NCBI GenBank assembly: GCA_965205075.1
Contig: OZ242036.1
Span: 3,196,795 to 3,260,794, forward strand
Reading direction: 5' to 3'
From: Candidatus Poribacteria bacterium
Lineage (GTDB): Bacteria; Poribacteria; WGA-4E; PCPOR2b
Length of the DNA: 64,000 nucleotides
The position numbers were made by a program, and so were the translations under genes. Under the pieces are notes generated by a model. The model had not been told where the DNA came from and did no database searches. It saw nothing but the letters and a program-made list of their open reading frames with translations. Positions 1 through 64,000 of the stretch are shown here, piece after piece; within the stretch, counting starts at the first letter, position 1; every line of letters begins with the position of its first letter.

Positions 1-63
1 TCCACGCCCAATCCCGCGCGAGGAGCCGGTGATCAAAGCGACCTTGCCATGTAAGTCAACCAT
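1..63 (-). CDS. Short-chain dehydrogenase/reductase (SDR), N-terminal fragment; gene continues beyond the window's left edge
   Basis: Reverse strand reads ATG GTT GAC TTA CAT GGC AAG GTC GCT TTG ATC ACC GGC TCC TCG CGC GGG ATT GGG CGT GGA, giving MVDLHGKVALITGSSRGIGRG. This is the classic SDR TGxxxGIG Rossmann motif. AAAGGG lies upstream of the ATG at 61-63. Confidence 0.45.
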   Translation of the reverse strand, partial: MVDLHGKVALITGSSRGIGRG

Positions 64-240
64 ATTTCACCCTTTCTAAACAAATCAGAAGAGAGGCATC
101 CAAAAGGAACTATGCACCGCCTACAAAGGCATCAGAAACCGAGTTTTGCATGAGCCCCGTCGGCCGGATTGTTTAGCCCGACTACACTAATGTACCAATG
201 AACCAATTTGTTATCACGTTTTACGTTTCAGGTTTCACGC

Positions 241-1062
241 CTACAATTTCCACTCATCACCAAGGATAACTTCCAGTTGGTCATGCGGCTTGAAGTAATC
301 GGTCGGGTGATAGTCCTCACCCATGTATCCGAATAAGCGTTTACGGCGAGGTGTCATTCGCTCTAGCACATGCGGCGGAAGCGTTTCGTAGTCGTAGGGA
401 CGGCTCCACATCTGACCGTAACGGAAGGTGACACTTTTCCGAATCCGATCGGTTTTATTCGGTCCAACCGAGTGCCACTGTGCCCACGGAAAGATGACGG
501 CATCACCCGGATCGGCAAGCACTTGGATCGCTCCCTCCGGGATAAACCCGGGTTCTGGGCGTTCAGGGAAAGGCTTTTGCTGACTGCCCGGCACTAGCAT
601 GAAGTTCGCGCTGTCTGGCTTTGATACATCGGTCAAGAAGAACTGAACCTTGAATTGCAGTGGGAGGCTTTGGGGATGTGGGTGAATCTGCTGCAGTGAG
701 GGACCAGCATCCGTATGAAAACTCAGCAAAGGGTCATCGCTAGGGTGTCGAGTGTAGATCTGCGTTCCCATAATCTGGAGGTAGGGCCCCATCAATGCAA
801 GAATTGTCCCGAAGATGTTGGGGTGATCCGTTAAGACATCCAGCGCATCTGTTCTTTCGATCGCCCGAATGATGGTGAAAGCACCTCGACCAAACTGGGG
901 GGCATCTGGACCATCCGTTTCCCGGACGTATTCTTCAATAACCGGATCGACAGCCTCCAAAAGTGTGCAAACCTCCTCAGGGGAGAGCACCTGTTTCACA
1001 ATAAGATAGCCCTGCTCATCCCAGTGTTTGCGTTGTTCCTCTGTCAAGTATCCGTTTACCAT
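241..1062 (-). CDS. Phytanoyl-CoA dioxygenase (PhyH) family Fe(II)/2-oxoglutarate oxygenase
   Basis: 273-aa ORF with an HTDAG (HxD) iron-binding motif and a distal WH motif. Length and composition are typical of PhyH-family proteins. Confidence 0.75.
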   Translation of the reverse strand: MVNGYLTEEQRKHWDEQGYLIVKQVLSPEEVCTLLEAVDPVIEEYVRETDGPDAPQFGRGAFTIIRAIERTDALDVLTDHPNIFGTILALMGPYLQIMGTQIYTRHPSDDPLLSFHTDAGPSLQQIHPHPQSLPLQFKVQFFLTDVSKPDSANFMLVPGSQQKPFPERPEPGFIPEGAIQVLADPGDAVIFPWAQWHSVGPNKTDRIRKSVTFRYGQMWSRPYDYETLPPHVLERMTPRRKRLFGYMGEDYHPTDYFKPHDQLEVILGDEWKL

Positions 1063-1189
1063 CGTGATTCCTCCTGTTGTTTGTAGTCAATGAACCTTGA
1101 GATCTGCGTCAGTCAAAAACATTATAGACGATTTTGTGAGCGAGATCCAGTGGAAAGTGATTTGGCAGAATGTCGGTACTATTTTTTAA

Positions 1190-1217
1190 TTGACGCGGGT
1201 ATATATATCTGTATAAT
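1190..1217 (+). promoter_or_regulatory. Sigma70-type promoter, TTGACG-N16-TATAAT, upstream of the Gfo/Idh/MocA gene
   Basis: ttgacg at 1190-1195, a 16-nt spacer, tataat at 1212-1217, about 70 nt upstream of the ATG at 1286. Confidence 0.5.
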
Positions 1218-1285
1218 GAATCCTATTCCGGCTTTTGGGCACAGGTTTGTACAATATAGAGAGATTTCAGTTGAGGAGATAGCGT

Positions 1286-2287
1286 ATGAGCGACGTATTG
1301 TCGGTAGGAGTCATCGGTGCAGGCGGCATTGCCCGATCGCATATGAACGCAATAGAAGCAAACGACAACATAGAGCTAGTTGCGGTTATGGATGTAGACG
1401 CCGATCGAGTGGGTGCAGCCGCGGCGGACTTTGGTGCCAGCACCTATACAGACCTTGAGCCGCTTTTAGATGATGCACGAGTGGAGGCGGTGCACGTCTG
1501 CACACCTCATTCCTTACACGCTGATCAGGTAGTTGCAGCGGCAACGGCGGGAAAGCATGTATTGGTGGAAAAACCGATGGCGTTGACGCTTGCAGATTGC
1601 GATCGGATGATCGATGCCTGCGATCGAGCTGGGAAGATTCTGATGGTAGGTCAGGTGATGCGGTACTATCCCGTAAACCGTGCCATACGGAAAATGATTG
1701 CTGATGGAGAAATCGGGCAGGTGGGACACCTAATACGGCGGCGGTACAGCTATTTCAACCCAACACCAGCGGGGAGCGATTCTCGACATTGGTATCTCGA
1801 TCTGGAGATAGGCGGGATTTGCGTCCTCTACTGTTTTGGACCGCACGAATACGACATCCTGCATTGGTATCTTAATTCACCTGTAACACAGGTTTACGCC
1901 CAAGGCTCAGAGAGCACCGATCTGTACCGAGGACAGAAGGACTCCTATACCGCTATGATGACACATGAAAATGGCGCGGTGAGCGTACTATCGCAAACGG
2001 TTGTTTCTCATACCAGTGCTCATGATCAGTATATTGTTGGAAGCACAGGCTCGATGATGTTGTCAGGTGATAAGTTGACCGTCAATGGAGAGGAAATGTC
2101 AGTGGAGGGCTCGAGCCGAGAAGGGATGCCCAACCAGATTCGAGAATTTGCGGACTGCTGTCTCGAAGGGCGTGAACCCGATGCAAGTGGGCACTCTGTG
2201 CGTCATTCGATGGCGGTGATTGAAGCAGCTAAAATAAGTGCTGAACGGAATGCGCCGGTTCAGATGTCTGAATTCGATAAAGATTGA
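1286..2287 (+). CDS. Gfo/Idh/MocA family NAD(P)-dependent oxidoreductase
   Basis: N-terminal VGVIGAGGIARSH Rossmann motif and an EKPMALTLADCDRM motif typical of the family. RBS GAGGAG upstream. Confidence 0.85.
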   Translation: MSDVLSVGVIGAGGIARSHMNAIEANDNIELVAVMDVDADRVGAAAADFGASTYTDLEPLLDDARVEAVHVCTPHSLHADQVVAAATAGKHVLVEKPMALTLADCDRMIDACDRAGKILMVGQVMRYYPVNRAIRKMIADGEIGQVGHLIRRRYSYFNPTPAGSDSRHWYLDLEIGGICVLYCFGPHEYDILHWYLNSPVTQVYAQGSESTDLYRGQKDSYTAMMTHENGAVSVLSQTVVSHTSAHDQYIVGSTGSMMLSGDKLTVNGEEMSVEGSSREGMPNQIREFADCCLEGREPDASGHSVRHSMAVIEAAKISAERNAPVQMSEFDKD

Positions 2288-2345
2288 CAAGCCAACATCG
2301 CACTCCTCCTAAAGTGAATTTGAATGAGATGAAAGGAAATCCTGC

Positions 2346-3944
2346 ATGAAACCACGTCAACGAAAGTACGGCACTGTAGTTGGACCTCACCCTAGGACTG
2401 CCAACGCTGGTATGAATATCCTTCAATCAGGGGGTAACGCGGTGGATGCTGCAATCGCGGCTGCTTTTACTGAAGGGGTCGTTGAACCGTGCCACAACGG
2501 CATAGCGGGGTATGGTGGCTGCATGGTCATCTATCTAGCCGATCAGCGAAAGGTTGTCGCCCTCGACTACAATACAGTGGCACCCGCTGCAGCGTCGGAT
2601 CAGATGTTTACCATCGAAAAGACCGATACCCCAGCGGGCTATCGAGTGCCGGGGAGAGTTAATCTGCATGGACCTCTGGCAGTCGGTGTGCCCGGTGTGG
2701 TAGCAGGATTATGTTTGGCACTTGAGCAATTTGGATCTATGCCACTCGCCGAGATAATTCAACCGGCTATCAGATCTGCCCGCTATGGCTATGCTCCCAA
2801 CACCGCCAATCGAGGTGCCATGGCTGGCAACGCGGAACGATGGCTGCAGGATTTTCCAGAGACCGCGCGCGTTTTCTTAAAGAACGGTCAGGCACCGAAG
2901 CCGGGTGAACGACTTACAAACCCCGATCTCGCCCGAACGCTAGAGGCTGTCGCCGAAGGTGGATCTCCTGCCTTCTATCAAGGCAATATCGCACCAAAGA
3001 TCGCTGACTATATCCAAGAAAGCGGTGGGTGCTTGAGCGTTGAAGATCTGCAGCGTTATACACCACGAGTGCTTGAGCCGTATGAAATTAATTACCGAGG
3101 CTATCAGATCTATACAGCCCCACTCGGTGCAGGCGGATTGACCACCTTGCAGATGCTCCGGTTAATTGAGTCATACGATGTTGGAGGGACTTCCCTCGTC
3201 GAACGAACCCATCTCCTCGCCGAAGCGATGAAAATTGGTTGGCAAGAGCGGCTTAGTCGATTTGGGGATCCCGATTTTGTGGAGATTGATATTGCAGCGG
3301 AACTTTCAGATTCATTCGTCGCTAAATTCGCACCGGAGTTGAAAGCGGGTCTGGAGTCACCAAAGCCGGGAAGAATTGTGTATTATGAACCGCTCAATTG
3401 TACCAGCCACATTTCTACAGCGGATAGCAATGGAAACATGGTGAGTCTCACCCAAACGCATGGCGGCGGATTTGGCTCAATGTTTACCGTACCGGGGACG
3501 GGACTGTTGTTTGGGCACGGGGTGGGGCGTTTCGATCCACGACCGGGGTATGCTAACTCCATTGCCCCCGGCAAGCGACCGTTGCATAACATGGCACCGA
3601 TGCTCGCGTTGCGGAATGACGCTCCTTTTGCCACTTACGGCATTCCCGGCGGTCGTACCATTCCGAACAATCAACTCAGTATTTCGGTGAACCTCATCGA
3701 TCTGCAAATGACCGCTCAAGAAGCCCTAGATGCACCCCGCGTACACAACGAAGGGGCAGAACCGATTGGCGTTGAAGAGCGAGCCGGTGCGGATGTGCTT
3801 GACGGACTGCGAGGACAGGGGCATCAGGTTGAGCCACAGGGAGGTATCGGCGGGCCCGGTCACGCCATCGTGCTTTCGGATGATCCGGCAGTCCAATCCG
3901 GGGGCACCGACCCACGAGGCGAAGGTAGGGTCGCGTCCTTATAA
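2346..3944 (+). CDS. ggt: Gamma-glutamyltransferase
   Basis: 532 aa. Conserved autoprocessing and nucleophile region TSHISTADSNGNMVSLTQTHGGGFGS, with Thr as the nucleophile. Signature GGT family length. Confidence 0.85.
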   Translation: MKPRQRKYGTVVGPHPRTANAGMNILQSGGNAVDAAIAAAFTEGVVEPCHNGIAGYGGCMVIYLADQRKVVALDYNTVAPAAASDQMFTIEKTDTPAGYRVPGRVNLHGPLAVGVPGVVAGLCLALEQFGSMPLAEIIQPAIRSARYGYAPNTANRGAMAGNAERWLQDFPETARVFLKNGQAPKPGERLTNPDLARTLEAVAEGGSPAFYQGNIAPKIADYIQESGGCLSVEDLQRYTPRVLEPYEINYRGYQIYTAPLGAGGLTTLQMLRLIESYDVGGTSLVERTHLLAEAMKIGWQERLSRFGDPDFVEIDIAAELSDSFVAKFAPELKAGLESPKPGRIVYYEPLNCTSHISTADSNGNMVSLTQTHGGGFGSMFTVPGTGLLFGHGVGRFDPRPGYANSIAPGKRPLHNMAPMLALRNDAPFATYGIPGGRTIPNNQLSISVNLIDLQMTAQEALDAPRVHNEGAEPIGVEERAGADVLDGLRGQGHQVEPQGGIGGPGHAIVLSDDPAVQSGGTDPRGEGRVASL

Positions 3945-3973
3945 TAGCACTTAACCAATCAAAACGAAAAAGT

Positions 3974-5212
3974 ATGAATACTTACGAAACCAATCTTTTT
4001 ATCAATTCAGAAGCCCATCCTCCCCCGGAGTACGGTCCGGCACAGAAGGCATTACTGAATCGGGATGCCTTTGCCGATGTGGAAGCAGAGGTGACAAACC
4101 TACCCGGTTATCAACCGACGCCGTTAATCACGCTGAACGGTCTTGCTACGGCAAGCGGTGTCAGAGCCCTGTGGTGCAAGCACGAGGGGTATCGATTTGA
4201 GGTGGGAAGTTTCAAACCGACGGGGCCCGTCTACGCAATGCTGTCCGTGTTGAAAAGTGAGATCCAAAAAGCCACCGGCGTGGAAACCGTTACAACGCAG
4301 GAACTGATAGATCGGAAATACGAATCGGTGACGCAAGAGATTGTCGTCTCGGCGGCAACGTCGGGCAATCATGGACGAGCGTTGGCGTGGGGTGCCCGTA
4401 TGTTCGGTTGTCGGTGTGCCATTTACATGAACGATGGCGTCAGCGCGGGTAGGGAGAAAGCTATTGTCGGCTACGGCGCAGAGGTGGTGCGGGTGCCGGG
4501 AAACTATGACCGAGCGGTGCAACGTTCCTTTGCTGATGCCGAGAGGTTAGGCTATTTTGTCGTCTCGGATGACAAATCTGCCGCGTATCCCCACATTGCC
4601 GGTGCGATTATGCAAGGCTACGCAATGGTCGCGGACGAAATCGTTCAACAGTTCAGGGGCACCCAGCCACCCACTCACGTCTTCGTCCCCGGCGGCGGTG
4701 GGCGATTTGCCGGTGCAACCTGCGGGCATTTGTGGGAACGATATGGCAGCAGCCATCCACGGATAGTTGTCGTTGAGCCAACCCCATCTGCCTGCCTGTA
4801 CCAAAGCATGGTCGAAAATAGAGCGGCAACCGTCAGCGGTGATGGTCGATCGGTTATGGACGGATTGGTCGTTGAATCGGCGTCGTCCCAAGCGTGGGAG
4901 ATTCTCAAGGGCGGTGCTTTCGCTTTTCTGACTATCCCTGACGAAGCGGCGGTTGATGCCATATGGCAAGCAGCAGCAGGTGTCAGTGGAGATCCTTCGG
5001 TGGTCATTGGTGAAACAGGGATTGCAGCATGGGCAGGATTTTTGGCAGCAACCCGTGACGAAAATTTACATCAGCAGCTTGGACTCGATTCTAATAGCCG
5101 GGTTGTCATCATTGCAACCGAGGGAGCAACCGATCCAGAGGTTTATCGGAATATTGTTGGTGCAAGCCCGGAAAGGATTTTGGCGGGCCCCAAACCTCAA
5201 CCAACGGAATAG
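3974..5212 (+). CDS. PLP-dependent fold-type II enzyme, diaminopropionate ammonia-lyase/threonine dehydratase-like
   Basis: A GSFKPTG lysine motif and an NHGRALAWGA motif of the tryptophan-synthase-beta superfamily. 412 aa. Confidence 0.55.
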   Translation: MNTYETNLFINSEAHPPPEYGPAQKALLNRDAFADVEAEVTNLPGYQPTPLITLNGLATASGVRALWCKHEGYRFEVGSFKPTGPVYAMLSVLKSEIQKATGVETVTTQELIDRKYESVTQEIVVSAATSGNHGRALAWGARMFGCRCAIYMNDGVSAGREKAIVGYGAEVVRVPGNYDRAVQRSFADAERLGYFVVSDDKSAAYPHIAGAIMQGYAMVADEIVQQFRGTQPPTHVFVPGGGGRFAGATCGHLWERYGSSHPRIVVVEPTPSACLYQSMVENRAATVSGDGRSVMDGLVVESASSQAWEILKGGAFAFLTIPDEAAVDAIWQAAAGVSGDPSVVIGETGIAAWAGFLAATRDENLHQQLGLDSNSRVVIIATEGATDPEVYRNIVGASPERILAGPKPQPTE

Positions 5213-5223
5213 AAAGATTACAA

Positions 5224-6612
5224 ATGGCAGATTGTGTTCTCCAAAATTTGATACCAGACATCGAGCACTTGGCAGAAACAAAGGTTGCAAAGTATAGACT
5301 TCCCGGTATAGCACTCGGCATTATCCGTGACCAAACTCTCGCTTGGTTCGGCGGATTCGGTGCAGCGGATCTTGATTCGGACAAAAAACCTACCGAAAAC
5401 ACAATTGCCCGTATCGCTTCAGTAACCAAAACGTTCACAACAACTGCGGTTATGCAGCTGCGAGACGAGGGGAGGCTCGCACTGGAAGACCCACTGACAC
5501 AGCATATCCCCGAATTCGCGTCGGCTCGCGCTATCCGGGGCGATATTGAAGGCGTAACGCTCCGGCGATTGCTGACACACAGATCCGGATTGGTCACCGA
5601 GTCACCGACGTACGGCTGGAATGATCTTGACTTCCCAAGCCGTGAAGAAATGCTCGCCAAACTGCCGGAGACAGGGATTGTCATCCCGCAGGACTCCGCC
5701 TTCAAATACTCCAACCTTGCATTTGGATTACTCGGTGAGGTAGTGTACCGGATCACTGGCACGCCATATATCGAATATATCCACGCCAATATCATTGGGC
5801 CGCTTGGTTTAACGTCCACGGTCTTCGATCTCACAGACGAATTGCGTCCTCACTTCTTCGTCGGCTATAACCCAACGCCCTACCAAGACCGTCCTGAACG
5901 TGCCCCCTACGCCCATCTGAACGGCATTTCATCGGCGGGTCAACTACATTCTACTGTCAGCAACTTGGCAAGGTGGATATCGTTCCAATTCCAAACCGAT
6001 GGTGGAGATCGCTGTGGGGGACAGGTGCTCAAGGGGCAAACACTCACGGAGATTCAACAGCCGCAATATGTTGAATCGGACTGGTCGTCGGGGCAATGCC
6101 TAGGCTGGCGAGCGACCCGCGTTGGGGACCATATCTATCACAATCACGGTGGTGGGATTCACGGCTTTGGAACACAGGTGTGGTTTAACGTTCCGAGTAA
6201 GACAGGCGTGGTCGTTCTCATCAACATGTGGCCCCCGCACGGCGGTCTTGAGATGGCGCAGGAGGTCCTTGAGATAGTGCTAAATGCTGACGAAGCAGTG
6301 CCGTCTGTACCAGCGCAGCCAGCACTTGAGCCAACACCAGAGGCATTGCAGCGTTTCATCGGTTATTATCGCGCTGAGCCGGGCATTGATGTGAACATCG
6401 AGATGCGTGATGGTAGCTTGCAGCTTGCGGCTCACGGTGGTGCTGCATATTCCCTACACGCGCCGGCAGTCCTTGAACCGACCGATAATGAGGCGGAATG
6501 GCTTGTTCGTGGAGGGCGCGCGGCTGGCGAAATCGCCGTCTTTGATTTTGACGATGATAATCAGGTGAGAAGCTACGAGTTGGGAGCTTTTGTATTCAAA
6601 AAACTGGTATGA
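5224..6612 (+). CDS. Serine hydrolase, beta-lactamase/transpeptidase-like (class C/PBP4-like family)
   Basis: SxxK motif (ASVTKTF), YxN motif (YSNLAF), 462 aa. Confidence 0.75.
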   Translation: MADCVLQNLIPDIEHLAETKVAKYRLPGIALGIIRDQTLAWFGGFGAADLDSDKKPTENTIARIASVTKTFTTTAVMQLRDEGRLALEDPLTQHIPEFASARAIRGDIEGVTLRRLLTHRSGLVTESPTYGWNDLDFPSREEMLAKLPETGIVIPQDSAFKYSNLAFGLLGEVVYRITGTPYIEYIHANIIGPLGLTSTVFDLTDELRPHFFVGYNPTPYQDRPERAPYAHLNGISSAGQLHSTVSNLARWISFQFQTDGGDRCGGQVLKGQTLTEIQQPQYVESDWSSGQCLGWRATRVGDHIYHNHGGGIHGFGTQVWFNVPSKTGVVVLINMWPPHGGLEMAQEVLEIVLNADEAVPSVPAQPALEPTPEALQRFIGYYRAEPGIDVNIEMRDGSLQLAAHGGAAYSLHAPAVLEPTDNEAEWLVRGGRAAGEIAVFDFDDDNQVRSYELGAFVFKKLV

Positions 6613-6658
6613 TGATGCGGTTGAGTATGCGGCTTATTTCTTGCGCCATACAGCTGTA

Positions 6659-7186
6659 CTACTGCATTCTTGAAAATCTAAACACTCGCGCGTTAGGGCT
6701 ATAGGCAAATGGAGACCATTCGTAATAAGCAGCATAGGAATAGTACGGATTTTTATTTTTGTGCCATGCTGTATCGGTACGCATCCCCTCAAAATACTCT
6801 ATATCTAATTGCCCCTCCTTGACAACACCTGAGATTCTGATTGGACGATTTTCCTTCCGCGCAGACGCTGCCATTTGTAGCATTGATCGGATACGTGGCT
6901 GGTTCTCGAAATTAACTGTCTCCACGCAGCTAACACCATTGACAACAATCCTCCAGTGTCCTTCGTTGTAAGGCATTGGCGGCAAAAAATCGCCGTGCAG
7001 AGGAGTTTCGGGAACCCCAAGTATTGATATACGCTGTCCGTCGTGACCACTCAGTTGTGCCCCCAAGTTATCGGTGGAAATGGATTGATATGTCTTTCCA
7101 CATCCTAGCCAAGTAACACAACCCCAGCATAAAAATAGAATAATCTTTACCGGTTTCACCCTTTCAGCCCTCCTCAATTGACACAT
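6659..7186 (-). CDS. Hypothetical lipoprotein
   Basis: N-terminal signal with lipobox-like WLGCG. No recognisable domain. Start placed at the internal Met preceding the signal peptide. Confidence 0.4.
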   Translation of the reverse strand: MCQLRRAERVKPVKIILFLCWGCVTWLGCGKTYQSISTDNLGAQLSGHDGQRISILGVPETPLHGDFLPPMPYNEGHWRIVVNGVSCVETVNFENQPRIRSMLQMAASARKENRPIRISGVVKEGQLDIEYFEGMRTDTAWHKNKNPYYSYAAYYEWSPFAYSPNARVFRFSRMQ

Positions 7187-7273
7187 GAATCTTTTGGGTA
7201 GGATAGTATACATTGCACTGCCGGTCAAGCTATAAATGCTTTCCTAACGACTGACTTGTTGACCAATCGCTGT

Positions 7274-7606
7274 TCAATCGGCTTGCCAGTAAAAGACCTC
7301 AGGCAAACCTTCTGGATAAGCGTTAGCGGGATCATAGGTATCGCCGGTCGCGCTTTCCATAATCGGTGCCATGTATTCTTCCCAACGTACGGAGTCATCG
7401 CTTTCTGCTAAGATACGAGCTGCTTCCGCGTAATCCTCCATCTCCATATACAGAAAAAGTTGCAGACCGAACATAAAGATACTCATTTTGTGAACACCTG
7501 CCCGCTGTAAATCTGCTAGCACCTCTTGCCAGACCCGCTGGTGTCGTCGGATATATTCCTCTTGCTGCCCCTCCTTCACCCGCATAACAAAAGCGACACG
7601 CTGCAT
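7274..7606 (-). CDS. rhaM: L-rhamnose mutarotase family protein (RhaM/DUF718)
   Basis: MQRVAFVMRVKEGQQEEYIRRHQRVWQEVL matches the RhaM N-terminus. Start re-placed on the ATG preceded by RBS AAGGAGGGAGG. The longer ORF-track start at 7681 would overlap the upstream SDR gene. Confidence 0.65.
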   Translation of the reverse strand: MQRVAFVMRVKEGQQEEYIRRHQRVWQEVLADLQRAGVHKMSIFMFGLQLFLYMEMEDYAEAARILAESDDSVRWEEYMAPIMESATGDTYDPANAYPEGLPEVFYWQAD

Positions 7607-7628
7607 TGGCCTCCCTCCTTTGAAAGCA

Positions 7629-8441
7629 TTATTCTTTAGTGCCCGGTATCGGCATGGTACTGAGCAGCCCTCCATCAACATCTAGGGCAACACCTGTTAA
7701 AAACGATGATTCATCAGATAAAAAGAACAGAACTGCATTGACCACATCCGCTACAGTCGCATTGCGCTTGAGCGGAATACCTGCTGCAGTCTCCACGAGG
7801 ATTTCATCGGTTTCTTGACCTGTTGCGCCAATTTTCCAGTCGAGCACCGTTTGCCCCATCCCGGTTGTCGAAACCCCTACCGGACAGACACAGTTGACAG
7901 TTACTTGGTAAGGCGCCAACTCAGCAGCGAGTGCCTTAGTCAAGCCGACGACGCCGAACTTGGCTGCGCAGTATGACAGGATCATCGGACACCCAATTTT
8001 TGCAGCATCGGAACCGATGTTGACGATACGCCCACGCCGTCCACTTTCGCATAGCAATGGCGCAGCTGCTTGGCTGCACAAAAAGGGCCCTTTCAGATCG
8101 ACAGCCAGCACACGGTCCCAATCCGCCTCACTGATTTCTGCCAATGGTGCAAAGTGAATGACACCCGCTGAATTGATCAGTATATCCAATCCGCCGAAGG
8201 TTTCCTGACAAGCCATCACCCCCGCCTTGACCGAAACGGGCGAGGTCACATCAAGTTCCAAGGGCAGCACATCGTTGGCGTTACCCAAGTGTCGAGAGGC
8301 TTGCTCCAACCGCTCGGAATTAATGTCGCCAATTGCTACACGTGCTTGCTGACCAAGCAACGTTTCAGCGATGGCCAATCCGAAACCGCTAGCACCTCCG
8401 GTGATAAGTACGCGGCGCTGCGCCCCTCGCATGTTTGGCAT
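7629..8441 (-). CDS. SDR family oxidoreductase, possibly a sugar 1-dehydrogenase
   Basis: TGGASGFGLAIA Rossmann motif and a catalytic YxxxK region (YCAAK). Co-oriented immediately upstream of rhaM. Confidence 0.8.
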   Translation of the reverse strand: MPNMRGAQRRVLITGGASGFGLAIAETLLGQQARVAIGDINSERLEQASRHLGNANDVLPLELDVTSPVSVKAGVMACQETFGGLDILINSAGVIHFAPLAEISEADWDRVLAVDLKGPFLCSQAAAPLLCESGRRGRIVNIGSDAAKIGCPMILSYCAAKFGVVGLTKALAAELAPYQVTVNCVCPVGVSTTGMGQTVLDWKIGATGQETDEILVETAAGIPLKRNATVADVVNAVLFFLSDESSFLTGVALDVDGGLLSTMPIPGTKE

Positions 8442-8799
8442 TTCTCAATTCCTCACTATAGGCTGCCTCATAGCGTCACAAAGTCAGGTTATACCGTTTC
8501 TGAATAATTGTGTCGCATCATTCGGGAAAACTTACAAGAGGCTACAGTTGTTCATTAGTTCATTAATTACCCAATGAACTGATTTACGTTTCACATTTCA
8601 ACAATGCGTTATTCTTTTAGGAGTTACACACTTGAGTAAGGAACAACGATCGTTGTTCCCTACGAACTGTTGATGGCACCTCTATTGTAGTTGCCCGATT
8701 CATCGGGCGTTGTAAATTGTGTGCTGCGGCGATAAATCGCCGAACTACAGGACTTTGAACGTTCAACTGCGTAAGTCCTATTCTTTGTCAGAATTGGTA

Positions 8800-9660
8800 T
8801 TACTTCTGTCGGACAAACTTCTGCAAGCGATGATCCGCCTGCACTTCGCTGACATAGATATCGCCGTGCGAATCCAGCCAGATACCGTGTGGACAGGCGA
8901 AGAACTCGCCCGGAACAGTGCTGCCGCGTTCGCTACCCCATTGGGTGATAATCTCGCCATCAAGTGTCAAAATTGTGAGGCGCTGCTGTAACTCTGCAAT
9001 GTAAACAATGTCATCGTCATCAATAAAGATGGTATCTGGCTCCAAGAATCCGCCCCACTCCTCAATATATTCGCCATCAAGCGTGAAAAGCTGGATGCGG
9101 TTGTTGCTCCGGTCTGCGACCATTACACGGTTATGACGGTCTACCCGGACGCAATGCGGCAGATCGAACTCACCGGGACCCGTCCCCGGAGATCCCCAAG
9201 ACATAATGTACTCACCATCTGGGGAGTATTTGTGGATCCGTGCGTTGCCGTACCCATCGCTGATGAACATCTCTCCATCGGGACCGAGCGCAAGGTCTGT
9301 CGGCAAATTGAAAGGCTCACCTTCCGCACCGGGCTGATCGGGGGTCCCCAGTGTCATCAGGAGTTCCCCGTCAGCGGTGAATTTGCGCATGACATGCACC
9401 TCTCGCTCGACGCAATAGATGTGATCTTCGGCATCAATGAAAATACCGTGCGAGTCTTTGAGGATATCTTCGCCCCACGATGCGAGAAAGTTACCTTCGC
9501 GATCGAATACAACCATCGGGCGTTCGCTTCGACTGTAGACATAAATTCTATCCTGTGAATCAACCGCGACTGCGGGGATCCAACCAAATTTCCAACCTTC
9601 GGGGAGTTGTCCCCAACCTTCTTGCACCTCATAGGTATGGCTACCTGAACCATATATCAT
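8800..9660 (-). CDS. NHL-repeat beta-propeller protein
   Basis: Repeated D/N-x-x-N-x-R-I/V motifs (ADRSNNRIQLF, etc.). Start re-placed at ATG 9660 with RBS GGAGG 9 nt upstream. Confidence 0.65.
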   Translation of the reverse strand: MIYGSGSHTYEVQEGWGQLPEGWKFGWIPAVAVDSQDRIYVYSRSERPMVVFDREGNFLASWGEDILKDSHGIFIDAEDHIYCVEREVHVMRKFTADGELLMTLGTPDQPGAEGEPFNLPTDLALGPDGEMFISDGYGNARIHKYSPDGEYIMSWGSPGTGPGEFDLPHCVRVDRHNRVMVADRSNNRIQLFTLDGEYIEEWGGFLEPDTIFIDDDDIVYIAELQQRLTILTLDGEIITQWGSERGSTVPGEFFACPHGIWLDSHGDIYVSEVQADHRLQKFVRQK

Positions 9661-9911
9661 AATACTGTACCTCCAAGATTTATGGTAGATTTTAGAATTA
9701 CTTAGACACTTCCAATGGACATGTACAGATTGGGAAATCTGTACCCGCAAACAACCCCCTAAATCCCCCTTATCAGGGGGACTTTGGGAAATGTCCACTT
9801 ATTTCTCTAATTCACCATAGAATTTGAACAATCCGTGAGTTAAATTACGAATCCTGCCTAACGGTGTGGTATACTTTTCTAATAACAATCGACTTGAATT
9901 TTTGCCTATCT

Positions 9912-9935
9912 CTTTTTGAGAACTTTCTCAAAAAG
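9912..9935. promoter_or_regulatory. Perfect 11-bp-arm palindrome CTTTTTGAGAA-CT-TTCTCAAAAAG, candidate operator
   Basis: Exact inverted repeat read directly from the sequence, about 30 nt upstream of the DUF3179 ATG at 9968, in a divergent intergenic region. Confidence 0.4.
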
Positions 9936-9967
9936 TATACCTATAGTCAAAATTAAAAGGGGAAAAA

Positions 9968-11032
9968 ATGAAAAAAAATATAATCCTTCTATTGACAACA
10001 GCAGCTTTTATACTGTTCGGCTGTGCCCGAGATTCGGGGGAGGTCAATGCGATTGCATCGACGATAGATTATTCGGACGATCGCATCCTCACAGTTCTAC
10101 CGTATGATGCGATTCCTGCAATCCTAAATCCCGAATTCGTCTCTGCCAATAAAGCGAAACTAGCGGATAACTCGCCGGTGATTGGTGTTAGTTTCAATGG
10201 GGAAAGCCGCGCCTATTCGATCCATCTGCTCAACGGACACGAAATCGTCAACGATGAGGTCGGCGGCGTTAAGATTGCAACGACGTGGTGACCACTTTGC
10301 AAAACGGCTATCGTGTATAGTCGTGAACTTGACGGAAAAACCTACACCTTTGGCGTTTCCGGCAAACTCTTTCGCGATGCGCTGCTTATGTATGACCACC
10401 AAACCCGGACGCTCTGGTCACACATTACCGGCGAAGCCGTGCAAGGCGAGCTCAAGGGTAAACGGTTAAAGATGTTAGCTGGCACACCGCGAATCACATG
10501 GAAGGCCTGGAAACGCAACCAGCCATTGACAAAAGTGCTCTCTGTGGCAAACGATTTTCGTGGTCCGGAGAGACACCTCCAAGATATAAGAACCGATAAC
10601 TACGCTATGTATCATGCTAGTTCCGACGCAGGCATAAGCGGCACACAATATACCGACGACCGCTTGATGAACAAGGAGCTAGTTGTTGGCGTCCGCATCA
10701 ATGAGAGCTATCGCGCTTATCCTTTCACAACTTTCAAGAAGAAGTCAATTATCAATGACGAAGTAGGTGACGTGCCGGTGCTAGCCTTTCACGATTTGGA
10801 CTCGAATGCAACTGCCGTTTTTCTCCGCGTTGTAGATGAACAAACATTGAGGTTTGAGCCGGCGCGAGGTTACTTTGTTAAAGATGTTACAACGAAGACA
10901 ACATGGAATCTTATCACAGGGATGGCAACGAAGGGCAAACTTAAAGGACACACACTAGAGCGATTGCCAGCGATGAATATCTACTGGTTTGCTTGGGCGC
11001 GTTACCATCCTGAAACAACTGTCTACAACTAA
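9968..11032 (+). CDS. DUF3179 family secreted protein with an in-frame TGA (10289-10291) at the Cys of the conserved W-C-P-L-C motif; candidate selenoprotein (UxxC) or pseudogene
   Basis: ORFs 9968-10291 and 10313-11032 are in the same frame. The sequence reads TTW-TGA-PLCKTAIVYSRELDGKTYTFGVSGKLF, matching the DUF3179 CPLC core. Signal peptide with lipobox LFGC. Other genes in the window terminate at TGA, so a global TGA reassignment is unlikely. Confidence 0.5.
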
Positions 11033-11234
11033 GGTTTTATTGCTTACCGTAATACACAGGTTTGGCGAAAATCCCTCCAAGTAAGAGCCGTCCAGAAGGC
11101 GGGAAGGATAGTCCACTCTTCCCTCCGTCCAGCTACATTTCCTACCGCCCCAACGGCACCACATGCTTGATATTATATCACAATTATTGATTTTGATGGG
11201 AAAGTTTGTTTTCCCATAGATCTGCAATTTTAAC

Positions 11235-11263
11235 TTGACTACTTCACGTTTGTGTGGTATAAT
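11235..11263 (+). promoter_or_regulatory. Consensus sigma70 promoter TTGACT-N17-TATAAT
   Basis: ttgact at 11235-11240, a 17-nt spacer, tataat at 11258-11263. The nearest downstream gene starts 290 nt away at 11551. Confidence 0.5.
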
Positions 11264-11550
11264 TCACGATAAGAAAAACGAGTTTTACCTTTTTGTGAAC
11301 ATTCCAACATGTAAATCTTCCGAAAATGAAGATATTCTGAAGAAAAATGGGCACAGGGAGTTATTTAGGGATTGGTAATTCAATCAGTCATTCAATCCCT
11401 CTAACTCTCCCTGTTACCCCTGGAAACAGGGACCCTCTTTCGTAAGAGGGCAAATTGTGAGCAAGGGAAATGTATGAGCGATTAAATTCTTATTTCTTGA
11501 CGCTAAATCACCAGATGATTTTAACGTCAACCGGAACAGGAGGCTGAATC

Positions 11551-12465
11551 ATGAAATGTTGTAGAATCAGTTTGATTTTCTTGGGAATTGTCAGTGCGAT
11601 AGTTATTGGAGTCGTAGCTGAAGGACAGGAGACAGGTTACTTTATTGAGCAACTGCAGAACAAAAAAGAGATAGTTGAGGTTCGGCGCAAAGCTGCTTAT
11701 GCGTTAGGGCAGATTGGTGATCCAGCCGCTATCACAGTGTTGGTTAAGTCATTGAAGGATGAGCGTGGCGAGGTTCGGGCTGCGGCTGCCTCTGCTTTAG
11801 TGCGGATAGGTTCCCTTACTGTGCCTGAACTTATACGATCGCTGAATAGCAAAGATGCTGTTGTTCGTTCCACTGCGGCTTATGCCTTGGGTCGGATTGG
11901 TGAGCCCAATGCGATCCCCGCGTTGGTGCAGTTATTGAATGACGAACGATGGGAAGTCCGTCAAAATGCCGCTTCGGCATTGGGGAAAATTGACCAATCG
12001 TCTCAAACAGTTGTGTTCACCTTAATTCAAGGGTTGAGCGATAAGCATATCAATGTACGCATCTCGGCGGCTTCGATGTTGGGGCAGATTGGTGCACCGG
12101 CTGAAGCAGCTATTCCTGGGTTGGCGTACGCACTTAACCATCAACAGGTAACCCTTCGTGGTACTGCAGCGTATGCCTTGGGTCAGATTGGCGTACCGAC
12201 GCGAACGGCTGTTGCTGCGTTGATAAACGCGTTAAATGATGAGTCGCTGTGGGTACGCGCCAACGCCGCTTATGCGTTGGCTCAAGTCGACAATTCCAAA
12301 CACGAGATGGCGACCCACGCCTTGACAGAAGTGCTAAGTTGTAAAGTGGCTGGGGTTCGTTTGTACGCAGCGCGAGCACTAGCTGCTATGGATGACATCT
12401 CTCAACCCCGATTTTATCGGGATTCAAAGCAACCTGCGGTGATCGAGATCGCAAGTAAAGAGTAA
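11551..12465 (+). CDS. HEAT-repeat (PBS-lyase type) protein
   Basis: Tandem about 31-aa repeats of the type VRxxAAxALGxIGxPxAIPxLxxxLxD. RBS AGGAGG 7 nt upstream. Confidence 0.75.
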   Translation: MKCCRISLIFLGIVSAIVIGVVAEGQETGYFIEQLQNKKEIVEVRRKAAYALGQIGDPAAITVLVKSLKDERGEVRAAAASALVRIGSLTVPELIRSLNSKDAVVRSTAAYALGRIGEPNAIPALVQLLNDERWEVRQNAASALGKIDQSSQTVVFTLIQGLSDKHINVRISAASMLGQIGAPAEAAIPGLAYALNHQQVTLRGTAAYALGQIGVPTRTAVAALINALNDESLWVRANAAYALAQVDNSKHEMATHALTEVLSCKVAGVRLYAARALAAMDDISQPRFYRDSKQPAVIEIASKE

Positions 12466-12509
12466 GGCTTGCTTGAACTTGTAAGGTCTCGTTTCGTGGG
12501 ACCGAAGAT

Positions 12510-12542
12510 ATCTGCCTTCTGATATAGCATCAGGAGGCAGAT
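12510..12542 (+). terminator. Very stable 14-bp hairpin (ATCTGCCTTCTGAT-atagc-ATCAGGAGGCAGAT), 45 nt downstream of the HEAT gene; possible terminator lacking a U-tract, or a REP-like element
   Basis: 14 bp paired (one G-U), 5-nt loop. No T-run follows. Confidence 0.3.
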
Positions 12543-12583
12543 CCAATTCGAGAGCTAAATAGTCCGGTTCCAAAACTATACGA

Positions 12584-12612
12584 TTGCACAATCGCCAAAA
12601 ATGGAGTAAAAT
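12584..12612 (+). promoter_or_regulatory. Sigma70-like promoter TTGCAC-N17-TAAAAT
   Basis: Located 65 nt upstream of the Gfo gene ATG at 12677. Confidence 0.4.
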
Positions 12613-12676
12613 CTTCTGTGTAATGTACCAAAGTACTTGAGCCATAAATACCCTCAAAGTAAAAAGGGAGCTGCAG

Positions 12677-13774
12677 ATGAAGGATCGATTAAGAGTTGGC
12701 ATTGTTGGCGCGCGTAGAGGAGCCGGGCATATCCGTCCCTTCACAACCATTACAGAAACAGAGGTAACCGCAATCTGCGATCTGAACGAAGAGACTCTTC
12801 ATGAGGTCGGAGATCGATATGGTGTTCCGAAACGGTTCATGGACTATGAACAGATGCTCGCGGATGATATTGATATCGTTGTGCTAGGGACACCCGAAAA
12901 TCTGCATGTGCCGCAGTCTATTTCGGGGCTGGAGGCAGGGAAGCATGTCGTCAGCGAGGTGACGGCGGCAACCTCCATGGATCAGTGCTATGAGTTGGTC
13001 AGGGCAGTAAGAAAGAGCAAAACGAAGTATATGATGGCGGAGAACAAGTGCTATACACGGTCAAGCATGTTAATTGGAAACATGGTGCGTCAAGGCTTGT
13101 TCGGAGACATTTACTTTGGTGAGGGCGAATATCTCCATGACATCAAAGTGCTGCATCACGACAGCAGTGGCAATCCGACTTGGCGATACTATTGGCAGGT
13201 CGGTATAAACCGATGTAACTATGCGACGCATAGCCTTGGTCCGGTGATGGACTGGTTCAACGAACGGGTTGTTTCGGTGTGTTGTCTCGGAACTGGTGTA
13301 CACACCGATCCGGAACATGCCATGGAAGACACAGTAATGATGTTGTGCAAGACCGAGAGTGGGGCTCTGATTAAGATCCGAATTGATATGCTCTCCAATC
13401 GTCCGGCGAACTCATACCTGAGTTTGCAGGGAACAAAGGGCTGTTATGAAGGCACACGAGGAATGAGGGACGTAGAAAAGGTTTGGTTGGCAGATTACCA
13501 CCAACAGGGTGGGTGGCAGCCGTTAGCAGACTTTGAGGATGAGTTTCTGCCAGAAAGTTGGAAAAATCCGCCGGCGGAAGCCGTGAAGGCTGGAGATGTG
13601 ACCGAGGAGTATTTTGAGATGCGCGGTTTTGTCGATAGCATCATTAACGACACCAAGCCGCCAATTGATGTCTATGACGCTATGGATTTGACAGTGCCGG
13701 GGCTGCTCTCTGAGGAATCAATTGCAAATGGTGGAAAGCCCGTTGAGGTGCCTGATTTTCGGGAGATTGACTAG
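12677..13774 (+). CDS. Gfo/Idh/MocA family oxidoreductase
   Basis: N-terminal VGIVGARRGAGH Rossmann region and overall family architecture, 365 aa. Confidence 0.8.
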   Translation: MKDRLRVGIVGARRGAGHIRPFTTITETEVTAICDLNEETLHEVGDRYGVPKRFMDYEQMLADDIDIVVLGTPENLHVPQSISGLEAGKHVVSEVTAATSMDQCYELVRAVRKSKTKYMMAENKCYTRSSMLIGNMVRQGLFGDIYFGEGEYLHDIKVLHHDSSGNPTWRYYWQVGINRCNYATHSLGPVMDWFNERVVSVCCLGTGVHTDPEHAMEDTVMMLCKTESGALIKIRIDMLSNRPANSYLSLQGTKGCYEGTRGMRDVEKVWLADYHQQGGWQPLADFEDEFLPESWKNPPAEAVKAGDVTEEYFEMRGFVDSIINDTKPPIDVYDAMDLTVPGLLSEESIANGGKPVEVPDFREID

Positions 13775-13856
13775 CCTGAGTCGTACGATGAATGAGAGGG
13801 ATTGGGACCTCCCTAATCCCTCAGCGACGTTTGCTGTATTGAAGACATTTCTCACC

Positions 13857-15251
13857 TCAGAAATTGAGCCTGAAACCGGCTTCGACCGAAGTTTTCTGAA
13901 TTGGCTCAAACTGTGTCTCACCCGCCGCATCTTCTACCCGCCGGAAACGGTACTCGCGGAGAACGGCAATCTCAAACCTCGGAAAGATCTCATATCCGAT
14001 TCGCACGATGAACGCAGATTTACTATCGAGACGGAAGAGATCCTCGAAAAAGCCCGGATCTTCCCCCCTCTCAAGATCTGGTTCGCCGATGTTGCGTTTG
14101 AGATAGAATGCCCGGAACGACATCCGTTCAACTACCCCAGATTCCGTGATGCCAAGGTATAACTTTGGCTCCGTGTTGGTATAGTCCTCAAAAGTCGTTA
14201 TGAAATTGATCTGCGGAATCGGTCTAACGGCGATCATAGAAAAATAACCTTGTCGTGCCTGACCTTCACCGCCCTCATTCTCCAACCCCCAAAAGTCAGG
14301 AATATCTTCGGCAGCATCGTAAGCGTAGTCAAAGATAGTTGGATAAAACTGATCGCTAAAAATACGGTATTCAACCTTAAAGAGGGCTTGCGAAAGCGAC
14401 ACACCGATTCCGATAGCATTTCCTATCGCCACATCGGTTATCTCATCAATCTCCTCCGCTTTCGTTTCCGGTTTCGTGTTTAAGACTGCTATATCATCGT
14501 ATATATCCAAACGCATTGACTTGTTGTGAATAAGCGGGAAACCAATATCAACCCCCAATGCGATAAGCGGATCTCCGCCTGGAATCAAAGTTAGATCGGG
14601 TTCGATGTCTGTTAGATAGGTTGCGCCAAATTCAAGACTATTAAGAAGTGGTATGCCGCCCTCCTCCTGTTGCAAAGGACGTACAAACAACCGTCCGCCG
14701 AAAACAGTTGGATCACCGACGTTGTTGAGGATTGTCTCAATCCCAATCTTTTTTGTCTCTGAACTAAGGTTGAGACGCAAGCCCCGGCGGTCATAGTTTG
14801 AATAACCTGACATAATGAACCCGTGCCCAATAGTGGCGTAGTCCAACGCGCCGAAACGGGTGTAAAACGATTCACTAAGATGACCGTAACGCACATAGCG
14901 CACAACCCGCAAGACGGTACTTATGTCGTCCCACGTCTCGCCGTCCTCAGCGAGAATTGTGTGTTCGTCATCCTCAGAGGAACTATAAAGTAGTACAAGA
15001 CCGAGTCCAAAGCCGACTTTGCCGAGATCTATCTCCGGCTGCAACTGAAATCGCAAGAACGGTTCGCCATCAATGAAGGTGAACCCAAGTCCCGAAAGTT
15101 CTCCCCTACTCAAAGCCATTTCTTCTGGATTCGGTGGTCCCCCATATGACAGCGCTGTTTCGCCTGCAATCTCATTTTGGCCATAGGTTGTCAAGCCAAA
15201 GCCCAATAATAAAATTCCTATCCAAATGGCAACGCACTTGCTCCTGTTCAT
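13857..15251 (-). CDS. Outer-membrane beta-barrel protein (hypothetical)
   Basis: Signal peptide MNRSKCVAIWIGILLLGFGLTTYGQ. Alternating amphipathic beta-strand pattern. C-terminal ...AGFRLNF ends in Phe, as in the OMP targeting signature. Start re-placed to ATG 15251. Confidence 0.55.
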   Translation of the reverse strand: MNRSKCVAIWIGILLLGFGLTTYGQNEIAGETALSYGGPPNPEEMALSRGELSGLGFTFIDGEPFLRFQLQPEIDLGKVGFGLGLVLLYSSSEDDEHTILAEDGETWDDISTVLRVVRYVRYGHLSESFYTRFGALDYATIGHGFIMSGYSNYDRRGLRLNLSSETKKIGIETILNNVGDPTVFGGRLFVRPLQQEEGGIPLLNSLEFGATYLTDIEPDLTLIPGGDPLIALGVDIGFPLIHNKSMRLDIYDDIAVLNTKPETKAEEIDEITDVAIGNAIGIGVSLSQALFKVEYRIFSDQFYPTIFDYAYDAAEDIPDFWGLENEGGEGQARQGYFSMIAVRPIPQINFITTFEDYTNTEPKLYLGITESGVVERMSFRAFYLKRNIGEPDLERGEDPGFFEDLFRLDSKSAFIVRIGYEIFPRFEIAVLREYRFRRVEDAAGETQFEPIQKTSVEAGFRLNF

Positions 15252-15517
15252 AAAATTCCTTAAAAAAAATAAGTTGGGACTTACGCAGCTGAACGATGAG
15301 ATGTTGTAATTCAATGTTTCAGCGCCAATGCGGGGCAAGATGCCCCGCCTACGATGGGGGTGGAGTCTGAAAATGCCCCCCGATAGGATCGGGATGCAAG
15401 CACTTGACGCACAATGAATTGCGCTACTACAAACTCAAGTGGGTAAGTCCTATAAGTATTGTATAAGTTCTTGTCCAAGTAGACGCTTCTCTCCACCGAT
15501 TTGTAGTGAGATTCCTC

Positions 15518-16111
15518 TTATTCAAAGACGCGGAACAGAATATCAAAAACCGGATGATCATCAACGCGATGGCTAAATTGATCCCGACACAGCGTTATCT
15601 TTCCGCGCCCGCTTTGGAACTTGAGTCGTATTTTAATTGTAGTACTCGGAATCAACGCATCAAGTGCAAAAACTTCATAAAAGTCTTGTCGTTCTTCCGG
15701 TTTGAGACTGATGGGGAGGCTGTTGCGAAGTAAACTTGGAAAGAGCACCGCGTGCGGTACTTGGTATAACTCCGTATCTTGCCACCTGTGTCCAATTTTC
15801 GCTTGGAACTGGCAGGCTTGAATTGTAATAGGAACCTGATCGCCCTCGTTATAGATCCGACACGAAACGAGAAACAGTAGATGTCCACCGCGTGTGATAA
15901 AGCAGTTTGCCTGTTTTGTTAGTAGCTCGACCCTGAGATGGTTTCCGCGTCGTCTTCGACTGTGGGTTCGCCTGCCAGCGCGGTCTGCATGGAGGTCATA
16001 GACCCATTTAGAGGCAGCAAGTATAACGGCGATGATACTGAGGATGAGGGCAATTGTCGCATGGTCCATTGGCGATTCAAAGTTATCCTTACTTGATGAA
16101 ACGTAAGCCAC
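15518..16111 (-). CDS. Hypothetical membrane-anchored protein (single N-terminal TM helix)
   Basis: A TM segment IALILSIIAVILAA is followed by a soluble domain of about 150 aa. Co-oriented with the ABC exporter cluster. Confidence 0.4.
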   Translation of the reverse strand: MAYVSSSKDNFESPMDHATIALILSIIAVILAASKWVYDLHADRAGRRTHSRRRRGNHLRVELLTKQANCFITRGGHLLFLVSCRIYNEGDQVPITIQACQFQAKIGHRWQDTELYQVPHAVLFPSLLRNSLPISLKPEERQDFYEVFALDALIPSTTIKIRLKFQSGRGKITLCRDQFSHRVDDHPVFDILFRVFE

Positions 16112-16134
16112 TTTTCCATTTCACGTTTTACCCG

Positions 16135-16644
16135 TTAAATCTGTGTTTCAAGGAGGGCTATGCTCTTCGGATCTAGCCGATGGTAGTTGACAATTTCGTA
16201 TCGATTCCCATCAATATCTTTAATCAGCACCCGTCCGCTATCAAGTGAGGTGATGTCATTCCGAGAACGGAGATCGAAAGAAACGAGTCCTGCTTCAGTT
16301 TCAGCGGCCCACTCAGTGACGCCGAACCGTCCCGCAAGGTCATGAATCTTTGTAATTTTTGGCATAAAATAGCATTTTTCCAATTCTTCCGCTAGGACTG
16401 TCTGATCTGTTTTGTTTAACTGCTTTATGTCCTCAATTAGGCCCAACTCGTTTTTGTCGGCGTCAAGGAGACTGATATACTGATCCGGTTGGGTCAATGG
16501 AAACGTGCGCACCGGCTCAACCGGTGTGTGAACTGAGCCGTCCGGCAGTTCCGCTTCCAATTCTGCAAATTGGTTCCGGCTAATTTTCACCAGCTTAGGA
16601 TCAAGAAATTGGACTTCATCTTCGATCCGAATGGGTTGTTCCAC
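16135..16644 (-). CDS. Small cytoplasmic accessory protein, DUF1854-like (this family is found next to ABC exporters)
   Basis: 169 aa. RBS AAAGGAG precedes an internal GTG. Positioned immediately downstream of the ABC ATPase/permease. Family assignment is from memory and is low-confidence. Confidence 0.4.
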   Translation of the reverse strand: MEQPIRIEDEVQFLDPKLVKISRNQFAELEAELPDGSVHTPVEPVRTFPLTQPDQYISLLDADKNELGLIEDIKQLNKTDQTVLAEELEKCYFMPKITKIHDLAGRFGVTEWAAETEAGLVSFDLRSRNDITSLDSGRVLIKDIDGNRYEIVNYHRLDPKSIALLETQI

Positions 16645-16671
16645 TGTATCTACTCCTTTCACATCTCATTT

Positions 16672-19038
16672 TTACCACGCCCGAATCTTTGAGAGTTCTG
16701 TCTGCTTTTCGCATAGGTTGGCATACGTTCCACCTTCGGCGATCAACTCTTCGTGTGTACCAATCTCATCAATTTGCCCTTCTTTGAGGACAACCAGACG
16801 ATTAGAATGTTTGAGTGTCGAAAGGCGGTGGGCGATTGCGAAGACTGTCCGCCCCTGAATCAGCCGTCCCAACGCCTCTTGGATTCTTGATTCGGTCTCC
16901 GTATCAACAGACGAAGTAGCTTCATCGAGGATGAGAATGCGCGGATTTTTGAGGATCGCGCGAGCGATGGAGATCCGTTGACGTTCTCCACCAGAGACGC
17001 GTGCCCCCCTTTCACCAACCGTCGTATCGTAACCATCAGGGAATTTAACGATAAAGTCGTGGGCGTTTGCGGCTTTTGCCGCAGCGATAATCTCTTGGCG
17101 AGTTGCATCCGGTTTGCCATAACCGATATTGTCAGCGACGGAGCCTTCAAACAGGAATGGTTCCTGCAGCACCACGCCAATCTGCCCTCGCAGAGACCTG
17201 AGTTCAATATCGCGGCTATCATGCCCGTCAATAAGAATTTCACCCTCGTTGGGATCATAGAATCGGGTCACTAAATTGATGAGGGTACTTTTGCCTGCGC
17301 CGCTATGTCCGACGAGCCCAATCATCTCTCCCGGCTGGGTGGTAAAACTGATGCCATTGATAGCGTTTTTCTCACCATCGTAAGAGAAGAAAACGTCACG
17401 AAATTCGACCTGCCCCCGCATATTCGGAAGGCGAACAGCGTCTTTACGACTCGCAACGCTAGGCGGTGTGTCAAGGACCTCAAAGACCCGCTCAGCAGAC
17501 GTCGCAGCTCTCAGGAATCGACGGTTCATCTGAGCGAGTGTTCGTACGGGTTGTAAAAACCGCGTCATATAAGTCATGAATAGCGTAATTTCACCGAGCG
17601 TTAAGTCTCCATTGAGGATCTGCCGCCCTCCAACCAACCAGATGAGTACAGTCCCCAAATAGGTCATAAAGGTCATGATTGGCTGATAAAGTGTCCACAG
17701 TTTGGCGGCATTCATTTCTCCTTCAAAAACCTGATGGGTCTGCTCTTGAAAGCGATCGACTTCGTATTTCTCACGGGTGAATGCCTTAACAACCCGTATC
17801 CCCGGAATTGTACTTGCCAAAATTGTGCTAATCCCAGCGTAGCGCCTCCACAAGACGTGGAAAACCTTGGACATTTTGTGTCCAAAATAGAATGAGAAAA
17901 GGATAATGAAGGGAATCGGAAGCAACACCCAGAGTGCCAGCTGCCAGTTCACGGTAAACATGATAATGCACATAAAAATCAGCGTCATTGAATCGCCGAT
18001 AATATCCTGCAGCCCTTCAGCGATGAAGTCACGCAGCCGTCCGACATCCTGAGTGATGCGTGACATAAGATTCCCCGTCTCCCGCTGTTGGTAGAAGTCG
18101 AGTGAAAGGATACTCATGTGCTGATAGGCATCATTCCGCAATGTCAAGGTGATACGCTGCCCGACCCACGCCATCATGTACCCCCGAACTGCTGAGAAAG
18201 CTGCCGTAAAAACGTGTAATCCAACCATCAGAAGCACAATCATTACCACTTGTCCAAACGCGCCCGGCTGGACCGGCTGTCCTCCCGTCATTGCCATTGT
18301 TGCGGGAACGAGGATGTCATCAATCAGTTGCTGAACCAGAATAGGAGGATAAACGTCAACAAACCGGATAACCAGCATAACTAGTAACGCTGGAACAGAA
18401 ACCTTCCAAAATGGGAGGGCGTACTTTAGCAAGCGGACGAGGAGTTTCCCTTTTTCAACGCAGTTCGGGCAAACATCAGACCACCGTGGGATCGGGCGCC
18501 CACAGGTTTCACATCGAATTTTCTTTTTTCCGGGATCGACATATTTCCGACGCCGCTTAGATTTGTCCGCTTCTTCCGGCTTAACCTTGTCAATTAAAGA
18601 TTCGATTTCTGGGGTCGCTTCGGCAAATTTGGGAACGAACCGCTTGGAGTAGCGAGCAATTTCAAATGCTCCCTCTGCGGTTCGCACTTTCATGAAATTA
18701 TTGCCGTATAACTCTCGTATTTCGATTCTGTCAATGGTTTCGAGCGCAATATTTTGGATTTCAGGTCCGGGCACACCGTTTTGGTTAAAAGCGAGTAGGC
18801 GTTTCTCCGTCGCTAACACCCAATCTTTCCCGTAAGTGCCATCAAACTGTAAATCTGTAGAAATAGCAATTTTAATCTCTTCTTCTCCATCTAGCAAATC
18901 TTCAAGCTGATCTTGGAGCTCTGCTGGCACTTCCTCTAAAATTGTCATCTCTACATCGGGCCGTCTAACGTTGTTCCTTCTACCGGAAGAACGAGCCATT
19001 CGATGCATGTCTCGTCTAGAAAATCCCCCGCTGTGCAT
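16672..19038 (-). CDS. ABC transporter ATP-binding/permease fusion (type I exporter) with an N-terminal PH-like cytoplasmic domain and a C4 zinc ribbon
   Basis: Walker A GHSGAGKST, signature VSGGERQRISIARA, Walker B ILILDEATSSVD, H-loop AIAHRLST. Six predicted TM helices. N-terminal domain of about 150 aa followed by CETCGRPIPRWSDVCPNC. Start placed at ATG 19038 after RBS GAGGAGG. Confidence 0.85.
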   Translation of the reverse strand: MHSGGFSRRDMHRMARSSGRRNNVRRPDVEMTILEEVPAELQDQLEDLLDGEEEIKIAISTDLQFDGTYGKDWVLATEKRLLAFNQNGVPGPEIQNIALETIDRIEIRELYGNNFMKVRTAEGAFEIARYSKRFVPKFAEATPEIESLIDKVKPEEADKSKRRRKYVDPGKKKIRCETCGRPIPRWSDVCPNCVEKGKLLVRLLKYALPFWKVSVPALLVMLVIRFVDVYPPILVQQLIDDILVPATMAMTGGQPVQPGAFGQVVMIVLLMVGLHVFTAAFSAVRGYMMAWVGQRITLTLRNDAYQHMSILSLDFYQQRETGNLMSRITQDVGRLRDFIAEGLQDIIGDSMTLIFMCIIMFTVNWQLALWVLLPIPFIILFSFYFGHKMSKVFHVLWRRYAGISTILASTIPGIRVVKAFTREKYEVDRFQEQTHQVFEGEMNAAKLWTLYQPIMTFMTYLGTVLIWLVGGRQILNGDLTLGEITLFMTYMTRFLQPVRTLAQMNRRFLRAATSAERVFEVLDTPPSVASRKDAVRLPNMRGQVEFRDVFFSYDGEKNAINGISFTTQPGEMIGLVGHSGAGKSTLINLVTRFYDPNEGEILIDGHDSRDIELRSLRGQIGVVLQEPFLFEGSVADNIGYGKPDATRQEIIAAAKAANAHDFIVKFPDGYDTTVGERGARVSGGERQRISIARAILKNPRILILDEATSSVDTETESRIQEALGRLIQGRTVFAIAHRLSTLKHSNRLVVLKEGQIDEIGTHEELIAEGGTYANLCEKQTELSKIRAW

Positions 19039-19434
19039 AAAAAACCTCCTCACTGAAGCACACAAACGCAAACCGTACCGACAAATTTTGGTGCGGTTCT
19101 TTTTGGACGATGGAACATAGAAAATGTTGAGGAGAAATTGGGGATGAGCGAGACGAAGCAACAGGTAGAATCAGAAACGATTCAGAGAAGGGAAAGAAAC
19201 TGAACTTCTGCGAATAGGGCATACGATTGGGAAGAAAATCTGACCGACGTACCTATGATCTCTGAAAGGGAAGGAAGATTTCAATGACCAATCGTCAACT
19301 CACGGTGCTGTCAGGTTGCAGATTCTTCACCGGTACTCGGACGAGTCGACAGCACCGGAGCTTATGATTGCTCTGAAATAGGGGGAATCGGTGTTTCACA
19401 AAGAATGAGGTGTGTCAGGAGGTGTATAGTTGGA

Positions 19435-20178
19435 TTAGCAGCCGGTGGCGATAAATATCGCAACCTTCTGGATCAAATTGCCGTCCTTCGCCATTGACGA
19501 GAGGAATAGCATCGGCGCAGAAGATACCGCGTAATGTGGGGTCGCATTAAGGACCAAATCCAATTGATCGTCTCCATCCAGATCGCCCGCCCAAAGCAGG
19601 GTAGGTATAGCACCATTCGTAGAACTGTATGCGAGCAGTTCCTGCGATAAGTGCCCCTTGGACAGTTCAAGGCTGTAGTTTTCGAGTGAGGTAAACCCGT
19701 TCGGCCCGATATCCCCTTCGCCATAAACTGTCAACTGACTTTCGTTTTCGTCGTCCAATGTAAGGTTAAGGGATTTACCGGGACTCAAAATTGCCCCTTC
19801 ATCGGATAGTGTCTTGATGGATCCCCTTTCAGGTGCTTCCAAACCTTTTATCAGAAAAAGTGGGCGTGTCTGCCCCTCTGCCGACACCACTTTTCCGGTC
19901 TTCTCCCCGGCATTGTCAACGAATGGGTCATAAACGGTTTCCACCGTAATCCTCGAAGAGATGAGCGCGTACCCATCGGACGTCGAATACAATCCCAGCC
20001 AGACTTCACCAGATTCTGCTGAAACCTCGTCGCCGTGAAACGCACCCACCTGCAAGAGTTGAATTTCAGTTTCTACCGGTGATGCCGCTAATTGATCATT
20101 ACAACCAAACATGATGCAACAGATCAGACCCGCCCAAAAGATCGACATTGTAATTGTGAATGACATACGAAATAACAT
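19435..20178 (-). CDS. Hypothetical lipoprotein
   Basis: Signal with lipobox MFGCN. No recognisable domain. Confidence 0.4.
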   Translation of the reverse strand: MLFRMSFTITMSIFWAGLICCIMFGCNDQLAASPVETEIQLLQVGAFHGDEVSAESGEVWLGLYSTSDGYALISSRITVETVYDPFVDNAGEKTGKVVSAEGQTRPLFLIKGLEAPERGSIKTLSDEGAILSPGKSLNLTLDDENESQLTVYGEGDIGPNGFTSLENYSLELSKGHLSQELLAYSSTNGAIPTLLWAGDLDGDDQLDLVLNATPHYAVSSAPMLFLSSMAKDGNLIQKVAIFIATGC

Positions 20179-20425
20179 GGTCTTATTCCTCCTTACCTCA
20201 GATCGTGTTTCAGCTTACCCATTTTCAAAGGTTTCAAAATTGTGTTATATCTTTTTTGAGCAAGACGCGTGCCAAAACCATCGATCCCTTGGGAACAGTG
20301 GATTTGAGACCAGTTACAGACACAGAAATGGCAAAGTGTCTTAGTTCAGTGACACTTGGAACAAAAGCACATGGAATAGTGTATCTCTAAACACACACAC
20401 CTATTCATCAGTAAATTCTAAGGGC

Positions 20426-20454
20426 TTGAATTTTTGGTAAGTTCGTGCTATACT
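20426..20454 (+). promoter_or_regulatory. Sigma70-type promoter TTGAAT-N17-TATACT
   Basis: ttgaat at 20426-20431, a 17-nt spacer, tatact at 20449-20454, about 100 nt upstream of the ATG at 20554. Confidence 0.5.
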
Positions 20455-20553
20455 GAACACCTACAATTAATGAATTGACCAGAAGATAAACACCAATATA
20501 AGCGATATCAAGTGTAATATATAAAACTAAATCATTTGAAGGGACCTCATTCG

Positions 20554-22584
20554 ATGAAAAAATGGATTGTTTTTTTGCTACTTATCGCTGCGCTGTGTGT
20601 GTGGCAGGCAAGCGAAATATTTGCTGTAGGTTTTTTGAAGTTTGAACGGGAGTTCAGTGGGAAGGGCTCAACGGACGGATTTTTTAGCAAAAATATTCAT
20701 GTTGGATTTGACGACACAGGCAACATTTATGTCAGTGACGCAGATAACCGGCTGGTCCAGAAACTGTCACCAAAAGGCGATTTCATTATGCAAATCCCGA
20801 AAGAGAAAACTGTGGACAACATACTCAGAAAGCCGGGCGATGTTGCTGTTGATGGAGTTGGAAATATCTACGTCGTCGATCAGGCTGTACCTCATCATAT
20901 CCCGGAAACCGCAGATCCGAAACTCTATTGGTTTGGTCCCTGTGTTTACAAGTTCAATCGAGATGGCGAATTAATGCACACCTACGTTGTCGATGCGATC
21001 GACGTGCGTCCCAAAGTAGTCCTGCCCACACGCCTGATGATTGACGAGGAGGGTAAAACGGCATTCGCCTATCAACCGAGGAATTATGATCGGTCAGTTC
21101 GCATTGATGTAAACAGCCAAAATCAACTATATGTGTTGGATGCGAAAAACGCTAAGGTTCACAAATTTGGTGCAGATGGGGAGAAATTAATCGCGTTTGG
21201 AAGATACGGGGCAAGCAATGGTGAGTTTGACACCGATGCCTCGGACATTGAAATTGATGCAGCAGGGAATGTGCTTATTGCGGACACCGGCAATCACCGT
21301 GTGGTCAAGTTTAACGCGGACGGGGAGTTTACATTGAAATTTGGGGTGAGGGGACGTAACGAAGGGGAATTTGTCAAGCCCATTGCTGTTGTCGCTTTGG
21401 CAACAGGTGAGATTCTGGTGAAAGATAAGAGCCAATTCAAACGGTTTTTGGGCAGTCCACTCGCAAATTTCTTGGACGTTGTTTCACCTTCTGGACAGGG
21501 GCTCGCCGATGTGTATTCAACCGGCACAGGACTTGTCAATTCGGTCATCAATACCACTCGACCGCGCTCTGCCTCTCTTAACCCAAATTTGCAGTCGTCA
21601 GATCTGGCTATCCTAAATCAGCGGATTCGTCTGCTTGAGGAAGCGGAATATCGCCGCTACCTCAACGAATACCTCGATGAAGAAGATGAGAAAGACGAAA
21701 ACAGAAGAGAGGAGGCAGAAGATCTGAAGGTTAAAGAGATTCGTGAGACAATCTATCACAACATCATTGCGCGTGTACAGCGATTTGATAGTAACGGCAG
21801 ATATAGAGGACGCGTGGTGTATGAAGTGGATAGACAGAGCGCGGAAGACCACGATCTCGCTTTCCTTGCCTTAGATCCCCTTGGTCACATTTACCTTCGC
21901 GACGGCAGTGATTTAATCATTCGTCAATATTCCATTGCAGGTTTTACGATTAAGCCATCGCACATGAACGTGGTTTATAATACTCGGGCACTCAACCGCG
22001 ATCATGACTTCCTTGAAGATTACGAAGATATCGACGACAAAGCAGACGTTGACGACCAATTGAATCTGTTACAGTTGAATAACTCCTTCTTTTGGACATA
22101 TAACCTCTCGGAAAGCTGGAACCTGACCCTTGCGGATGTTTTCACTTATGGGGAGCAGGATGAGCGCTATATAACGCCGCCAAAAGAGGAAGATAGCTAC
22201 GACTTTGAAACCCAAGCGTTGACGAACACTGTCGTTGCAAATCTTAAATTTATCACAAATCCCAATGCCTACCACTACAAGGAGTTCAATCTTTACGCTG
22301 AACGAATTGACGGCACAACAGACCTCTATCAACAGGCACTCTATCCAAATCTGAACCGTCAAGGTCAGGAGGGAGAGGGTGATGCAAGTTCTACAGCTTT
22401 TGGGGTGAATTGGGATGTATTCACGGATGTCAATCTGTGGTTGGAATACACAGATTTGAATCCGGCGAACACAAGTCGTAATTTTGTGCGTCGTTATTTT
22501 GATGCTTCGGGCGATCTCTATGAAGTTTTTGGTAGCCGCAACCGGGCAAGACAGTTTGTCGGTGAATTAACGGTTAAGTTTTAG
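20554..22584 (+). CDS. NHL-repeat protein with a charged coiled-coil linker and a C-terminal beta-barrel-like domain (autotransporter-like architecture)
   Basis: Signal peptide MKKWIVFLLLIAALCVWQA. NHL repeats (ADTGNHRVVKF, etc.). Linker EEDEKDENRREEAEDLKVKE. C-terminal about 250 aa with alternating hydrophobic residues, ending in TVKF. Confidence 0.55.
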   Translation: MKKWIVFLLLIAALCVWQASEIFAVGFLKFEREFSGKGSTDGFFSKNIHVGFDDTGNIYVSDADNRLVQKLSPKGDFIMQIPKEKTVDNILRKPGDVAVDGVGNIYVVDQAVPHHIPETADPKLYWFGPCVYKFNRDGELMHTYVVDAIDVRPKVVLPTRLMIDEEGKTAFAYQPRNYDRSVRIDVNSQNQLYVLDAKNAKVHKFGADGEKLIAFGRYGASNGEFDTDASDIEIDAAGNVLIADTGNHRVVKFNADGEFTLKFGVRGRNEGEFVKPIAVVALATGEILVKDKSQFKRFLGSPLANFLDVVSPSGQGLADVYSTGTGLVNSVINTTRPRSASLNPNLQSSDLAILNQRIRLLEEAEYRRYLNEYLDEEDEKDENRREEAEDLKVKEIRETIYHNIIARVQRFDSNGRYRGRVVYEVDRQSAEDHDLAFLALDPLGHIYLRDGSDLIIRQYSIAGFTIKPSHMNVVYNTRALNRDHDFLEDYEDIDDKADVDDQLNLLQLNNSFFWTYNLSESWNLTLADVFTYGEQDERYITPPKEEDSYDFETQALTNTVVANLKFITNPNAYHYKEFNLYAERIDGTTDLYQQALYPNLNRQGQEGEGDASSTAFGVNWDVFTDVNLWLEYTDLNPANTSRNFVRRYFDASGDLYEVFGSRNRARQFVGELTVKF

Positions 22585-22614
22585 GCTCTGATTGAAAATT
22601 GAAAGGGGAATATT

Positions 22615-23418
22615 ATGGACACCCTAAACGATTTTGATTTCAAGCGTAGAAAATATATGCCAATCCTTCCAAAAGCGAAAGGCAAACCGACGGTTTATAT
22701 CGAAGGCTACCCCTCGGAGGACGAGCAACCTATGTCCGCAACGGGATTTCATGGCGTACAGATTACGACACTCAGCGACCAACTCAAGCGTTACTTTGGG
22801 AATGATAATCGCGTTTACATCGGTATTGATAGTTTCATCTATTATCGGGAGGGGGATCGCCGGAAATTTGTGGCACCCGATATTTACGTCGTCTACGGTG
22901 CTGAGTCGTTTCCAGAGCGGCGAAGTTTTTACACCTGGGCGGAAGGGGCAACCCCTATGGTGGTGTTTGAATTTCTTTCCGAATCCACTGCGGCTTACGA
23001 CCGGGGAGATAAAATCAGACAATACCTGGTTGAGATTGGAGTTGAGGAGTATTTTATCCATCAACCGGAAGGTGCCAAGCCGCCGGAGTTTCGCGGGTGG
23101 TGTCGAAACCCATCTGGTGAAATTGAAGAAATCGAACCCGATGTGCAAGGGGGAATGTTCAGCCACGCTTTGAATATGTGGCTCCGCTGGGAGTATCAAC
23201 CGATAAGTGAAGTTAGATTGTTACGCCCGTATCTGCCGGATGGCACACCAATTCACACCTCTGAGGAATTGAAAGCCATGGCTGAAGATGAAAAGCAACG
23301 CCGACAACAGGCAGAAGCAATTGTTCAAACAGAGATCCAACGCCGACAACAACTTGAATCCGAATTAGAACAACTGCGTGAGGAAATGGCTTCCCTGCGA
23401 GGCGACTCTTCCACATAA
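22615..23418 (+). CDS. Uma2-family (DUF820) putative restriction-endonuclease-like protein
   Basis: PD-(D/E)xK-like core (PDIYVVYG ... EFLSEST ... D ... K ... EYF) typical of the Uma2 family. C-terminal coiled coil. Confidence 0.7.
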   Translation: MDTLNDFDFKRRKYMPILPKAKGKPTVYIEGYPSEDEQPMSATGFHGVQITTLSDQLKRYFGNDNRVYIGIDSFIYYREGDRRKFVAPDIYVVYGAESFPERRSFYTWAEGATPMVVFEFLSESTAAYDRGDKIRQYLVEIGVEEYFIHQPEGAKPPEFRGWCRNPSGEIEEIEPDVQGGMFSHALNMWLRWEYQPISEVRLLRPYLPDGTPIHTSEELKAMAEDEKQRRQQAEAIVQTEIQRRQQLESELEQLREEMASLRGDSST

Positions 23419-23535
23419 GTGCAATCACCAACCCTCAATCCCAAAACATCCTCCCTTGAAATCTGTTTGACTTTGCCCCCGAATTTTGCTACATTGAATA
23501 TCCCCCGAAAAGGGGGTATCTTTCAATTAGTGCAA

Positions 23536-23569
23536 AGAAACCGAGTTTTTTTGGAAAAACTCGGTTTCT
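23536..23569. promoter_or_regulatory. 15-bp-arm perfect palindrome AGAAACCGAGTTTTT-ttgg-AAAAACTCGGTTTCT; operator or stable 5' UTR hairpin
   Basis: Exact inverted repeat, about 60 nt upstream of the cyclase-family gene. The same arms recur at 60926-60959. Confidence 0.4.
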
Positions 23570-23627
23570 CTATGACAAATATCATCCTAATGAATCAAAA
23601 GCCACCTCAAACAAAAGGAGAAAAACA

Positions 23628-24590
23628 ATGTCTCACAAACGCAAAAACATCGTTAAATTTTTCGCAATTTTAGGTTCAGCCGTGTTACTAATCGCACTGA
23701 CAGCAACTTGGACACTGACGGAAGAATCCAACTGGTATCCCTCCAAATGGGGAAAAGACGATCAGCGCGGCGCAGCAAACCTGCTGACAGCCACAAAGGT
23801 CGTAGAAGCTGCCAGCCTCATTAAGGAAGGAAAAGTCTACCAACTCGGTCGGGTTTACGAAGCAGGAATGCCGCTGTTTGGAACACGCCACTACAGTCTG
23901 TTGATTCCCCAAACCGGCAGCACCGACCACGCAAATAAGGTCACATGGCACGATGAAATTGTCAGTGGCGAAATTGGACAGATTGGCACCCAATTCGATG
24001 GGCTGGGACACATCGGTATCGGCGATCTTTACTACAACGGCAACAATCGACTCGACTTTGCAAAGCCTGATGGACTCAAAAAACTGGGTGTCGAGAATGT
24101 CGGCGTTTTCGTCACTCGCGGGGTGCTCATCGACGTTGCCGGGTATAAAGGCGTTGAGCATCTGGAGGGCGGCTACGAGATCACGGTTGAGGATATAGAG
24201 GGCGCATTAAAAAAGCAGGGTGTGGAGATACATCCGGGCGATGTGGTTATTACTCACACCGGTTGGGGGAAATTCTGGATGACGGACAACGAACGCTATA
24301 ACGGATCGGAGCCAGGTATCGGTATGGAGGCAGGCAAGTATCTGGTTGAGCAACAGATTGTTATGGCGGGTGCGGACAATTGGGCAATTGAAGTGGTCCC
24401 AAATCCTGACGAATCGGTTTTTGCCCCTGTCCATCAACTGTTCATTGCCAAAAACGGCATCTATAACATCGAGAATCTCATCACGGCAGAGCTCGCAGCG
24501 GATAAGGTTTATGAGTTTGCCTTTATCTTTTCTCCGCTACGGCTGAAAGGTGGCACCGGATCTCCGGGCAATCCCATTGCGATTCGTTAA
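23628..24590 (+). CDS. Cyclase-family protein (kynurenine formamidase-like, PF04199), secreted
   Basis: Signal peptide. Motifs such as GTQFDGLGHIG (the H-x-G-x-H-x-D-type metal-binding region of the family). Confidence 0.65.
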   Translation: MSHKRKNIVKFFAILGSAVLLIALTATWTLTEESNWYPSKWGKDDQRGAANLLTATKVVEAASLIKEGKVYQLGRVYEAGMPLFGTRHYSLLIPQTGSTDHANKVTWHDEIVSGEIGQIGTQFDGLGHIGIGDLYYNGNNRLDFAKPDGLKKLGVENVGVFVTRGVLIDVAGYKGVEHLEGGYEITVEDIEGALKKQGVEIHPGDVVITHTGWGKFWMTDNERYNGSEPGIGMEAGKYLVEQQIVMAGADNWAIEVVPNPDESVFAPVHQLFIAKNGIYNIENLITAELAADKVYEFAFIFSPLRLKGGTGSPGNPIAIR

Positions 24591-24630
24591 TTGGAAAGTA
24601 GTTATTTCCTTTCATAACTTAAAAGAGGCA

Positions 24631-26178
24631 ATGATGAAGCGATTGAGCATAGCAATGGCAGCTTTCGGACTGTTAGCTGCTCTTGCCTATCTCACAGCGT
24701 CCTTTTCAGGTTATGCTTCTGAAGAATCAGAACTGGAAAAGGGCACAGGCACCTTCCTCAAAGCAGGTGATTATGAGAATGCATTAAAATTGGTTGAGGG
24801 TTTTATTTTAGAGAACCCACAGGAACCGATTGGGCATGCCATGCTGGTGAAGGTCCTTGCCGCAAGTGGTCAAACCGAAAAGGCACTTAAAGCGTATTAT
24901 CAGTTTTATAAGCTGGGTAACTCCCTCTCTGAAGAGCTACTACTTGAACTACTGCTTAGCGCTCTTAATGATGATAGCTCGGAGGTGCGATCGTTTGCTA
25001 TGTGGGAGTTGAGAGAATTAGGAGATAACCGTGCTATCCCTGCTCTGAAAAATGCTCTCGACGATGATAGTTCGGAGGTACGATCGTTTGCCGCAGAAAC
25101 ATTGGGAAAATTAGGGGATAAAAGTGCCGTACCCCATTTGATAAACGCTCTCAACCATAACGATGACACGCTACAGGAGGCTGCCGCAAAAGCGTTGGGA
25201 AAATTAGGGGATAAAAGTGCCGTACCCCATTTGATAAAGATTCTCAACCATGAGGATGACGCGGTACAGAAGGCTGCCGCAAAAGCATTGGGAAAATTAG
25301 GGGATAAAAGTGCCGTACCCCATTTGATAAAGATTCTCAATGATGATGATAATTGGGTAAGATGGGAGGTTGCAGAAACGTTAGGAGAGTTGGGGGATAA
25401 AAGTGCGATTCCGGCTTTAATAAACGCTCTCAACGACATTCGCTGGGTACGCCTAGCTCCCGCGGGAGCGTTGGTAAAGTTGGGAGATAAGCGCGGTGAG
25501 TCCGTTTTGATAAACGCCCTCAACGATGACGATAGCACCGTACGACGGGTTGCTGCAAAAGTGTTGGACAAATCGGGGGATGGACGTGGTGTACTCGTTT
25601 TGATAAACGCTCTCAACCATGACGATAGCACGGTACGAATGAATGCCGCAGGTGTTTTGGGAGAGTTGGGAGATAAGCGTGCGGTGCCCGTTTTGATAAA
25701 CGCTCTCAACGATGACGATATCACGGTACAATGGCCCGCTGCAGAGGCGTTGGGAAAGTTGGGGGATAATAGTGCCGTTGCCTCTTTGATAAGCGCTCTT
25801 AACGATAAAAATATCCTTGCCGCAGAAGCATTGGGAAAATTGGGAGATGAGCGTGCGGTGCCCGCTTTGATAAATGCTCTCAACGATGATAATATCACGG
25901 TACAATGGATTGTCGCAGAAGCGTTGGGAAAGTTGGGGGATAAGCGTGGCATCCCTGTTTTGATAAACGCCGTCAAGCACAACGGAGGCTTGCCGCGATG
26001 GAATCCCGTAGACGAGAGCTTAGTAGTATGGAGTGCTGCAACAGCACTAGCGGAGTTAGGAGATAAACGTACGATGCCCGCTCTGATGGAAATTCTCGGA
26101 GACGACAATCAGGATATCGAAATAAAGCTCAAGGCAGTAGCAGTAGTGTTGAAATTAAACCGATCTACCCACAAGTAG
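24631..26178 (+). CDS. HEAT-repeat (PBS-lyase type) protein with a signal peptide and about 12 near-identical repeats
   Basis: Repeats LINALNDDDxxVRxxAAxALGKLGDKSAVPxLI. Start placed at ATG 24631 after RBS AAAGAGG. Confidence 0.75.
   Translation: MMKRLSIAMAAFGLLAALAYLTASFSGYASEESELEKGTGTFLKAGDYENALKLVEGFILENPQEPIGHAMLVKVLAASGQTEKALKAYYQFYKLGNSLSEELLLELLLSALNDDSSEVRSFAMWELRELGDNRAIPALKNALDDDSSEVRSFAAETLGKLGDKSAVPHLINALNHNDDTLQEAAAKALGKLGDKSAVPHLIKILNHEDDAVQKAAAKALGKLGDKSAVPHLIKILNDDDNWVRWEVAETLGELGDKSAIPALINALNDIRWVRLAPAGALVKLGDKRGESVLINALNDDDSTVRRVAAKVLDKSGDGRGVLVLINALNHDDSTVRMNAAGVLGELGDKRAVPVLINALNDDDITVQWPAAEALGKLGDNSAVASLISALNDKNILAAEALGKLGDERAVPALINALNDDNITVQWIVAEALGKLGDKRGIPVLINAVKHNGGLPRWNPVDESLVVWSAATALAELGDKRTMPALMEILGDDNQDIEIKLKAVAVVLKLNRSTHK
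24950..26000 (+). repeat. Coding tandem repeats (about 93 bp units, several nearly identical at the DNA level) within the HEAT-repeat gene
   Basis: The string ggggataaaagtgccgtaccccatttgataaa recurs three times. This explains the artefactual 400-aa antisense ORF at 24906-26108. Confidence 0.7.
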
Positions 26179-26186
26179 AGGGAGAT

Positions 26187-27266
26187 ATGCCTAAAACGAA
26201 GTACCGCGTCGGAATTATCGGTTGTGGCGGCATTGGGACACGTTATGCGGCAGCGTTTCAGCAGCTGCGTGACCGCGTGGAGGTTGTCGCCGCCTGCGAC
26301 ATCATCGAAGAGAAGGTGAACGCATTTGTCGAACAATTTGAGATTCCATCGGCGCACACGGACATGCAACAGATGTTAAGCAAAGAAAGGCTTGATATCG
26401 TCGGCGTGACAACGCACAACCGGGAGCATGTCGAGCCAACAATTGCAGCAGCCCACGCCGGGGTTAAAGCAATCCTCTGCGAAAAGCCGATGGCATTGAA
26501 CATGAGAGACGCGGACAGAGTCATCGAAGCGTGTGAGCGATCTGGGACGAAGCTAGCGATTGACCACACCATGCGGTTTGAACCCAATTGGCGTCGTGTC
26601 AAGCAGATGGTGGATGAAGGCGTAATTGGCAAACTCCTACATATCGAAGTTCAAAATTATGGCGATACCAGCACGTTGCTGCACAACGGGACGCACAGCT
26701 GCGACGCCATTCGGTGGTTCGGCGGAGACCCGGAGTGGGTTATCGCGACTGTCGACCGGAGCAATGAACGCGAACGGATTATGAGCTTTTTCAGTCTCAA
26801 CGACGGGATCACGGCACTGTTCATGACCGGCGGACACTGGGATTACCGGCTAGATGGCTGTTTTATCCTTGAAGGCAGCGAAGGTAAGATAGAGGTTCGT
26901 CCGCACCGTAGTTGGCAACCGCTGATCCGGCTTTGGAAGAAGGATGGAGGATTGGGAGATTTTCGTGAGGGAGAGCAGATCAAGGCGATAGGCAGCGAAC
27001 TCATTGGGGATTCGACAGGAGATGTACCGAGCGAAGGCGCGTGGGAAATGGTCGCTTGTCTCGACGAGGACAGAGAGAGCGTCTCCAGTGGATACGATGG
27101 TCGCATCGCTTTGGAGATGTGTCTCGCCGCTTACGAATCAGAACGGCTCGGTCGAGTCAAAATCCCGTTTCCATTAGCTCAAAAAGAATCTCCGCTTGAA
27201 CTGATGCTTCAAAGCGGACAGCTTCCATACATCCCTGCGAGGGAATACGGTTGGGAGTTGGGTTAA
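26187..27266 (+). CDS. Gfo/Idh/MocA family oxidoreductase
   Basis: VGIIGCGGIGTRYA Rossmann motif and an EKPMALNMRDADRV motif. Confidence 0.85.
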   Translation: MPKTKYRVGIIGCGGIGTRYAAAFQQLRDRVEVVAACDIIEEKVNAFVEQFEIPSAHTDMQQMLSKERLDIVGVTTHNREHVEPTIAAAHAGVKAILCEKPMALNMRDADRVIEACERSGTKLAIDHTMRFEPNWRRVKQMVDEGVIGKLLHIEVQNYGDTSTLLHNGTHSCDAIRWFGGDPEWVIATVDRSNERERIMSFFSLNDGITALFMTGGHWDYRLDGCFILEGSEGKIEVRPHRSWQPLIRLWKKDGGLGDFREGEQIKAIGSELIGDSTGDVPSEGAWEMVACLDEDRESVSSGYDGRIALEMCLAAYESERLGRVKIPFPLAQKESPLELMLQSGQLPYIPAREYGWELG

Positions 27267-27383
27267 ACGTTTATAAAATCTTTCCCACTGTCATCTTTTT
27301 GCCTTCCCCAGCGTTTTATGCTGCGTTGAGTCCCAGTTTTATTGGGGCGGCAACTATTCCATATCTGTGAAGGAGATCCTACC

Positions 27384-28376
27384 ATGTTTTTATTCAGGGG
27401 ACAGTACCTGTTGCCTCTGTTTATAGCAATTCCTCTTTTCCTAATTCTAGGGTGTAGTGAGAGTGAGCGTGACACGAATTTCGCGCCAAGAATTTCTGTC
27501 TTTGAGGTACACTCCGATATCATTGAACCCGGCAGCCCAGTCGATATCCAGTTCAAAGCCATTGACGTTGATGGCGACGAACTGTCTGTTGAATGGTATG
27601 CGACCGGTGGCACGATTAGCGGCGATGATCTCGGTGCGACTTGGACCGCTCCCCAAGAAGAACGAAAATACCTAATTGAAGTCACCGTGAGCGATGGCAG
27701 AAAATCGACCACAAGCGCCATCAACATCCAAGTGTGGCGGACCCGTCCGGGGGACTACTACCCACTTGCTGTTGGCAATAAATGGAACTATCGCGATGAT
27801 CAAGGAAATCGGGTTATCTTTGAAATCGTTGACACGATCGATATTCAAGTTACCCAGGATCGGATAGTTAAAAGCTACGTCCTACAAAAATCGAGTCCTG
27901 ATGAGGGGCTAGAAGGTATCCTCAATTTCTCCTATTTGGGTCATAAAATTGAAAATAGCGTTGTCAAAGGAATCCTCCAGCATGCACAGAATGTCACCTC
28001 CGGCACGGAAGATACAATCCTTTTTGCACCCTTTTTGCCACTTTACAATTTTCCACTGATCCCGGGGAATAAATGGCAAACAAATTTTCAGGCAAAGTTG
28101 ACCCCTGAATTGTTCCCGATCGGTGGTGGTGTGGATGAGTTTGAAGTTCTTTTAGAGGAAACCTTGACAGTCCCGGCAGGTACATTTGAGCACGTCTTTC
28201 AGGTGCAGGAGACATTTACGTGGAGCATTTTCGATCATCCCCTTGATATAACGGTGGCACAAAAATGGCTTGCTCCCAATGTTGGCATCGTCAAATTCAC
28301 TCAATCTCAGACCCGCGACGATATTACGGTTGATGTTGAGTTTGAACTAGAGTCTTTTGAACTAGCATCGAAATAA
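27384..28376 (+). CDS. Hypothetical lipoprotein with an Ig/PKD-like N-terminal domain
   Basis: Signal with lipobox LILGCS. RBS AAGGAG. No catalytic motifs recognised. Confidence 0.4.
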   Translation: MFLFRGQYLLPLFIAIPLFLILGCSESERDTNFAPRISVFEVHSDIIEPGSPVDIQFKAIDVDGDELSVEWYATGGTISGDDLGATWTAPQEERKYLIEVTVSDGRKSTTSAINIQVWRTRPGDYYPLAVGNKWNYRDDQGNRVIFEIVDTIDIQVTQDRIVKSYVLQKSSPDEGLEGILNFSYLGHKIENSVVKGILQHAQNVTSGTEDTILFAPFLPLYNFPLIPGNKWQTNFQAKLTPELFPIGGGVDEFEVLLEETLTVPAGTFEHVFQVQETFTWSIFDHPLDITVAQKWLAPNVGIVKFTQSQTRDDITVDVEFELESFELASK

Positions 28377-28385
28377 ACACCACAT

Positions 28386-29264
28386 TCAGCGATTTGAAAC
28401 CAGTTCTTTTAAGGGTGCGAGCAGTTTCGCCGTAAGATAGGGTCCTGATCCCTCCCCAATCGCATCAGGGTTCAAACTTCTTCGTCCCGATGCTTCATCG
28501 GGGGCAATCGGTGTCTCACCGTCATTGTCTTCTGGAATCAACTCGACAGATGTAATGCCTCCCCAGCTTTCACGACGCATCTCCATGCGATAGCACTCCA
28601 AACTCCCGTAACGCCCTTGGTCGATGTACTCCAATCCACACCTCTCAAAGCAGAGAAAGGCAGCATAATTATCGACCCCCACTTGAAGCTCAAAAGCCTC
28701 CACGCCGAGATGTTCAAATGCCCAGTCAATCGCCTGCTGCATCACCTCTGTACCATACCCCTGATAACGGCAATCAGGTCGAATAACAATAAACTCAACT
28801 GTTGCGAGTTTCCCATCCTCATCAGTGCATCTAATCAGCATAAAACCAACCAGTTCACCGGTTGGCAGATCAACTGAAAGTGGGTGCGTGTCTTCATCAG
28901 CGAGCCAACGATGCCAGTTGTCGACGTAAGCGTGGAACGGCATGAATTTAGTGTGCAAGCGATCACGAAGGGCAGGTTCATTCGTCCACCCCCAAATGCG
29001 CCGCAAATCTCGCTCCTCAGTTGTTCTCAGTTTTACGCTGCCGCCGTAAAGCTTTTCTAGCTCGCGCAGTTGAGTCCGTAAGATCGCCAACTGATCAGTA
29101 AATGAATCCGCCTGTCCTGCTGCGGTGCCAATCAGGCGCTGGTTCGGCTGATCAATGAACTCAGACTGCTTCAGTCGATTCTGAAAATAGGTGAGTTTCT
29201 GCTCATTTTTTTCAATAATTCGTCTCAATTTGTCAATCACTTGATGTCCACTATCGCTTCGCAC
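28386..29264 (-). CDS. GNAT-family N-acetyltransferase with an N-terminal coiled-coil region
   Basis: C-terminal GNAT core (VGFMLIRC ... RYQGYGTEVMQQAIDWAF). Start placed at GTG 29264 after RBS AAAGGAGG. It overlaps the rsgA stop by 14 nt. Confidence 0.55.
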   Translation of the reverse strand: MRSDSGHQVIDKLRRIIEKNEQKLTYFQNRLKQSEFIDQPNQRLIGTAAGQADSFTDQLAILRTQLRELEKLYGGSVKLRTTEERDLRRIWGWTNEPALRDRLHTKFMPFHAYVDNWHRWLADEDTHPLSVDLPTGELVGFMLIRCTDEDGKLATVEFIVIRPDCRYQGYGTEVMQQAIDWAFEHLGVEAFELQVGVDNYAAFLCFERCGLEYIDQGRYGSLECYRMEMRRESWGGITSVELIPEDNDGETPIAPDEASGRRSLNPDAIGEGSGPYLTAKLLAPLKELVSNR

Positions 29265-30252
29265 GTTTATGCCTCCTTTCATACCGTTTTTTCTCTTTCC
29301 TCGGTCCTTCACGTTCAAATCTTCCTGCACTGAATCCCGATATGCGCAAGTAGCTATCGTACCGCAACTCGCTAATCTCTCCACCTTCGACAGCACTTTT
29401 AACCGCACACCCCGGTTCATGCTGATGGGTGCACGCTGCAAATTTGCATTCAGGAATGTAAGGACGCATTTCAGGGAAGTAGATGTCTAGCCCCTGTTCA
29501 TCATCAATCTCAAACAAGCCGAGTGTACGGATGCCCGGTGTGTCTGCGACAAACCCACCAAAATGGAGTGGTAAAAGGGCAACCTCCGTTGTGGTATGCT
29601 GTCCCTTGTGCATCCGTTCATCAACATCGCCGACGCGCAGCCGCAAGCCCGGCTGGATTTCGTTGAGTAATGACGATTTGCCAACGCCAGACGATCCGAC
29701 GATAGCGGAAATCCGATCTCTCATCACCGTACGCATTTCGTCAATTCCAACACCAGTTACAATACTAGTGTAGATCACATTGTAACCGATTCTCTCGTAC
29801 AGCGCCATTTGTGCTTTTAATTTTTCCAGTTGGACCAAGTCAATCTTGTTAATACAGATTATGGGTAACATCCCCGATGCCTCGGCTGTCACGAGAAAGC
29901 GATCTAACATGCGTAATTTGAGTTGAGGGTTTCGTGCTGCAAAGATGACTAGCAAGAGATCGAGGTTCGCTACAATGACCTGTGGCAATTTGTTTACGCG
30001 CGTGCGGCCAAATTGGGTCTCACGCGGAAGAATCTCCTCAATATAACCCATATCCGCTTTCGACCCTGATCGAGAGATTTGCACTCGATCGCCGACAGAA
30101 ACGAGATCCACGTAGGGCAACTCTTTCGTTTCTGCACGCTCCCGTCTATCCGCTTCAATAATATGATGTCGCAATGAGCAGTGGTAGAGTTGTTCTCCGA
30201 TCTGGACATCATACCCCCCACCGTGTGCTTTGATAACGATTCCTTCATCCAT
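29251..30252 (-). CDS. rsgA: Ribosome small-subunit-dependent GTPase A
   Basis: G4 NKIDL, G1 GSSGVGKSSLLN, and a C-terminal zinc finger CKFAACTHQHEPGCAV. OB-fold N-terminus. Confidence 0.85.
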   Translation of the reverse strand: MDEGIVIKAHGGGYDVQIGEQLYHCSLRHHIIEADRRERAETKELPYVDLVSVGDRVQISRSGSKADMGYIEEILPRETQFGRTRVNKLPQVIVANLDLLLVIFAARNPQLKLRMLDRFLVTAEASGMLPIICINKIDLVQLEKLKAQMALYERIGYNVIYTSIVTGVGIDEMRTVMRDRISAIVGSSGVGKSSLLNEIQPGLRLRVGDVDERMHKGQHTTTEVALLPLHFGGFVADTPGIRTLGLFEIDDEQGLDIYFPEMRPYIPECKFAACTHQHEPGCAVKSAVEGGEISELRYDSYLRISGFSAGRFEREGPRKEKKRYERRHKRAKR

Positions 30253-30270
30253 AAAATAGAACCTCACAAG

Positions 30271-30318
30271 GTTAAATAAAAAAAGCCCGCAAGGAAACTC
30301 ATCCTTACGGGCTTTTCG
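30271..30318 (-). terminator. Rho-independent terminator (11-bp stem plus TTTTTTTATTT on the minus strand), 20 nt upstream of the rsgA start
   Basis: gcccgcaagga-aactca-tccttacgggc, flanked by an A-run on plus (a T-run on minus). No annotated minus-strand gene lies upstream of it. Confidence 0.5.
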
Positions 30319-30337
30319 ACATCACACCAAACGAGAT

Positions 30338-30454
30338 TTACGTAGCCGTTCCTACCAATCCGAAACGCAGATGGGCAGAGTCAAGACAAGTTCCTTGATT
30401 ATCCAATATATTGTTTTTTCTACCGCAGTTAATTCGTTTAAGCATTTCTTGCAT
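30338..30454 (-). CDS. Candidate small ORF (38 aa, MQEMLKRINCGRKNNILDNQGTCLDSAHLRFGLVGTAT) ending just before the terminator
   Basis: ATG preceded by AGGTGGT at 7-nt spacing. Located between a possible sigma54-like motif and the terminator. No homology evidence. Confidence 0.25.
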   Translation of the reverse strand: MQEMLKRINCGRKNNILDNQGTCLDSAHLRFGLVGTAT

Positions 30455-30681
30455 GACTTTGCACCACCTTTCTATGTAGTTGGATTGAGTTGCTATCTAT
30501 ATCTAACGCCTATTTCTAATCAAGGTTGCAATTTCACTTATTTTAACACACTTCAATCCCATCCTCAAGTAAAACTTCAGTTAATTTTCACACATCCAGA
30601 TCCATTAACAACAGAGATTAATACTGACCATCAATTTTTGTGCCAACTAGTCCCCATACCCCTTTGCAGCCATGAATTCCC

Positions 30682-30710
30682 TTGTCATTGCAGGTCGAAT
30701 TTGCTATAAT
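30682..30710 (+). promoter_or_regulatory. Consensus sigma70 promoter TTGTCA-N17-TATAAT driving the lpxL-lpt-rpoN operon
   Basis: ttgtca at 30682-30687, a 17-nt spacer, tataat at 30705-30710. It lies inside the ORF-track N-terminal extension, so the gene start was moved to 30721. Confidence 0.55.
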
Positions 30711-30720
30711 AGGGACAGAT

Positions 30721-31605
30721 ATGTGGCGCATTTTGAAAGATTACTGTTACGTATTTACGGCAAAATGTATAGGTCAGTGCATTGCTCGGCTGCCTCGTAA
30801 ACTTGCTTTATTCATAGGCGTTTATCTTGCTACGGCTGTTTTTTTATTGTCTGATCGCGAGAAGGATAAAGCGTGCAAGCATCTGGCACAGAGCCTTGGG
30901 ATTGGTCAGCCAATGGTAGGCAGGCTTGTCCGACGTTCCTTTCAGAACATCGGTAAGAACTTGATGGAATTTATGCAGCTGCCTCGCATGTCTCCCGAGA
31001 CTCTCCATCAGCTTGTTACCCTTGAGGGCAGAGAACATATTGATAAGGCATTAGCTCAAGGCAGAGGCGCGATCATTCTGACGGCTCACTTTGGCAACTG
31101 GGAACTTCTTGGTGCTAGCATCCTTGCACATGGCTATACAATCCGTGGGATCACGCGGGAGCTACGATCCAAACGTTTAGACGCTATTGTCAGCAGCTAT
31201 CGAGAAAAGGTTGGCTGGCAAGGTATCGACCGAGATGGATCGGTTCGTGAAGTATTACGTTGTCTCAATCGAAATGAACTAATCGCGATTCTTGCAGATG
31301 TGGACACCCGTACGCGAGGGATCTTCGTTGATTTTTTCGGCAAACCTGCCTATACACCTTATAGCCCGGTAGCCTTCGCGCTCAAGACCGGGGCTGCGAT
31401 TTTGCCAACTTTTATCGTCCGTCAACAGGACAATTCACATCGTGCTATTATCGAAGCACCACTGACTCTACAACAAAGTGGCGATAAAGAAGTAGACCTC
31501 TTGGTCAACACACAACAGTTCACCAAAGTTATTGAATCTTATATTCGACGCTACCCGGAACAGTGGATCTGGATGCATGAACGTTGGAAGACACAACCTG
31601 AATAA
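30721..31605 (+). CDS. lpxL: Lipid A biosynthesis lauroyl/myristoyl acyltransferase (LpxL/HtrB family)
   Basis: ILTAHFGNWELLGA motif (HX4D-like region of the family), 294 aa. Very short leader after the promoter. Confidence 0.7.
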   Translation: MWRILKDYCYVFTAKCIGQCIARLPRKLALFIGVYLATAVFLLSDREKDKACKHLAQSLGIGQPMVGRLVRRSFQNIGKNLMEFMQLPRMSPETLHQLVTLEGREHIDKALAQGRGAIILTAHFGNWELLGASILAHGYTIRGITRELRSKRLDAIVSSYREKVGWQGIDRDGSVREVLRCLNRNELIAILADVDTRTRGIFVDFFGKPAYTPYSPVAFALKTGAAILPTFIVRQQDNSHRAIIEAPLTLQQSGDKEVDLLVNTQQFTKVIESYIRRYPEQWIWMHERWKTQPE

Positions 31606-32158
31606 TCGACACTTATATATCACATTTCAAATCCCCTTCCTTTTGATAGCTTTTAGCCTATTCACTTTTGGCTGTGATAAAGCAGACGAAGAACCGACAG
31701 AACCGGTTCAAGAAACGCCTCAACAGATACTGCATACCTTTTCAACCCAACACGCAGACGGGGGCATCACGCGCTGGACGCTTGTTGCTGAGAAGGGAAC
31801 ATTCCTAAAAGAAATTGTGGAGATGCAAAAACCAACGGTCCAGATCTTTGAGGAGGGCAAGTGGGCAATAACCATAACAGGCGATCGTGGCGAGCTTATC
31901 GAGTCAAGCAATGATATTCATATTTTTGAGAATGTTGTTGGAAAGAGTCCAGATGGGCGCCTCTACACCGATGAACTTCACTGGCGAAACAGTGATGGCA
32001 AGCTATTTGCACCGAACACCTCTACAATTGTGCGGGGTGATTCAACAATGGTCGGTCAAGAACTGGAAGGCGATCCGACACTCGAAGTGGTTATAATGAA
32101 GAATGTTCAATCTAAAATTTATCCAAAGGATGAGAAATTTGATGCTACTGAGAATTAA
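31577..32158 (+). CDS. lptC: LPS export system protein LptC-like (periplasmic, lipid-anchored)
   Basis: N-terminal signal with lipobox FTFGC, an OstA/LptC-like beta-jellyroll sequence, and position upstream of lptA-lptB. Start uncertain. Confidence 0.5.
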   Translation: MNVGRHNLNNRHLYITFQIPFLLIAFSLFTFGCDKADEEPTEPVQETPQQILHTFSTQHADGGITRWTLVAEKGTFLKEIVEMQKPTVQIFEEGKWAITITGDRGELIESSNDIHIFENVVGKSPDGRLYTDELHWRNSDGKLFAPNTSTIVRGDSTMVGQELEGDPTLEVVIMKNVQSKIYPKDEKFDATEN

Positions 32159-32807
32159 TTCTGTAACAATTCCAAAACTTACCGTGGTCCTGCTGTGGAC
32201 AGTTGGCTTTCTCCTTAGTGTTCTTTTGCTCAACAACCAGGCATACCCAGTTGATGAACAAGAAACAGCTCCACCACAACAGGAAGAAATGGGCGATGAA
32301 AGGGCTTCAGAAGAGGAAGTAATTAATGTACGACATGCAGATCGCTTTGAGCAACGTGAAAAAGAAGGGGTGACAATTTTTACTGGTAACGTTCAAATCG
32401 AAAGACCCAACGGCTTCCTGAATGCCGACAAAGTGACCATTTATGAAAACGTTGACACGAATGAAACTGTTAAAACCGTTGCGGAAGGAAACGTTGAGCT
32501 TCGGGACGGGGATACATTTGTCACTTGTGCCCACGCGATCTTGAACCACCTCACTGATATTATAGACTTCAGCGATGACGTTATTGTCCTCCAAAATGAG
32601 GATCGGTTGGAGGCAGATACCTTCAAATATAACCGCCGCACGGGTGAACGCTCCGGAGAGGGCAATATAAAGGTTCGGATTCGTGTCAAGTCTCAGAAGG
32701 AACCTGGGGCGGAGTCACAGGAAGAAGAAGCAGAGTCGCAAGAAGAAGAGGTGATTTCACAAGAGGAAGAGGAGGCAGAGAGCAGTGGCGGTCCTTCAAA
32801 CCCATGA
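32130..32807 (+). CDS. lptA: LptA (OstA N-terminal domain) periplasmic LPS transport protein with an acidic C-terminal tail
   Basis: Signal peptide. Beta-jellyroll motifs (VTIFTGNVQIERPNGFLNADKVTIY). C-terminal SQEEEAESQEEE low-complexity tail. Confidence 0.6.
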   Translation: MRNLMLLRINSVTIPKLTVVLLWTVGFLLSVLLLNNQAYPVDEQETAPPQQEEMGDERASEEEVINVRHADRFEQREKEGVTIFTGNVQIERPNGFLNADKVTIYENVDTNETVKTVAEGNVELRDGDTFVTCAHAILNHLTDIIDFSDDVIVLQNEDRLEADTFKYNRRTGERSGEGNIKVRIRVKSQKEPGAESQEEEAESQEEEVISQEEEEAESSGGPSNP

Positions 32808-33528
32808 ACTTGTTAAAAGTTATACAAGACGTGGACCCATCGTTGTTAATCGAGTCAGCCTTGAAGTCGAGACAGGCGAAATTGTCGGTTTGCTGGGTCC
32901 GAACGGTGCGGGCAAGTCAACGACATTTTATATGGTTGTTGGACTGATCCGCCCCAACGCAGGACAAATCATCTATGATGATGAGGACATCACATTTCTG
33001 CCGATGTATAAACGCGCACGACGGGGCATCGGTTATCTCGCTCAGGAAACCTCTATCTTTCGGAAGCTGACGGTCAGACAGAACATCGAAGCCATCTTAG
33101 AGGTGCGCGATATTCCCAAAATGGAGCGTGGCGAACAAAGTGAACAACTGATGGACGAACTTGGCATTTCTGAGTTGGCAGATCGCAAGGCATACACCCT
33201 TTCGGGTGGCGAATGTCGTCGTGCTGAAATCGCAAGAGCTTTGGCAGCGTCTCCGTCTTTTATTTTATTGGATGAGCCATTTTCAGGGATAGATCCAATT
33301 GCAGTTCAAGATATTAAGCAGCTCATCTTACACTTACGCGATAGAAATCTTGGCATCCTAATCACAGACCACAATGCCTCGGAAATGTTAGGCATTGTTG
33401 ACCGTGCTTACTTAATTACTGACGGAAAAATCACGTTAAGCGGTACGCCTGAAACACTTGTTGAGAGTGAAATCGCTAGAGATCAGTACTTGGGGCATAA
33501 TTTTGAACTGCGCAGATCTCAGATATAA
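32785..33528 (+). CDS. lptB: LPS export ABC transporter ATP-binding protein
   Basis: GTG start. Walker A GPNGAGKSTTFYM, signature LSGGECRRAEIARAL, Walker B ILLDEPFSGIDP. Classic LptB N-terminus (ELVKSY). Confidence 0.85.
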   Translation: MAVLQTHELVKSYTRRGPIVVNRVSLEVETGEIVGLLGPNGAGKSTTFYMVVGLIRPNAGQIIYDDEDITFLPMYKRARRGIGYLAQETSIFRKLTVRQNIEAILEVRDIPKMERGEQSEQLMDELGISELADRKAYTLSGGECRRAEIARALAASPSFILLDEPFSGIDPIAVQDIKQLILHLRDRNLGILITDHNASEMLGIVDRAYLITDGKITLSGTPETLVESEIARDQYLGHNFELRRSQI

Positions 33529-33553
33529 CGCACTCATTTGAGGGGATTAAGTC

Positions 33554-35260
33554 ATGAACGTTGGAATGAGACAAACCGCGAACTTACAGCACCGGCTGGT
33601 CATGACGCCCAAGCTACAGCAAGCGATTCAAATACTTCTGATGTCACGACTGGATCTGACGCAGCATTTGAGTCAGCAATTGGAACAAAATCCGCTCTTA
33701 GAGGAGATACTCGAAGATGATGAGCTTGAGGGACTTTTCGATTTAGAACGGCTTGATCCGGATACCCAATGGAACGAACCCGAAGAGATTATTGATCGTG
33801 AGGATAAAGAACCGGATTTTGACTGGAAGGACTTTCTGGATGACTCCTTCCATCGGGGTGAAAGCGGAGAGTTTGAACATTGGCAGAACAACGACGACCA
33901 GCGTCCCTCCGACATCGCTTGTTTCCAGTCGCTACACGATTTTCTGGTGGAACAACTCCGTGTCGCACCTTTTTCGGCAATGGAACGCGAAATTGGTGAG
34001 CAGATTATTGGCAATCTTGATGATAACGGTCAGCTGCGGACCGGTCCTCTGTTCGACATAAATCCAGTATTCCAAAATCACTTAGATAATGGGATACTCT
34101 CAGAAAACCTGCAACAGGTAATCGAAAAAGGGTTGCGTAAGGAATTTGAAAACGATGAAATTTCGCTTTCTCCAAGTGCAATCGTCACTGTAAAATCGGA
34201 AGATAGCTGTTGGCTGATAACCGATGCGGCGGGTGAACAGACCTATACAATTAACAAGGAAGATGGTCAGTTCAATGTCTACAACATCACCCTCGAAGGT
34301 ATTGCAGCCGCCATCAGCTGCGACGTGGAGAAGGTCGAAGCTGTTTTGCACTTTATTCACAATAATTTTGAGCCCATCGGAATCGCTTATCGAACCATCC
34401 CGGAAACCCTTCTTACACAGATGAGAGCTGCACAAATTGAGAATCCACTCGCAGAAATGGTCATCAAACACCATTGGAAGGATTTAACGGATAATCATCT
34501 CCAGCGTATTGCCCAAGGACTTGGGGTACAAATCAGTGAAATTGTGGAAGCGCGCGAACTAATTGGTATTTTAGATCCCTATCCGGGGCGTCACTTCTCC
34601 GATCCTAGAGATCCAAGGGCACCTGAAACGATCGTCCCTGACGTTACAATTGAAAAAATTGAGGGGGAATACCGAGTTATCACCAATGACGACGGTATGC
34701 CTCGACTACGTTTGAATCCGGTCTATGTCGATTGGATGATGAACGGCAACAAAAACCTAGATACCGATACGAAGGAGTGGCTAGAGGTTCGCAGAACTCA
34801 GGCAAGGGATTTGTTACAAAGCATTGTACAGCGTCGCCAAACGATTGCAAGGGTAACGGAAGCAATCTTTGAGGTACAAGCGGATTTCTTGGAGCAAGGA
34901 GTTAAGGGACTTAAACCGTTGGTCCTAAAGCAGATAGCAGATATGGCGGGTGTCCATGAATCAACAGTCAGCCGGGTCACGTCGAATAAGTATGTTGAAA
35001 CACCTCAAGGCATCTATAGGCTGAAGTACTTTTTCAGCGGTGAACTTCCGACGGATTCCGGATCAAATGTTGCTGCAACCACAGTCAAAGAGAAGATTAA
35101 GGACATGATTGAAAATGAGGATGCAGCGAAACCGTTGAGTGACAAGGCAATCGCTGATGCATTGGAAGCACAAGGGATTCATACCGCAAGACGAACTGTT
35201 GCCAAATATCGTGAGGAACTTGATATTCTACCATCTCCTAAGAGGAAACGGAAATGGTAG
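33554..35260 (+). CDS. rpoN: RNA polymerase sigma-54 factor
   Basis: N-terminal region I (LQQAIQILLMSRLDL), a helix-turn-helix (QIADMAGVHESTVSRV) and the RpoN box (ARRTVAKYRE). Confidence 0.9.
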   Translation: MNVGMRQTANLQHRLVMTPKLQQAIQILLMSRLDLTQHLSQQLEQNPLLEEILEDDELEGLFDLERLDPDTQWNEPEEIIDREDKEPDFDWKDFLDDSFHRGESGEFEHWQNNDDQRPSDIACFQSLHDFLVEQLRVAPFSAMEREIGEQIIGNLDDNGQLRTGPLFDINPVFQNHLDNGILSENLQQVIEKGLRKEFENDEISLSPSAIVTVKSEDSCWLITDAAGEQTYTINKEDGQFNVYNITLEGIAAAISCDVEKVEAVLHFIHNNFEPIGIAYRTIPETLLTQMRAAQIENPLAEMVIKHHWKDLTDNHLQRIAQGLGVQISEIVEARELIGILDPYPGRHFSDPRDPRAPETIVPDVTIEKIEGEYRVITNDDGMPRLRLNPVYVDWMMNGNKNLDTDTKEWLEVRRTQARDLLQSIVQRRQTIARVTEAIFEVQADFLEQGVKGLKPLVLKQIADMAGVHESTVSRVTSNKYVETPQGIYRLKYFFSGELPTDSGSNVAATTVKEKIKDMIENEDAAKPLSDKAIADALEAQGIHTARRTVAKYREELDILPSPKRKRKW

Positions 35261-35336
35261 ATAATTAACGACTGACCGATTTGTGATGAATCGGCAGCGA
35301 CCAGTGAAGTATTAATTGAATAGAGGGAGCCTAAGC

Positions 35337-35906
35337 ATGCAAATCCATCTGATTAGCCGTCACTTTGAAATTACAGACGATATTCGAACTTACATTGAGA
35401 AGCGTGCTAAGAAAATCGAAGTGATTTTTAGTCCCGTTATCGATTTTCAGGTGGTTATGGAGGTGGAGAAAAACCGTTACCGAACGGAAATTACGCTTGC
35501 GACACGGAAAGCGACCTTCCACGCCCAAGGTGAAACGCACGATGTTTTCTCATCGCTCGACGATGTAATAGACAAGATCGAGGCACAAATTCGTCGCCAT
35601 AAGGAGAGAATTAAAGATCGGCGACATCGCATGTCTCAGCGTGAGGTAGCAGTGCAGTTAAGCGGTAATGAGGACGACCTAGAGGTGGGATTGGATACGA
35701 GTGATCCATCAGATATGCCGGCACCTCAGTTCAGTGCTCCTGAAAAATTCGCCTCCAAACCGATGAGTGTGGGTGAGGCAGTGATGCAGCTTCAAATTTC
35801 TGGAGATACCTTGTTACTTTTCTTAAACGCGCAGACAAATCAGGTCAATCTTGTTTACGAAAATGATAATGGTGAATATGGATGGGTTGAGCCTCAATTT
35901 GTCTAG
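35337..35906 (+). CDS. hpf: Ribosome hibernation-promoting factor, long form
   Basis: RaiA/HPF N-domain (MQIHLISRHFEITDDIRTYIEKR) plus the C-terminal dimerisation domain. RBS GAGGGAG. Confidence 0.85.
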   Translation: MQIHLISRHFEITDDIRTYIEKRAKKIEVIFSPVIDFQVVMEVEKNRYRTEITLATRKATFHAQGETHDVFSSLDDVIDKIEAQIRRHKERIKDRRHRMSQREVAVQLSGNEDDLEVGLDTSDPSDMPAPQFSAPEKFASKPMSVGEAVMQLQISGDTLLLFLNAQTNQVNLVYENDNGEYGWVEPQFV

Positions 35907-36081
35907 AGGTATTCGGGAAAGGTGTTTCACTGAACGATAGTCCACGTCCTCCAATTCACATATGCTCGGTCCGATTTTCTTCCGAGTGTGACCTGTCCCA
36001 ATCCATTGGACGGTCCCTCCCTATCCTTTCTTAAATTGCCACACAGATGAGATAAGATTAATCCACCCAAGGAATAGTCGA

Positions 36082-37101
36082 ATGCTAGACCATATAATGA
36101 CAGTGCGTCAGCTAATCAAATATGCCGGTTACGAACTACAGTTTGAGATCACGGCTGGACATGATGGGCTAGACCGTGCACTCAAAACAGCGGAGTCGAA
36201 CCGCCCAGGACTTGCCCTGTGTGGGCATTACGACCACTTTGGACACGAGCGGGTGCAGATTTTGGGACACGGTGAAATTTCATACATAGAAAGCCTCCCT
36301 TCCTTGGAGCGAATTGAAGTTTTACAGAAATTCTTCACGTATTCTCTCCCGTGTGTGGTTATTACAGGTGGCTTACCAGTCCCGTCAGAACTTGTCACCA
36401 TTGGCAATCAAACAAATATACCAATCTTAACTACCCGGCTATCATCTGCCATCTTCACAACCCGGCTGCTGCTGTTTCTTGAAGATGAATTTGGCCCCTC
36501 GGAGTACGTCCACGGGAACTTGGTTGATGTGTTTGGGGTTGGCGTTTTAATCCTCGGCGACAGTGGAATTGGCAAAAGCGAATGTGCTTTGGAACTCCTG
36601 CAGAGGGGACATCGCCTCATTGCAGACGATACCGTTCTTTTGAAACGTGTATCCGGACACCGTGTTTTCGGGATGCGCACCCAACCGGTGAAGCATTATA
36701 TGGAGGTCCGGGGGTTAGGAATTGTCGATGTGATCGGACTCTTTGGGGTCACCGCGGTCGGTGATCGCACACAGGTGGAATTGGTCGTCACACTAGAACA
36801 TTGGGACGAAAACAAAGTGTACAACCGAACGGGACTTGATGAGGAAGTTTACAGTTTTCACAATGAACGGATACCATACCTTGTCATTCCGGTGGCGCCC
36901 GGACGAAATATCTCAAATCTGATCGAAGCTGCAGCGATGAACCTCTGGGGACAAAAGTTGGGATTCCACGCAGCAAAAGAACTCAATGAAACCCTCATTG
37001 CGGAAATGGCAGAGCAGAACGATGAAGCCGTGCTCGACGAGTGGCAGCACACAACGCTTCATCGTGAAATCTTGGAGCCAACGAAGTCGAAGGTAATTTA
37101 A
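36082..37101 (+). CDS. hprK: HPr kinase/phosphorylase
   Basis: Walker A GDSGIGKSECALEL and the HprK signature LIADDTVLLKR. Confidence 0.85.
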   Translation: MLDHIMTVRQLIKYAGYELQFEITAGHDGLDRALKTAESNRPGLALCGHYDHFGHERVQILGHGEISYIESLPSLERIEVLQKFFTYSLPCVVITGGLPVPSELVTIGNQTNIPILTTRLSSAIFTTRLLLFLEDEFGPSEYVHGNLVDVFGVGVLILGDSGIGKSECALELLQRGHRLIADDTVLLKRVSGHRVFGMRTQPVKHYMEVRGLGIVDVIGLFGVTAVGDRTQVELVVTLEHWDENKVYNRTGLDEEVYSFHNERIPYLVIPVAPGRNISNLIEAAAMNLWGQKLGFHAAKELNETLIAEMAEQNDEAVLDEWQHTTLHREILEPTKSKVI

Positions 37102-37131
37102 CAGCTCCATCAGCCGATAAGGAAGATAATT

Positions 37132-37401
37132 ATGATTGAACACTTGGTAACAATCCGCAATACGCTCGGTTTGCATGCCCGTCCCGCCGGCGTGCTGTCT
37201 CAAGCGGCGAATGAATTCTCTTCCAACATCTACATCCAAAAAGGGCTGATGAAAGTAAATGCAAAAAGTATCATGGGAGTCATGATGTTAGCAGCAAGCC
37301 GTGGCACTCAACTTACGATTTGGGCAGAAGGACCTGACGAGGAAGAAGCTGTTGAAGCCCTATCGAAATTGGTTGAAAGCGGCTTCGATGAGACGGGCTA
37401 A
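37132..37401 (+). CDS. ptsH: Phosphocarrier protein HPr
   Basis: 89 aa with the GLHARPA active-site His15 motif and a regulatory Ser region (KSIMGVM). Confidence 0.8.
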   Translation: MIEHLVTIRNTLGLHARPAGVLSQAANEFSSNIYIQKGLMKVNAKSIMGVMMLAASRGTQLTIWAEGPDEEEAVEALSKLVESGFDETG

Positions 37402-37456
37402 AACGTCTCCAACAACGTCGCATTCCAACGGAGTCAATTCAAATTAGGAGTATCAC

Positions 37457-38281
37457 ATGACACCGGAAGAGAGATACCTATTTGATCTGCACGGATACTT
37501 GGTGCTGCGCGGGGTGCTGTCCCCCGATATACGTCAACGCCTCAACGAAACGATAGATTATCTTGAAACGCTTGATGATAGTCAGACCGTAGCCTTGGGC
37601 ACCGAACGGAAATATCGTGCCTCGGACAACGTCTACGCTCAGACGGGTGTCCCGTCAGAAGATGGCTTAGGCGATTATGACTGTGAGGTGCTACGCTATG
37701 GTGGTCCCTTTGAGGAACTTATCGACCTGCCCCAAACACTTCACTATATTGAGGAGATGATTGGTGAACCCAGCCGGCTCGATGCAGCCAGCTTTATGTC
37801 ACGGAACAGTGGAGGAGCGTTTCGGTTCCATCACGGTTATGCGGAGTTACTACCCTATAGCGAGTATGCCTTCCGAGACGGAGCGTTCAAGTGCGTAAGC
37901 GTGAAAATTGGGTATGCGTTGACGAACGTTGATGTGGAAGACGGTTGTTTTGCTGTTATCCCCGGAAGCCACAAGAGCAACTTCACCAACCCGCTCGTGG
38001 GGCAGATTCCAGATCCCGCCCATCCACTTGTGCAACCGCTGCCGTGTAAAGCCGGTGATGCCATCATCTTCTCTGAAGACCTATCCCACGGGGCTGTAGA
38101 GAACTACGGCTCAAAGGTACGGCGGACACTGTTTTATTCCTACGCACCGGCGTTTCACTGCACTTGGCACGGCTTGGCAATGACAGCCGAAGGTTTTGAG
38201 CAGCGCGCAACTCCACGCCAACTCGAACTTATCCAAGGACCGCCCCCATTTGCTCATACCTCCGAAGCTGATGTCCGCTAA
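37457..38281 (+). CDS. Phytanoyl-CoA dioxygenase (PhyH) family protein
   Basis: N-terminal FDLHGYLVLRGVL motif, an HxD...H arrangement, family length. Confidence 0.7.
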   Translation: MTPEERYLFDLHGYLVLRGVLSPDIRQRLNETIDYLETLDDSQTVALGTERKYRASDNVYAQTGVPSEDGLGDYDCEVLRYGGPFEELIDLPQTLHYIEEMIGEPSRLDAASFMSRNSGGAFRFHHGYAELLPYSEYAFRDGAFKCVSVKIGYALTNVDVEDGCFAVIPGSHKSNFTNPLVGQIPDPAHPLVQPLPCKAGDAIIFSEDLSHGAVENYGSKVRRTLFYSYAPAFHCTWHGLAMTAEGFEQRATPRQLELIQGPPPFAHTSEADVR

Positions 38282-38331
38282 TATCTGTCCCAATGAATTA
38301 AAAACAGGCATAATTCCAGAGAAATCAGAAG

Positions 38332-39177
38332 GTGAACTCCATGAAACCAGCTACGGAAGAAGATGTTTTTGACTTGCAGATTGGTCTTGGTGAATCCGAA
38401 ACCGCTGTTGAAGATAAGCATTTCTTCGACACAGCTGGTTATCTGGTATTAGAAGATCTCCTGACTCCGGGACAAGTTTCGCAGGCGCACGATACGTTGG
38501 CAAGTATTAAAGCAACAACACCGAAAAATATAACGCTATTACCAGATGGGCCCTATGGATGCGAATTGGTCAACATCATTGAAGGAAGGAATGTCGTTGA
38601 GGATGCCATGGCACTGCCCCGTGTCCTCGATTATGTGCAGGAATTCATTTGGGGACGCCAATACCGCCTCGTTGGCTCACGGGCAATAGTGCGAACACCG
38701 GGAAAGGGCAGTCAACTCACGCAAGGAGGGGATGCAGATCCGAGACGTTATGCCCGCTACCGTTGCTTTGGAGACGGTCAATTCCGTTGTCTGATGATTA
38801 CCTGTCTAATTGCGTTGACTAACACCGCCGATGGGGACGGAGCGTTTTGTGCAATTCCCGCCAGTCACAAAGCTAGCCTTCCACACCCCTATGAGAATAC
38901 GGATTTAAGCGCGATTGCGCCGCTGCAGAATATCCCATTGCGTGCCGGATCGGGTGTTTTGTTTACTGAAAACCTCTCTCACGCATTTCGACCGACTACC
39001 GGTGAAGGAGATGTGTGGCTGTCTTATCAGTACGGTCCTTCTTATATGGTCAATTGGCCCCGCTGCGAACCGTCAGCTGATCTGCTAGCGCGTACCGCTG
39101 CTAATCCCGCCAAGTCGCATCTGTTGTTAGAGCCGTATTACCACCCCGCCGGTTCACAAAAGAAACAAGAGATGTAG
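38332..39177 (+). CDS. Phytanoyl-CoA dioxygenase (PhyH) family protein (second paralog)
   Basis: FFDTAGYLVLEDLL N-motif, similar architecture to the preceding gene. Confidence 0.65.
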   Translation: MNSMKPATEEDVFDLQIGLGESETAVEDKHFFDTAGYLVLEDLLTPGQVSQAHDTLASIKATTPKNITLLPDGPYGCELVNIIEGRNVVEDAMALPRVLDYVQEFIWGRQYRLVGSRAIVRTPGKGSQLTQGGDADPRRYARYRCFGDGQFRCLMITCLIALTNTADGDGAFCAIPASHKASLPHPYENTDLSAIAPLQNIPLRAGSGVLFTENLSHAFRPTTGEGDVWLSYQYGPSYMVNWPRCEPSADLLARTAANPAKSHLLLEPYYHPAGSQKKQEM

Positions 39178-39205
39178 TTAATGTAGATCGCACCTAAAGG
39201 GTATA

Positions 39206-40222
39206 TCAGATAAGGCCCGCAGTAAAATCTTCCAGTCGAATTACTTCACCGCCCCGTGCAGCCGATGCATTTGCACCGAGAACTGCTGCGAGGCTATTCA
39301 TACTAGTGGCATAAGAACTCCGCATCATGCTAGCATCACCAATCCGCACAGCTTTGACAAAAGCGTGCGCTTGCAAGGCAAAAGCGTTATCGCTTTCCGT
39401 CGTTTCCCAGACAGTCTCACCATTCTCCACAACCTTTTGCCCCGACCACTCCATCAATGAATCATCGCTGACCAGCATCACTTGCTGCCGTGAAATACTC
39501 ACATTTGTCAGCACCCGCGAAACACTCACATTGGCAGTTATGCCGTTAGTGAAGCGGTAATTGACGTTGTATACATGCGGCATGTTCATCGGTTCGGGTC
39601 CCTCGCCGGGCTTCCGGTCAACGTAGAAAGCGGACACTGCTTCGATATCTCCCAAGAAGTAGCGCAGTAGATCTACCGTGTGGATGGTGTTTTCGACGAA
39701 TGAACCACCGCATAACTCGAAACGACTTGTCCAGTAGCGGATCGGCCTGCCACTGTAGAGACGCTGCACCAAGGCGTGTCGCAAGGTGCGCCCCTGCAAT
39801 CTCCGACACACCTCTTCTGCCGACGGATAATAACGGCTCATAAAGCCGACTTGGGAGACAACGCCCGATTCTTGGATAGCGGTTTCAAACCGAACGGCTT
39901 GCGCCATATCGAGTGTTTGCGGTTTCTCGACAAAGATAGCCAATCCTTTGTCCGCTGCAATAAGGATTTCGTCTGTGTGGAGTGTTGGCGGAATACAAAG
40001 ATAGACTGCGTCGAGGTCTTCTTTGTCCAACATTTCGTGGTGGTCGGTGTAGGTTGCCTGCGCCCCGAAGGCTGCAGCTTGTGTCTTTACAGTCTCTTCA
40101 TTGATATCACAGAATGCTTGCAAAGTGACCTCGCCGGCTTCGACTAACGGTGCAAGGGCGGGCAGGTGTGACCGAGTGGTGATATGGCCAAGACCGATAA
40201 ATCCCAAACGAACAGGTTTCAT
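39206..40222 (-). CDS. Gfo/Idh/MocA family oxidoreductase
   Basis: LGFIGLGHITTRSH Rossmann motif and an EKPQTLDMAQA motif. Start placed at ATG 40222 after GGAGG. Confidence 0.8.
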   Translation of the reverse strand: MKPVRLGFIGLGHITTRSHLPALAPLVEAGEVTLQAFCDINEETVKTQAAAFGAQATYTDHHEMLDKEDLDAVYLCIPPTLHTDEILIAADKGLAIFVEKPQTLDMAQAVRFETAIQESGVVSQVGFMSRYYPSAEEVCRRLQGRTLRHALVQRLYSGRPIRYWTSRFELCGGSFVENTIHTVDLLRYFLGDIEAVSAFYVDRKPGEGPEPMNMPHVYNVNYRFTNGITANVSVSRVLTNVSISRQQVMLVSDDSLMEWSGQKVVENGETVWETTESDNAFALQAHAFVKAVRIGDASMMRSSYATSMNSLAAVLGANASAARGGEVIRLEDFTAGLI

Positions 40223-40617
40223 AGTGATAGATACCTCCATTTCTGAAAAATGCTATAAGGACATGATGAGAATACCATATCTCAGCAACAATTAGCAAGT
40301 GTGATATGAGTTGACAAATCAATCGGTTATGAATAATAATTGTCTATAGGCATTTTCATGGAAATCAGGATTGCTTTGAGGAATAATCTGATTGTGCGGG
40401 ATTTGGAGGTTTTTGTGCAACCTAAAATTCAGTGAAAGTGTCAATCTATTCTTGAATTATCGTGCTGCAATTATGATATAATATCTTGATTAAAGAAGGG
40501 TTTCTTACGTCTGAGATTTGGTACTCTTATAGTCGGTATCATGTGTATAACTCTTGGTATTATCTTCGCTGTTCGTATTTCGATTTAGAATTTTCGTGTC
40601 CATAAAAAGGAGAGAAC

Positions 40618-41724
40618 ATGAAGGATTTATACCGTGTCGCTATTATCGGCACCGGTCGTATGGGTGGCTTAATCGAAGATGAACTCACGGTTAACCAATT
40701 TTCGAGCCCTTATGGGCACTTCAGCGCCTATGCCGCCATTGAGCAGACCGAGGTGGTCGCCGTTGCCAATCGTGGGGAGGAACGCTTGAAGCGGTTCACC
40801 GATCGGTTTGGCATTACCAACACTTATCTCGATTATCGCGAGATGATTGAGCGGGAAAAGCCGGACATTGTGAGTGTGACCACGCCATCATTCGCACGCG
40901 CTGAGCCGATTATCTTTGCGGCAGAGCATGGTGTACGAGGGATATATTCGGAGAAAGGGCTGTGTGCGTCATTGGAGGAAGCTGATCGCATTACCGCCGC
41001 GTGTAAAGCAAATGAGGTTGCCTTCAACTGGGGTGCGATGCGCCGACACCATGACGGCTACATTCGGGTGCGCGACGCGATTGCCCAAGGAGATATTGGC
41101 GAACCTCGCTATGCAGTAATGTCGAGCTATACCGACATCATTAAACACCACCCGCACACGCTAGATTTGGTAGCCATGTTGTTGGGGGACCCGATGCCGA
41201 TTTGGGTGGAGGGACGCTTGGTGCAGCGGGGCGAACCGTTGGCTGCAAACGCGGATCAACGTCCCCGCGCGTACCCAGAGTATGACTCCAATGGACATCG
41301 CTTTGTGCCACCCGCCGGGGAAGAGATTGCTGACCCCATGGTCGGATTCTTCCGGATTGGCTATGAAAACGATACGGAGGGGATTTTTCTACCCCTATCT
41401 GGACCATTTAACATTGATGTACACGGCACTGAAGGACACGCCTACGCATGGGACAACGGCGATGTTTTCTGCGTCCGCCGCAGTGCAAAGGGCGGGGCTG
41501 CCGTTGACGAAACGTTTATCAAGCCAGCAGGCGCAAGTCCTACGGTGTGCACAATTCGCAATATCATCCACGAGATTGAAACGGGTGAGCGCACCACAGG
41601 AAATATCGACATAACGATGCAATCGGTGGAGGCGCAATTCGGTATCGCGCATTCGCACTTGCAAGGGGGTGCTCGCGTGGCATTACCTGTCGCAGATCGA
41701 ACCCTTTACATCCCCGGCGGTTGA
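40618..41724 (+). CDS. Gfo/Idh/MocA family oxidoreductase (candidate glycoside 3-dehydrogenase)
   Basis: VAIIGTGRMGG Rossmann motif. Immediately followed by a DUF1080 gene. Confidence 0.8.
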   Translation: MKDLYRVAIIGTGRMGGLIEDELTVNQFSSPYGHFSAYAAIEQTEVVAVANRGEERLKRFTDRFGITNTYLDYREMIEREKPDIVSVTTPSFARAEPIIFAAEHGVRGIYSEKGLCASLEEADRITAACKANEVAFNWGAMRRHHDGYIRVRDAIAQGDIGEPRYAVMSSYTDIIKHHPHTLDLVAMLLGDPMPIWVEGRLVQRGEPLAANADQRPRAYPEYDSNGHRFVPPAGEEIADPMVGFFRIGYENDTEGIFLPLSGPFNIDVHGTEGHAYAWDNGDVFCVRRSAKGGAAVDETFIKPAGASPTVCTIRNIIHEIETGERTTGNIDITMQSVEAQFGIAHSHLQGGARVALPVADRTLYIPGG

Positions 41725-41854
41725 TAGTAATAGGACTGACGCAGCTGGAAGTTGGGCAGGCACAAGACCTGCCCCTACAAAGGATTACTTCCCTGTAGGG
41801 GAAACCCTTGTGGTTGCCCTTGCTATTCAATTCACAACAAAGGAGACAGCATTC

Positions 41855-42388
41855 ATGGCAAACGAATCAATTCAACTTTTTAATGGAACGGATCTCACCG
41901 GTTGGCGGATGCGGCATCCGGACCAAGAACACAAGTGGGTTGTTCACGACGGCATCCTCGACAACACCGGTAAAGGTGTAGATATCATGACGGAGCAAGA
42001 GTTCGGGGACTTTGAACTGCATATCGAGTATCTGGTGCCAGAGGATAGCAACAGTGGTATCTACTTCCGGGGTCGATATGAGATCCAGATTTTAGACAGT
42101 CTTGGGAAGACGTACTCATACCCAGCGGAGAACGGTGCCCTTTATAATCAGAAGCATGTAGATGTTGAGGCGAGTAAGCCAGCAGGAGAATGGCAAACAG
42201 TAGATGCAACACTCAAGGGTATGAGTCTGACAGTAGTCCTAAATGGGGTCAAGATTCACGACAATGTGACCATCGAGGGACCGACAGGTGGACAACTCGC
42301 CGATGATAATCCACCCAAGGGTCCTCTGATGTTGCAGGGGGACCATGGCCCCGTTCAATTTCGCAATATTCGGATTCGGGAATTGTGA
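41855..42388 (+). CDS. DUF1080 (3-keto-disaccharide hydrolase) family protein
   Basis: LFNGTDLTGW...NSGIYFRGRYEIQILDS...GPLMLQGDHGPVQFRNIRIREL family hallmarks. Start placed at ATG 41855 after AAGGAGA. Confidence 0.75.
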   Translation: MANESIQLFNGTDLTGWRMRHPDQEHKWVVHDGILDNTGKGVDIMTEQEFGDFELHIEYLVPEDSNSGIYFRGRYEIQILDSLGKTYSYPAENGALYNQKHVDVEASKPAGEWQTVDATLKGMSLTVVLNGVKIHDNVTIEGPTGGQLADDNPPKGPLMLQGDHGPVQFRNIRIREL

Positions 42389-42744
42389 TAACGGATGAAA
42401 CGATGTCTTGAACACATCCTTCTACACCAACTCAATGAAACTGCCTATGTGAGCCTCACGATTTACGATGCACAAGGACACATCGCTCAGTTGCTATATC
42501 TCGGTCAAAAGGATGCCGGCTTCTATCACATTCTATCACAATCGTTCCCACGCTGCATATTGGGCTGGTCGTAACAAACACAATGAAAAGGTCGCTTCGG
42601 GGCTCTACTTCTACCAGATTTACGCGTCCAGTGAAGCGAGATATGGATTCCAAATCCCGACACCTCACCGGAGTTAGTTAATTGGTTAATGGGTTAATTG
42701 AAGAAATACCCAATGATGTTAGGCTTGGTAAAGAGGTTAGCATG

Positions 42745-44580
42745 AACATCCACACTAAATTAATTTTGAATTACATGGGAATCGTGCTGGTCATTTTGCT
42801 AGCGATGTATGGCTATCTGGATTATTCGTTAAAGCAGAACTTGAGTGAACGAATCACGAGCGAGCTGACAGTGCAAGCGAATCTGACGCGGGAATTTCTG
42901 CTGGAGAAACTCCCTGACACATTCAGTTACGACGTTGTGGACAGCTTTGTGGATCGGCTCGGAGCCGCTAGTAGGGTACGTCTCACATTTATTGGGTGCG
43001 ATGGAATTGTATGGGGAGATACAGAACGTGATGGACAGCGTTTACGGGAGATGGATAATCACCGGAATCGACCAGAAGTACAAGAGGCTTTGGCAGGTGG
43101 AATTGGGACGATCGACCGATATAGCGATACTGTGATGACCACGCTTCGCTACCTTGCCTTGCCAGTGATTCGTGAGGGGAAGATGATTGGTATCTGTCGG
43201 GTTGCGCTGCCTATGAGGGAGATCGATACAGCCATTGGTCAACTCAGATGGCTTTTGCTATTGGCAATCAGTGCAGGTCTTGTGTTCGCAATCTTGTTCA
43301 GCATTATCACCACCAACGTGACCACGAAGCCGATCCGAGACTTGACCCAAGCCACAAAATCGCTCGCAGTTGGCGAATTAAACTCGCGTGTCTCCGTTGC
43401 CGCGTCGGGTGAACTGGGAGAATTGTCCAATCATTTCAATCAGATGGCTAATCGGATTGAAATGCAGATCCATGAGATTTCTCGTGAGCGCAATCTAAGG
43501 GATAGCATCTTATCAAAGATGGTCGAGGGGGTGCTCTTAATTGACGCGCAGTTTGCCATCACGTATGCGAATTCGGCAGCAATCACAATGCTAGACTTTC
43601 CTGTCCACTATCAGGCACTCTCCTTGGTTGAAAGCATCCCTGACCCGGCATTGAAACACCTCCTAATGCAGGTGACGGATACAGAAAAAGCGGGATTCGC
43701 AGAAATCAATCTGATCCGAACAACCGAACGCGAGACGGAAATTATTGTCGTACCCGTCGGAGGGGAGTATCTGGTCAGTCTCCACGACGTGAGTCAGTTG
43801 AGGAAATTGGAGCGGATTCGATCAGATTTCGTCGCGAACGTCGCTCACGAAATGCGAGTTCCGTTGACTTCAATTCACGGCTATGCAGAAACGCTTCTCA
43901 ATGGTGCTTTGGACGACACCGACGCAAACGAGCGGTTTGTGGAAAAGATTTTACAGCAGTCAGCACGGCTCTCACAGTTGGTCTCAGATCTTCTGGATTT
44001 GTCTCAGCTCGAATCCGGGGAGGTAAAGCTCAAATTAAAGCCGTGTGAGATTGACGAATTTCAAGAGACCGTCTTAGCACTCTTTGAACCCGTATTTGAG
44101 GAAGCGGATTTGAGGCTTGAGTGGAGGGTGCCTAAGTATCTACCCACCGTGTTTGCCGATAAGCAACTTATCGGACAGGTATTGGCAAATTTAATTGAGA
44201 ACGCGATCAAGTATACACCAGCGGGGGGAGGGGTTACCATTTCTGCTGAAGCCAGCGAATCAGAGGTTATCGTTCATGTAAAAGATACCGGAATCGGTAT
44301 TCCTTCTGAGGCGTTGCCCCGAATTTTCGAGCGATTCTACCGGGTGGATAAGGGACGCTCGCGCGAGATGGGGGGCACAGGATTGGGACTTGCGATTGCT
44401 AAACACATTCTGCTTCAACATGGTGGAAGGATATGGGTTGACAGCACTTTGGGAGAGGGATCAGTATTTTACTTTGCCTTGCCGTTGCAAAGGAGATTCT
44501 CGGCGACGGAACAGATAGCACAACTCTCTCACATCAAGGAAGCTGAATTATTGCCCCCTTCAACAGTGGATGGGGGATAA
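42745..44580 (+). CDS. phoR: Sensor histidine kinase (TM-HAMP-PAS-HisKA-HATPase), PhoR-like
   Basis: H-box SDFVANVAHEMRVPLTSI, N-box LIENAIKYT, G-boxes DTGIGIP and GGTGLGLAI. Adjacent to phoB and the pst genes. Confidence 0.75.
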   Translation, partial: NIHTKLILNYMGIVLVILLAMYGYLDYSLKQNLSERITSELTVQANLTREFLLEKLPDTFSYDVVDSFVDRLGAASRVRLTFIGCDGIVWGDTERDGQRLREMDNHRNRPEVQEALAGGIGTIDRYSDTVMTTLRYLALPVIREGKMIGICRVALPMREIDTAIGQLRWLLLLAISAGLVFAILFSIITTNVTTKPIRDLTQATKSLAVGELNSRVSVAASGELGELSNHFNQMANRIEMQIHEISRERNLRDSILSKMVEGVLLIDAQFAITYANSAAITMLDFPVHYQALSLVESIPDPALKHLLMQVTDTEKAGFAEINLIRTTERETEIIVVPVGGEYLVSLHDVSQLRKLERIRSDFVANVAHEMRVPLTSIHGYAETLLNGALDDTDANERFVEKILQQSARLSQLVSDLLDLSQLESGEVKLKLKPCEIDEFQETVLALFEPVFEEADLRLEWRVPKYLPTVFADKQLIGQVLANLIENAIKYTPAGGGVTISAEASESEVIVHVKDTGIGIPSEALPRIFERFYRVDKGRSREMGGTGLGLAIAKHILLQHGGRIWVDSTLGEGSVFYFALPLQRRFSATEQIAQLSHIKEAELLPPSTVDGG

Positions 44581-44840
44581 AAATAATCGCTCATGTTAAG
44601 AAATCGTGCAACAGAAACCGTAGAGGCAGGTCTTGTGCCTGCCCAAAAGGGCAACCATAAGGGTTGCCCCTACAGCTCTTTTCGTATTTTGCATTTTCTT
44701 CTTACATGAGCTAAAATAATTTTTATATCTCCTTTTTACTGTGGTTGAGACACATATCGGATTCAGATGGCATCAAAACTTAGCGTTTTGCTTTGACCAT
44801 GTTTTTGCTGTCTGGATTCATAACATTTTCGAGAAGGAAG

Positions 44841-45527
44841 ATGGCATCAAAGATCCTGATTGTGGAAGATGAACCTGATATTGTTGAATTATTAATGTAC
44901 AACTTGCACCAAGCGGGCTTTAAGGCCGACGCAGTCCTTAATGGGGCGGCTGCCCTTGAACGGGTCAAAATCGAGCCGCCTGATCTCATTCTCTTGGACC
45001 TATTGCTTCCAGAGGTAGACGGCCTGGAGGTATGTCGTACCTTAAAACGCGATCCTGAGACGGCAAGCATTCCCATTATTATGCTCACGGCAAAAGGTGA
45101 AGCGATTGACCGAATTGTTGGGTTGGAGTTAGGAGCAGACGACTACATCACCAAGCCATTTAGTCCGCGGGAAGTTATGCTGAGAGTCCGCGCCGTGCTG
45201 CGTCGCGCGCCGAACGTTCCGCGCAGCAGACCTGCAAACCAAATTCAGATTGATGACTTGAAGATTGATCTGGACAGACACCAAGTATTCAGCGATGGCA
45301 GCGTTATTGATCTAACTGCCACAGAGTTCAAAATCCTTTCTCTATTTGCTCATTCCCCGGGGCGTGTCTTCACACGCAGTATTCTGATGGATGCGGTTTG
45401 GGGGCAGGAGTATTACGGCATTGAGCGCACGATGGATACCCATGTAAGTCGTTTGCGGCGTAAGTTAGGACAGTTTGGAGAGCGGATTGAGACCGTACAT
45501 GGAGTCGGCTATCGGCTTAAAGAGTAA
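44841..45527 (+). CDS. phoB: OmpR/PhoB-family response regulator
   Basis: Receiver ILIVEDEPDI...DLILLDLLLP...K, and a winged-helix C-terminus (RVFTRSILMDAVWG...VSRLRRKL). Confidence 0.85.
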   Translation: MASKILIVEDEPDIVELLMYNLHQAGFKADAVLNGAAALERVKIEPPDLILLDLLLPEVDGLEVCRTLKRDPETASIPIIMLTAKGEAIDRIVGLELGADDYITKPFSPREVMLRVRAVLRRAPNVPRSRPANQIQIDDLKIDLDRHQVFSDGSVIDLTATEFKILSLFAHSPGRVFTRSILMDAVWGQEYYGIERTMDTHVSRLRRKLGQFGERIETVHGVGYRLKE

Positions 45528-45570
45528 CAGCACAAAGATATTAAACTATTAAGTTGAATAAGAGATGAGA

Positions 45571-45608
45571 AAAGCCCGGTGGGAGAAATTCTTGCCGGGC
45601 TTTTTTTG
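45571..45608 (+). terminator. Rho-independent terminator after phoB
   Basis: AAGCCCGG-tgggagaaattctt-GCCGGGCTTTTTTTG. Confidence 0.7.
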
Positions 45609-45689
45609 TTTCCCATCACCCTTTCATTAAGATAAACCTTTGAGTTTTAGCACTAAAGCAATTTTGCCACAGAAAAGCCAAAGGAACGC

Positions 45690-45894
45690 TAAAATTTTGT
45701 AACATTTCGAGACTATACTTAGGGCGTTGGTTGGGGAAATCAAGAAATTTGGGATGGAAGGCTTTTGCTGTCCATCCCAAATTTCGTTTTACCACCAAGT
45801 GAAAATGTCCCAAGTCAGACAACCCCTACGTAAGTTAATTGCCACAAAAAGTCGAAAGAAATGTCAAAATTTTGTAACATTCATAACCTATACT
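45690..45894 (+). promoter_or_regulatory. Duplicated promoter-like module (AAAATTTTGTAACATT-N7-CTATACT) at 45690-45719 and 45865-45894, flanking a 13-bp-stem hairpin plus T-run (45745-45792)
   Basis: Two about 30-nt copies with identical core, 175 bp apart. A hairpin aaatttgggatgg/ccatcccaaattt is followed by tcgtttta. Upstream of the TonB-dependent receptor gene. Confidence 0.4.
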
Positions 45895-45938
45895 GTAAGT
45901 GCACTAAAACAAACAGACGTAATCAGAACGGGAGAACG

Positions 45939-48779
45939 ATGAAACAATCACTTTTGTGGGTGTTGGTAGTATGGATTTGTTGGGTTCCATCAACACTCAT
46001 CGCGCAACAAACTGGACGTATTGAAGGGATCGTCCTTGATGAAGCGACAGAAACACCGATAGAAGATGTCAGCATCGTATTGAGCGCGACCCAACAGCGC
46101 GTGTCAACGGATCAGGACGGGGCATTCACTCTCGAAGTTCCCTTGGGGACTTACAACATCAGCGTCCGATTTCCTTTCTATCTCACACAGACCGTATCCG
46201 GAATTGAAGTCAACAAATCACAGCCGAAGCAATCCCTCCGTATTACTCTCACCCCTCAAGTCATTAAATTGGGACCTATACATTTACCTGTCCGCCTGAG
46301 CGAATCCAGTGAAACAGGTCTCTTGGAGAAGCGGCGACTAAGTTTTGCTGTCGAAGATAGCATCAGTACCGAGTTGATGGCTAAGCTCCCCGTCTCAGAC
46401 GCTGGGGAAGCACTAAAACGGGTCACCGGCATCAGTATTGTTGGTGGGCGATACGTTTTCGTGCGTGGGCTAGGGGAACGCTATAGTAACACCTTGCTGA
46501 ACAGCGTCCAGATCCCAAGTCCTGAACCCAACCGCCGCGTTGTTCCGATGGATATTTTTCCTGCCAATCTTCTGGAGAGCCTTCAAACCGTTAAAACTTT
46601 CTCTCCCGATCAGCCGGGTAATTTCGCCGGCGGATCCGTGCAGGTTTTCACGAAAGACTTCCCAGATGCGTTCACTATGTCGCTATCAATGTCCAGTAGT
46701 TTTAATACGGAAACAACGGGCAAGGAACTCCTTGAGTATCCGGGCGGAGATTTAGACAGGTTTGGGTTTGACGACGGCACACGCGCACTCCCCGGTATCA
46801 TTGCAGATCAACCACCGGACGCTCCAATTCGCGAACGTGGGCGTTTTACCAGAGGTGGATTCACACCAGAGGAAATTCAACAGTTTGGCAGAGCCTTTGA
46901 TAATGTTTGGTCACCAGAAAGATATACCGCCCCAGCGAACCAAAGCTATAAGTTTAGCATCGGAAATTCCACTCAACTCGTTGGAAAGGATTTCGGGTAT
47001 TTAGGCATTATTTCATATGGTAATGGACACAGTCATCGCCCAGCAGAAGAACAGAATGCGTTTCGGCTAGGCTTGAATGATCTCACCCCCGTGACGGCAT
47101 ATCTGGTGGAGCGCAGCGCAAATGATGTTAGTTGGGGCGGGGTGCTGAACACAAGTATGCGTTTTTCGCCCGGACAGAAGGTGAGTTTGAGAACACTATA
47201 TAGCCATACCGCCGAAGATGAAACGCGGACTTGGGAGGGTTTCAACGCCGACCGCGGCACAGATATGCGAAGTTCTCGCTTGCTCTATGTTGAACGCGGT
47301 CTCTTTTCCAGCCAGCTTGCCGGCGACCATGAATTTGACTTTGCCTCCGAAAACTTCAATGGTGACTCGGAATCTAAAGCAGGGGAAGAAAGCGATACCA
47401 GTGAACCAGAGTTTACGCCTGTACCGACGCTCTCGTGGCGCTTGACCTTCTCTCGTGCGGTGCGAAACGAACCGGATACCCGCGAAGTCATCTATGAAAA
47501 ACGCCGGGATGAATGGCTTTTCCGTGACATCACTCAGAGCGGTAGTCGGTTCTTCTTTGATTTGGCAGATGATGAAATCAGCGGTAGGCTTGATTGGTCA
47601 ATGCCTATTGTAAGAACAGGCTTGTTCAAAGTCGGCGGGATGTGGAGAGATCGCGATAGAACATTTGATGCCCGTCGTTTTCGGTTTCTGCCCTCCGACA
47701 ATATCGAATTATTCTTAGATCGGACTGCTCATCCGGAGGAACTGTTTACCGCAGAACATATTGCTCCTAACCTCTTTGAACTGCGGGAATCAACGCGAGC
47801 AACAGATAACTACCTCGCCGCACATAGCGTGTGGGCTGGCTATGGTATGATCGATCTGCCGTTGTCGAAGAAGTTTCGGGTGACAACCGGCGCTCGGTTG
47901 GAGGTTTCCGATCAGAACGTCACAACATTTGATCCCTTCACCGCAGAACAGCAAGCGATAGAGGCGAACCTAGATACTACAGATATCCTGCCCAGTCTGA
48001 ACCTGACATACCGGCTGACGGAGCGGATGAACTTGCGCTTGGCTGCCTCCCGCACAGTGACGAGACCAGACCTTCGGGAGTTAGCACCTTTCGAGTTTAC
48101 GGATTTCGTTGGTGGCAGAACAATTTTCGGCAATCCAGAACTTGAACGCACACAAATTGACAATTACGATATCCGTTGGGAGGTTTTCCCAGAATTAGGA
48201 GGCGTGGTAGCAATCAGCGGTTTCTACAAGAAATTCCACAAACCCATTGAGCAGATAATCCAACCAGCGGCTGAAGTGCGAATCACCTACGAAAACGCAG
48301 CAGCAGCGAATAACTATGGGCTTGAACTGGAAGTACGCCAAAACCTCAGCATTCTCGCTTCAAGGTTAAGATATTTGTCGGTCAACACCAACGTAGCGTT
48401 CATCTCGTCTAAAGTTGAGTTGCCCGACGTGGGAATTCAGACCTCTTCTGAGCGTGCGCTGCAGGGACAGTCACCGTATGTTGTGAACGCCAGTCTCGGA
48501 TATGACAATCCCGATTTGGAAATCACCGCCGCGGTTGCGTATCATGTCTTTGGAAAACGAATTGCGGAGGTGGGTAATCACGGCAGTCCGGATGTGTTTG
48601 AACTGCCGCGTTCCCAACTGGATGTGACTTTTGGGAGGCAATTACTCCCATTTCTCCGTTTGAGCCTTTCAGCAAAGAATTTGCTGAATCCTGACGTTAC
48701 CTTAGAACAAGGTAGCGAAACCTACGTGCGGTATCGCACGGGTCGGACATTTTCGTTCGGCTTGAGTTACAACTTGTAA
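45939..48779 (+). CDS. TonB-dependent outer-membrane receptor (with an N-terminal carboxypeptidase-regulatory-like domain)
   Basis: Signal peptide. A CarbopepD_reg-like region, plug-domain motifs and a long beta-barrel (947 aa) with a C-terminal barrel strand. In the Pho cluster. Confidence 0.8.
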   Translation: MKQSLLWVLVVWICWVPSTLIAQQTGRIEGIVLDEATETPIEDVSIVLSATQQRVSTDQDGAFTLEVPLGTYNISVRFPFYLTQTVSGIEVNKSQPKQSLRITLTPQVIKLGPIHLPVRLSESSETGLLEKRRLSFAVEDSISTELMAKLPVSDAGEALKRVTGISIVGGRYVFVRGLGERYSNTLLNSVQIPSPEPNRRVVPMDIFPANLLESLQTVKTFSPDQPGNFAGGSVQVFTKDFPDAFTMSLSMSSSFNTETTGKELLEYPGGDLDRFGFDDGTRALPGIIADQPPDAPIRERGRFTRGGFTPEEIQQFGRAFDNVWSPERYTAPANQSYKFSIGNSTQLVGKDFGYLGIISYGNGHSHRPAEEQNAFRLGLNDLTPVTAYLVERSANDVSWGGVLNTSMRFSPGQKVSLRTLYSHTAEDETRTWEGFNADRGTDMRSSRLLYVERGLFSSQLAGDHEFDFASENFNGDSESKAGEESDTSEPEFTPVPTLSWRLTFSRAVRNEPDTREVIYEKRRDEWLFRDITQSGSRFFFDLADDEISGRLDWSMPIVRTGLFKVGGMWRDRDRTFDARRFRFLPSDNIELFLDRTAHPEELFTAEHIAPNLFELRESTRATDNYLAAHSVWAGYGMIDLPLSKKFRVTTGARLEVSDQNVTTFDPFTAEQQAIEANLDTTDILPSLNLTYRLTERMNLRLAASRTVTRPDLRELAPFEFTDFVGGRTIFGNPELERTQIDNYDIRWEVFPELGGVVAISGFYKKFHKPIEQIIQPAAEVRITYENAAAANNYGLELEVRQNLSILASRLRYLSVNTNVAFISSKVELPDVGIQTSSERALQGQSPYVVNASLGYDNPDLEITAAVAYHVFGKRIAEVGNHGSPDVFELPRSQLDVTFGRQLLPFLRLSLSAKNLLNPDVTLEQGSETYVRYRTGRTFSFGLSYNL

Positions 48780-49010
48780 AGAATAAGAAAAACTCTCTTT
48801 ATGTTTCACACTTAATCTATGGTGGATTCTAAAAATAAATGGACACTTTCGCCTCCCGGTAGGTGCGGTTTGCAACCGCACCGAATAGGCGCAGTTAGAA
48901 ACAGCGCCTACCAAACGGTAGAACGGTAGTTTCGTTTTCCTAACCGCACCGGATTGGAGTGTCTAAGTAATTCTAAAATCTACTATAAAAAAGAAAGGAA
49001 GTTTAATTCA

Positions 49011-50345
49011 ATGAGTAGTCTTTTGTTTTTCCGGTTGTCCTCTACTCTGTGTATCTGCCTCGCTCTTCTGTTTGTAGGCTGTGGAGATGATGAAGTGGAT
49101 GACATCACTGAAACTGATGATGGTGACACTGTCACCACCGCTGAAGAACCGAGCGGCCCAAACATCCTTGAGGGGAAAATCACAGAAGATATGACCCTCA
49201 CAGCAAGCCGCGAACATATATTGCGGGGAGCCGTGTTTGTGGAAGACGGTGCCACATTGACGATTGAGCCTGGCACCCTCATTTATGGTGAGGGAGTTTC
49301 TAACGGAACTCTCATTATCGCACAAGGTGCAAAGATTATGGCTGAGGGAACGCAGAACGCACCGATTGTTTTCACCAGTGACGCGCTTGACGGTTCACGG
49401 GGCCGCGGCCAGTGGGGTGGTTTGATTATTAACGGTCGTGCACCCAGCAACCAAGGTGTCACATTTGGTGAAGGGGATACAGGTGCTTTCGGTGGGAACA
49501 ACCCCGGAGACAACAGCGGTGTCCTCAAGTATGTCCGTGTCGAATATGCAGGTATCGAGTTTAGCCCTGATAACGAGCTAAATGGTATCGCCTTCCAAGG
49601 TGTCGGTTCCGGCACGGTCGTCGATTATGTGCAGGTTCACTTGAATCAGGATGACGGTATTGAAATGTTCGGTGGTACGGTCAACATCAAACACGCGCTT
49701 GTCACGGGTGCACGTGATGACTCCTTCGACTGGACAGATGGTTGGACAGGTAAAGGACAGTTCTGGATCGCACAGCAACGTGGAGATGAGGCTGATAACG
49801 GTTTTGAAAATGACAACAGTAGCAAGAACAATGATGCAACGCCGCGGTCTGCCCCGACAATTTACAACGCCACGCTCATCGGTGATCCGCAGGGCCCCAC
49901 GAGTGACACCGGTATGCTAATTCGTGAAGGCGCAGCAGGCATATACCGCAACATCATTGTACACGGCTTTAAGAACAAAGCTGGACTTGATATTGATAAC
50001 GCCTCAACGATTGCTCAGGCAAACAGTGGTGGTCTGACCGTCCAAAACACCATTTTCTCCAACAACCAGCCGGGGAACTTCGCCGAACCGGACGAAGATT
50101 TTGATGAAGCTGCATGGGCGATGGATCCTGCGTTTAATAACCTTGAAGCGGATGCGAAATTGCGTAACCCATTCGCTCAGAGTGACCCAGATTTCCGCCC
50201 AGCCGCCGATTCCCCCGCGCTCAATGGTGCGATTCCAGTCGCCTCGCCGCCCGGCGATGGCTTTTTTGATCCTGTGAATTTCATTGGTGGAATGGGGCCT
50301 AACGATAACTGGACAGAGGGTTGGACGACAACCGCTCAAAACTAA
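49011..50345 (+). CDS. Hypothetical lipoprotein, predicted parallel beta-helix-like
   Basis: Lipobox LFVGCG. An acidic linker. Repetitive G-rich beta-helix-like segments. RBS AAAGGAAG. Confidence 0.45.
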   Translation: MSSLLFFRLSSTLCICLALLFVGCGDDEVDDITETDDGDTVTTAEEPSGPNILEGKITEDMTLTASREHILRGAVFVEDGATLTIEPGTLIYGEGVSNGTLIIAQGAKIMAEGTQNAPIVFTSDALDGSRGRGQWGGLIINGRAPSNQGVTFGEGDTGAFGGNNPGDNSGVLKYVRVEYAGIEFSPDNELNGIAFQGVGSGTVVDYVQVHLNQDDGIEMFGGTVNIKHALVTGARDDSFDWTDGWTGKGQFWIAQQRGDEADNGFENDNSSKNNDATPRSAPTIYNATLIGDPQGPTSDTGMLIREGAAGIYRNIIVHGFKNKAGLDIDNASTIAQANSGGLTVQNTIFSNNQPGNFAEPDEDFDEAAWAMDPAFNNLEADAKLRNPFAQSDPDFRPAADSPALNGAIPVASPPGDGFFDPVNFIGGMGPNDNWTEGWTTTAQN

Positions 50346-50420
50346 TCAGGATTCAAGGATGTTCAGGATTGAGATGTTCAACAATCCTGTTCAATCCTTG
50401 AACTTTATCTTATTTCACAG

Positions 50421-50921
50421 ATGAAATGGCGAATTGTATTAGGGATAATTTCCCTCATTCTGCTGATTGCATCAATCGGCTGGCACAGAATAAATGCTTG
50501 GGAGGGCAGCTTGGATTCCCCGGTTGCCCTTGGTCAAGCTGTCGTTGACGCGCTGAATCGTGGGGATATTGATGGGCTGCATCGGTTGAGAGTCAATCAA
50601 GATGAATACCTTTCATGGATTTGGCCCGCTTTTCCCGCAAGCCGTCCACCCTATAATTTTACCGCTGATTTTGCATGGTCAAATCTAAATAAGAGGTGCA
50701 TTGTCGGTGCAAATAGCGGGATTGAACAGTACGGCGGTCAAAACTTAGCCTTCGTGGACGTGGATTTTGACCGTCCAACCGAAGAATACAAAGGGTTTAA
50801 GTTGCTACGCGGAAGCGTGCTTACAGTACAAAACGCGAATGGCAAAAAAGTCGAATTGAGAATTCTTGGATCCGTTGTCAAGAAAGGAAACCATTATAAA
50901 CTTTTAAGTTATGAGGATTAG
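50421..50921 (+). CDS. Hypothetical membrane-anchored protein
   Basis: N-terminal TM IVLGIISLILLIASIGW. No recognised domain. Confidence 0.35.
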   Translation: MKWRIVLGIISLILLIASIGWHRINAWEGSLDSPVALGQAVVDALNRGDIDGLHRLRVNQDEYLSWIWPAFPASRPPYNFTADFAWSNLNKRCIVGANSGIEQYGGQNLAFVDVDFDRPTEEYKGFKLLRGSVLTVQNANGKKVELRILGSVVKKGNHYKLLSYED

Positions 50922-50927
50922 ACAACT

Positions 50928-51944
50928 ATGAGTGGTTACATTTCTAGTTATAAAGCAAATAAACACATAGACAAGAAAAAGAGGGCAAAAAGTCGAGAGC
51001 GGCTGGTAACGAACTCCTCCCCACCATCTTCCAGCGCCGGACAAGCACCTACGCCCCGTGTGAGTCGGGCATCCGTCCATGAAGGTAAGGGACATTCTAT
51101 ACCAAGTCGAAGTCAAGCTGTCCCCAAGCAAGCAGGTAAAAGAGGGGGAGCATTTTTTGTCTCTGTTGTGGTTCATCTTGCCGGGGCGTTGATTGCTACA
51201 GCATACGTTGTACAGGAAAAGATCGTCAATGAGGAATTAGTACAAGGAGTACTCATGAAACCTGCCCCCAAACCGACGCTCAAGCGCAGATCTCGTCCAC
51301 GCATTGCCAAAACGACCACGCCTCGAAAGACAATAGACACACCCAAACCGCAACTTCAACAAATCGCTACAACCAGTGCCCGACTCCCAATAGGCAGCGA
51401 AAGGTTTACAATTCCAGCGAGCAGTCTTTCTGTTGGATCGATCGGTGAACCGAGCACCCAACTCGGCAGAGGTCTGTTCGCCGGAGCCCGTCAGGCGCAA
51501 GTCGTTGCTGTAACACCTCAGTTTGAAGCCCCAAAATTTATGAGTACATCAATAACCAGTAAGATTGACACAGGGAACAGTTTTGCACAAATGGACTTTA
51601 ATCCGGAGGCGATGGACCCGATTACAGCAGAGCTGAGAGATGCGACACAGTCCTTTACGGAGTTTCTCCAGTCAATCCGCGAAAAAATCAAACGCTCTCA
51701 ACGTTATCCACGATCGGTCCGGAATTTAGCTGACGGCAGTGAAGCACAGGTGCAATTCACAATTCGGCGCGATGGAAGTCTGCTTGACGCTAAAGTTGTC
51801 GCTTCCTCCGGCTCCAAATCACTTGACGCCGCCGCTTTGGCTGTTGTGCGGGATGCTGCGCCCTATCCCTCTTTTCCCGAGGGTCAAGAGGGATCAACGC
51901 TTCGTTTAGAAATCCCAATCTCTTTTCAATTAAAAACGAATTAA
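50928..51944 (+). CDS. tonB: Energy transducer TonB-family protein
   Basis: N-terminal TM, a Pro/Lys-rich spacer, and a C-terminal TonB domain (QVQFTIRRDGSLLDAKVVASSGSKSLDAAALAVVRDAAPYPSFP). Confidence 0.7.
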   Translation: MSGYISSYKANKHIDKKKRAKSRERLVTNSSPPSSSAGQAPTPRVSRASVHEGKGHSIPSRSQAVPKQAGKRGGAFFVSVVVHLAGALIATAYVVQEKIVNEELVQGVLMKPAPKPTLKRRSRPRIAKTTTPRKTIDTPKPQLQQIATTSARLPIGSERFTIPASSLSVGSIGEPSTQLGRGLFAGARQAQVVAVTPQFEAPKFMSTSITSKIDTGNSFAQMDFNPEAMDPITAELRDATQSFTEFLQSIREKIKRSQRYPRSVRNLADGSEAQVQFTIRRDGSLLDAKVVASSGSKSLDAAALAVVRDAAPYPSFPEGQEGSTLRLEIPISFQLKTN

Positions 51945-52054
51945 CGCCCGATCGCAGATCGACAGAGCAGTGCCCTCCATTGGCTGTGTTTGTGAATTTT
52001 TTCTTTGTCCCAGTTAAATTTCCTTTTCAGAGACAGCCTTCATGACACGCTTTT

Positions 52055-52086
52055 TTGTGACAAATTTGTGACATTTATGGTATATT
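52055..52086 (+). promoter_or_regulatory. Pho-box-like direct repeats (TTGTGACAAAT TTGTGACATTT, 11-bp periodicity) abutting a -10 TATATT
   Basis: Two TGTGACA heptads spaced 11 bp apart, ending 4 nt before tatatt at 52081-52086. Located 70 nt upstream of the porin gene. A PhoB-activated promoter typically has a pho box in place of the -35. Confidence 0.45.
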
Positions 52087-52154
52087 TTATTTAAGTAGTG
52101 TTAAGTGATTAACCAGAATGTCATTGCGCAAAAATGGTATCGAATGGAGGTTCA

Positions 52155-53189
52155 ATGAAAAGATATTTTCTACGCGGCATTTTACCTTTAATGTGTCTAT
52201 TGTTAAGCAGTCCCGCTGTTCTGTGGGGAGATGCGGGTAAGATTAGCGGTTACTTTTTTGGCGATTATTACTATGTGCTGAAGTCTCACAACGCTGAACT
52301 TGAGAGCCGGAATGGATTTCAGTATCGACGCGTCTATTTCAATTACGACAAGGATCTGTCAGAAGCATTTTCGATGCGGTTTCGGTTCGAGATGAATGGC
52401 GCATCATTCCCCACAGATCGTCAGAAAATCGAACCGTATCTCAAAAATGGCTATCTGAGGTGGAAGAAACCCGAGTGGCGGACCAATCTTTATTTAGGGA
52501 TATCTAGCAACCCGACTTGGAAGAATGTTGAAAGGGTATGGGGCTATCGTTCTGTTGCAGAAACGGCGCTTCACATGCACAAAATGGGAAATGGCTCCGA
52601 CTTTGGTATAGCTCTACAAGGCGATGTCGATAAATCAAAAAAGGTTAGCTACCATTTGATGTTCGCAAATGGCACGAGCACAAGTGCAGAAATTGATGGC
52701 AATAAGAAGATCGCCTTTTCACTCGCAGCCAAGCCCGTTACAGGCTTTATCGTTGAAGGATATGCCGATTTGGAAAATGCAGTGGATCGGGGCAGATGGT
52801 ACACATTACAAGGTTTTCTAGGCTATCAACGGGAGCAGCTTCGGGTCGGTATTCAGCTTGCCAATCAGACGCGGGAACAGGAAGACAAGGACGACCTTAA
52901 CATTTTAGTGAGCTCGGTATTCGGTGCGGCGCAATTGCTCGAAAAGAAGGTATGGGCTTTTGCTCGGTTTGACAGGCTGTTCGATCCAAGTCCTGCTGCG
53001 AATAAAGGTTATATCCATTTTGATGGTACAGCAGCGCCAAATATGATTCTTGTCGGGTTGGATTGGAAACCCATTGAGGCGTTAAATATCATGCCCAATC
53101 TTGTCTTCGTCTTTTACGATGAACCGGATAATGGCCCCAAACCTGACGCGACGATTATGCCGCGTTTGACAGCATTCTTCAGGTTCTAG
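52155..53189 (+). CDS. Outer-membrane porin, probably phosphate-selective (OprO/OprP-like)
   Basis: Signal peptide. Beta-barrel pattern. C-terminal ...AFFRF. Pho-box promoter and Pho-cluster context. Confidence 0.55.
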   Translation: MKRYFLRGILPLMCLLLSSPAVLWGDAGKISGYFFGDYYYVLKSHNAELESRNGFQYRRVYFNYDKDLSEAFSMRFRFEMNGASFPTDRQKIEPYLKNGYLRWKKPEWRTNLYLGISSNPTWKNVERVWGYRSVAETALHMHKMGNGSDFGIALQGDVDKSKKVSYHLMFANGTSTSAEIDGNKKIAFSLAAKPVTGFIVEGYADLENAVDRGRWYTLQGFLGYQREQLRVGIQLANQTREQEDKDDLNILVSSVFGAAQLLEKKVWAFARFDRLFDPSPAANKGYIHFDGTAAPNMILVGLDWKPIEALNIMPNLVFVFYDEPDNGPKPDATIMPRLTAFFRF

Positions 53190-53223
53190 CAATGGAGGCG
53201 TGGAACCTGATGTGGGACAGTCA

Positions 53224-53258
53224 GAAAACGGGACCGCTCTGCTCCCGTTTTCTCCTCT
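53224..53258 (+). terminator. Rho-independent terminator after the porin gene
   Basis: GAAAACGGGA-ccgctctgc-TCCCGTTTTC followed by TCCTCT. Confidence 0.65.
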
Positions 53259-53304
53259 AATATCTTCTCACGTTTCACGTTTCATTCGTTGGAGGGGACA
53301 CGCT

Positions 53305-54435
53305 ATGCAATCTAACTTAGAAGAAAACATGCAGCAGGACATCGATCTGATCCGCAGCAATGTAATTGAGATGGGTAAATTAGTTGAGCAAGCGTTAGAA
53401 ACCTGTCTGAATGCGATTCAGCATAATGATCGACAATCGGCTTATGTTGTGATCTTAAGAGACCGGCATATCGATGAGTTAGAGGAGACTCTAGAATCAC
53501 TTTGCCAGAGGTTCCTGATTAAGCACCTACCCGTTGCGAGTCAAATGCGCTTTGTTTATTCGGTTATCAAAATCAACACCGAATTAGAGCGTGTTGGCGA
53601 TTATGCGAAAGCGATGGCTCGGCGATTTTTGACTGTCAGTGACTTGGGCGCGCAAGCCTCCCATCCCAAGCTCATCGACATTGCCAACCTTGCAATTCCG
53701 TTCCTCCGTAACGCCTTGCAAGCCTTCGCTGAAGGTGACGCTGAATTGGCAAAAGCAACGAGGGAAAAGGAAAAAGAACGGGCGATAGATAATTTACGCT
53801 ACGAAATTCACAGTGATTTAATCCAATTACACATCAAGGACGAATTGCCATCAGAGGCACTAGTTCCGCTGGTGACGATTGTCAGTTGCTTGGAGCGTGT
53901 AGCAAATCAGGCGAGCAATATTTCCGAGGAAATCTTGTATATGTGTACCGGCGAAGATTTAAGACACGACTACCAACAGGTGTTGCGTGTACTTTTCGTC
54001 GCCGAGCACGATGCGTGCCGAGGACAGATGGCAGCCGGTATCGGCAGTTCCCTCGAATCGCATAGGATACTGTTTAGTAGTGCCGGCGTGGCGTCCCAAC
54101 CACTGGATCCGAAAACCGTGCAATTCATGGAGGAAAAAGGCATTGATATTTCTGGTCAAAGGTCCAAATATTTAAGCCAAATCTTAGATCTCAAAGATTA
54201 CGCAATCATTGTATCGCTCAGTGAGGAAGCAGACAAAGCTCTCCCGTCGTTGCCATCGCGACCAGTGCGTATCAATTGGGAAGTGCCGGATCCGTCAAAG
54301 CTTGAAGGAACCGAAGAGGAAGTTCAAGCTGCATACCAAACAACATTTCAATTTTTAGAAACACACATCCGAGAATTGGTTCAAGCAATTCTCGGTGATA
54401 ATATTGAGAAGGAGAAGGAAACTGATGTTCAATAA
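53305..54435 (+). CDS. phoU: PhoU-domain protein fused to a C-terminal LMW-phosphatase/ArsC-like domain that lacks the catalytic cysteines
   Basis: N-terminal tandem PhoU repeats (IDELEETLESLCQRF..., ELERVGDYAKAMARRF). C-terminal VLFVAEHDACRGQMAAG aligns to the LMW-PTP/ArsC P-loop V-x-F-x-C-x-G-N-x-C-R-S with the nucleophile Cys replaced by Ala. DPKTVQFMEEKGIDISGQRSK matches ArsC, and the downstream Cys pair is replaced (SLSEEADKA). Confidence 0.7.
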   Translation: MQSNLEENMQQDIDLIRSNVIEMGKLVEQALETCLNAIQHNDRQSAYVVILRDRHIDELEETLESLCQRFLIKHLPVASQMRFVYSVIKINTELERVGDYAKAMARRFLTVSDLGAQASHPKLIDIANLAIPFLRNALQAFAEGDAELAKATREKEKERAIDNLRYEIHSDLIQLHIKDELPSEALVPLVTIVSCLERVANQASNISEEILYMCTGEDLRHDYQQVLRVLFVAEHDACRGQMAAGIGSSLESHRILFSSAGVASQPLDPKTVQFMEEKGIDISGQRSKYLSQILDLKDYAIIVSLSEEADKALPSLPSRPVRINWEVPDPSKLEGTEEEVQAAYQTTFQFLETHIRELVQAILGDNIEKEKETDVQ

Positions 54436-55309
54436 AGTGTTGTGCGCTATCGTTGCGGTAGCGTTCTGTCTGTTTTCAAACGGCTGCACAAAGAAAGATG
54501 AGGCCAGTGAAAAGGTCGTGATTCAGAACGCGGGTTCTGATACGATGGTCAATCTCGCACAGGCATGGGCAGAGGCGTATGCTACCGTCGAGCCCAATGT
54601 GTCCCTTGAAGTTTCCGGTGGTGGTTCGGGAACCGGCATCGCTGCGCTGACCAGCGGCACGGTAGACATCGCGAATTGTAGCCGTCAAATGACGCTGGCA
54701 GAAAACGAACGGGTGAAACAGAACACAGGCGAAGCACCGAAAGAATTCATCGTTGGATACGATGCACTCGCTGTTTACGTCCACAAAGATAATCCGTTGG
54801 CTGAAATCTCCATAGATCAACTTGCTGCTATCTACGGAGAAGGCGGAGACATAACTGAATGGTCTCAACTCGGCATTGATAATAGCGAGTGTGCTAATGA
54901 CGAGATTATTCGGGTGAGTAGACAATCGAATTCCGGGACATTCGTCTATTTCCGCTCGGCAGTTCTCGGCAAGAAGCGCGACTATAAGCTCGGCTCAAGA
55001 GATCTACACGGTTCCAAGGATGTCGTCGAACTCGTCGCACATACACCGTGTGCAATTGGCTATAGCGGCATGGGGTACGCCACAGAAGAGGTGAAGATGC
55101 TCAAAATTGCTAAGAATGCAGGTGATACCGCCTATGGGCCCACCGCCCAAGGTGTGCTTGACGGTACGTATCCAATCGCAAGACCCCTGTATATGTATTC
55201 GCTCGGAACGCCAGAACCGCAGGAACAGACTTACCTAGATTGGATCTTTTCGCCAACGGGACAGGGGATTGTTGAGAAAACAGGTTACGTGCCCGTCGGA
55301 CAGAAATGA
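54425..55309 (+). CDS. pstS: Phosphate ABC transporter substrate-binding protein
   Basis: Lipobox FSNGC. PstS-family motifs (SGGGSGTG, TVDIANCSR). Confidence 0.8.
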   Translation: MFNKVLCAIVAVAFCLFSNGCTKKDEASEKVVIQNAGSDTMVNLAQAWAEAYATVEPNVSLEVSGGGSGTGIAALTSGTVDIANCSRQMTLAENERVKQNTGEAPKEFIVGYDALAVYVHKDNPLAEISIDQLAAIYGEGGDITEWSQLGIDNSECANDEIIRVSRQSNSGTFVYFRSAVLGKKRDYKLGSRDLHGSKDVVELVAHTPCAIGYSGMGYATEEVKMLKIAKNAGDTAYGPTAQGVLDGTYPIARPLYMYSLGTPEPQEQTYLDWIFSPTGQGIVEKTGYVPVGQK

Positions 55310-55367
55310 GTCGTGATAGGTGCTTGTCGAATTACGATGCCGACACGCCAGTGGATGACCATCAATT

Positions 55368-56276
55368 ATGCGAACAATCGTGAACATTTTTCACCAACTC
55401 GAACGTTGGTGCGAGCCAGTTATCGAAGCAATTATTCGCCTATGCGGTATCAGCGCAATTATCTTCGTCTTCGGCATATTCTTCTTCGTCTTCCGCGAAG
55501 GGATGGGCTTTTTCTTCGGCGGATTGGACATCGTTGAGTTTCTCACAAGCCCCGAATGGTATCCTACTTCTCTTAGCAACAAACGTTACGGCGTATTGGC
55601 ATTAATCGCAGGTACGTTTAGCGTGACAGCCTTGGCGATGGTTATTGCTGTGCCGTTTGGGCTTGGAGCAGCTATCTTCGTGTCTGAATTTTGCGGACCG
55701 AAATTGAAGGAAACCCTCAAAATCGTCATTGAGTTGCTCGCGGCGATTCCATCCGTTGTGTGGGGTTTCATCGGCTTAACGGTGATGAACGCGCTGATTA
55801 TCAAGATATTCAACGTCCCAATCGGTTTGACGATGCTAAACGGCGGTATTATTCTAGCACTGATGAGCGTCCCTATCATTGTCTCCATAGGTGAGGACGC
55901 ACTCAAAGCAGTTCCGGATTCGTATCGAGAAGCGGCTGAAGCACTCGGTGCAACGCGATGGCAGGTGATTTATCGTGTGTTGTTGCCTACAGCAAAGAAT
56001 GGATTGCTTGCAGCGGTACTGTTGGGCGTTGGTCGTGCAGTGGGTGAAACCATGGCGGTGTTGATGACAACGGGCCATGCGGTAAACATGCCAAATAGCC
56101 CTTTCGATTCTGTCCGTACGCTGACCGCCACGATCGCAGCCGAATTGGGTGAGGCAGCGGTGGGCAGTGATCATTATCGTGTGTTGTTTATTATCGGCGT
56201 TTTGTTATTTACAATTACATTTATCGTAAACTTTGTTACCGACCTTGTGATTAAAGGCATCCGCGAAAAGGCGTAG
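55368..56276 (+). CDS. pstC: Phosphate ABC transporter permease PstC
   Basis: Six-TM permease with the EAA-like loop (EAAEALGATRWQ). Confidence 0.85.
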   Translation: MRTIVNIFHQLERWCEPVIEAIIRLCGISAIIFVFGIFFFVFREGMGFFFGGLDIVEFLTSPEWYPTSLSNKRYGVLALIAGTFSVTALAMVIAVPFGLGAAIFVSEFCGPKLKETLKIVIELLAAIPSVVWGFIGLTVMNALIIKIFNVPIGLTMLNGGIILALMSVPIIVSIGEDALKAVPDSYREAAEALGATRWQVIYRVLLPTAKNGLLAAVLLGVGRAVGETMAVLMTTGHAVNMPNSPFDSVRTLTATIAAELGEAAVGSDHYRVLFIIGVLLFTITFIVNFVTDLVIKGIREKA

Positions 56277-56295
56277 CGTTCATTCGAAAAATTAG

Positions 56296-57237
56296 ATGGC
56301 AACAGATATAAATTCCTCCCCCACCTCTCCAGAAGTCGTCGCTCCTCACTTGATGTTCACCGCCACCGCACAGAGCCGTAAAAAACAGCTGATGGAGAAT
56401 ATTGCACGGGGCGTCTTTTTCGTAATGACGCTGTTAATGATCCTGCCGCTTATCCTCATCGTTGTATATCTCTTTGTCAAGGCAGCACCGGTCCTGTCTC
56501 CAGAGTTCTTTTTCACGAATCCTGCAAAGGGGATGAGAGCTGGCGGTATATGGGCACCGCTGCTTGGAACGATTTATATTGTGATAATTTCGCTGCTTGT
56601 TTCCGCGCCAATCGGTGTTTTAGCTGCGGTCTATCTAAACGAGTACGCCCGTGAAAGCTGGTTTACCCGAATCATCAACCTTGCAGTCGTCAATCTCGCC
56701 GGTGTGCCGAGCATCGTTCACGCCCTTTTTGGGGTGGGTGCCTTTGTGTACTTTGCAAAAATGGGACGCTCAGTTTTAGCCGCTTCCCTCACATTGGCGA
56801 TTATGACGCTGCCGGTTATCATTGCAAGCACGAAGGAAGCACTCGGCGCTGTTCCGATGGCGTTCCGGGAAGCGTGTTGGAATACCGGCGCGACACGGTG
56901 GCAGACAATTCGTGGCATTGTTTTGCCAAATTCAATTAGTGGTATACTGACCGGGGTAATTTTACAGGTGTCACGAGCGGCGGGTGAGACTGCGCCAATT
57001 ATGTTTACCGGGGCAGTATTTTTTAAGGCTATCTCTGAAGGGGATGTTCTCGCCTACGGTCTACTCGATCGGTTTATGGCGCTCTCAATGCACCTGTACC
57101 AACTTTCGACGCAAGTACCGGGTGTTCCCGAAGCCTTAGAGTACGGTACAGCCGTTGTGCTATTGGGTGCTGTGCTGATGGTGAACGCGGTGGCGATTGT
57201 GCTGCGTGTGTACCTGCGATCTCGCAAGCGGTGGTAG
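56296..57237 (+). CDS. pstA: Phosphate ABC transporter permease PstA
   Basis: Permease with EAA motif (REACWNTGATRWQ). Confidence 0.85.
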   Translation: MATDINSSPTSPEVVAPHLMFTATAQSRKKQLMENIARGVFFVMTLLMILPLILIVVYLFVKAAPVLSPEFFFTNPAKGMRAGGIWAPLLGTIYIVIISLLVSAPIGVLAAVYLNEYARESWFTRIINLAVVNLAGVPSIVHALFGVGAFVYFAKMGRSVLAASLTLAIMTLPVIIASTKEALGAVPMAFREACWNTGATRWQTIRGIVLPNSISGILTGVILQVSRAAGETAPIMFTGAVFFKAISEGDVLAYGLLDRFMALSMHLYQLSTQVPGVPEALEYGTAVVLLGAVLMVNAVAIVLRVYLRSRKRW

Positions 57238-57334
57238 GATTCTAGTTGAAAACCCGTAGCGATTAAGAACTACAAGCGAAGCGACATTTGAAATTCAATG
57301 CTGAGAATTTTAATTTACCGTAAAATCTAAGACA

Positions 57335-58108
57335 TTGGCACAGATAGCTAACTTTACAAAGAAAATTGAAATCGCCGACCTTACAGTCCGATACGGAGAG
57401 ATGGAAGCCCTTAAAGGGATTTCCTTCGATGTATATGAGAATGAAATACTTGGCGTTATCGGTCCGGCACAATCCGGCAAAACAACACTGTTGAAAACTA
57501 TCAATCGTACGATTGAATTGGAGCCAAGTGCACAGGTCAGCGGTTTGGTAAAAATTGACGGCACAGATGTACAAAGTATCAAAAATGTCAACCAACTGCG
57601 TAGACGAATTGGGATGGTATTTCCGCTGCCTGTCGGTTTACCCTTGTCCATCTACGATAACGTTGCGTTCGCGCCTCGTACTGCGGGGATCCGCAAACGG
57701 AGCGAGTTAGACGAACTTGTTGAGCGTTGTCTAAAACAGGCGGCACTTTGGGATGAGGTTAAAGATCGCCTCAATAGTCTCGGTACAAAGTTGTCGGGAG
57801 GACAGCAGCAGCGTTTGACTATTGCCCGTGCACTCTCACACCAACCCGAAATTCTCTGTCTCGACGAATTTTCGATTGCTGTGGATCCGGTGACAACCAT
57901 GCGCATTGAGGATATCCTCAAAGAATTGCGATCCCAAGTCACGATCATCCTCGTTACCAATTTGGTTCAACAGGCACGTCGTTTGGCAGACCGCACCGCG
58001 TTTATATTTGAAAGCGAGCTAATCGAAATCGACGACAACGATGTTATTTTCTCCGATTCACCGGCGAATAGACTAACCTATGACTATGTGAATGGAACCT
58101 TCGGATGA
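57335..58108 (+). CDS. pstB: Phosphate ABC transporter ATP-binding protein PstB1 (degenerate Q-loop and H-loop, intact LSGGQ)
   Basis: Walker A GPAQSGKTT. Q-loop MVFPLP (Q to P). Signature LSGGQQQRL. Walker B ILCLDEF. H-loop VTNLVQQA (H to N). Confidence 0.85.
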   Translation: MAQIANFTKKIEIADLTVRYGEMEALKGISFDVYENEILGVIGPAQSGKTTLLKTINRTIELEPSAQVSGLVKIDGTDVQSIKNVNQLRRRIGMVFPLPVGLPLSIYDNVAFAPRTAGIRKRSELDELVERCLKQAALWDEVKDRLNSLGTKLSGGQQQRLTIARALSHQPEILCLDEFSIAVDPVTTMRIEDILKELRSQVTIILVTNLVQQARRLADRTAFIFESELIEIDDNDVIFSDSPANRLTYDYVNGTFG

Positions 58109-58881
58109 GCGCAGACAAAAGACACAGCATCGAAACCCGTCAACTTAACCTATGGTACGGCGACTTTCAGGCACTTATCAATGTGAGCATGAAGATTGTT
58201 GACGGTTTGATAACCGGGCTCATTGGTCCCTCCGGCTGTGGCAAAACCACGTTGCTGCGCTGTTTCAACCGCGTGAACGAACGCTACGGCAATGTCACGA
58301 CGACCGGCGAGGTTGAAATCCTCGGTAAAAATATTTACGATGCGGACGTCTCACTGCCGGAACTACGCAAAAACGTCGGTATGGTATTTCAGCGTCCGAA
58401 TCCCCTACCAATCTCCGTTTACGAAAATATTATTTTTGGTTTGCGGATCCACTCCGAACAGCGTATGCGGAAGAAGTCAGCAACTGACGATATCGTTGAA
58501 GCAGCGTTAAGGGAGGTCTTCCTGTGGGATGATCTGAAGGATCAACTAAAGGTGAAGGCAACCACCCTGCAGCTCGAACAGCAGCAAAAGTTGTGCATAG
58601 CCCGACTGCTGCCGTTGAAACCACGGGTGATTTTGATGGACGAACCGTGTTCTGCCCTTGACGCCAAAGGCACGCGGACCGTCGAAGAATTAATGTTGGA
58701 ACTCGCAGGGCAGTACACCATTCTGATTGTCACGCACAATATGGCGCAGGCGCGCCGTGTGAGCGATGAATGTATCTTCATGCTGCTCGGTGAGATTGTT
58801 GAGCACAGCCGCACTGAAGATCTATTCCTGACGCCCCAGAACGAAAAAACGGCGGATTATATCGAAGGTCGATACGGATAA
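58105..58881 (+). CDS. pstB: Phosphate ABC transporter ATP-binding protein PstB2 (canonical NBD motifs but degenerate signature LQLEQ)
   Basis: Walker A GPSGCGKTT. Q-loop MVFQRP. Signature LQLEQQQKL instead of LSGGQ. Walker B ILMDEP. H-loop VTHNM. Confidence 0.85.
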   Translation: MSADKRHSIETRQLNLWYGDFQALINVSMKIVDGLITGLIGPSGCGKTTLLRCFNRVNERYGNVTTTGEVEILGKNIYDADVSLPELRKNVGMVFQRPNPLPISVYENIIFGLRIHSEQRMRKKSATDDIVEAALREVFLWDDLKDQLKVKATTLQLEQQQKLCIARLLPLKPRVILMDEPCSALDAKGTRTVEELMLELAGQYTILIVTHNMAQARRVSDECIFMLLGEIVEHSRTEDLFLTPQNEKTADYIEGRYG

Positions 58882-58887
58882 TCAACT

Positions 58888-59512
58888 TAGTATACGTCGG
58901 AACCCTTTAGCGGAAGTGCCACAACCCAGATATTACGATACTTCACCGGGTTACCGTGGTTTGCAGGCGTAAGGGTCCCGGTGCTGCGGCTTCGTCGTCC
59001 GTCGCCCCACCTGTAGCCCCCTCTATTTGGACGTTATTCTGTATCACAATCCCATTCTGCAGCACGGTCACACGTGCGTTCTCTTCAATCTCTCCCGACT
59101 CACTGATGCGAGCAGCGCGGAATATCGCATCGTATGTTTGCCATTCAAGCGGTGGCTTGCAAGCGTTTACCAACGATGCAAATTGATTGTAAATTGCGCC
59201 ACAGTCTCCCATGCCCGGCACATCAATCCCGTAGGAATCCAAGACTTGGATTTCATACCGTCCCTGAAGGAATACCCCACTATTTCCTTTTGCTTGACCC
59301 GTTGCGTCTGGCATGTCGGGTGTCATGAACTCTAAATGAAGTAGAAAATCGGTAAACTTCTCCCGACTCACGATGTCCCCTCCGCCGGCGGTCACGGTCA
59401 TCGCGCCGTCAGCGACCTCCCACGCCGGTGATCCGCCATCAAGTGTCGTCCAGTTGCTGAGATCTGTCCCATCAAAAAGAATAACTGCCGCCTCCGGTGG
59501 TGTCTGCATCAT
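58888..59512 (-). pseudogene. DUF1080 (3-keto-disaccharide hydrolase) family gene with an apparent 1-nt frameshift near the C-terminus (or a sequencing error)
   Basis: ORF 58943-59515 ends ...GPLRLQTTVTR*. Shifting one base after LQ (around 58958-58964) restores the conserved family C-terminus HGNPVKYRNIWVVALPLKGSDVY-stop at 58888. Confidence 0.45.
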
Positions 59513-59530
59513 CAATTGCCCTCTCTTTTG

Positions 59531-59567
59531 AAAAATAAAAAAGCAGGGCTAAAAAATCAGCCCTGCT
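59531..59567 (-). terminator. Intrinsic terminator on the minus strand (AGCAGGGCT-gatttttt-AGCCCTGCT plus TTTTTTATTTTT), 20 nt upstream of the DUF1080 start
   Basis: Stem-loop at 59542-59567. The T-tract on the minus strand corresponds to the plus-strand A-run at 59531-59542. Confidence 0.55.
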
Positions 59568-59710
59568 CTGCACCTAAGTTTGAGATCAAGGGAAGAACCG
59601 TCCCCTAGGAGAAAGCTCCCTTGATGGGGGAAGCACTGTCTCCTAAAAGACAGCACCTCCCTTGATCATTCCACTAGATGGTAACAAGAATGATCACCTC
59701 CTTTCATTTT
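59568..59710 (-). ncRNA. Candidate structured 5' leader (riboswitch/attenuator-like) preceding the terminator and the DUF1080 gene
   Basis: Multiple nested inverted repeats: ATCAAGGGA/TCCCTTGAT twice, CTGTC/GACAG, CCCCTAGG. No coding potential. Immediately followed by the terminator and RBS. Confidence 0.3.
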
Positions 59711-60002
59711 AAAGGATACGAATAGCATAGCACACCTAGAAAACTTTGTCAACAGTAAAGTCTGTTCATTTTTCTCAATAGTTAAAAAAATCTGAGTTAG
59801 TGGTGAAAATATCAAAAAGAGAATATAACACCTGAATTGAAAACTGGAGGCAAATCAGAATGATTTTTTGTTGACTTTTTCCTACAAAGGTGTTAGGTTG
59901 ATTTGCACGACAGGTGTTCACCATCTGATCTATTACACCCCAAAAATATGTGCGAATTTTGGTTCAAGTACACAACAGCCAGCAAACCAGCAGGAGGATA
60001 TC

Positions 60003-60851
60003 ATGCCTTACAAACTTAGACCAGACAAGATGTATATGATGCCAACACACTTTGGTCCCGGCATGGGACCGAGGCAGGGACCGTGTGGACGCAAATTCGA
60101 GTGTAAGGACAGTCCGAAGTCAACGTCCGTATCAGTCAGCTTTTTGACGAACCGTGAACAACTTCAGGAATTTTTGCCTGAACGCTTCGAGGTTGGCGCA
60201 GAGCCGGTCGTCAGCGTTTCTGCATCCTATATGACGGAGATCGAGTGGTTGGCGGGTCGTGGATACAATGTCCTCGGCGTCAGCTTTCCCGCCATCTTCA
60301 ACGGGGAACGAGATCGCGCTGAAGGCGGGCTGCTGACGGTGCTTTGGGAAAACCTGTGCGATCCGATCCTTACGGGTCGTGAGCAGTTGGGCTTCTCCAA
60401 AATCTACTGTGAGCTTCCGGAGCCGGTCGTGCTTCGCGGAGACACACACTGCATTGCCAGTTGGCTCGGCTTCAAGTTCTTGGATATGGAACTGACGAAC
60501 ATGGAGCAGGTGGCACTGGATCCAAACCCTGCGCCGGCAGCTCCACCTCCGGATGATGGTGTGCTGCGGGGGACCTTGCACTACAAATATATGCCCCGAA
60601 CCGGGGAATGGGGCCAAGGCGATGTCGGGTATGCCGTACTCACGCCGGCAGAAGGAAGCAACAGCATTACTAAAGAACTGTGGCGCGGTGAGGGAACAGT
60701 GGAGTTTCACAAAGCGAGGTGGGAAGACCTACCAACACAGTATCACATAGTCAACGCCTTCCATGAGTTGGAAATTAAAGAATACCGCGGTGCAACCATC
60801 TCTAAAAGCGTTGGCGGCAAAGATCTCAGCGATCAACGAATTCTTCAGTAG
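60003..60851 (+). CDS. Hypothetical protein, possibly acetoacetate-decarboxylase-like fold
   Basis: 282 aa. RBS AGGAGGA 6 nt upstream of the ATG. Weak resemblance only. No firm motif. Confidence 0.4.
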   Translation: MPYKLRPDKMYMMPTHFGPGMGPRQGPCGRKFECKDSPKSTSVSVSFLTNREQLQEFLPERFEVGAEPVVSVSASYMTEIEWLAGRGYNVLGVSFPAIFNGERDRAEGGLLTVLWENLCDPILTGREQLGFSKIYCELPEPVVLRGDTHCIASWLGFKFLDMELTNMEQVALDPNPAPAAPPPDDGVLRGTLHYKYMPRTGEWGQGDVGYAVLTPAEGSNSITKELWRGEGTVEFHKARWEDLPTQYHIVNAFHELEIKEYRGATISKSVGGKDLSDQRILQ

Positions 60852-60925
60852 GGGCGGGGTGACCCTGCCCCTACGGGCAGAGCGAAAAAAAATTATGTAG
60901 GCTCATATCAAAAGAAAGCGCGAAG

Positions 60926-60959
60926 AGAAACCGAGTTTTTGTCAAAAACTCGGTTTCTG
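60926..60959. promoter_or_regulatory. Second copy of the 15-bp-arm palindrome AGAAACCGAGTTTTT-gtca-AAAAACTCGGTTTCT
   Basis: Identical arms to 23536-23569. Located 10 nt upstream of the RBS of the aldo/keto reductase gene. Confidence 0.4.
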
Positions 60960-60980
60960 CAGCACGACTGGAGGCAAGCT

Positions 60981-61970
60981 ATGGAATATCGTCCGTTTGG
61001 TCAAACAGGGCTGCAGGTTTCAGCGATTGGGTTCGGTTGCTGGGAGATGGGCGGCGGTTACGGTTCTATTGAGGAATCGGAAGTCATCAAGGCAATCCAC
61101 CGCGCCCTCGACCTTGGAATCAACTGTTTTGACACCGCCGAAGGCTATGGAAAGGGCAGGTCTGAAGAATTGTTGTCAAAGGCGTTGGGTGCCCGGCGAA
61201 AAGACGTTATCGTTGTGACCAAGTTCGGCGTAGGTTACGATGATCGTCCGAAGGGGAGGGATAGCCGGCGATCCACCGCGCACGCCGCGATTGATCGGAG
61301 CCTCAAGGCACTGAACACCGACTATGTTGATGTGTACCTCGTTCATTGGCCCGATCGCACAACTCCCTTCGACGAGACAATGCAGGCACTAGAGGAACTT
61401 GTCCAACAGGGGAAGGTGCGCCACGTCGGCCTATCGAATTTTACGCTCGATGAAATCAAGACGTGCGCGGCAATGCGTCGGGTTGAGGTTTTGCAGTATA
61501 GCTGCAACCTCTTTGATCGGCGTATGGCAGAATGGATCTTCCCTTATGCCGAAGAGAACGGGATTGGCGTCATGACATACGGCTCACTCGCCTACGGATT
61601 GCTGACAGGCGCATTCACCGAGGAAACCACATTTGAGGAAGGGGATTGGCGGCGCAATGGCGGCTGGGACATGTCGCTGAGGTTGTTCATGCCAGAGGTT
61701 TTCAAGCGCAACGTTCAAGCGGTCAACGAACTCAAACCGATAGCAGAACGGCTTGGGAAAAAACTTCCCCACCTCGCACTCAATTGGACGCATTCCAACC
61801 CTGGCGTCAGCGTGTCACTTGTTGGAGCGAGGCGTGCCTCCGAAGTTGAGGACAACATGGGAGCGGTTGGTTGGCAGTTGGGGGACGATGTGCGGGCTGA
61901 AATTGATCAGGTCTTCGCCGAATACGAAATCGACACCGCACCGAACAAATGGGTGGAACAGGTCGATTAA
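60981..61970 (+). CDS. Aldo/keto reductase family oxidoreductase
   Basis: MEYRPFGQTGLQVSAIGFGCWEMGG...DTAEGYGKGRSEELL (catalytic D-Y-K-H tetrad region), 329 aa. RBS GGAGG. Confidence 0.85.
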   Translation: MEYRPFGQTGLQVSAIGFGCWEMGGGYGSIEESEVIKAIHRALDLGINCFDTAEGYGKGRSEELLSKALGARRKDVIVVTKFGVGYDDRPKGRDSRRSTAHAAIDRSLKALNTDYVDVYLVHWPDRTTPFDETMQALEELVQQGKVRHVGLSNFTLDEIKTCAAMRRVEVLQYSCNLFDRRMAEWIFPYAEENGIGVMTYGSLAYGLLTGAFTEETTFEEGDWRRNGGWDMSLRLFMPEVFKRNVQAVNELKPIAERLGKKLPHLALNWTHSNPGVSVSLVGARRASEVEDNMGAVGWQLGDDVRAEIDQVFAEYEIDTAPNKWVEQVD

Positions 61971-62391
61971 TGCACAGATCTGGAAACTCGCTTTATAGGC
62001 TAACTCGGTCCTATTTATGTTTGATAACCCGTAGGTTGGGTTGAGCGGTTAAAAGCAAATACCTATCAAGGACGATACAGGTTCGGTCATTCAACAACAC
62101 CTGATTATAGACAGATACAGTGAAACCCAACGAAGGGTTTTATCGAGAAATCTTCTCTGCAAAAAGTTAGCTCGTAAAACTGTTCTTTTGTACCACGATC
62201 TGTTAGATTGTGATCCGAGTCCGCAAACTAACAGTTTGCACTACATTTAGCAGATTGATCGATGTTTATAGCGTTTGCCGATCCCGACTTGTCGAGGCTG
62301 CCGATGAATCGGCATTAGCAACATCAAAATGTCAGCAGAACCTAGCCACTTGGGTTAGTATACCGTCTAAAATGGAATAGGCAGATTTAGC

Positions 62392-64000
62392 TTACTTCAA
62401 TATTAACATCCGCCGTGTTGCCGTGAACTCTCCCGCTGCCAGTGTGTAAAAATAGAGACCACTAACGACAAACTCACCCAGCTGGTTCCGTCCGTCCCAA
62501 TAGGCTGCGCGGCTGCGACTCTGATACATCCCCGCCGCTTGATGCCCTACCGGCAATCGTCGAACCATCTCCCCATTTATATCATAAATCGTCAGCGTCA
62601 CCTCTGCTGACTCCGCTAACTGATAGGGCATCCACGTCTCCGGGTTAAACGGATTCGGATAGTTTGCCAACAACGCGGTCTCTTCAGGAATTAATGAGGC
62701 TAGCAGTTTTTGGAGGTTCTTTATTCCCTGTTTGAAGGGGTGCGAACCATCATCTTCCAACCGTGCCTGCGCTATCCACGCTTCTATCATCGCAGCATCT
62801 ATGTTTTCTGCTGCAACCACAGGCGCAGCAGATGATCCGGCAATCCTCTGTGACACGAGGATGAGGTCAAGGATACTGACAACACCGTCGCCGTTGACAT
62901 CCACCGCCGAACCTGCGGACACTCTTTTACCCAACTGTTGCGCAACAAGAACCAGATCCAGAATGCTCACCCGTCCATCCCGATTCACGTCCCCGGTGGT
63001 AAGCTGTCCTTCTATAGTAATGTGAATTTCATGGGGGCCTGCAGGAATACTATCACCGGTGCTAGCAGCAAACTCAAAATCACGCAGTGCCAACTCTGTT
63101 TCACCGATGGCTTTCGCCTTGAACCTTACTTGAAGCAGTGTACCGGTGCCACCCACACCTTGGGAGGACAACCGCGCCGCATTGAGTCCCGTAATTTTAC
63201 CCGCTGCGTTATCAATACTTCCTCCCTGAAAAAAGGTGGTGCCGCCACCGGTCTTCAGGAAATCACCCTCGCTCACGTTGATGACTTCAAGGACAGTAGG
63301 GTCGAAGGCGATATCAAACTGCCACCCTGCTAGGTTAATGACATCTTCTGCACGGATGTCAAGGGTAAAGGTATCACCTATATGAATTGGCGTTTTAGAA
63401 AAAGCGTAATCAAGACTGGGGTTTGTCACTGTATATTCAGTGCCGGGCTCAAATCCAAAAAAAGCGTTACCGTCACTAGGCGTGATATTAACTGCCGCTA
63501 ACAGGATATTTCTCCCCTGCTTCAGCGTAACCGGGGAATAATCACTGTAATCCTCACCCCAAAGCCTATCAAGGCGCTCGTAAACCAAACCCCCGTTGAG
63601 CCAGACCTTTAGCCCGTGCAGGGCACCAACGTACATCGCTGTGTTCTGTTCCTGTGGAGAATAGAGGGACACAGTGCCGTAGACAACTCCACGGAACTCG
63701 CGTTTCAGCATATCTTCAATGTTATCCCAGCCCATAGTTGGGAGTTTATAGAATGTCCACACATCATCGCCGACAGATTGCCCTTCCACTGCCCCGTGGG
63801 TGGAGACCTCCACCTCTGTCACCCTCCCACCACTCACTTCTGATAGTAAATCGGTACTGCTATCCAGCTTAGTATCCGGTAGCACGACCCATAGCCACGG
63901 TCCTTCTATCTTCGGCCCCCCTTGTGGAAATCCCGGATTTGCGTGCCAAATAAGCGTTATATTCTCTCGTAATCCGTCCAAGGGCGAAAAGTCGGAAATT
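62392..64000 (-). CDS. Secreted cohesin-domain plus tandem dockerin-repeat protein with a T9SS-type (Por_Secre_tail/FlgD-Ig-like) C-terminal sorting domain; 5' end lies beyond the window
   Basis: Cohesin-like segment (TLDIRAEDVINLAGWQFDIAFDPTVLEVINVSEGDF...). Dockerin repeats (GDVNRDGRVSILDLVLVAQQL, VDVNGDGVVSILDLILVSQRI). C-terminal NYPNPFNPET...GLYFYTLAAGEFTATRRMLILK. Confidence 0.7.
   Translation of the reverse strand, partial: ISDFSPLDGLRENITLIWHANPGFPQGGPKIEGPWLWVVLPDTKLDSSTDLLSEVSGGRVTEVEVSTHGAVEGQSVGDDVWTFYKLPTMGWDNIEDMLKREFRGVVYGTVSLYSPQEQNTAMYVGALHGLKVWLNGGLVYERLDRLWGEDYSDYSPVTLKQGRNILLAAVNITPSDGNAFFGFEPGTEYTVTNPSLDYAFSKTPIHIGDTFTLDIRAEDVINLAGWQFDIAFDPTVLEVINVSEGDFLKTGGGTTFFQGGSIDNAAGKITGLNAARLSSQGVGGTGTLLQVRFKAKAIGETELALRDFEFAASTGDSIPAGPHEIHITIEGQLTTGDVNRDGRVSILDLVLVAQQLGKRVSAGSAVDVNGDGVVSILDLILVSQRIAGSSAAPVVAAENIDAAMIEAWIAQARLEDDGSHPFKQGIKNLQKLLASLIPEETALLANYPNPFNPETWMPYQLAESAEVTLTIYDINGEMVRRLPVGHQAAGMYQSRSRAAYWDGRNQLGEFVVSGLYFYTLAAGEFTATRRMLILK

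What the first reader, a model, noticed from the sequence alone, without database searches (positions are those of the whole stretch)
53305..54435. PhoU fused to a cysteine-less LMW phosphatase/ArsC-like domain (pseudo-phosphatase) inside the pst operon
The C-terminal about 140 aa aligns to the LMW-PTP/thioredoxin-coupled arsenate-reductase fold. It carries VLFVAEHDACRGQMAAG versus the consensus VLFVC-G-N-x-C-R-S-x-M-A-E, and DPKTVQFMEEKGIDISGQRSK versus ArsC DPxAVxxMxExGIDIS. The nucleophilic Cys and both downstream resolving Cys positions are replaced by Ala, Ser and Ala. The phosphate or arsenate-binding P-loop Arg is retained. This suggests an oxyanion-binding sensor domain appended to the PhoU negative regulator. 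The gene start overlaps pstS.
Basis: partly seen in the sequence, partly recalled or inferred. Interest (0 to 1): 0.6.

Follow-up and report, generated by a model that had tools for sequence, protein, structure and literature searches.

The report
PhoU fused to dead ArsC domain
This gene is a real and widely conserved fusion of the phosphate-uptake regulator PhoU to an arsenate-reductase-like domain that has lost its catalytic cysteines, and it almost always heads a distinct phosphate-importer operon whose two ATPase subunits share one crippled ATP site; what the dead domain does has not been tested.

Summary
Window 53305-54435 (+) encodes a 376-aa protein with a full PhoU (aa 8-218) joined to an LMW-PTP/thioredoxin-type ArsC fold (aa 229-358). 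The ArsC catalytic positions Cys10, Cys82 and Cys89 are Ala233, Ser306 and Ala312. Arg239 and Asp329 are kept.

Two corrections apply. One P-loop cysteine (Cys238) remains. It is the 3' end of the gene, not its start, that overlaps pstS, by 11 nt.

The fusion is not an artefact. Hundreds of homologues in at least eight phyla share the architecture and the linker.

Family-wide, the nucleophile position is Asp (about 85%) and almost never Cys. The P-loop Arg is missing in 27-56% of sampled members. A general oxyanion-sensor role through the canonical pocket is therefore not supported, though it stays possible in this Arg-retaining clade.

Rare members (P0198; unfused L045) keep a fully intact ArsC behind a canonical pstB. 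This points to an enzyme-to-pseudoenzyme history.

The fusion heads a conserved operon, fusion-pstS-pstC-pstA-pstB1-pstB2. PstB1 has lost its Q-loop Gln and H-loop His. PstB2 has lost its LSGGQ signature. Together these give one degenerate ATP site.

I found no paper describing the fusion. I rate it a new variant of a known kind, of moderate interest.

The parts
53305..54435 (+). phoU-pseudoArsC fusion gene (376 aa plus stop)
   Evidence: ORF and Shine-Dalgarno sequence. Pfam and NCBIfam domain hits. Homologues are the same length.
53326..53958 (+). PhoU module, aa 8-218 (two three-helix PhoU repeats)
   Evidence: TIGR02135 scores 145.4 bits, above the 130.25 cut-off. The AF2 model is all-helical with pLDDT mostly above 90. 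Foldseek matches PhoU structures 2i0m, 4q25 and 1t72 with TMt about 0.9.
53947..53988 (+). Interdomain linker, aa 215-228 (TGEDLRHDYQQVLR). Thr215, Gly216 and His221 are invariant in the family. It is flexible in the model.
   Evidence: Invariant columns in alignment A1. pLDDT is below 50 for aa 221-225 and pTM is 0.59. The same linker occurs in the Cys-intact member P0198.
53989..54378 (+). LMW-PTP / thioredoxin-type ArsC fold, aa 229-358, catalytically dead
   Evidence: PF01451 scores 40.3 bits, above the 23.2 cut-off. 1jl3 matches at E 1.2e-14 by sequence and at TMt 0.88, rmsd 1.8 A by fold.
54001..54024 (+). Degenerate P-loop AEHDACRG, aa 233-240, versus ArsC CTGNSCRS. Ala233 replaces the nucleophile. 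Cys238 and Arg239 are kept.
   Evidence: Alignment to 1jl3. Family column counts.
54220..54240 (+). Former redox loop: Ser306 (ArsC Cys82) to Ala312 (ArsC Cys89)
   Evidence: HMMER alignment. Codons read.
54289..54291 (+). Asp329, the equivalent of the general-acid Asp105 (DPS motif), retained
   Evidence: Asp in 47 of 59 non-redundant members.
54425..55309 (+). pstS (lipoprotein-type substrate-binding protein). Its start overlaps the end of the fusion gene by 11 nt.
   Evidence: TIGR02136 scores 232 bits, above the 206.6 cut-off. Sequence read.
55368..56276 (+). pstC
   Evidence: TIGR02138 scores 287 bits, above the 196 cut-off.
56296..57237 (+). pstA
   Evidence: TIGR00974 scores 257 bits, above the 193 cut-off.
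57335..58108 (+). pstB1. Walker A, Walker B and LSGGQ are intact. The Q-loop Gln is replaced (VFPLPVGL) and the H-loop His is absent (VTNLVQQA).
   Evidence: Motif table across 35 operons. TIGR00972 scores 279 bits, below the 343 cut-off.
58105..58881 (+). pstB2. Walker A, Q-loop, Walker B and H-loop are canonical. The signature is degenerate (LQLEQQQK instead of LSGGQQQR).
   Evidence: TIGR00972 scores 325 bits, below the 343 cut-off. It is 36.6% identical to PstB1.
52134..53189 (+). Upstream 351-aa gene, possibly the first gene of the transcription unit. I infer an outer-membrane porin from its signal-peptide-like N-terminus and C-terminal ...FFRF. It has no family hit.
   Evidence: No Pfam or NCBIfam hit. 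Porin_O_P genes occupy this position in L006 and L013. The best promoter-like site is at 52057-52086.
42682..45527 (+). Context: PhoR/PnpS-like histidine kinase (42682-44580) and PhoB-like response regulator (44793-45527), 8 kb upstream
   Evidence: NCBIfam: PnpS 382 bits, PhoR 302 bits, PhoB 255 bits. These are the best PhoR/PhoB-related matches (WalK tops the kinase list at 386.7 bits), and all are below their equivalog cut-offs.

Best explanation
The gene encodes the PhoU-type regulatory subunit of a distinct, widespread subtype of the Pst phosphate importer. Its N-terminal part is an ordinary PhoU. In characterised systems PhoU contacts PstB and PhoR and restrains phosphate uptake.

Its C-terminal part descends from a thioredoxin-coupled arsenate reductase that was first encoded next to phoU and then fused to it. 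In almost all lineages it has since lost its chemistry. It has no nucleophile (Ala here, Asp in most members) and no resolving cysteines.

I think it now works as a non-catalytic accessory module, held on a flexible linker. I propose that it docks on, or allosterically tunes, the asymmetric PstB1-PstB2 ATPase. That ATPase has one consensus and one degenerate ATP site, and the fusion is inherited together with it.

In this clade the pocket keeps Arg239, Asp329 and a P-loop of normal length. Binding of phosphate or arsenate as a feedback signal remains a possible add-on, but it cannot be the function common to the family.

Shown: the fusion is real, it is conserved, catalysis by the ArsC/LMW-PTP mechanism is impossible, the operon coupling holds, and intact relatives exist. 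Inferred: the docking or allosteric role and any ligand.
For: - Both domains are confirmed by profile, sequence and fold.
- The best 120 homologous clusters (of 887 matched) all have PF01895 plus PF01451 at about 370 aa. The fusion is found in Verrucomicrobiota, Acidobacteriota, Myxococcota, Desulfobacterota, KSB1, Calditrichota, Eisenbacteria and Planctomycetota.
- The nucleophile position is never Cys in the top 120 (Asp 70, Ala 44, Thr 7). It is Asp in 50 of 59 non-redundant members and in 34 of 40 scorable members of an independent metagenome sample, again never Cys.
- The domain is under constraint. Its mean pairwise identity is 43% against 51% for the PhoU part, and the two are correlated at r = 0.81.
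- Operon coupling: every locus with enough sequence shows fusion-pstS-pstC-pstA-pstB1-pstB2. The complementary motif losses in PstB1 and PstB2 are the same across phyla.
- Reciprocal test: starting from PstB1 in metagenome contigs, 35 of 36 loci with at least 4.3 kb upstream carry the fusion.
- Ancestral-like states exist. L045 has pstB-phoU followed by a separate intact arsC (CTHNSARS, Cys82, Cys89). P0198 is a PhoU-ArsC fusion with all catalytic residues and the family linker, sitting behind a canonical pstB.
- The linker is predicted to be flexible.
Against: - No contact between the dead domain and PstB1/PstB2 has been tested. The AF2 interdomain geometry is undefined (pTM 0.59).
- Some PstB1/PstB2 operons lack the fusion (L097 and its relatives, L109, L112). 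The pairing is therefore not obligate.
- Within clades the P-loop is strongly conserved in clade-specific versions ([DA]E[HRY]DACRG here, DETNGCLS elsewhere). This hints that the pocket itself matters, which favours a ligand.
- The loops lining the old active site (SAG, GIDIS, W..DPS) are among the best conserved parts.
Confidence: 0.5

Rival explanations
1. Oxyanion sensor. The dead P-loop still binds cytoplasmic phosphate or arsenate. Occupancy makes PhoU shut the importer. This would be a trans-inhibition device like the substrate-binding regulatory domains of MetN and ModC.
For: - Arg239, Asp329 and the P-loop length are retained.
- Arg is present in 115 of 121 close relatives, and the loop is highly conserved in this subfamily.
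- From my own knowledge, not tested here: Cys-to-Ala/Ser/Asp variants of Cys-based phosphatases generally keep the P-loop fold and still bind substrate or anions. PTP1B C215D is an example (Romsicki et al. 2003 JBC 278:29009, seen only as a reference).
- The physiology fits: arsenate and phosphate enter through Pst, and the ancestor bound arsenate.
Against: - Arg is lost in 16 of 59 non-redundant members and in 23 of 41 independently sampled operons, including a whole clade with a conserved Leu. The domain and the operon persist in these lineages.
- The P-loop is not more conserved than the rest of the domain family-wide.
- Glu234 and Asp236 (and Asp at the nucleophile position in most members) add negative charge at the rim. 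Ser17 is replaced by Gly and Gly12 by His.
Confidence: 0.28
2. Evolutionary relic. The domain is a decaying remnant of a once-useful tethered arsenate reductase. It is kept only as an inert spacer or a folding aid.
For: - The catalytic residues are lost in different ways in different lineages.
- The domain evolves somewhat faster than the PhoU part.
- One PhoU of this type (L097) ends exactly at the linker and lacks the domain.
Against: - The domain is retained at full length, without truncations, across at least eight phyla and hundreds of clusters.
- Mean pairwise identity is 43%, with invariant core and loop residues.
- The linker is conserved.
Confidence: 0.1
3. Thiol redox switch. The retained Cys238, with other family-conserved cysteines (the ArsC Cys82 equivalent, Cys207 and Cys214 of the PhoU C-terminal helix), senses oxidation.
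For: Cys15 is conserved in 119 of 121 close members and the Cys82 equivalent in 105 of 121. Cys207 is Cys in 50 of 59 non-redundant members.
Against: In the window protein both partner positions are Ser (Ser306, Ser207), and only Cys238 and Cys214 remain. The Cys82 equivalent is Cys in only 20 of 59 non-redundant members.
Confidence: 0.05
4. Residual enzyme or artefact. Either the domain is still a phosphatase or reductase that uses another nucleophile, or the fusion is an assembly or frameshift error.
For: Asp at the nucleophile position in most relatives could in principle act in catalysis. The window protein has Ala there.
Against: - Ala233 cannot be a nucleophile, and all three ArsC cysteines are absent.
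- The ArsC equivalog score is 74 against a cut-off of 174.
- Identical architecture in many independent assemblies excludes an artefact.
Confidence: 0.03

Closest known systems
PhoU, the phosphate signalling complex protein (E. coli; structures 4q25, 2i0m, 1t72)
   Same: The N-terminal 218 aa pass the PhoU equivalog model and superpose on solved PhoU structures with TMt about 0.9. The gene is encoded with pstSCAB, and a PhoR/PhoB-like pair lies nearby.
   Different: It carries an extra 150-aa domain. It is the first gene of the pst operon rather than the last. The second metal motif reads ERVANQ instead of ERVADQ. It is partnered with two different PstB proteins.
Thioredoxin-coupled arsenate reductase ArsC of the LMW-PTP fold (B. 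subtilis 1jl3, S. aureus pI258 1ljl)
   Same: The fold matches (TMt 0.88, rmsd 1.8 A, 31% identity). The P-loop length, Arg16, Cys15, Asp105 and the SAG, GIDIS and DPS loops are shared.
   Different: Cys10, Cys82 and Cys89 are Ala, Ser and Ala. Gly12, Asn13 and Ser17 are His, Asp and Gly. The score is far below the equivalog cut-off. It cannot run the ArsC disulfide cascade.
Pseudophosphatases such as eukaryotic STYX (own knowledge)
   Same: A phosphatase fold that has lost the catalytic Cys is retained as a non-catalytic regulatory module.
   Different: This is a bacterial LMW-PTP/ArsC lineage, fused to a transporter regulator. Binding of any phospho-ligand is untested.
Substrate-binding regulatory domains of the ABC importers MetNI and ModBC, which give trans-inhibition (own knowledge)
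   Same: They offer a possible analogy: a cytoplasmic domain that reads substrate level and stops the ATPase.
   Different: Those domains are fused to the ATPase itself and have a different fold. No ligand is shown here.
Tandem pstB1/pstB2 of Firmicutes (E. faecalis, PMC12096839; B. subtilis PstBA/PstBB, PMC11466899)
   Same: Two adjacent pstB paralogues sit in one pst operon.
   Different: [quoted passage not shown] Here they are 37% identical, with complementary motif losses that map to one ATP site.

Membership tests
PhoU (TIGR02135 / PF01895) | Two PhoU repeats scoring above the curated equivalog cut-off | tested here: met
   145.4 bits against a cut-off of 130.25, over aa 8-218. Pfam finds two stretches.
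PhoU (TIGR02135 / PF01895) | Six-helix (two three-helix bundle) fold | tested here: met
   The AF2 model has helices H4-215. Foldseek TMt is 0.89-0.92 to 4q25, 2i0m and 1t72.
PhoU (TIGR02135 / PF01895) | Conserved E/D-x-x-x-D metal-binding motif in each repeat | tested here: inconclusive
   The first motif, ELERVGD, is intact. The second is LERVANQ (Asn for Asp) in this clade, against FERVADQ in the family consensus.
PhoU (TIGR02135 / PF01895) | Encoded with pstSCAB | tested here: met
   The arrangement is conserved in about 80 loci.
PhoU (TIGR02135 / PF01895) | Binds PstB and PhoR and represses Pi uptake or signalling | not testable with these tools
   This needs two-hybrid, pull-down or genetic experiments.
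LMW-PTP superfamily (PF01451 LMWPc) | Profile score above the gathering threshold, and the four-stranded alpha/beta fold | tested here: met
   40.3 bits against 23.2. Foldseek matches ArsC, Wzb and YwlE structures.
LMW-PTP superfamily (PF01451 LMWPc) | Catalytic C-X5-R-(S/T) P-loop | tested here: not met
   The loop is A-EHDAC-R-G: the nucleophile is Ala233 and Ser/Thr is replaced by Gly240.
LMW-PTP superfamily (PF01451 LMWPc) | General-acid Asp on the DP loop | tested here: met
   Asp329-Pro-Ser aligns to Asp105-Pro.
Thioredoxin-coupled ArsC (TIGR02691) | Equivalog score | tested here: not met
   74.3 bits against a cut-off of 174.3.
Thioredoxin-coupled ArsC (TIGR02691) | Cys10-Cys82-Cys89 redox relay | tested here: not met
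   The three positions are Ala233, Ser306 and Ala312.
Pseudoenzyme (pseudophosphatase) | The enzyme fold is retained, the essential catalytic residue is absent, and the domain is under purifying selection | tested here: met
   Fold. Nucleophile absent family-wide. Mean pairwise identity 43% across phyla.
Pseudoenzyme (pseudophosphatase) | Non-catalytic binding of a ligand or partner | not testable with these tools
   This needs binding assays or a complex structure.
Heterodimeric ABC ATPase with one degenerate site (applies to PstB1/PstB2) | Complementary loss of the Q-loop and H-loop in one subunit and of the signature in the other | tested here: met
   PstB1 has VFPLPVGL and VTNLVQQA. PstB2 has LQLEQQQK. 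This holds in 35 PstB1 and 29 PstB2 sequences.
Heterodimeric ABC ATPase with one degenerate site (applies to PstB1/PstB2) | Only one site hydrolyses ATP | not testable with these tools
   This needs ATPase assays on site mutants.

The most novel reading that the evidence does not exclude
This is the regulator of a previously undescribed, phylogenetically broad type of Pst importer. In it an ex-arsenate-reductase domain on PhoU reads cytoplasmic phosphate or arsenate, or otherwise gates the transporter through the degenerate PstB1 site. If true, it would be a natural, genetically separable example of how a PhoU protein senses its signal, which is not known for canonical PhoU.
Probability: 0.25. 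Interest if true: 0.8.

Novelty: new variant of a known kind. Interest (0 to 1): 0.55.

Why it matters
How PhoU perceives phosphate status and passes it to PstB and PhoR is still unresolved; PMC12976172 notes that the signal sensed by PhoR is unclear. A PhoU carrying an extra domain derived from an oxyanion-binding enzyme gives a concrete handle, because that domain can be deleted, mutated or tested for ligands on its own.

The fusion is always paired with an ATPase heterodimer in which one ATP site is degenerate. The family also spans a series from intact enzyme to dead domain. That makes it a clean case of pseudoenzyme evolution in a bacterial transporter regulator.

Current annotation simply calls these proteins PhoU and the two ATPases PstB. 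This hides a distinct system that is common in Verrucomicrobiota, Acidobacteriota, Myxococcota, Desulfobacterota and sponge symbionts.

Tried and rejected
- Assembly chimera or frameshift: rejected, because the same architecture occurs in many independent assemblies.
- Longer ORF from GTG 53200: rejected on homologue N-termini and the Shine-Dalgarno sequence.
- Active enzyme: rejected on residues and on the equivalog score.
- Redox switch: unlikely here, because the partner cysteines are Ser.
- Conserved upstream partner gene: none found. Upstream genes vary (porin O/P, DUF47, unrelated enzymes). The window's porin-like gene has no homologue in the other loci and no family hit even at E = 5.
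- Pho-box-like direct repeats upstream: none found. The promoter and terminator scan gave nothing decisive.
- Literature: no paper contains both PhoU and LMWPc, and none contains PhoU, arsenate reductase and domain architecture. Other searches returned only unrelated papers. The library covers open-access papers only.
The organism is inferred only from a 90%-identity cluster member deposited under the sponge Geodia barretti.
Full report
**What is there.** Window 53305-54435 (+) is a clean 376-codon ORF behind a GGAGGGG ribosome-binding site.
- Pfam finds two PhoU repeats (107 bits) and an LMWPc domain over aa 229-358 (40.3 bits, threshold 23.2).
- NCBIfam places aa 8-218 above the PhoU equivalog cut-off (145.4 against 130.25). 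It matches aa 230-357 to thioredoxin-type ArsC at E 1e-20, but far below that cut-off (74 against 174).
- Against solved structures the C-terminal part is closest to B. subtilis ArsC 1jl3 (E 1.2e-14).
- An AlphaFold2 model built on 31 family members has mean pLDDT 86.6. The helical PhoU part and the alpha/beta domain are both confident. The linker is poorly defined (aa 221-225 below 50) and pTM is 0.59.
- Foldseek matches the N-terminal part to PhoU structures (TMt about 0.9) and the C-terminal part to ArsC 1jl3 (TMt 0.88, rmsd 1.8 A).

**Active-site bookkeeping.** On the 1jl3 alignment, ArsC Cys10, Cys82 and Cys89 are Ala233, Ser306 and Ala312. Arg16 is Arg239 and Asp105 is Asp329 (codons verified). 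Two details are not.
- The P-loop AEHDACRG still contains Cys238, the counterpart of ArsC Cys15. The domain is not cysteine-less.
- The gene's 3' end overlaps pstS. The probable pstS start is ATG 54425, which gives a lipoprotein-like signal peptide, so the overlap is 11 nt.

Gly12, Asn13 and Ser17 of the canonical loop are also replaced, by His, Asp and Gly.

**Not an artefact, and not rare.**
- The full-length search found 887 clusters. The best 120 (51-92% identity) all have PhoU plus LMWPc at about 370 aa. Where named, they are called simply PhoU.
- The exact protein is on record in a 6.66-Mb contig. A member of a neighbouring 90%-identity cluster was deposited under the sponge Geodia barretti. 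The window is therefore probably from a sponge symbiont.
- One-genome-per-species scanning found the fusion in MAGs of Verrucomicrobiota, Acidobacteriota, Myxococcota, Desulfobacterota, KSB1, Calditrichota, Eisenbacteria and, in very degenerate form, Planctomycetota.

**The dead site is a family trait, but the Arg is not.**
- In the top 120 relatives the nucleophile column is Asp 70, Ala 44, Thr 7 and never Cys. Ala is the state of the window's own clade.
- In a 70%-non-redundant set of 59 the column is Asp 50, Ser 3, Ala 2, Gly 2, Glu 1 and Cys 1. Arg16 is kept in 43, Cys15 in 49, the Cys82 equivalent in only 20 and Asp105 in 47.
- I sampled operons independently through PstB1 rather than through the fusion. 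Forty-one fusions were recovered and the nucleophile position could be scored in 40: Asp 34, Gly 4, Ser 2, never Cys. Arg is present in 18 of the 41. Eighteen have Leu, including a clade with a conserved DETNGCLS loop.
- Family-wide the P-loop is no better conserved than the rest of the domain (0.61 against 0.57). The domain as a whole is constrained: mean pairwise identity is 43% against 51% for the PhoU part.

The domain is thus kept by selection. Whatever all members share cannot depend on the canonical Cys or Arg. This weakens the general oxyanion-sensor reading. It remains open for Arg-retaining clades such as this one, where Arg is present in 115 of 121 and the loop is nearly fixed.

Asp at the thiolate position fits preservation of P-loop architecture without redox sensitivity. 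This rests on my own knowledge of the PTP1B C215D work, whose reference I saw only.

**Where it came from.**
- An exhaustive search with the C-terminal domain alone found 368 cluster representatives at E up to 1e-10.
- Among the best 150, those with PhoU-fusion geometry (about 360-380 aa, domain at about 225-365) have non-Cys loops, with two exceptions.
- One exception, P0198, has every ArsC catalytic residue (LCIGNSVRS, TLCDE, QECP, PDP) together with the family-specific linker (NICEEVIYLATGQQIKH). It sits directly behind a canonical pstB.
- In an Anaerolineaceae MAG (L045), a canonical phoU is followed by a separate, fully intact arsC between pstB and pstS.
- L028 keeps the nucleophile but not the resolving cysteines.

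The simplest history is an arsC next to phoU, then an active fusion, then loss of chemistry in most lineages. A stand-alone Asp-type protein also exists (P0263).

**The operon it belongs to.**
- In the window the order is: porin-like gene, fusion, pstS, pstC, pstA, pstB1, pstB2. There is no phoU after pstB.
- Every species-representative locus with enough sequence has fusion-pstS-pstC-pstA-pstB1-pstB2. The Planctomycetota loci place pstS first.
- The two ATPases are 37% identical. Both fall below the PstB equivalog cut-off (279 and 325 against 343 bits).
- Across all loci PstB1 keeps Walker A, Walker B and LSGGQ. It has Pro for the Q-loop Gln (VFPLPVGL) and no H-loop His (VTNLVQQA). PstB2 is canonical except for a signature LQLEQQQK.
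- In an ABC dimer each ATP lies between the Walker A, Q-loop and H-loop side of one subunit and the signature of the other. All three defects therefore fall on one composite site. The other site stays consensus. This is an inference from established ABC architecture.
- Reciprocally, 35 of 36 metagenome loci found through PstB1 that have at least 4.3 kb upstream carry the fusion.
- The exceptions are L097 and its relatives, and L109 and L112. In L097 a PhoU that ends exactly at the family linker lies downstream with a third PstB. L109 and L112 have no fusion upstream of pstS.
- Some genomes also have a second, canonical pstSCAB-phoU next door (L024, L025, L029).
- Tandem pstB genes are known in Firmicutes, but there both copies keep identical catalytic motifs (PMC12096839).

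**Wider context in the window.** A PhoR/PnpS-like kinase and a PhoB-like regulator lie 8 kb upstream (42682-45527). They are followed by a TonB-dependent receptor, two proteins with no family hit and a TonB-like protein. Genes upstream of the fusion are not conserved between lineages.

**How it most likely works.** The PhoU part should do what PhoU does: associate with the PstB dimer and relay or limit transport. The added domain cannot catalyse.

My best reading, with confidence about 0.5, is a non-catalytic accessory module on a flexible tether. It would dock on, or allosterically tune, the asymmetric PstB1-PstB2 pair with which it co-occurs.

The main rival, at about 0.28, is that in Arg-retaining clades it still binds phosphate or arsenate and provides feedback inhibition. 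A relic, a redox switch, a residual enzyme and an artefact are each unlikely, for the reasons given with them.

None of the functional steps is demonstrated. The shown facts are the architecture, the loss of catalytic residues, conservation, the operon coupling and the existence of intact relatives.

**Novelty.** I found no paper on this fusion or on complementary degenerate PstB pairs in the searchable open-access library. Databases recognise the two Pfam domains automatically but name the protein PhoU. It is a new variant of known kinds (PhoU regulator, ArsC fold, ABC pair with a degenerate site), not a new category.

Noticed in passing
window 57335-58881: Two tandem, overlapping pstB genes are only 37% identical and carry complementary motif losses. 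PstB1 lacks the Q-loop Gln and the H-loop His. PstB2 lacks the LSGGQ signature. Together this predicts one degenerate and one consensus ATP site. The pattern is conserved across phyla wherever the fusion occurs.
   Followed up: yes
window 42682-45527: A PhoR/PnpS-like histidine kinase and a PhoB-like response regulator lie 8 kb upstream of the pst operon. Both score just below the NCBIfam equivalog cut-offs.
   Followed up: partly
window 45861-51944: Between the two-component system and the pst operon lie a TonB-dependent receptor (45861-48779), a 463-aa protein with no family hit and a signal-peptide-like N-terminus (48954-50345), a 166-aa protein with no family hit, and a TonB C-terminal-domain protein (50928-51944). 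They may form a phosphate-scavenging uptake set in the same island.
   Followed up: partly
window 52134-53189: A 351-aa protein directly upstream of the fusion has a hydrophobic N-terminus and a C-terminal ...FFRF typical of outer-membrane barrels. It has no Pfam or NCBIfam hit even at E = 5. In L006 and L013 a Porin_O_P gene sits at the same position.
   Followed up: partly
L045 850-1984 (Anaerolineaceae MAG): A canonical phoU is followed, in a different frame, by a separate 142-aa arsC with all catalytic residues. The pair lies between pstB and pstS. This looks like the unfused ancestral arrangement.
   Followed up: partly
L161 2201-4077 (GCA_016205125.1, protein P0198): A PhoU-ArsC fusion keeps the intact C-X5-R-S loop, Cys82, Cys89 and Asp105 together with the family linker. 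It is encoded behind a canonical pstB. It may be an active tethered arsenate reductase.
   Followed up: partly
L097 6349-14154 (metagenome contig Ga0209543_1000915): A variant operon reads pstS-pstC-pstA, an unidentified 250-aa ORF, pstB1-pstB2, an unidentified 283-aa ORF, a third pstB, and a 217-aa PhoU. The PhoU ends exactly at the family linker and has no ArsC-like domain.
   Followed up: partly
protein P0263 (144 aa): A stand-alone ArsC-like protein has Asp at the nucleophile position (VLFLDTDNSSRS). Asp-type dead domains therefore also exist outside the PhoU fusion.
   Followed up: no
window 53905-53925 and 53893-53910: Compared with its family, the window protein has Ser for a nearly invariant Cys in the last PhoU helix (NISEE against NICEE). 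It also has Asn for Asp in the second PhoU metal motif (ERVANQ against ERVADQ).
   Followed up: no

What the first reader, a model, noticed from the sequence alone, without database searches (positions are those of the whole stretch)
57335..58881. Tandem PstB1/PstB2 with complementary motif degeneracy predicts an asymmetric heterodimeric ATPase with one dead ATP site in a phosphate importer
PstB1 keeps a canonical signature LSGGQ but has Q-loop Gln to Pro (MVFPLP), H-loop His to Asn (VTNLVQQA) and an atypical Walker A (GPAQSGKTT). PstB2 has canonical Walker A/B, Q-loop and H-loop, but its signature is LQLEQ instead of LSGGQ. In a head-to-tail NBD dimer this gives one consensus site (PstB2 Walker motifs plus PstB1 signature) and one degenerate site (PstB1 Walker motifs plus PstB2 signature). 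That asymmetry is well known in ABC exporters such as CFTR and TM287/288, but unusual for a Pst importer, which normally uses a PstB homodimer.
Basis: partly seen in the sequence, partly recalled or inferred. Interest (0 to 1): 0.65.

Follow-up and report, generated by a model that had tools for sequence, protein, structure and literature searches.

The report
Asymmetric two-subunit ATPase of phosphate importer
This phosphate-uptake operon encodes two different ATPase subunits whose conserved substitutions fit together, so the pair should have one normal and one crippled ATP site; this design is well known in ABC exporters, I found no description of it for phosphate importers, and it recurs in hundreds of bacterial species.

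Summary
PstB1 (57335-58108) and PstB2 (58105-58881) end a pstS-pstC-pstA operon and overlap by ATGA. Aligned to E. coli PstB, PstB1 has Q-loop Gln->Pro, H-loop His->Asn and Walker A GPAQSGKTT, but keeps LSGGQ, the Walker A Lys and the Walker B Asp-Glu. PstB2 is canonical except for its signature, LQLEQ. These are not sequencing errors. The genome scan found at least 569 loci encoding PstB1 relatives; the 80 best were examined, and the same residues are essentially invariant in 80 PstB1 and 78 PstB2 orthologues from them (Poribacteria, Verrucomicrobiota, Acidobacteriota, Myxococcota, Fibrobacterota, KSB1). PstB1 is as conserved as PstB2 and the permeases. A second, older type (Planctomycetota, Verrucomicrobiota) shows the same logic, which gives the core: the PstB1-like subunit loses the Q-loop Gln and has His->Asn, and the PstB2-like subunit has the second Gly of LSGGQ replaced by Glu or Asp (as little as LSGEQ). 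That is the CFTR G551D/E position. Only the heterodimer gives one complete ATP site. I found no prior description. Verdict: a new variant of a known kind, of moderate to high interest.

The parts
57335..58108 (+). pstB1: PstB-like nucleotide-binding subunit with intact LSGGQ and intact nucleotide-binding residues (A-loop Tyr20, Walker A Lys49, Walker B Asp177-Glu178). It lacks the Q-loop Gln (Pro97) and the H-loop His (Asn209).
   Evidence: ORF. Best NCBIfam hit is PstB at 279 bits, below the 343 cut-off. Motifs by alignment to E. coli PstB. AlphaFold model pLDDT 92.7, TM 0.91/0.95 and rmsd 1.4 A to E. coli PstB 9k3x_C.
58105..58881 (+). pstB2: PstB-like subunit with canonical Walker A, Q-loop, Walker B, D-loop and H-loop, but signature LQLEQQQK in place of LSGGQQQR.
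   Evidence: ORF. PstB at 325 bits, below the cut-off. Residue-by-residue alignment to 9k3x_C. Motifs.
58105..58108 (+). ATGA overlap of the pstB1 stop and the pstB2 start. This suggests translational coupling and so equal amounts of the two subunits.
   Evidence: Sequence. The same -4 spacing occurs in 19 related loci, and the spacing is within about 30 nt in most of the others.
57461..57487 (+). PstB1 Walker A, GPAQSGKTT. Lys and Thr are kept. S45A, C47S and S50T (E. coli numbering) are shared by both PstB1-like types; G46Q occurs in type 1 only.
57614..57631 (+). PstB1 Q-loop, MVFPLP. Gln->Pro in 81/81 type-1 sequences; type 2 has Ala or Ser here.
57791..57814 (+). PstB1 canonical signature LSGGQQQR, which would complete the consensus ATP site built on the PstB2 Walker motifs.
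57851..57886 (+). PstB1 Walker B and D-loop, ILCLDEFSIAVD. Asp-Glu are kept. Type-1-specific changes are L176C, P180F, S182I (E. coli numbering).
57950..57967 (+). PstB1 H-loop, LVTNLV. His->Asn in 81/81 type-1 and 120/120 type-2 sequences.
58567..58590 (+). PstB2 degenerate signature, LQLEQQQK. The Glu at the position of the second Gly is the universal feature: 78 Glu and 1 Asp among 79 type-1 sequences (the window's own PstB2 plus 78 orthologues).
56296..57237 (+). pstA, permease subunit.
   Evidence: TIGR00974 at 257 bits, above the cut-off. Conserved upstream of pstB1 in related loci.
55368..56276 (+). pstC, permease subunit.
   Evidence: TIGR02138 at 287 bits, above the cut-off.
54395..55309 (+). 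pstS, phosphate-binding protein. The true start is probably a few codons downstream of the listed GTG.
   Evidence: TIGR02136 at 234 bits, above the cut-off.
53200..54435 (+). phoU fused to an LMW-PTP/ArsC-like domain; first gene of the conserved cluster.
   Evidence: TIGR02135 plus arsC/LMWPc hits. The fusion is present in 37 of 66 related loci.

Best explanation
PstB1 and PstB2 are the two different nucleotide-binding subunits of one PstSCA-B1B2 phosphate importer, and they work as an obligate head-to-tail heterodimer. Site I is a normal ATP-hydrolysing site. It is built from the PstB2 Walker A, Walker B, Q-loop and H-loop plus the PstB1 LSGGQ. Site II is built from the PstB1 Walker A and Walker B, with no Q-loop Gln and Asn in place of the H-loop His, plus the PstB2 LxxEQ signature. 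Site II probably still binds nucleotide, because the A-loop Tyr, Walker A Lys/Thr and Walker B Asp/Glu are invariant. It probably cannot form the normal closed ATP sandwich or hydrolyse at a useful rate. It lacks two catalytic residues, and a carboxylate sits where the signature backbone should contact the gamma-phosphate. Transport would then be driven by one ATP hydrolysis per cycle at site I, and site II would act as a structural or allosteric nucleotide site. What is shown: gene arrangement, motif content, conservation, distribution, and the fold of PstB1. What is inferred: heterodimer formation, nucleotide binding at site II, loss of hydrolysis at site II, and the ATP stoichiometry.
For: The operon is phoU-pstS-pstC-pstA-pstB1-pstB2 with an ATGA overlap. 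Of the 80 species-level loci examined, 78 have pstB2 immediately after pstB1, and the rest show no B2, consistent with truncated contigs. The variant motifs are invariant. In PstB1, Q98P is 81/81, H210N 81/81, LSGGQ 81/81, K49, D178 and E179 81/81, and Y20 81/81. In PstB2, G157E/D is 79/79, with Q98, H210, K49, D178 and E179 kept. PstB1 is not decaying: median identity to the window is 73% for B1, 76% for B2, 78% for PstC and 72% for PstA. The PstB1 model is confident (pLDDT 92.7) and superposes on E. coli PstB at 1.4 A. A second, deeper type repeats the logic. In 120 B1-like proteins H->N is 120/120 and Q->A/S/D is 120/120, with LSGGQ, K, D and E all 120/120. Its partners read LSAEQ, LPLDQ, LSPEQ, LPLEQ and LSGEQ. 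The unbiased column screen finds only complementary ATP-site positions, plus A137 in the B2-like proteins. Published mutagenesis supports the functional reading. CFTR G551D/E, at the same signature position, blocks ATP-driven NBD dimerisation by repelling the gamma-phosphate, whereas G551S/K do not (PMC4178940). One active site is enough for the histidine importer (Nikaido and Ames 1999, as cited in PMC3971661). The importance of the H-loop His and Q-loop Gln for ABC catalysis is established knowledge (HlyB H662, MalK, HisP; recalled, not tested here).
Against: There is no physical evidence that B1 and B2 bind each other or PstCA. No heterodimer model could be built with the tools offered. PstB1 keeps the Walker B catalytic Glu, whose loss is described as the hallmark of degenerate sites in exporters (PMC7544095 abstract), so residual or alternative catalysis at site II is not excluded. 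The Asn and the Glu/Asp are invariant rather than variable, which suggests a positive function for site II and not just loss. The 1 ATP per cycle stoichiometry is pure inference.
Confidence: 0.75

Rival explanations
1. Site II is not a dead site but a re-engineered one. The invariant Asn (PstB1 H-loop) and the invariant Glu/Asp (PstB2 signature) form a new contact. The carboxylate might occupy the gamma-phosphate position over bound ADP, or it might sense the ATP/ADP ratio or phosphate. Site II would then be a built-in latch or a metabolic or Pho-signalling sensor, not merely an inert remnant.
For: Both replacement residues are fixed, not just 'anything but His/Gly': N in 201/201 and E/D in all 87 B2-like proteins seen. 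All nucleotide-binding residues of PstB1 are invariant. PstB1 is as constrained as PstB2. In E. coli the conformation of PstB is read by PhoU/PhoR (PMC5775613), and phoU is in these operons.
Against: There is no structural model of the pair and no direct evidence for a ligand. In CFTR a carboxylate at this position simply prevents closure. Strong conservation is also expected for a purely structural ATP-binding site, as in TM287/288-type exporters.
Confidence: 0.2
2. PstB1 and PstB2 do not pair. One of them, as a homodimer, powers transport, and the other has an accessory or regulatory role, as proposed for the tandem PstB1/PstB2 of Enterococcus faecalis.
For: In E. faecalis PstB2 is required, and PstB1 is accessory and can be replaced by excess PstB2 (PMC12096839). 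Some genomes also carry a separate canonical pst operon (L084, L061).
Against: In E. faecalis both proteins have canonical motifs. Here a B2 homodimer would have two sites with a G551E-like signature, and a B1 homodimer two sites without Gln and His. The substitutions fall on opposite halves of the same composite site in every pair, which only makes sense for a heterodimer. The ATGA overlap also argues for pairing.
Confidence: 0.04
3. The substitutions are sequencing or assembly errors, or pstB1 is a decaying duplicate or pseudogene.
For: None beyond the unusual motifs. Both proteins score below the curated PstB cut-off.
Against: The same residues occur in hundreds of independent assemblies. 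The ORFs are intact. PstB1 is conserved at 66-94% identity across phyla, like the permeases. The fold model is confident.
Confidence: 0.01

Closest known systems
E. coli PstSCAB (PstB homodimer; PDB 9k3x/9k3y/9k3s; PMC12976172)
   Same: Same operon components (PstS, PstC, PstA, PstB-type NBD, PhoU). PstB is the best family hit for both proteins. The PstB1 model superposes on 9k3x_C at TM 0.91/0.95 and 1.4 A. Identity to E. coli PstB is 43% for B1 and 48% for B2.
   Different: E. coli uses two identical PstB subunits with two canonical sites. Here there are two subunits only 37% identical to each other, each carrying half of a degenerate site. Both score below the curated PstB equivalog cut-off.
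Heterodimeric ABC exporters with one degenerate site (TM287/288, BmrCD, TmrAB, LmrCD, TAP1/2, CFTR, MsRv1273c/72c)
   Same: Walker-side changes on one NBD and signature changes on the other converge on a single composite site, leaving one consensus site (reviews PMC7756269 and PMC3971661).
   Different: Those are exporters with a type IV fold and NBDs fused to their TMDs. Their hallmark is loss of the Walker B catalytic Glu (PMC7544095), which is retained here. The Q-loop Gln is usually kept in those proteins and is lost here (recalled, not tested). His->Asn and Gly->Glu are different replacements. This system is a type I binding-protein-dependent importer with free NBD subunits.
Tandem PstB1/PstB2 (PstBA/PstBB) of Firmicutes (E. 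faecalis, B. subtilis)
   Same: Two adjacent pstB genes at the end of a pst operon. In B. subtilis they are modelled as a PstBA-PstBB heterodimer (PMC11466899).
   Different: [quoted passage not shown] There is no complementary degeneracy.
Importers with fused NBDs and one degenerate site (RbsA, NupO; CUT2-type)
   Same: ABC importers in which one of the two ATP sites is degenerate (PMC11466899).
   Different: There the NBDs are fused in one polypeptide, and the degenerate site lacks the Walker A Lys (and Walker B Asp/Glu in NupO), so nucleotide binding itself is lost. Here the subunits are separate and all nucleotide-binding residues are kept.
CFTR G551D/G551E disease and engineered mutants
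   Same: An acidic residue at the second Gly of LSGGQ, exactly the universal substitution in PstB2-like proteins. It blocks ATP-dependent closure of that site by charge repulsion (PMC4178940).
   Different: In CFTR it is a pathogenic change in the consensus site. Here it is a fixed, selected feature of the already non-catalytic site.

Membership tests
PstB, phosphate ABC transporter ATP-binding protein (NCBIfam TIGR00972 equivalog) | Whole-protein HMM score at or above the curated cut-off (343.2 bits) | tested here: not met
   PstB1 scores 279.4 bits and PstB2 325.1 bits. TIGR00972 is still the best hit for both.
PstB, phosphate ABC transporter ATP-binding protein (NCBIfam TIGR00972 equivalog) | PstB-type NBD fold without a C-terminal regulatory domain | tested here: met
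   PstB1 model has pLDDT 92.7. The best PDB matches are E. coli PstB 9k3x_C and 9k3s_C, at TM 0.91/0.95 and rmsd 1.4 A. The PstB2 model was of low confidence because the alignment was shallow, but PstB2 aligns end to end with 9k3x_C at E = 1.5e-72.
PstB, phosphate ABC transporter ATP-binding protein (NCBIfam TIGR00972 equivalog) | Encoded with pstS, pstC and pstA (and phoU) | tested here: met
   The same architecture occurs in related loci.
PstB, phosphate ABC transporter ATP-binding protein (NCBIfam TIGR00972 equivalog) | Complete set of catalytic motifs in each subunit (Walker A, Q-loop Gln, LSGGQ, Walker B DE, H-loop His) | tested here: not met
   PstB1 lacks the Gln and the His. PstB2 lacks S, G and G of the signature.
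ABC transporters with one consensus and one degenerate nucleotide-binding site | Two non-identical NBDs | tested here: met
   PstB1 and PstB2 are 36.6% identical.
ABC transporters with one consensus and one degenerate nucleotide-binding site | Deviations on the Walker side of one NBD and in the signature of the other, converging on the same composite site | tested here: met
   This holds for all 86 pairs examined, and the column screen returns no signature changes in B1 and no Walker/Q-loop/H-loop changes in B2. The head-to-tail geometry is assumed from solved ABC dimers, not modelled here.
ABC transporters with one consensus and one degenerate nucleotide-binding site | Loss of the Walker B catalytic glutamate in the degenerate site (described as the hallmark in exporters, PMC7544095) | tested here: not met
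   Glu is kept in 81/81 type-1 and 120/120 type-2 PstB1-like proteins.
ABC transporters with one consensus and one degenerate nucleotide-binding site | The degenerate site binds ATP but hydrolyses it poorly or not at all | not testable with these tools
   Needs ATPase and nucleotide-trapping assays on the purified complex and on site-specific mutants.
Firmicute-type tandem PstB1/PstB2 (PstBA/PstBB) | Two adjacent pstB genes in the pst operon | tested here: met
Firmicute-type tandem PstB1/PstB2 (PstBA/PstBB) | [quoted passage not shown] | tested here: not met
   The E. faecalis motifs are identical to those of E. coli (PMC12096839). Here they differ. No firmicute sequences were placed in the tree, so orthology was not tested directly.

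The most novel reading that the evidence does not exclude
The second ATP site of this Pst variant has been rebuilt rather than lost. An invariant carboxylate from PstB2 and an invariant Asn from PstB1 replace the gamma-phosphate contacts. The site would then stay occupied (for example by ADP or ATP) and act as a permanent hinge or as a sensor of cellular energy or phosphate state. The pump would run on one ATP per phosphate, and Pho signalling through PhoU would be tied to nucleotide status. This would be the first defined class of binding-protein-dependent type I importers with an obligate heterodimeric, functionally asymmetric motor, and it is widespread in oligotroph-rich phyla.
Probability: 0.25. 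Interest if true: 0.8.

Novelty: new variant of a known kind. Interest (0 to 1): 0.62.

Why it matters
Degenerate ATP sites have been studied almost entirely in exporters. How many ATP molecules a binding-protein-dependent importer needs per cycle, and what a non-catalytic site contributes, are still open questions. This family is a natural, strongly conserved type I importer in which evolution has fixed a single catalytic site. It has a solved close relative (E. coli PstSCAB) as a template, and at least one cultured host (Limisphaera sp., L065). The substitutions are few and well defined: Gln->Pro/Ala, His->Asn and Gly->Glu. They can be transplanted into E. coli PstB or reverted in the native proteins. 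The finding also matters for annotation. Both subunits fall below the curated PstB threshold, and they are named simply 'phosphate ABC transporter ATP-binding protein' in the database records that carry a name. For ecology, a 1-ATP phosphate pump in sponge symbionts, Verrucomicrobiota, Acidobacteriota and Planctomycetota would change estimates of the cost of phosphate scavenging.

Tried and rejected
(1) Sequencing error or pseudogene: rejected, because the same residues occur in hundreds of assemblies and PstB1 is as conserved as the permeases.

(2) Homodimers: rejected on motif logic.

(3) Heterodimer modelling: not possible. Structure prediction takes one chain from the window, the two genes are in different frames, and no full-length natural B1-B2 fusion was seen (P0187 and P0244 look like partial fusions or fragments).

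(4) The PstB2 monomer model came out at pLDDT 47, because my alignment had only 28 sequences of at least 79% identity. It is uninformative and I discarded it.

(5) The look-up of the 100%-identical PstB2 (P0121) to name the source genome found no record. Assignment to Poribacteria rests on L001 (94% identity) and neighbouring hits.

(6) I compared the PstA coupling-helix (EAA) region with E. coli to guess which permease docks PstB1. It differs, but the difference cannot be interpreted without a complex model. No EAA string was found in E. coli PstC by my simple pattern.

(7) I tested whether B1-like and B2-like proteins are sister paralogues. They are not recovered as sisters (0/200 bootstraps). 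A single origin for all B1-like proteins has 142/200 support and for all B2-like proteins 109/200, which is only moderate. The tree is NJ, and the motif columns themselves contribute to it.

(8) Nine full-text literature searches found no description of a degenerate PstB pair. Subscription-only papers are not covered.
Full report
**Observation**

pstB1 runs 57335-58108 (TTG start, 257 aa) and pstB2 runs 58105-58881 (258 aa). The pstB1 stop overlaps the pstB2 start in the sequence ATGA.

They close a cluster on the + strand:
- a porin-like ORF (52134-53189, no family hit)
- phoU fused to an LMW-PTP/ArsC-like domain (53200-54435)
- pstS (54395-55309)
- pstC (55368-56276)
- pstA (56296-57237)

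PstS, PstC, PstA and PhoU pass their curated NCBIfam cut-offs. Both PstB proteins have TIGR00972 (PstB) as their best hit but fall below its cut-off of 343.2 bits, at 279.4 and 325.1.

The HMMER alignment of PstB2 to the solved E. coli PstB (9k3x_C) puts LQLEQQQK opposite LSGGQQQR.

| Motif | PstB1 | PstB2 |
|---|---|---|
| Walker A | GPAQSGKTT | GPSGCGKTT |
| Q-loop | MVFPLP | MVFQRP |
| Signature | LSGGQQQR | LQLEQQQK |
| Walker B / D-loop | LCLDEFSIAVD | ILMDEPCSALD |
| H-loop | LVTNLV | IVTHNM |

The two proteins are 36.6% identical to each other. PstB1 is 43% and PstB2 48% identical to E. coli PstB.

**Not an error and not decay**

The 120 best database homologues of each protein (78-100% identical) carry the same variant motifs almost without exception.

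The window most resembles Candidatus Poribacteria (L001, 94% identity). The best 80 loci come from:
- Poribacteria
- Verrucomicrobiota, including a cultured Limisphaera sp.
- Acidobacteriota
- Myxococcota
- Fibrobacterota
- KSB1
- Planctomycetia

In 78 of the 80 loci a PstB2 orthologue follows directly. The remaining loci show no B2, consistent with truncated contigs. The usual architecture is phoU(-PTP)-pstS-pstC-pstA-pstB1-pstB2.

The counts, in E. coli numbering, are as follows. The totals of 81 and 79 include the window's own proteins.

| Protein | Changed | Kept |
|---|---|---|
| PstB1 (n = 81) | Q98P 81/81; H210N 81/81 | LSGGQ, K49, D178, E179 and A-loop Y20, all 81/81 |
| PstB2 (n = 79) | G156L 79/79; G157E 78 + D 1; S155Q 76/79 | Walker A, Q98, D178, E179 and H210 (H210 78/79, the exception an unread X) |

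Median identity to the window's proteins is 73% for PstB1, 76% for PstB2, 78% for PstC, 72% for PstA and 60% for PstS. The 'degenerate' subunit is therefore under the same constraint as the rest of the pump.

An AlphaFold model of PstB1 is confident (pLDDT 92.7). Its best solved match is E. coli PstB in PstSCAB, at TM 0.91/0.95 and rmsd 1.4 A.

**A wider and older class**

An exhaustive search of 50%-identity cluster representatives showed the PstB1 family extending down to about 56% identity, with variants such as GPANSGKTT, MVSPLP and LMLDEFSIAVD. It also revealed a second PstB1-like type with GPAGSGKT[ST], MVFA[TV]P, LSGGQ, LLDEPCSGLD and LVTNN.

A profile search for this second type returned 120 proteins. 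All have His->Asn. None keeps the Q-loop Gln (106 Ala, 13 Ser, 1 Asp). All retain Lys, Asp-Glu and LSGGQ.

Contigs carrying type-2 genes come from Planctomycetes and Verrucomicrobiae MAGs and from metagenomes. Where enough flanking sequence is present they show pstS-pstC-pstA-B1'-B2', usually followed by phoU. B2' is canonical except for a signature of LSAEQ, LPLDQ, LSPEQ, LPLEQ or LSGEQ. Two divergent type-1 pairs read LQLEM and LSLEE.

The common denominator of all 86 pairs is therefore small:
- the PstB1-like subunit has no Q-loop Gln and has His->Asn
- the PstB2-like subunit has the second Gly of LSGGQ replaced by Glu or Asp

I also screened for columns that are at least 85% conserved in 80 canonical PstB representatives but consistently different in these families (76 of 248 columns are that conserved in canonical PstB). 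The result is as follows:
- PstB1-like, both types: S45A, C47S, S50T, Q98, F103L, H210
- PstB2-like, both types: A137, G156, G157

PstB1 never changes its signature, and PstB2 never changes its Walker, Q-loop or H-loop residues.

Neighbour-joining bootstraps give the following support:

| Grouping | Bootstrap support |
|---|---|
| Extended type-1 PstB1 clade | 199/200 |
| Type-1 PstB2 clade | 200/200 |
| All PstB1-like together | 142/200 |
| All PstB2-like together | 109/200 |
| B1-like sister to B2-like | 0/200 |

This is compatible with one old origin of the pair, but it does not prove it.

**How it most likely works**

In all solved ABC dimers, ATP is sandwiched between the Walker A/B, Q-loop and H-loop of one NBD and the signature of the other. 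This is established knowledge, and the E. coli PstB dimer is described in the same way in PMC12976172. Applied here, the two sites are:
- Site I: PstB2 Walker-side motifs plus PstB1 LSGGQ. It is fully canonical.
- Site II: PstB1 Walker-side motifs plus PstB2 LxxEQ. It lacks the Q-loop Gln, the H-loop His and the signature Gly contacts.

A PstB2 homodimer would have two altered-signature sites. A PstB1 homodimer would have two sites lacking Gln and His. Only the heterodimer has a complete site. Together with strict co-occurrence and the ATGA overlap, this argues for an obligate heterodimer.

PstB1 keeps every residue needed to bind Mg-nucleotide: the A-loop Tyr, Walker A Lys/Thr and Walker B Asp, and also the catalytic Glu. 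I therefore expect site II to bind nucleotide.

The acidic residue in PstB2 sits at the position of CFTR G551. There, Asp or Glu, but not Ser or Lys, abolishes ATP-driven NBD closure by repelling the gamma-phosphate (PMC4178940). I therefore expect site II not to close on ATP in the canonical way and not to hydrolyse it at a useful rate.

One functional site is known to suffice in the histidine importer (cited in PMC3971661). The likely outcome is a pump that runs on one ATP per cycle at site I, with site II serving a structural or allosteric role. All functional steps in this section are inferred. None is shown.

**Rivals**

- **Rebuilt site.** The invariance of the Asn and of the Glu/Asp, rather than mere loss of His and Gly, leaves room for a stronger reading. 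Site II could be a hinge stabilised by the carboxylate, or a sensor linked to PhoU/PhoR signalling. In E. coli, PstB conformation is what is signalled (PMC5775613). I give this about 0.2-0.25.
- **Independent roles.** The idea that the two proteins act independently, as proposed for E. faecalis PstB1/PstB2 (PMC12096839), is unlikely. Those paralogues are both canonical, and here neither homodimer would have a complete site.
- **Sequencing error or pseudogenisation.** This is excluded.

**Comparison with known systems**

Functionally this resembles heterodimeric ABC exporters with one consensus and one degenerate site (TM287/288, BmrCD, TmrAB, CFTR and others; PMC7756269, PMC3971661). It differs from them in four ways:
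- it is a type I binding-protein-dependent importer with free NBD subunits
- the Walker B Glu is retained, whereas its loss is described as the hallmark in exporters (PMC7544095)
- the Q-loop Gln is lost
- the replacements (Asn, Glu) are different

It also differs from importers with fused NBDs (RbsA, NupO), whose degenerate site has lost the Walker A Lys (PMC11466899). It differs from firmicute tandem PstBs, which are canonical.

By family it is a divergent PstB pair. It meets the fold and context criteria for PstB but fails the curated score threshold and the full-motif criterion.

**Novelty**

Nine full-text searches found no description of a PstB pair with complementary degeneracy. A 2025 paper states that no study of tandem pstB paralogues had been published before it. 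The library does not cover most subscription journals, so earlier mention cannot be excluded.

I rate this a new variant of a known kind. The principle (an asymmetric NBD dimer) is well known. Its fixed, widespread occurrence in the phosphate importer, and the particular residue solution, appear to be undescribed.

**Verdict**

- Interest is 0.62.

Noticed in passing
window 53200-54435 (+): PhoU is fused to a C-terminal LMW-PTP/ArsC-like domain (PF01895 + PF01451), and the fusion recurs in 37 of 66 related loci. In the phosphatase P-loop the usual nucleophilic Cys of CX5R is replaced (LFV[A/D/G]xxxxCR[GS]Q). The domain is therefore probably a non-catalytic phosphate/arsenate-binding module attached to the Pho regulator.
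   Followed up: partly
window 52134-53189 (+): A 351-aa ORF lies directly upstream of the pst cluster. It has a signal-peptide-like N-terminus and a C-terminal ...FFRF, and it has no Pfam or NCBIfam hit. It may be an unclassified outer-membrane (phosphate?) porin. A homologue sits upstream of pst in only 2 of the 80 related loci.
   Followed up: partly
L011 7647-9974 (and 26 other Poribacteria loci); absent from the window: Downstream of pstB2 many Poribacteria carry an extra PstA-like permease, a third PstB paralogue and phoU. The third paralogue has its own degenerate motifs: Walker A GPxN[CS]GKST, a variable Q-loop, signature LS[ITN]GQQQ[LR] and H-loop FxTNKRRQA. It forms a separate clade (200/200 bootstraps) and is closer to E. 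coli PstB (about 45%) than to B1 or B2.
   Followed up: partly
L084 9911-13426 (-) versus 4462-9208 (+); L061 587-1408: A Verrucomicrobiae MAG has a canonical pstC-pstA-pstB-phoU operon back to back with the asymmetric pstS..B1'-B2'-phoU operon. Another Verrucomicrobia locus has a canonical PstB 5 kb upstream. Some genomes therefore keep both kinds of pump.
   Followed up: partly
window 58943-59515 (-) and 41867-42274: There are two paralogous 3-keto-disaccharide hydrolase (DUF1080, PF06439) genes, one of them immediately downstream of pstB2 on the opposite strand. An acetoacetate-decarboxylase-family gene lies at 59868-60851. They are unrelated to the finding.
   Followed up: no
window 16696-17433 (-) and 32845-33465 (+): Two further ABC ATPase genes occur in the window, 25-29% identical to PstB. 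They are not PstB-like, and no canonical pstB is present in these 64 kb.
   Followed up: no

What the first reader, a model, noticed from the sequence alone, without database searches (positions are those of the whole stretch)
59531..59710. Riboswitch- or attenuator-like structured leader with intrinsic terminator upstream of a DUF1080 gene
On the minus strand, a non-coding stretch of about 140 nt is rich in mutually exclusive inverted repeats (ATCAAGGGA/TCCCTTGAT in two copies, CTGTC/GACAG, CCCCTAGG). It is followed by a textbook terminator (9-bp GC-rich stem plus TTTTTTATTTTT) and then the RBS and start of the DUF1080 gene only 20 nt later. This is the arrangement of a transcription-attenuation riboswitch or leader. 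It does not obviously match a known riboswitch class by eye.
Basis: seen in the sequence. Interest (0 to 1): 0.55.

Follow-up and report, generated by a model that had tools for sequence, protein, structure and literature searches.

The report
Conserved structured leader RNA before DUF1080
A roughly 185-base, highly structured and unusually well conserved RNA sits between a promoter and a strong terminator just upstream of a sugar-enzyme-like gene in one group of sponge-symbiont Poribacteria; it matches no catalogued RNA family and is probably a leader that gates read-through into the gene, but that regulation is not proven.

Summary
On the minus strand there is a sigma70-type promoter (59752..59724) and a ~190-nt non-coding stretch (59723..59531) that folds far better than shuffles (z = -7.7). 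It ends in a textbook intrinsic terminator (59569..59540 plus T-tract), about 6 nt before the DUF1080 ribosome-binding site (about 18 nt before the ATG).

The window is from Candidatus Poribacteria. The element occurs once per locus, always directly upstream of DUF1080. I found it in 26 fetched loci (about two dozen assemblies) spanning two different gene neighbourhoods. It is 92% identical where third codon positions of DUF1080 are 71% identical. About 50 more distant orthologues lack it and have a plain promoter.

No Rfam family matches. No sense-strand promoter lies between terminator and gene, so DUF1080 must be transcribed by read-through.

The RNA has two mutually exclusive folds, a 14-nt Shine-Dalgarno-like sequence and a 14-codon ORF. 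However, there is no compensatory covariation, and the only candidate antiterminator is no stronger than chance (4-10% of shuffles reach it).

Best reading (0.42): a new, clade-restricted attenuator-type leader, possibly coupled to ribosome binding. Main rival (0.30): the terminated RNA is itself a small regulatory RNA. A metabolite riboswitch is unlikely. Interest is moderate.

The parts
59724..59752 (-). Sigma70-type promoter: -35 TTGACA, 17-nt spacer, extended -10 TGcTATGCT
   Evidence: 10 of 12 matches, TG present. In the alignment both hexamers are invariant or nearly so, while the spacer varies. That is the expected signature of a functional promoter.
59531..59723 (-). The conserved element: predicted transcript from about 59717 (TSS inferred) to the end of the T-tract, about 185 nt
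   Evidence: mean column identity 93-94% over 22 sequences; 92% identity versus 71% at codon position 3; z = -7.7; no Rfam family.
59699..59716 (-). 5'-terminal hairpin UCCUUU/AAAGGA that partly covers the Shine-Dalgarno-like sequence
   Evidence: 99% of cells paired. The changes seen are C->U giving U-G wobble (two sequences); one sequence (L022) breaks the terminal pair.
59692..59705 (-). GAAAGGAGGTGATC, a 14-nt Shine-Dalgarno-like sequence, invariant in all 22 sequences
   Evidence: invariant columns 19-32. Complementarity to the 16S rRNA 3' end GAUCACCUCCUUUC rests on general knowledge. No Poribacteria 16S sequence was available to check it.
59643..59687 (-). Candidate 14-codon leader ORF, TTG...TAG (MLPSSGMIKGGAVF), start 9 nt after GGAGG
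   Evidence: sequence; 5 of 7 substitution events are silent in this frame versus 1/7 and 2/7 in the other frames (p about 0.045, or 0.009 with the all-substitution rate). Against: TTG becomes CTG in L087.
59663..59696 (-). Local hairpin A:A' (UGAUCAUUC / GAAUGAUCA), with the TTG start codon at the 5' end of its loop
   Evidence: I19 (9 nt, 100% complementary). helix 2 (100% paired; 2 pairs change to G-U). It forms first in stepwise folding.
59628..59661 (-). Local hairpin B:C (GGGAGGUGCUGUCU / AGACAGUGCUUCCC), with the ORF stop codon in its loop
   Evidence: I9. helix 3 (99.5% paired). at lengths 95-125.
59585..59625 (-). Local hairpin D:F (AUCAAGGGAG ... UUCCCUUGAU)
   Evidence: I14. helix 4 (100% paired).
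59584..59667 (-). Alternative long hairpin (27 pairs; 5' arm 59667-59640, 3' arm 59611-59584). It is mutually exclusive with A:A', B:C and D:F
   Evidence: I1. (MFE and consensus fold). helix 2 (98.7% paired; 10 pairs vary on one side, almost all wobble<->Watson-Crick).: -90.8 versus -79.5 kcal/mol for the local-hairpin fold.
59683..59689 (-). 5' half of the only candidate antiterminator (UCUUGUU; includes the TTG start codon)
   Evidence: pairs with 59567-59561 in 21 of 22 truncated transcripts; gain of 8.0 kcal/mol versus 3.8-4.4 +/- 2.2-2.4 in shuffles; 4-10% of shuffles reach it, so this is inconclusive.
59540..59569 (-). Intrinsic terminator stem-loop (13 pairs, 6 G-C). Its 5' arm at 59567-59561 is the 3' half of the candidate antiterminator
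   Evidence: -21.4 kcal/mol; the stem is invariant and only the loop varies; pair probability >0.9999.
59531..59542 (-). Terminator T-tract TTTTTTATTTTT
58943..59525 (-). DUF1080 / 3-keto-disaccharide hydrolase gene with RBS GAGAGGG (59525-59519) and ATG at 59512. In this window it is frameshifted near 58961
   Evidence: PF06439, E = 1.3e-34. (homologues 208 aa). (1-nt deletion; the conserved C-terminus continues in another frame to 58887).

Best explanation
The stretch is a clade-specific, roughly 185-nt structured 5' leader RNA of the DUF1080 mRNA in one subgroup of Candidatus Poribacteria.

Shown:
- A consensus promoter starts the unit and a strong intrinsic terminator ends it, about 6 nt before the DUF1080 RBS (about 18 nt before the ATG).
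- DUF1080 has no recognisable promoter of its own.
- The transcribed part is under much stronger purifying selection than the gene.
- The RNA can adopt two mutually exclusive, similarly well-preserved folds. One is three local hairpins. The other is a single long hairpin.

Inferred:
- Most transcripts stop at the terminator and accumulate as a short RNA. DUF1080 is made only from read-through transcripts, so the leader sets DUF1080 expression and probably regulates it.
- The most likely trigger is the ribosome. A 14-nt Shine-Dalgarno-like sequence and a 14-codon ORF lie in the 5' half.
- In the proposed model, early 30S binding or translation keeps nucleotides 59696-59673 from extending the long hairpin over the terminator's 5' arm. 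The terminator then forms.
- Without a ribosome, the giant hairpin (59696..59555) can sequester that arm and favour read-through.
- Because most nucleotides take part in two alternative helices, and some also in the ORF, almost any substitution would need several compensations. This would explain the near-invariance.
For: 1. Unit boundaries. The promoter hexamers and everything from the -10 box to the terminator are invariant or nearly so. The -35/-10 spacer, the terminator loop, the post-terminator RBS zone and codon wobble positions all vary. Identity to the window is 92% for the element, 87% for CDS nucleotides and 71% for codon position 3.

2. Linkage to DUF1080. There is one copy per locus, always directly upstream of DUF1080, in 26 fetched loci (L001-L019, L022, L083, L084, L087, L093, L094 and the window; some are duplicate assemblies). 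Upstream neighbours vary. L022/L083 have a completely different neighbourhood on both sides. No other copy was found in 595 kb.

3. No sense-strand sigma70-like promoter lies between terminator and gene. This also holds in the three lineages with 110-380 nt inserted there. Orthologues without the element carry TTGACA-17-TAAAAT directly upstream.

4. Folding. z = -7.7. Both folds are 98.5-99% paired across 22 sequences. Substitutions in L016, L017, L022 and L087 in the long hairpin convert G-U or U-U to Watson-Crick pairs, or G-C to G-U. Stepwise folding forms the local hairpins first and the long hairpin only after position 141. Energies are -79.5, -90.8 and -78.9 kcal/mol for local + terminator, long + terminator and giant hairpin without terminator.

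5. In 21 of 22 sequences, the transcript truncated before the terminator's 3' arm pairs that terminator's 5' arm with 59689-59683.

6. ORF. 5 of 7 substitution events are silent in frame, including TAG->TAA.
Against: - No base pair shows a compensatory double change. Covariation measures do not exceed shuffles, so no structure is proven by comparative data.
- The candidate antiterminator has 7 pairs, 3 of them G-U, plus a flanking helix that is broken in several genomes. It is 12-14 kcal/mol weaker than the terminator. 4-10% of shuffled controls reach it.
- The terminator is compatible with both main folds, so termination may be constitutive.
- The ORF start codon is CTG in L087. The silent changes also fall in loops or give G-U pairs, so RNA structure alone explains them.
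- Insertions between terminator and gene are tolerated in three lineages.
- DUF1080 is frameshifted in this window while the element is intact. Both of the last two points fit a function that does not depend on DUF1080.
- There are no expression data.
Confidence: 0.42

Rival explanations
1. The functional product is the terminated ~185-nt RNA itself. On this reading it is an independent small RNA that acts in trans by base pairing or by binding a protein. Candidate features are C/U-rich anti-SD-like stretches such as CUUCCCCC and UUCUUCCCUUGAU, and six GGA/SD-like motifs that could act as decoys. DUF1080 merely lies downstream and receives leaky, unregulated read-through.
For: - The promoter is very strong and invariant, and so is the terminator.
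- Sequence-level invariance covers both arms of the helices, beyond what hairpins alone require.
- The boundaries of constraint coincide exactly with the short transcript.
- Insertions of 110-380 nt between terminator and DUF1080 are tolerated in three lineages.
- The element is intact where DUF1080 is frameshifted.
- The antiterminator is not better than chance.
- A second promoter / non-coding stretch / terminator / gene-start arrangement lies upstream of rsgA in the same window. This suggests such units are common in this genome.
Against: - The element is never seen apart from DUF1080. It keeps that linkage in a second, unrelated gene neighbourhood.
- DUF1080 has no promoter of its own, so placing a strong terminator cassette there would silence a gene that is clearly under purifying selection.
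- No target or partner protein is known.
- The GGGA motifs lie mostly inside stems rather than loops.
- The two readings are not exclusive.
Confidence: 0.3
2. It is a metabolite-sensing riboswitch (for example for a sugar or 3-keto-glycoside) with a terminator expression platform, as the first reader proposed as one option.
For: - The arrangement of promoter, structured conserved leader, terminator and enzyme gene is right.
- Alternative folds exist.
- There is no Rfam match, so it would be a new class.
Against: - The architecture is a series of long, near-perfect hairpins built from internal repeats (D1 and D2). There is no multi-helix junction or conserved unpaired core.
- The conserved positions are mostly in stems.
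- The element is restricted to one shallow clade and a single gene. The same gene in about 50 related genomes uses a plain promoter.
- The overlap between the expression platform and the terminator is weak.
- The presence of an SD and an ORF points to the ribosome rather than a small molecule.
Confidence: 0.07
3. It is a small-protein gene. On this reading the 14-residue peptide MLPSSGMIKGGAVF is the functional product and the rest is its 3' UTR and terminator.
For: - There is a strong SD with 9-nt spacing to TTG.
- 5 of 7 substitutions are silent, and the stop codon is kept as TAG or TAA.
Against: - Conservation is just as strong for about 100 nt downstream of the stop codon.
- The start is CTG in L087.
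- The SD and start are occluded by hairpins in both folds.
- 14 residues is extremely short for a functional protein.
- The silent changes are equally explained by loop positions and G-U pairs.
Confidence: 0.06
4. It is a repeat-derived or mobile DNA element (MITE-like), or a type III toxin-antitoxin-like repeat array, rather than a dedicated regulator.
For: - It contains internal direct repeats at a 41-nt period and long inverted repeats.
- The order promoter, repeats, terminator, gene is that of type III TA loci (PMC3401426).
- Other MITE-like insertions occur at this very site in relatives.
Against: - There is a single copy per locus. No other copy was found in 595 kb of Poribacteria DNA, and there were no hits in viral contigs. 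The metagenome scan gave only two chance coding hits.
- Tandem Repeats Finder finds no array even at score 30.
- The downstream protein is a DUF1080 enzyme-family member with no match to any defence or toxin model.
- The position is orthologous, and the variation follows the gene's phylogeny.
Confidence: 0.03

Closest known systems
Leader-peptide (ribosome-mediated) transcription attenuators, e.g. trp/his/pheA leaders and erm/cat-type leaders (own knowledge)
   Same: - The order is promoter, short ORF with its own SD, overlapping mutually exclusive hairpins, an intrinsic terminator, then the regulated gene immediately downstream.
- The regulated gene has no promoter of its own.
   Different: - There are no runs of regulatory codons.
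- The downstream gene is neither an amino-acid biosynthesis nor a resistance gene.
- The antiterminator is weak and statistically unconvincing.
- The ORF stop lies about 75 nt before the terminator.
- The sequence is far more conserved than such leaders usually are.
Riboswitch leaders with terminator expression platforms
   Same: A conserved structured 5' leader ends in an intrinsic terminator just upstream of an enzyme gene. Premature termination would yield a short stable RNA.
   Different: - There is no match to any of 4227 Rfam models.
- There is no junction-type aptamer architecture.
- The phylogenetic range is very narrow.
- An SD and an ORF lie inside the leader.
Type III toxin-antitoxin loci (toxIN, cptIN, tenpIN; PMC3401426)
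   Same: The order of parts is the same: promoter, repeated RNA units, palindromic terminator that sets the RNA:mRNA ratio, then a protein gene within 1-50 bp.
   Different: - The repeats are degenerate (77% or less) and Tandem Repeats Finder does not detect them.
- The protein is a DUF1080 family member, not a ToxN/AbiQ/CptN/TenpN endoribonuclease.
- Orthologous genes elsewhere lack the repeats.
STAB-SD 5' mRNA stabiliser of Bacillus thuringiensis cry3A (PMC4113751)
   Same: [quoted passage not shown] A bound 30S subunit would protect the RNA from 5'-3' decay.
   Different: - Here a possible TTG start and a 14-codon ORF follow at proper spacing.
- The motif is partly buried in a 5' hairpin.
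- The organism is not a Firmicute, and whether it has RNase J was not checked.
- STAB-SD elements are not followed by a terminator before the gene.
Ribosomal protein L20 leader (Rfam RF00558)
   Same: It is the best sub-threshold Rfam hit. Both are leaders of about 130-140 nt ending in an intrinsic terminator.
   Different: - The score is 25-28 bits against a gathering score of 58.7.
- The aligned part is mainly the terminator and a U-rich spacer.
- The downstream gene is DUF1080, not infC-rpmI-rplT.

Membership tests
Any Rfam riboswitch or leader family | Covariance-model score at or above the family's gathering threshold | tested here: not met
   0 matches at gathering in the whole 64 kb; the best hit is L20_leader at 25-28 bits against 58.7, and everything else has E > 0.01.
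Riboswitch (generic) | Conserved ligand-binding core supported by covarying helices | tested here: inconclusive
   0 pairs with changes on both sides, and covariation is not above shuffles. The sequences are too similar (93% mean identity). The architecture is stacked hairpins without a junction.
Riboswitch (generic) | Direct binding of a small molecule | not testable with these tools
   Needs in-line probing, ITC or transcription assays.
Transcription attenuator (terminator/antiterminator leader) | Intrinsic terminator between promoter and regulated gene, and no promoter in between | tested here: met
   (terminator at -21.4 kcal/mol, T-tract). (the only sense-strand sigma70-like site is upstream of the element, in four loci).
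Transcription attenuator (terminator/antiterminator leader) | Alternative structure that sequesters one arm of the terminator | tested here: inconclusive
   59689-59683 pairs with 59567-59561 in 21 of 22 truncated transcripts; this fold is 12 kcal/mol weaker than the terminator fold; 4-10% of shuffles give an equal gain.
Leader-peptide attenuator | Short translated ORF with SD and start codon in the leader | tested here: inconclusive
   SD plus TTG at 9 nt spacing. 5 of 7 substitution events silent. However, the start is CTG in L087, and translation itself is not testable here.
Leader-peptide attenuator (amino-acid type) | Clustered regulatory codons for the cognate amino acid | tested here: not met
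   The peptide MLPSSGMIKGGAVF has no codon run (translation). The downstream gene is DUF1080.
Type III toxin-antitoxin | Tandem array of near-identical repeats detectable with Tandem Repeats Finder (criterion of PMC3401426) | tested here: not met
   no array at minimum score 30; the repeat copies are 77-85% identical over 13-30 nt only.
Type III toxin-antitoxin | Downstream ToxN/AbiQ/CptN/TenpN-type toxin | tested here: not met
   PF06439 at E = 1.3e-34; no PADLOC model matches.
Ribosomal protein L20 leader (RF00558) | Located upstream of infC-rpmI-rplT and scoring at or above 58.7 bits | tested here: not met
   (25.0 and 27.9 bits). (the downstream gene is DUF1080).
CsrB/RsmZ-type protein-sponging sRNA | Multiple GGA motifs exposed in hairpin loops, and presence of CsrA/RsmA | tested here: inconclusive
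   Six GGA-containing motifs are present, but the AAGGGAG copies lie in stems in both folds. No RsmZ/CsrB model hit falls in the element. Presence of csrA in Poribacteria was not tested.
Dispersed repeat / MITE | Many copies per genome at unrelated sites | tested here: not met
   nhmmer --max over 595 kb (the window plus 94 loci) finds only the copy upstream of DUF1080; no true hits in metagenome or viral collections. Whole genomes could not be scanned.

The most novel reading that the evidence does not exclude
The element could be a new kind of RNA switch whose 'ligand' is the small ribosomal subunit itself.

- Three Shine-Dalgarno-like repeats sit at a 41-nt period, roughly one ribosome footprint apart. 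The first is a 14-nt perfect match to the 16S rRNA 3' end.
- These repeats compete with C/U-rich anti-SD-like arms inside two alternative folds.
- Free 30S availability, or translation capacity, would therefore set the fold and with it terminator read-through.
- Alternatively, the abundant terminated RNA could act as a decoy for the 16S 3' end or for SD-binding factors.
Probability: 0.08. Interest if true: 0.75.

Novelty: new member of a known kind. Interest (0 to 1): 0.4.

Why it matters
If confirmed, this would be the first experimentally tractable cis-regulatory RNA candidate that I am aware of in Candidatus Poribacteria, an uncultivated sponge-symbiont phylum; two literature searches returned nothing relevant.

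It would also be an example of a leader acquired by one shallow clade in front of a gene that its relatives express from a plain promoter. That offers a natural before-and-after comparison for how attenuators arise.

The unusual features make it a useful test case for how overlapping constraints freeze RNA sequence, and for ribosome-coupled control outside the model phyla. These features are the near-frozen sequence, two equally preserved alternative folds, a 14-nt anti-16S match and a minimal ORF.

It also cautions that DUF1080 expression in these genomes cannot be inferred from promoter presence alone. Its reach is limited, because the element is confined to one gene in one clade and its function is unproven.

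Tried and rejected
1. Known RNA family. Rfam at gathering on 64 kb, and at E <= 10 on the region and on two divergent copies, gave only noise. The L20 leader hit is terminator-driven.

2. Wider homologues. A metagenome pattern scan (AAGGAGGTGATC-N20-40-ATCAAGGGAGG) found two chance matches inside a soil coding sequence. A viral contig scan found none. This left no route to deeper covariation.

3. Longer coding potential. A 35-codon frame through the hairpins, and a prfB-like +1 shift at UUU-UAG behind the internal SD, were considered from the sequence. Both were rejected because 1-3-nt indels in relatives break that frame.

4. HutP/TRAP-like UAG or GAG triplet arrays. The third and fourth UAG are not conserved (CAG, CAU, CAA, AAG).

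5. Sequestration of the DUF1080 RBS or start by CAUCAA...CUUUCU (I4). The partner region after the terminator varies between genomes.

6. Type III toxin-antitoxin. TRF was negative and the protein is not a toxin family member.

7. Dispersed repeat. nhmmer was negative.

8. Element associated with the divergent ADC/AKR genes instead of DUF1080. The distance to ADC varies from about 250 nt to more than 3 kb, and ADC is absent in L022, while the DUF1080 linkage is constant.

9. Literature searches for Poribacteria RNA motifs returned nothing relevant.

10. Further orthologue look-ups at 74-76% identity (P0088, P0090, P0093, P0101, P0104) gave loci without the element.
Full report
**What is there**

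Reading the minus strand gives the following order of features:
- A sigma70-type promoter, TTGACA-17-TGcTATGCT, at 59752..59724.
- A non-coding stretch from 59723 to 59531.
- Within that stretch, a textbook intrinsic terminator. The stem is at 59569..59540 with 13 pairs including a perfect 9-bp AGCAGGGCU/AGCCCUGCU core, followed by the tail TTTTTTATTTTT.
- The RBS GAGAGGG (59525-59519) and ATG (59512) of a gene matching Pfam PF06439, 3-keto-disaccharide hydrolase / DUF1080, at E = 1.3e-34.

On the other side a divergent ADC-family gene starts at 60003 (+). The stretch folds far better than chance: -93.5 kcal/mol against -59.1 +/- 4.5 for shuffles, z = -7.7. Only four strong terminator-like sites exist in the 64 kb, and this is one of three textbook ones.

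**Anatomy**

I number the element from u1 = 59723, so window coordinate = 59724 - u. The predicted transcript starts at about u6-u8 (inferred from the -10 box).
- The RNA begins with a hairpin UCCUUU/AAAGGA (u8-13/u20-25).
- GAAAGGAGGUGAUC (u19-32) is a 14-nt Shine-Dalgarno-like sequence. It is complementary to the generic bacterial 16S rRNA 3' end. This rests on general knowledge, since no Poribacteria 16S sequence was at hand.
- A TTG lies 9 nt after GGAGG and opens a 14-codon ORF, u37-81, encoding MLPSSGMIKGGAVF and ending in TAG.
- AU[GC]AA[AG]GGAG occurs three times at a 41-nt period (D2). Units 2 and 3 are 77% identical over 30 nt (D1), so the element contains an internal duplication.

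The duplication produces two mutually exclusive folds:
- Local fold: hairpins A:A' (u28-36/u53-61), B:C (u67-76/u83-92, extendable to about 15 bp) and D:F (u99-108/u130-139).
- Long fold: a 27-pair hairpin, u57-84 with u113-140.

The terminator is compatible with both folds. Energies on the 193-nt RNA are -79.5 kcal/mol (local hairpins plus terminator) and -90.8 kcal/mol (long hairpin plus terminator). In stepwise folding the local hairpins are the MFE up to length 125. The long hairpin takes over from length 141.

**Source organism and relatives**

The DUF1080 protein has hundreds of close homologues, and those that carry a name are from Candidatus Poribacteria, which are sponge symbionts. 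I fetched 80 genomic loci and 12 further places.

The element is present as follows:
- L001-L019 and L094: same neighbourhood as the window, with a convergent ABC transporter downstream and variable content upstream.
- L022, L083 and L084: a different neighbourhood on both sides, with Fe-ADH upstream and an oppositely oriented aldo-keto reductase downstream.
- L087.
- L093: a contig-end fragment carrying only the 3' half.

Some of these loci are duplicate assemblies of the same genome. The element is always directly upstream of DUF1080 and single-copy. The metagenome and viral pattern scans found no true homologue.

About 50 more distant Poribacteria orthologues (70-75% protein identity) lack the element. 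They have TTGACA-17-TAAAAT directly upstream, plus a roughly 70-nt UTR.

**Constraint**

In the alignments the following are invariant or nearly so:
- the two promoter hexamers;
- practically everything from the -10 box to the terminator.

The following vary:
- the promoter spacer;
- the sequence upstream of -35;
- the terminator loop;
- the 20 nt after the T-tract;
- codon wobble positions.

Quantitatively, identity to the window averages 92% for the element, 87% for DUF1080 nucleotides and 71% for third codon positions. For L022 the values are 86%, 75% and 54%. The unit under selection is therefore exactly the short transcript. This argues for an RNA-level function and against a DNA operator or neutral spacer.

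**Structure evidence**

No pair shows a change on both sides, and the covariation measures do not exceed shuffles. The sequences are too similar for a comparative proof.

What can be said is limited to the following:
- Both folds stay 98.5-99% paired.
- The one-sided substitutions are almost all structure-preserving.
- In the long hairpin, the changes in L016 (u78 U->C, u81 G->A), L017, L022 (three changes in u127-130, one turning a U-U mismatch into U-A) and L087 (four changes in the 3' arm, one in the 5' arm) convert wobble pairs to Watson-Crick pairs, or G-C to G-U.
- Changes at u33, u54, u87, u89 and u90 do the same for the local hairpins, apart from one mismatch in L087.

Both folds therefore look maintained. 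A network in which most nucleotides pair in two alternative helices would also explain the near-frozen sequence. This last step is inference.

**Is it an attenuator?**

For:
- DUF1080 has no recognisable promoter between the terminator and its start. This holds in the window and in the three lineages where 110-380 nt of unrelated, partly inverted-repeat DNA have been inserted exactly there.
- The gene is under purifying selection, so it must be expressed by read-through.
- The element-DUF1080 pair persists in two unrelated neighbourhoods.

The missing piece is a convincing antiterminator:
- Folding transcripts truncated before the terminator's 3' arm extends the long hairpin outward. u35-41 (UCUUGUU, containing the TTG start) pairs with u157-163 (AGCAGGG, the terminator's 5' arm), and u44-51 pairs with u145-153. 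This occurs in 21 of 22 sequences.
- That giant hairpin is 12-14 kcal/mol less stable than the terminator-containing fold.
- Three of its seven core pairs are G-U, and the flanking helix is broken in several genomes.
- The 8.0 kcal/mol it contributes is reached by 4-10% of shuffled controls.

Regulated termination is therefore plausible but not demonstrated. A constitutive, ratio-setting terminator is equally compatible with the data.

**The small ORF**

Seven substitution events fall in codons 2 to the stop codon. Five are silent in the ORF frame, including TAG->TAA, against one and two in the other frames. The binomial probability is about 0.045 with the transition-only synonymous fraction, or 0.009 with the all-substitution fraction. 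This is suggestive, but two points weaken it:
- The same positions are loop positions or give G-U pairs.
- A 1-nt deletion turns TTG into CTG in L087.

The SD and start are occluded in both folds. Initiation would therefore depend on a 30S subunit binding before u53-61 is transcribed. That is the basis for the proposed ribosome-coupled model:
- An early-bound or translating ribosome keeps u29-51 unavailable, and the terminator forms.
- Without it, the giant hairpin can cover the terminator's 5' arm.

Alternatively, the SD could act as a STAB-SD-like 5' stabiliser (PMC4113751).

**Comparison with known systems**

- Rfam families: no Rfam family matches. The L20-leader hit (25-28 bits against 58.7) is carried by the terminator.
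- Leader-peptide attenuators: the arrangement is the same, but there are no regulatory codon runs and no strong antiterminator.
- Type III toxin-antitoxin loci: the order promoter, repeats, terminator, gene is the same (PMC3401426). However, Tandem Repeats Finder detects no array, and the protein is a DUF1080 member with no defence-model match.
- Riboswitches: the architecture is not aptamer-like. It is a chain of near-perfect hairpins with conserved stems, it contains an SD and an ORF, and it is confined to one gene in one shallow clade.

**Verdict**

This is a real, strongly constrained, previously uncatalogued structured leader RNA, restricted to one Poribacteria subgroup.

| Reading | Probability |
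|---|---|
| Attenuator-type leader gating read-through into DUF1080, probably ribosome-coupled | about 0.42 |
| The terminated RNA is itself a trans-acting small RNA, with incidental read-through (not mutually exclusive with the first) | about 0.30 |
| Metabolite riboswitch | about 0.07 |
| Small-protein gene | about 0.06 |
| Mobile element or type III-like array | about 0.03 |

The remainder is unassigned. Novelty: a new member of a known kind. Interest is moderate (0.4). The element is well defined and testable, but narrow in distribution, and it lacks covariation or expression evidence.

Noticed in passing
window 30280-30568 (minus strand), upstream of rsgA (29251-30252): This is a second unit with the same layout. 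A promoter-like site (30568..30540, TTGAGG-17-TAAAAT) is followed by about 250 nt with no Pfam-recognisable ORF; only a 38-codon ORF at 30454-30338 is present. Next comes a 16-bp-stem textbook terminator (30317..30280), and the RsgA GTPase start follows about 28 nt later. No Rfam family matches. It may be another leader or small RNA.
   Followed up: partly
window 58887-58965 (minus strand), 3' end of DUF1080: The window's DUF1080 gene has a 1-nt deletion near 58961. The called ORF ends at 58943 (189 aa), while the conserved C-terminus NHGNPVKYRNIWVV...* continues in another frame to 58887. Homologues are 208 aa. This is either a recent pseudogene or an assembly error. The upstream element is intact.
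   Followed up: partly
L020-L064, about 100 nt upstream of position 3001 in each locus: DUF1080 orthologues without the element share a different conserved 5' region. It consists of the promoter CTTGACAAAAAAGCGnATTTCGTTAAAAT and a roughly 70-nt UTR. In many of these loci the UTR has a short hairpin (e.g. GCGCATGCacagCATGCG) abutting the SD AAAGGAAAAC. This could be a separate small regulatory element.
   Followed up: no
L004 2704-2985 (= L007), L010 2596-2975, L087 275-375: Three independent insertions of about 110-380 nt lie exactly between the terminator T-tract and the DUF1080 RBS. The one in L004 begins with an inverted-repeat, MITE-like module AGGACTTACGC...GCGTAAGTCCT. None carries a sigma70-like promoter.
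   Followed up: partly
L001-L019, region upstream of the element (locus positions about 450-2750): The distance between the divergent ADC/AKR genes and the element ranges from about 250 nt to more than 3 kb, and in several genomes a different divergent gene starts about 10 nt upstream of the -35 box. This intergenic region is a hotspot of gene insertion, while the element-DUF1080 junction stays fixed.
   Followed up: partly
L093 1-120 compared with L022 2880-3005: In L093 the DUF1080 protein is 85% identical to the window's and the downstream ABC transporter is window-type. Yet the 3' half of its element and its RBS region are nearly identical to those of L022, whose protein is only 75% identical to the window's. 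This hints at recombination of the leader between lineages.
   Followed up: no
window 62392-63981 (minus strand): This is a 529-aa ORF with cohesin, dockerin type I and FlgD-Ig-like domains. It fits the cohesin/dockerin repertoire I recall being reported for Poribacteria; it was not examined further.
   Followed up: no
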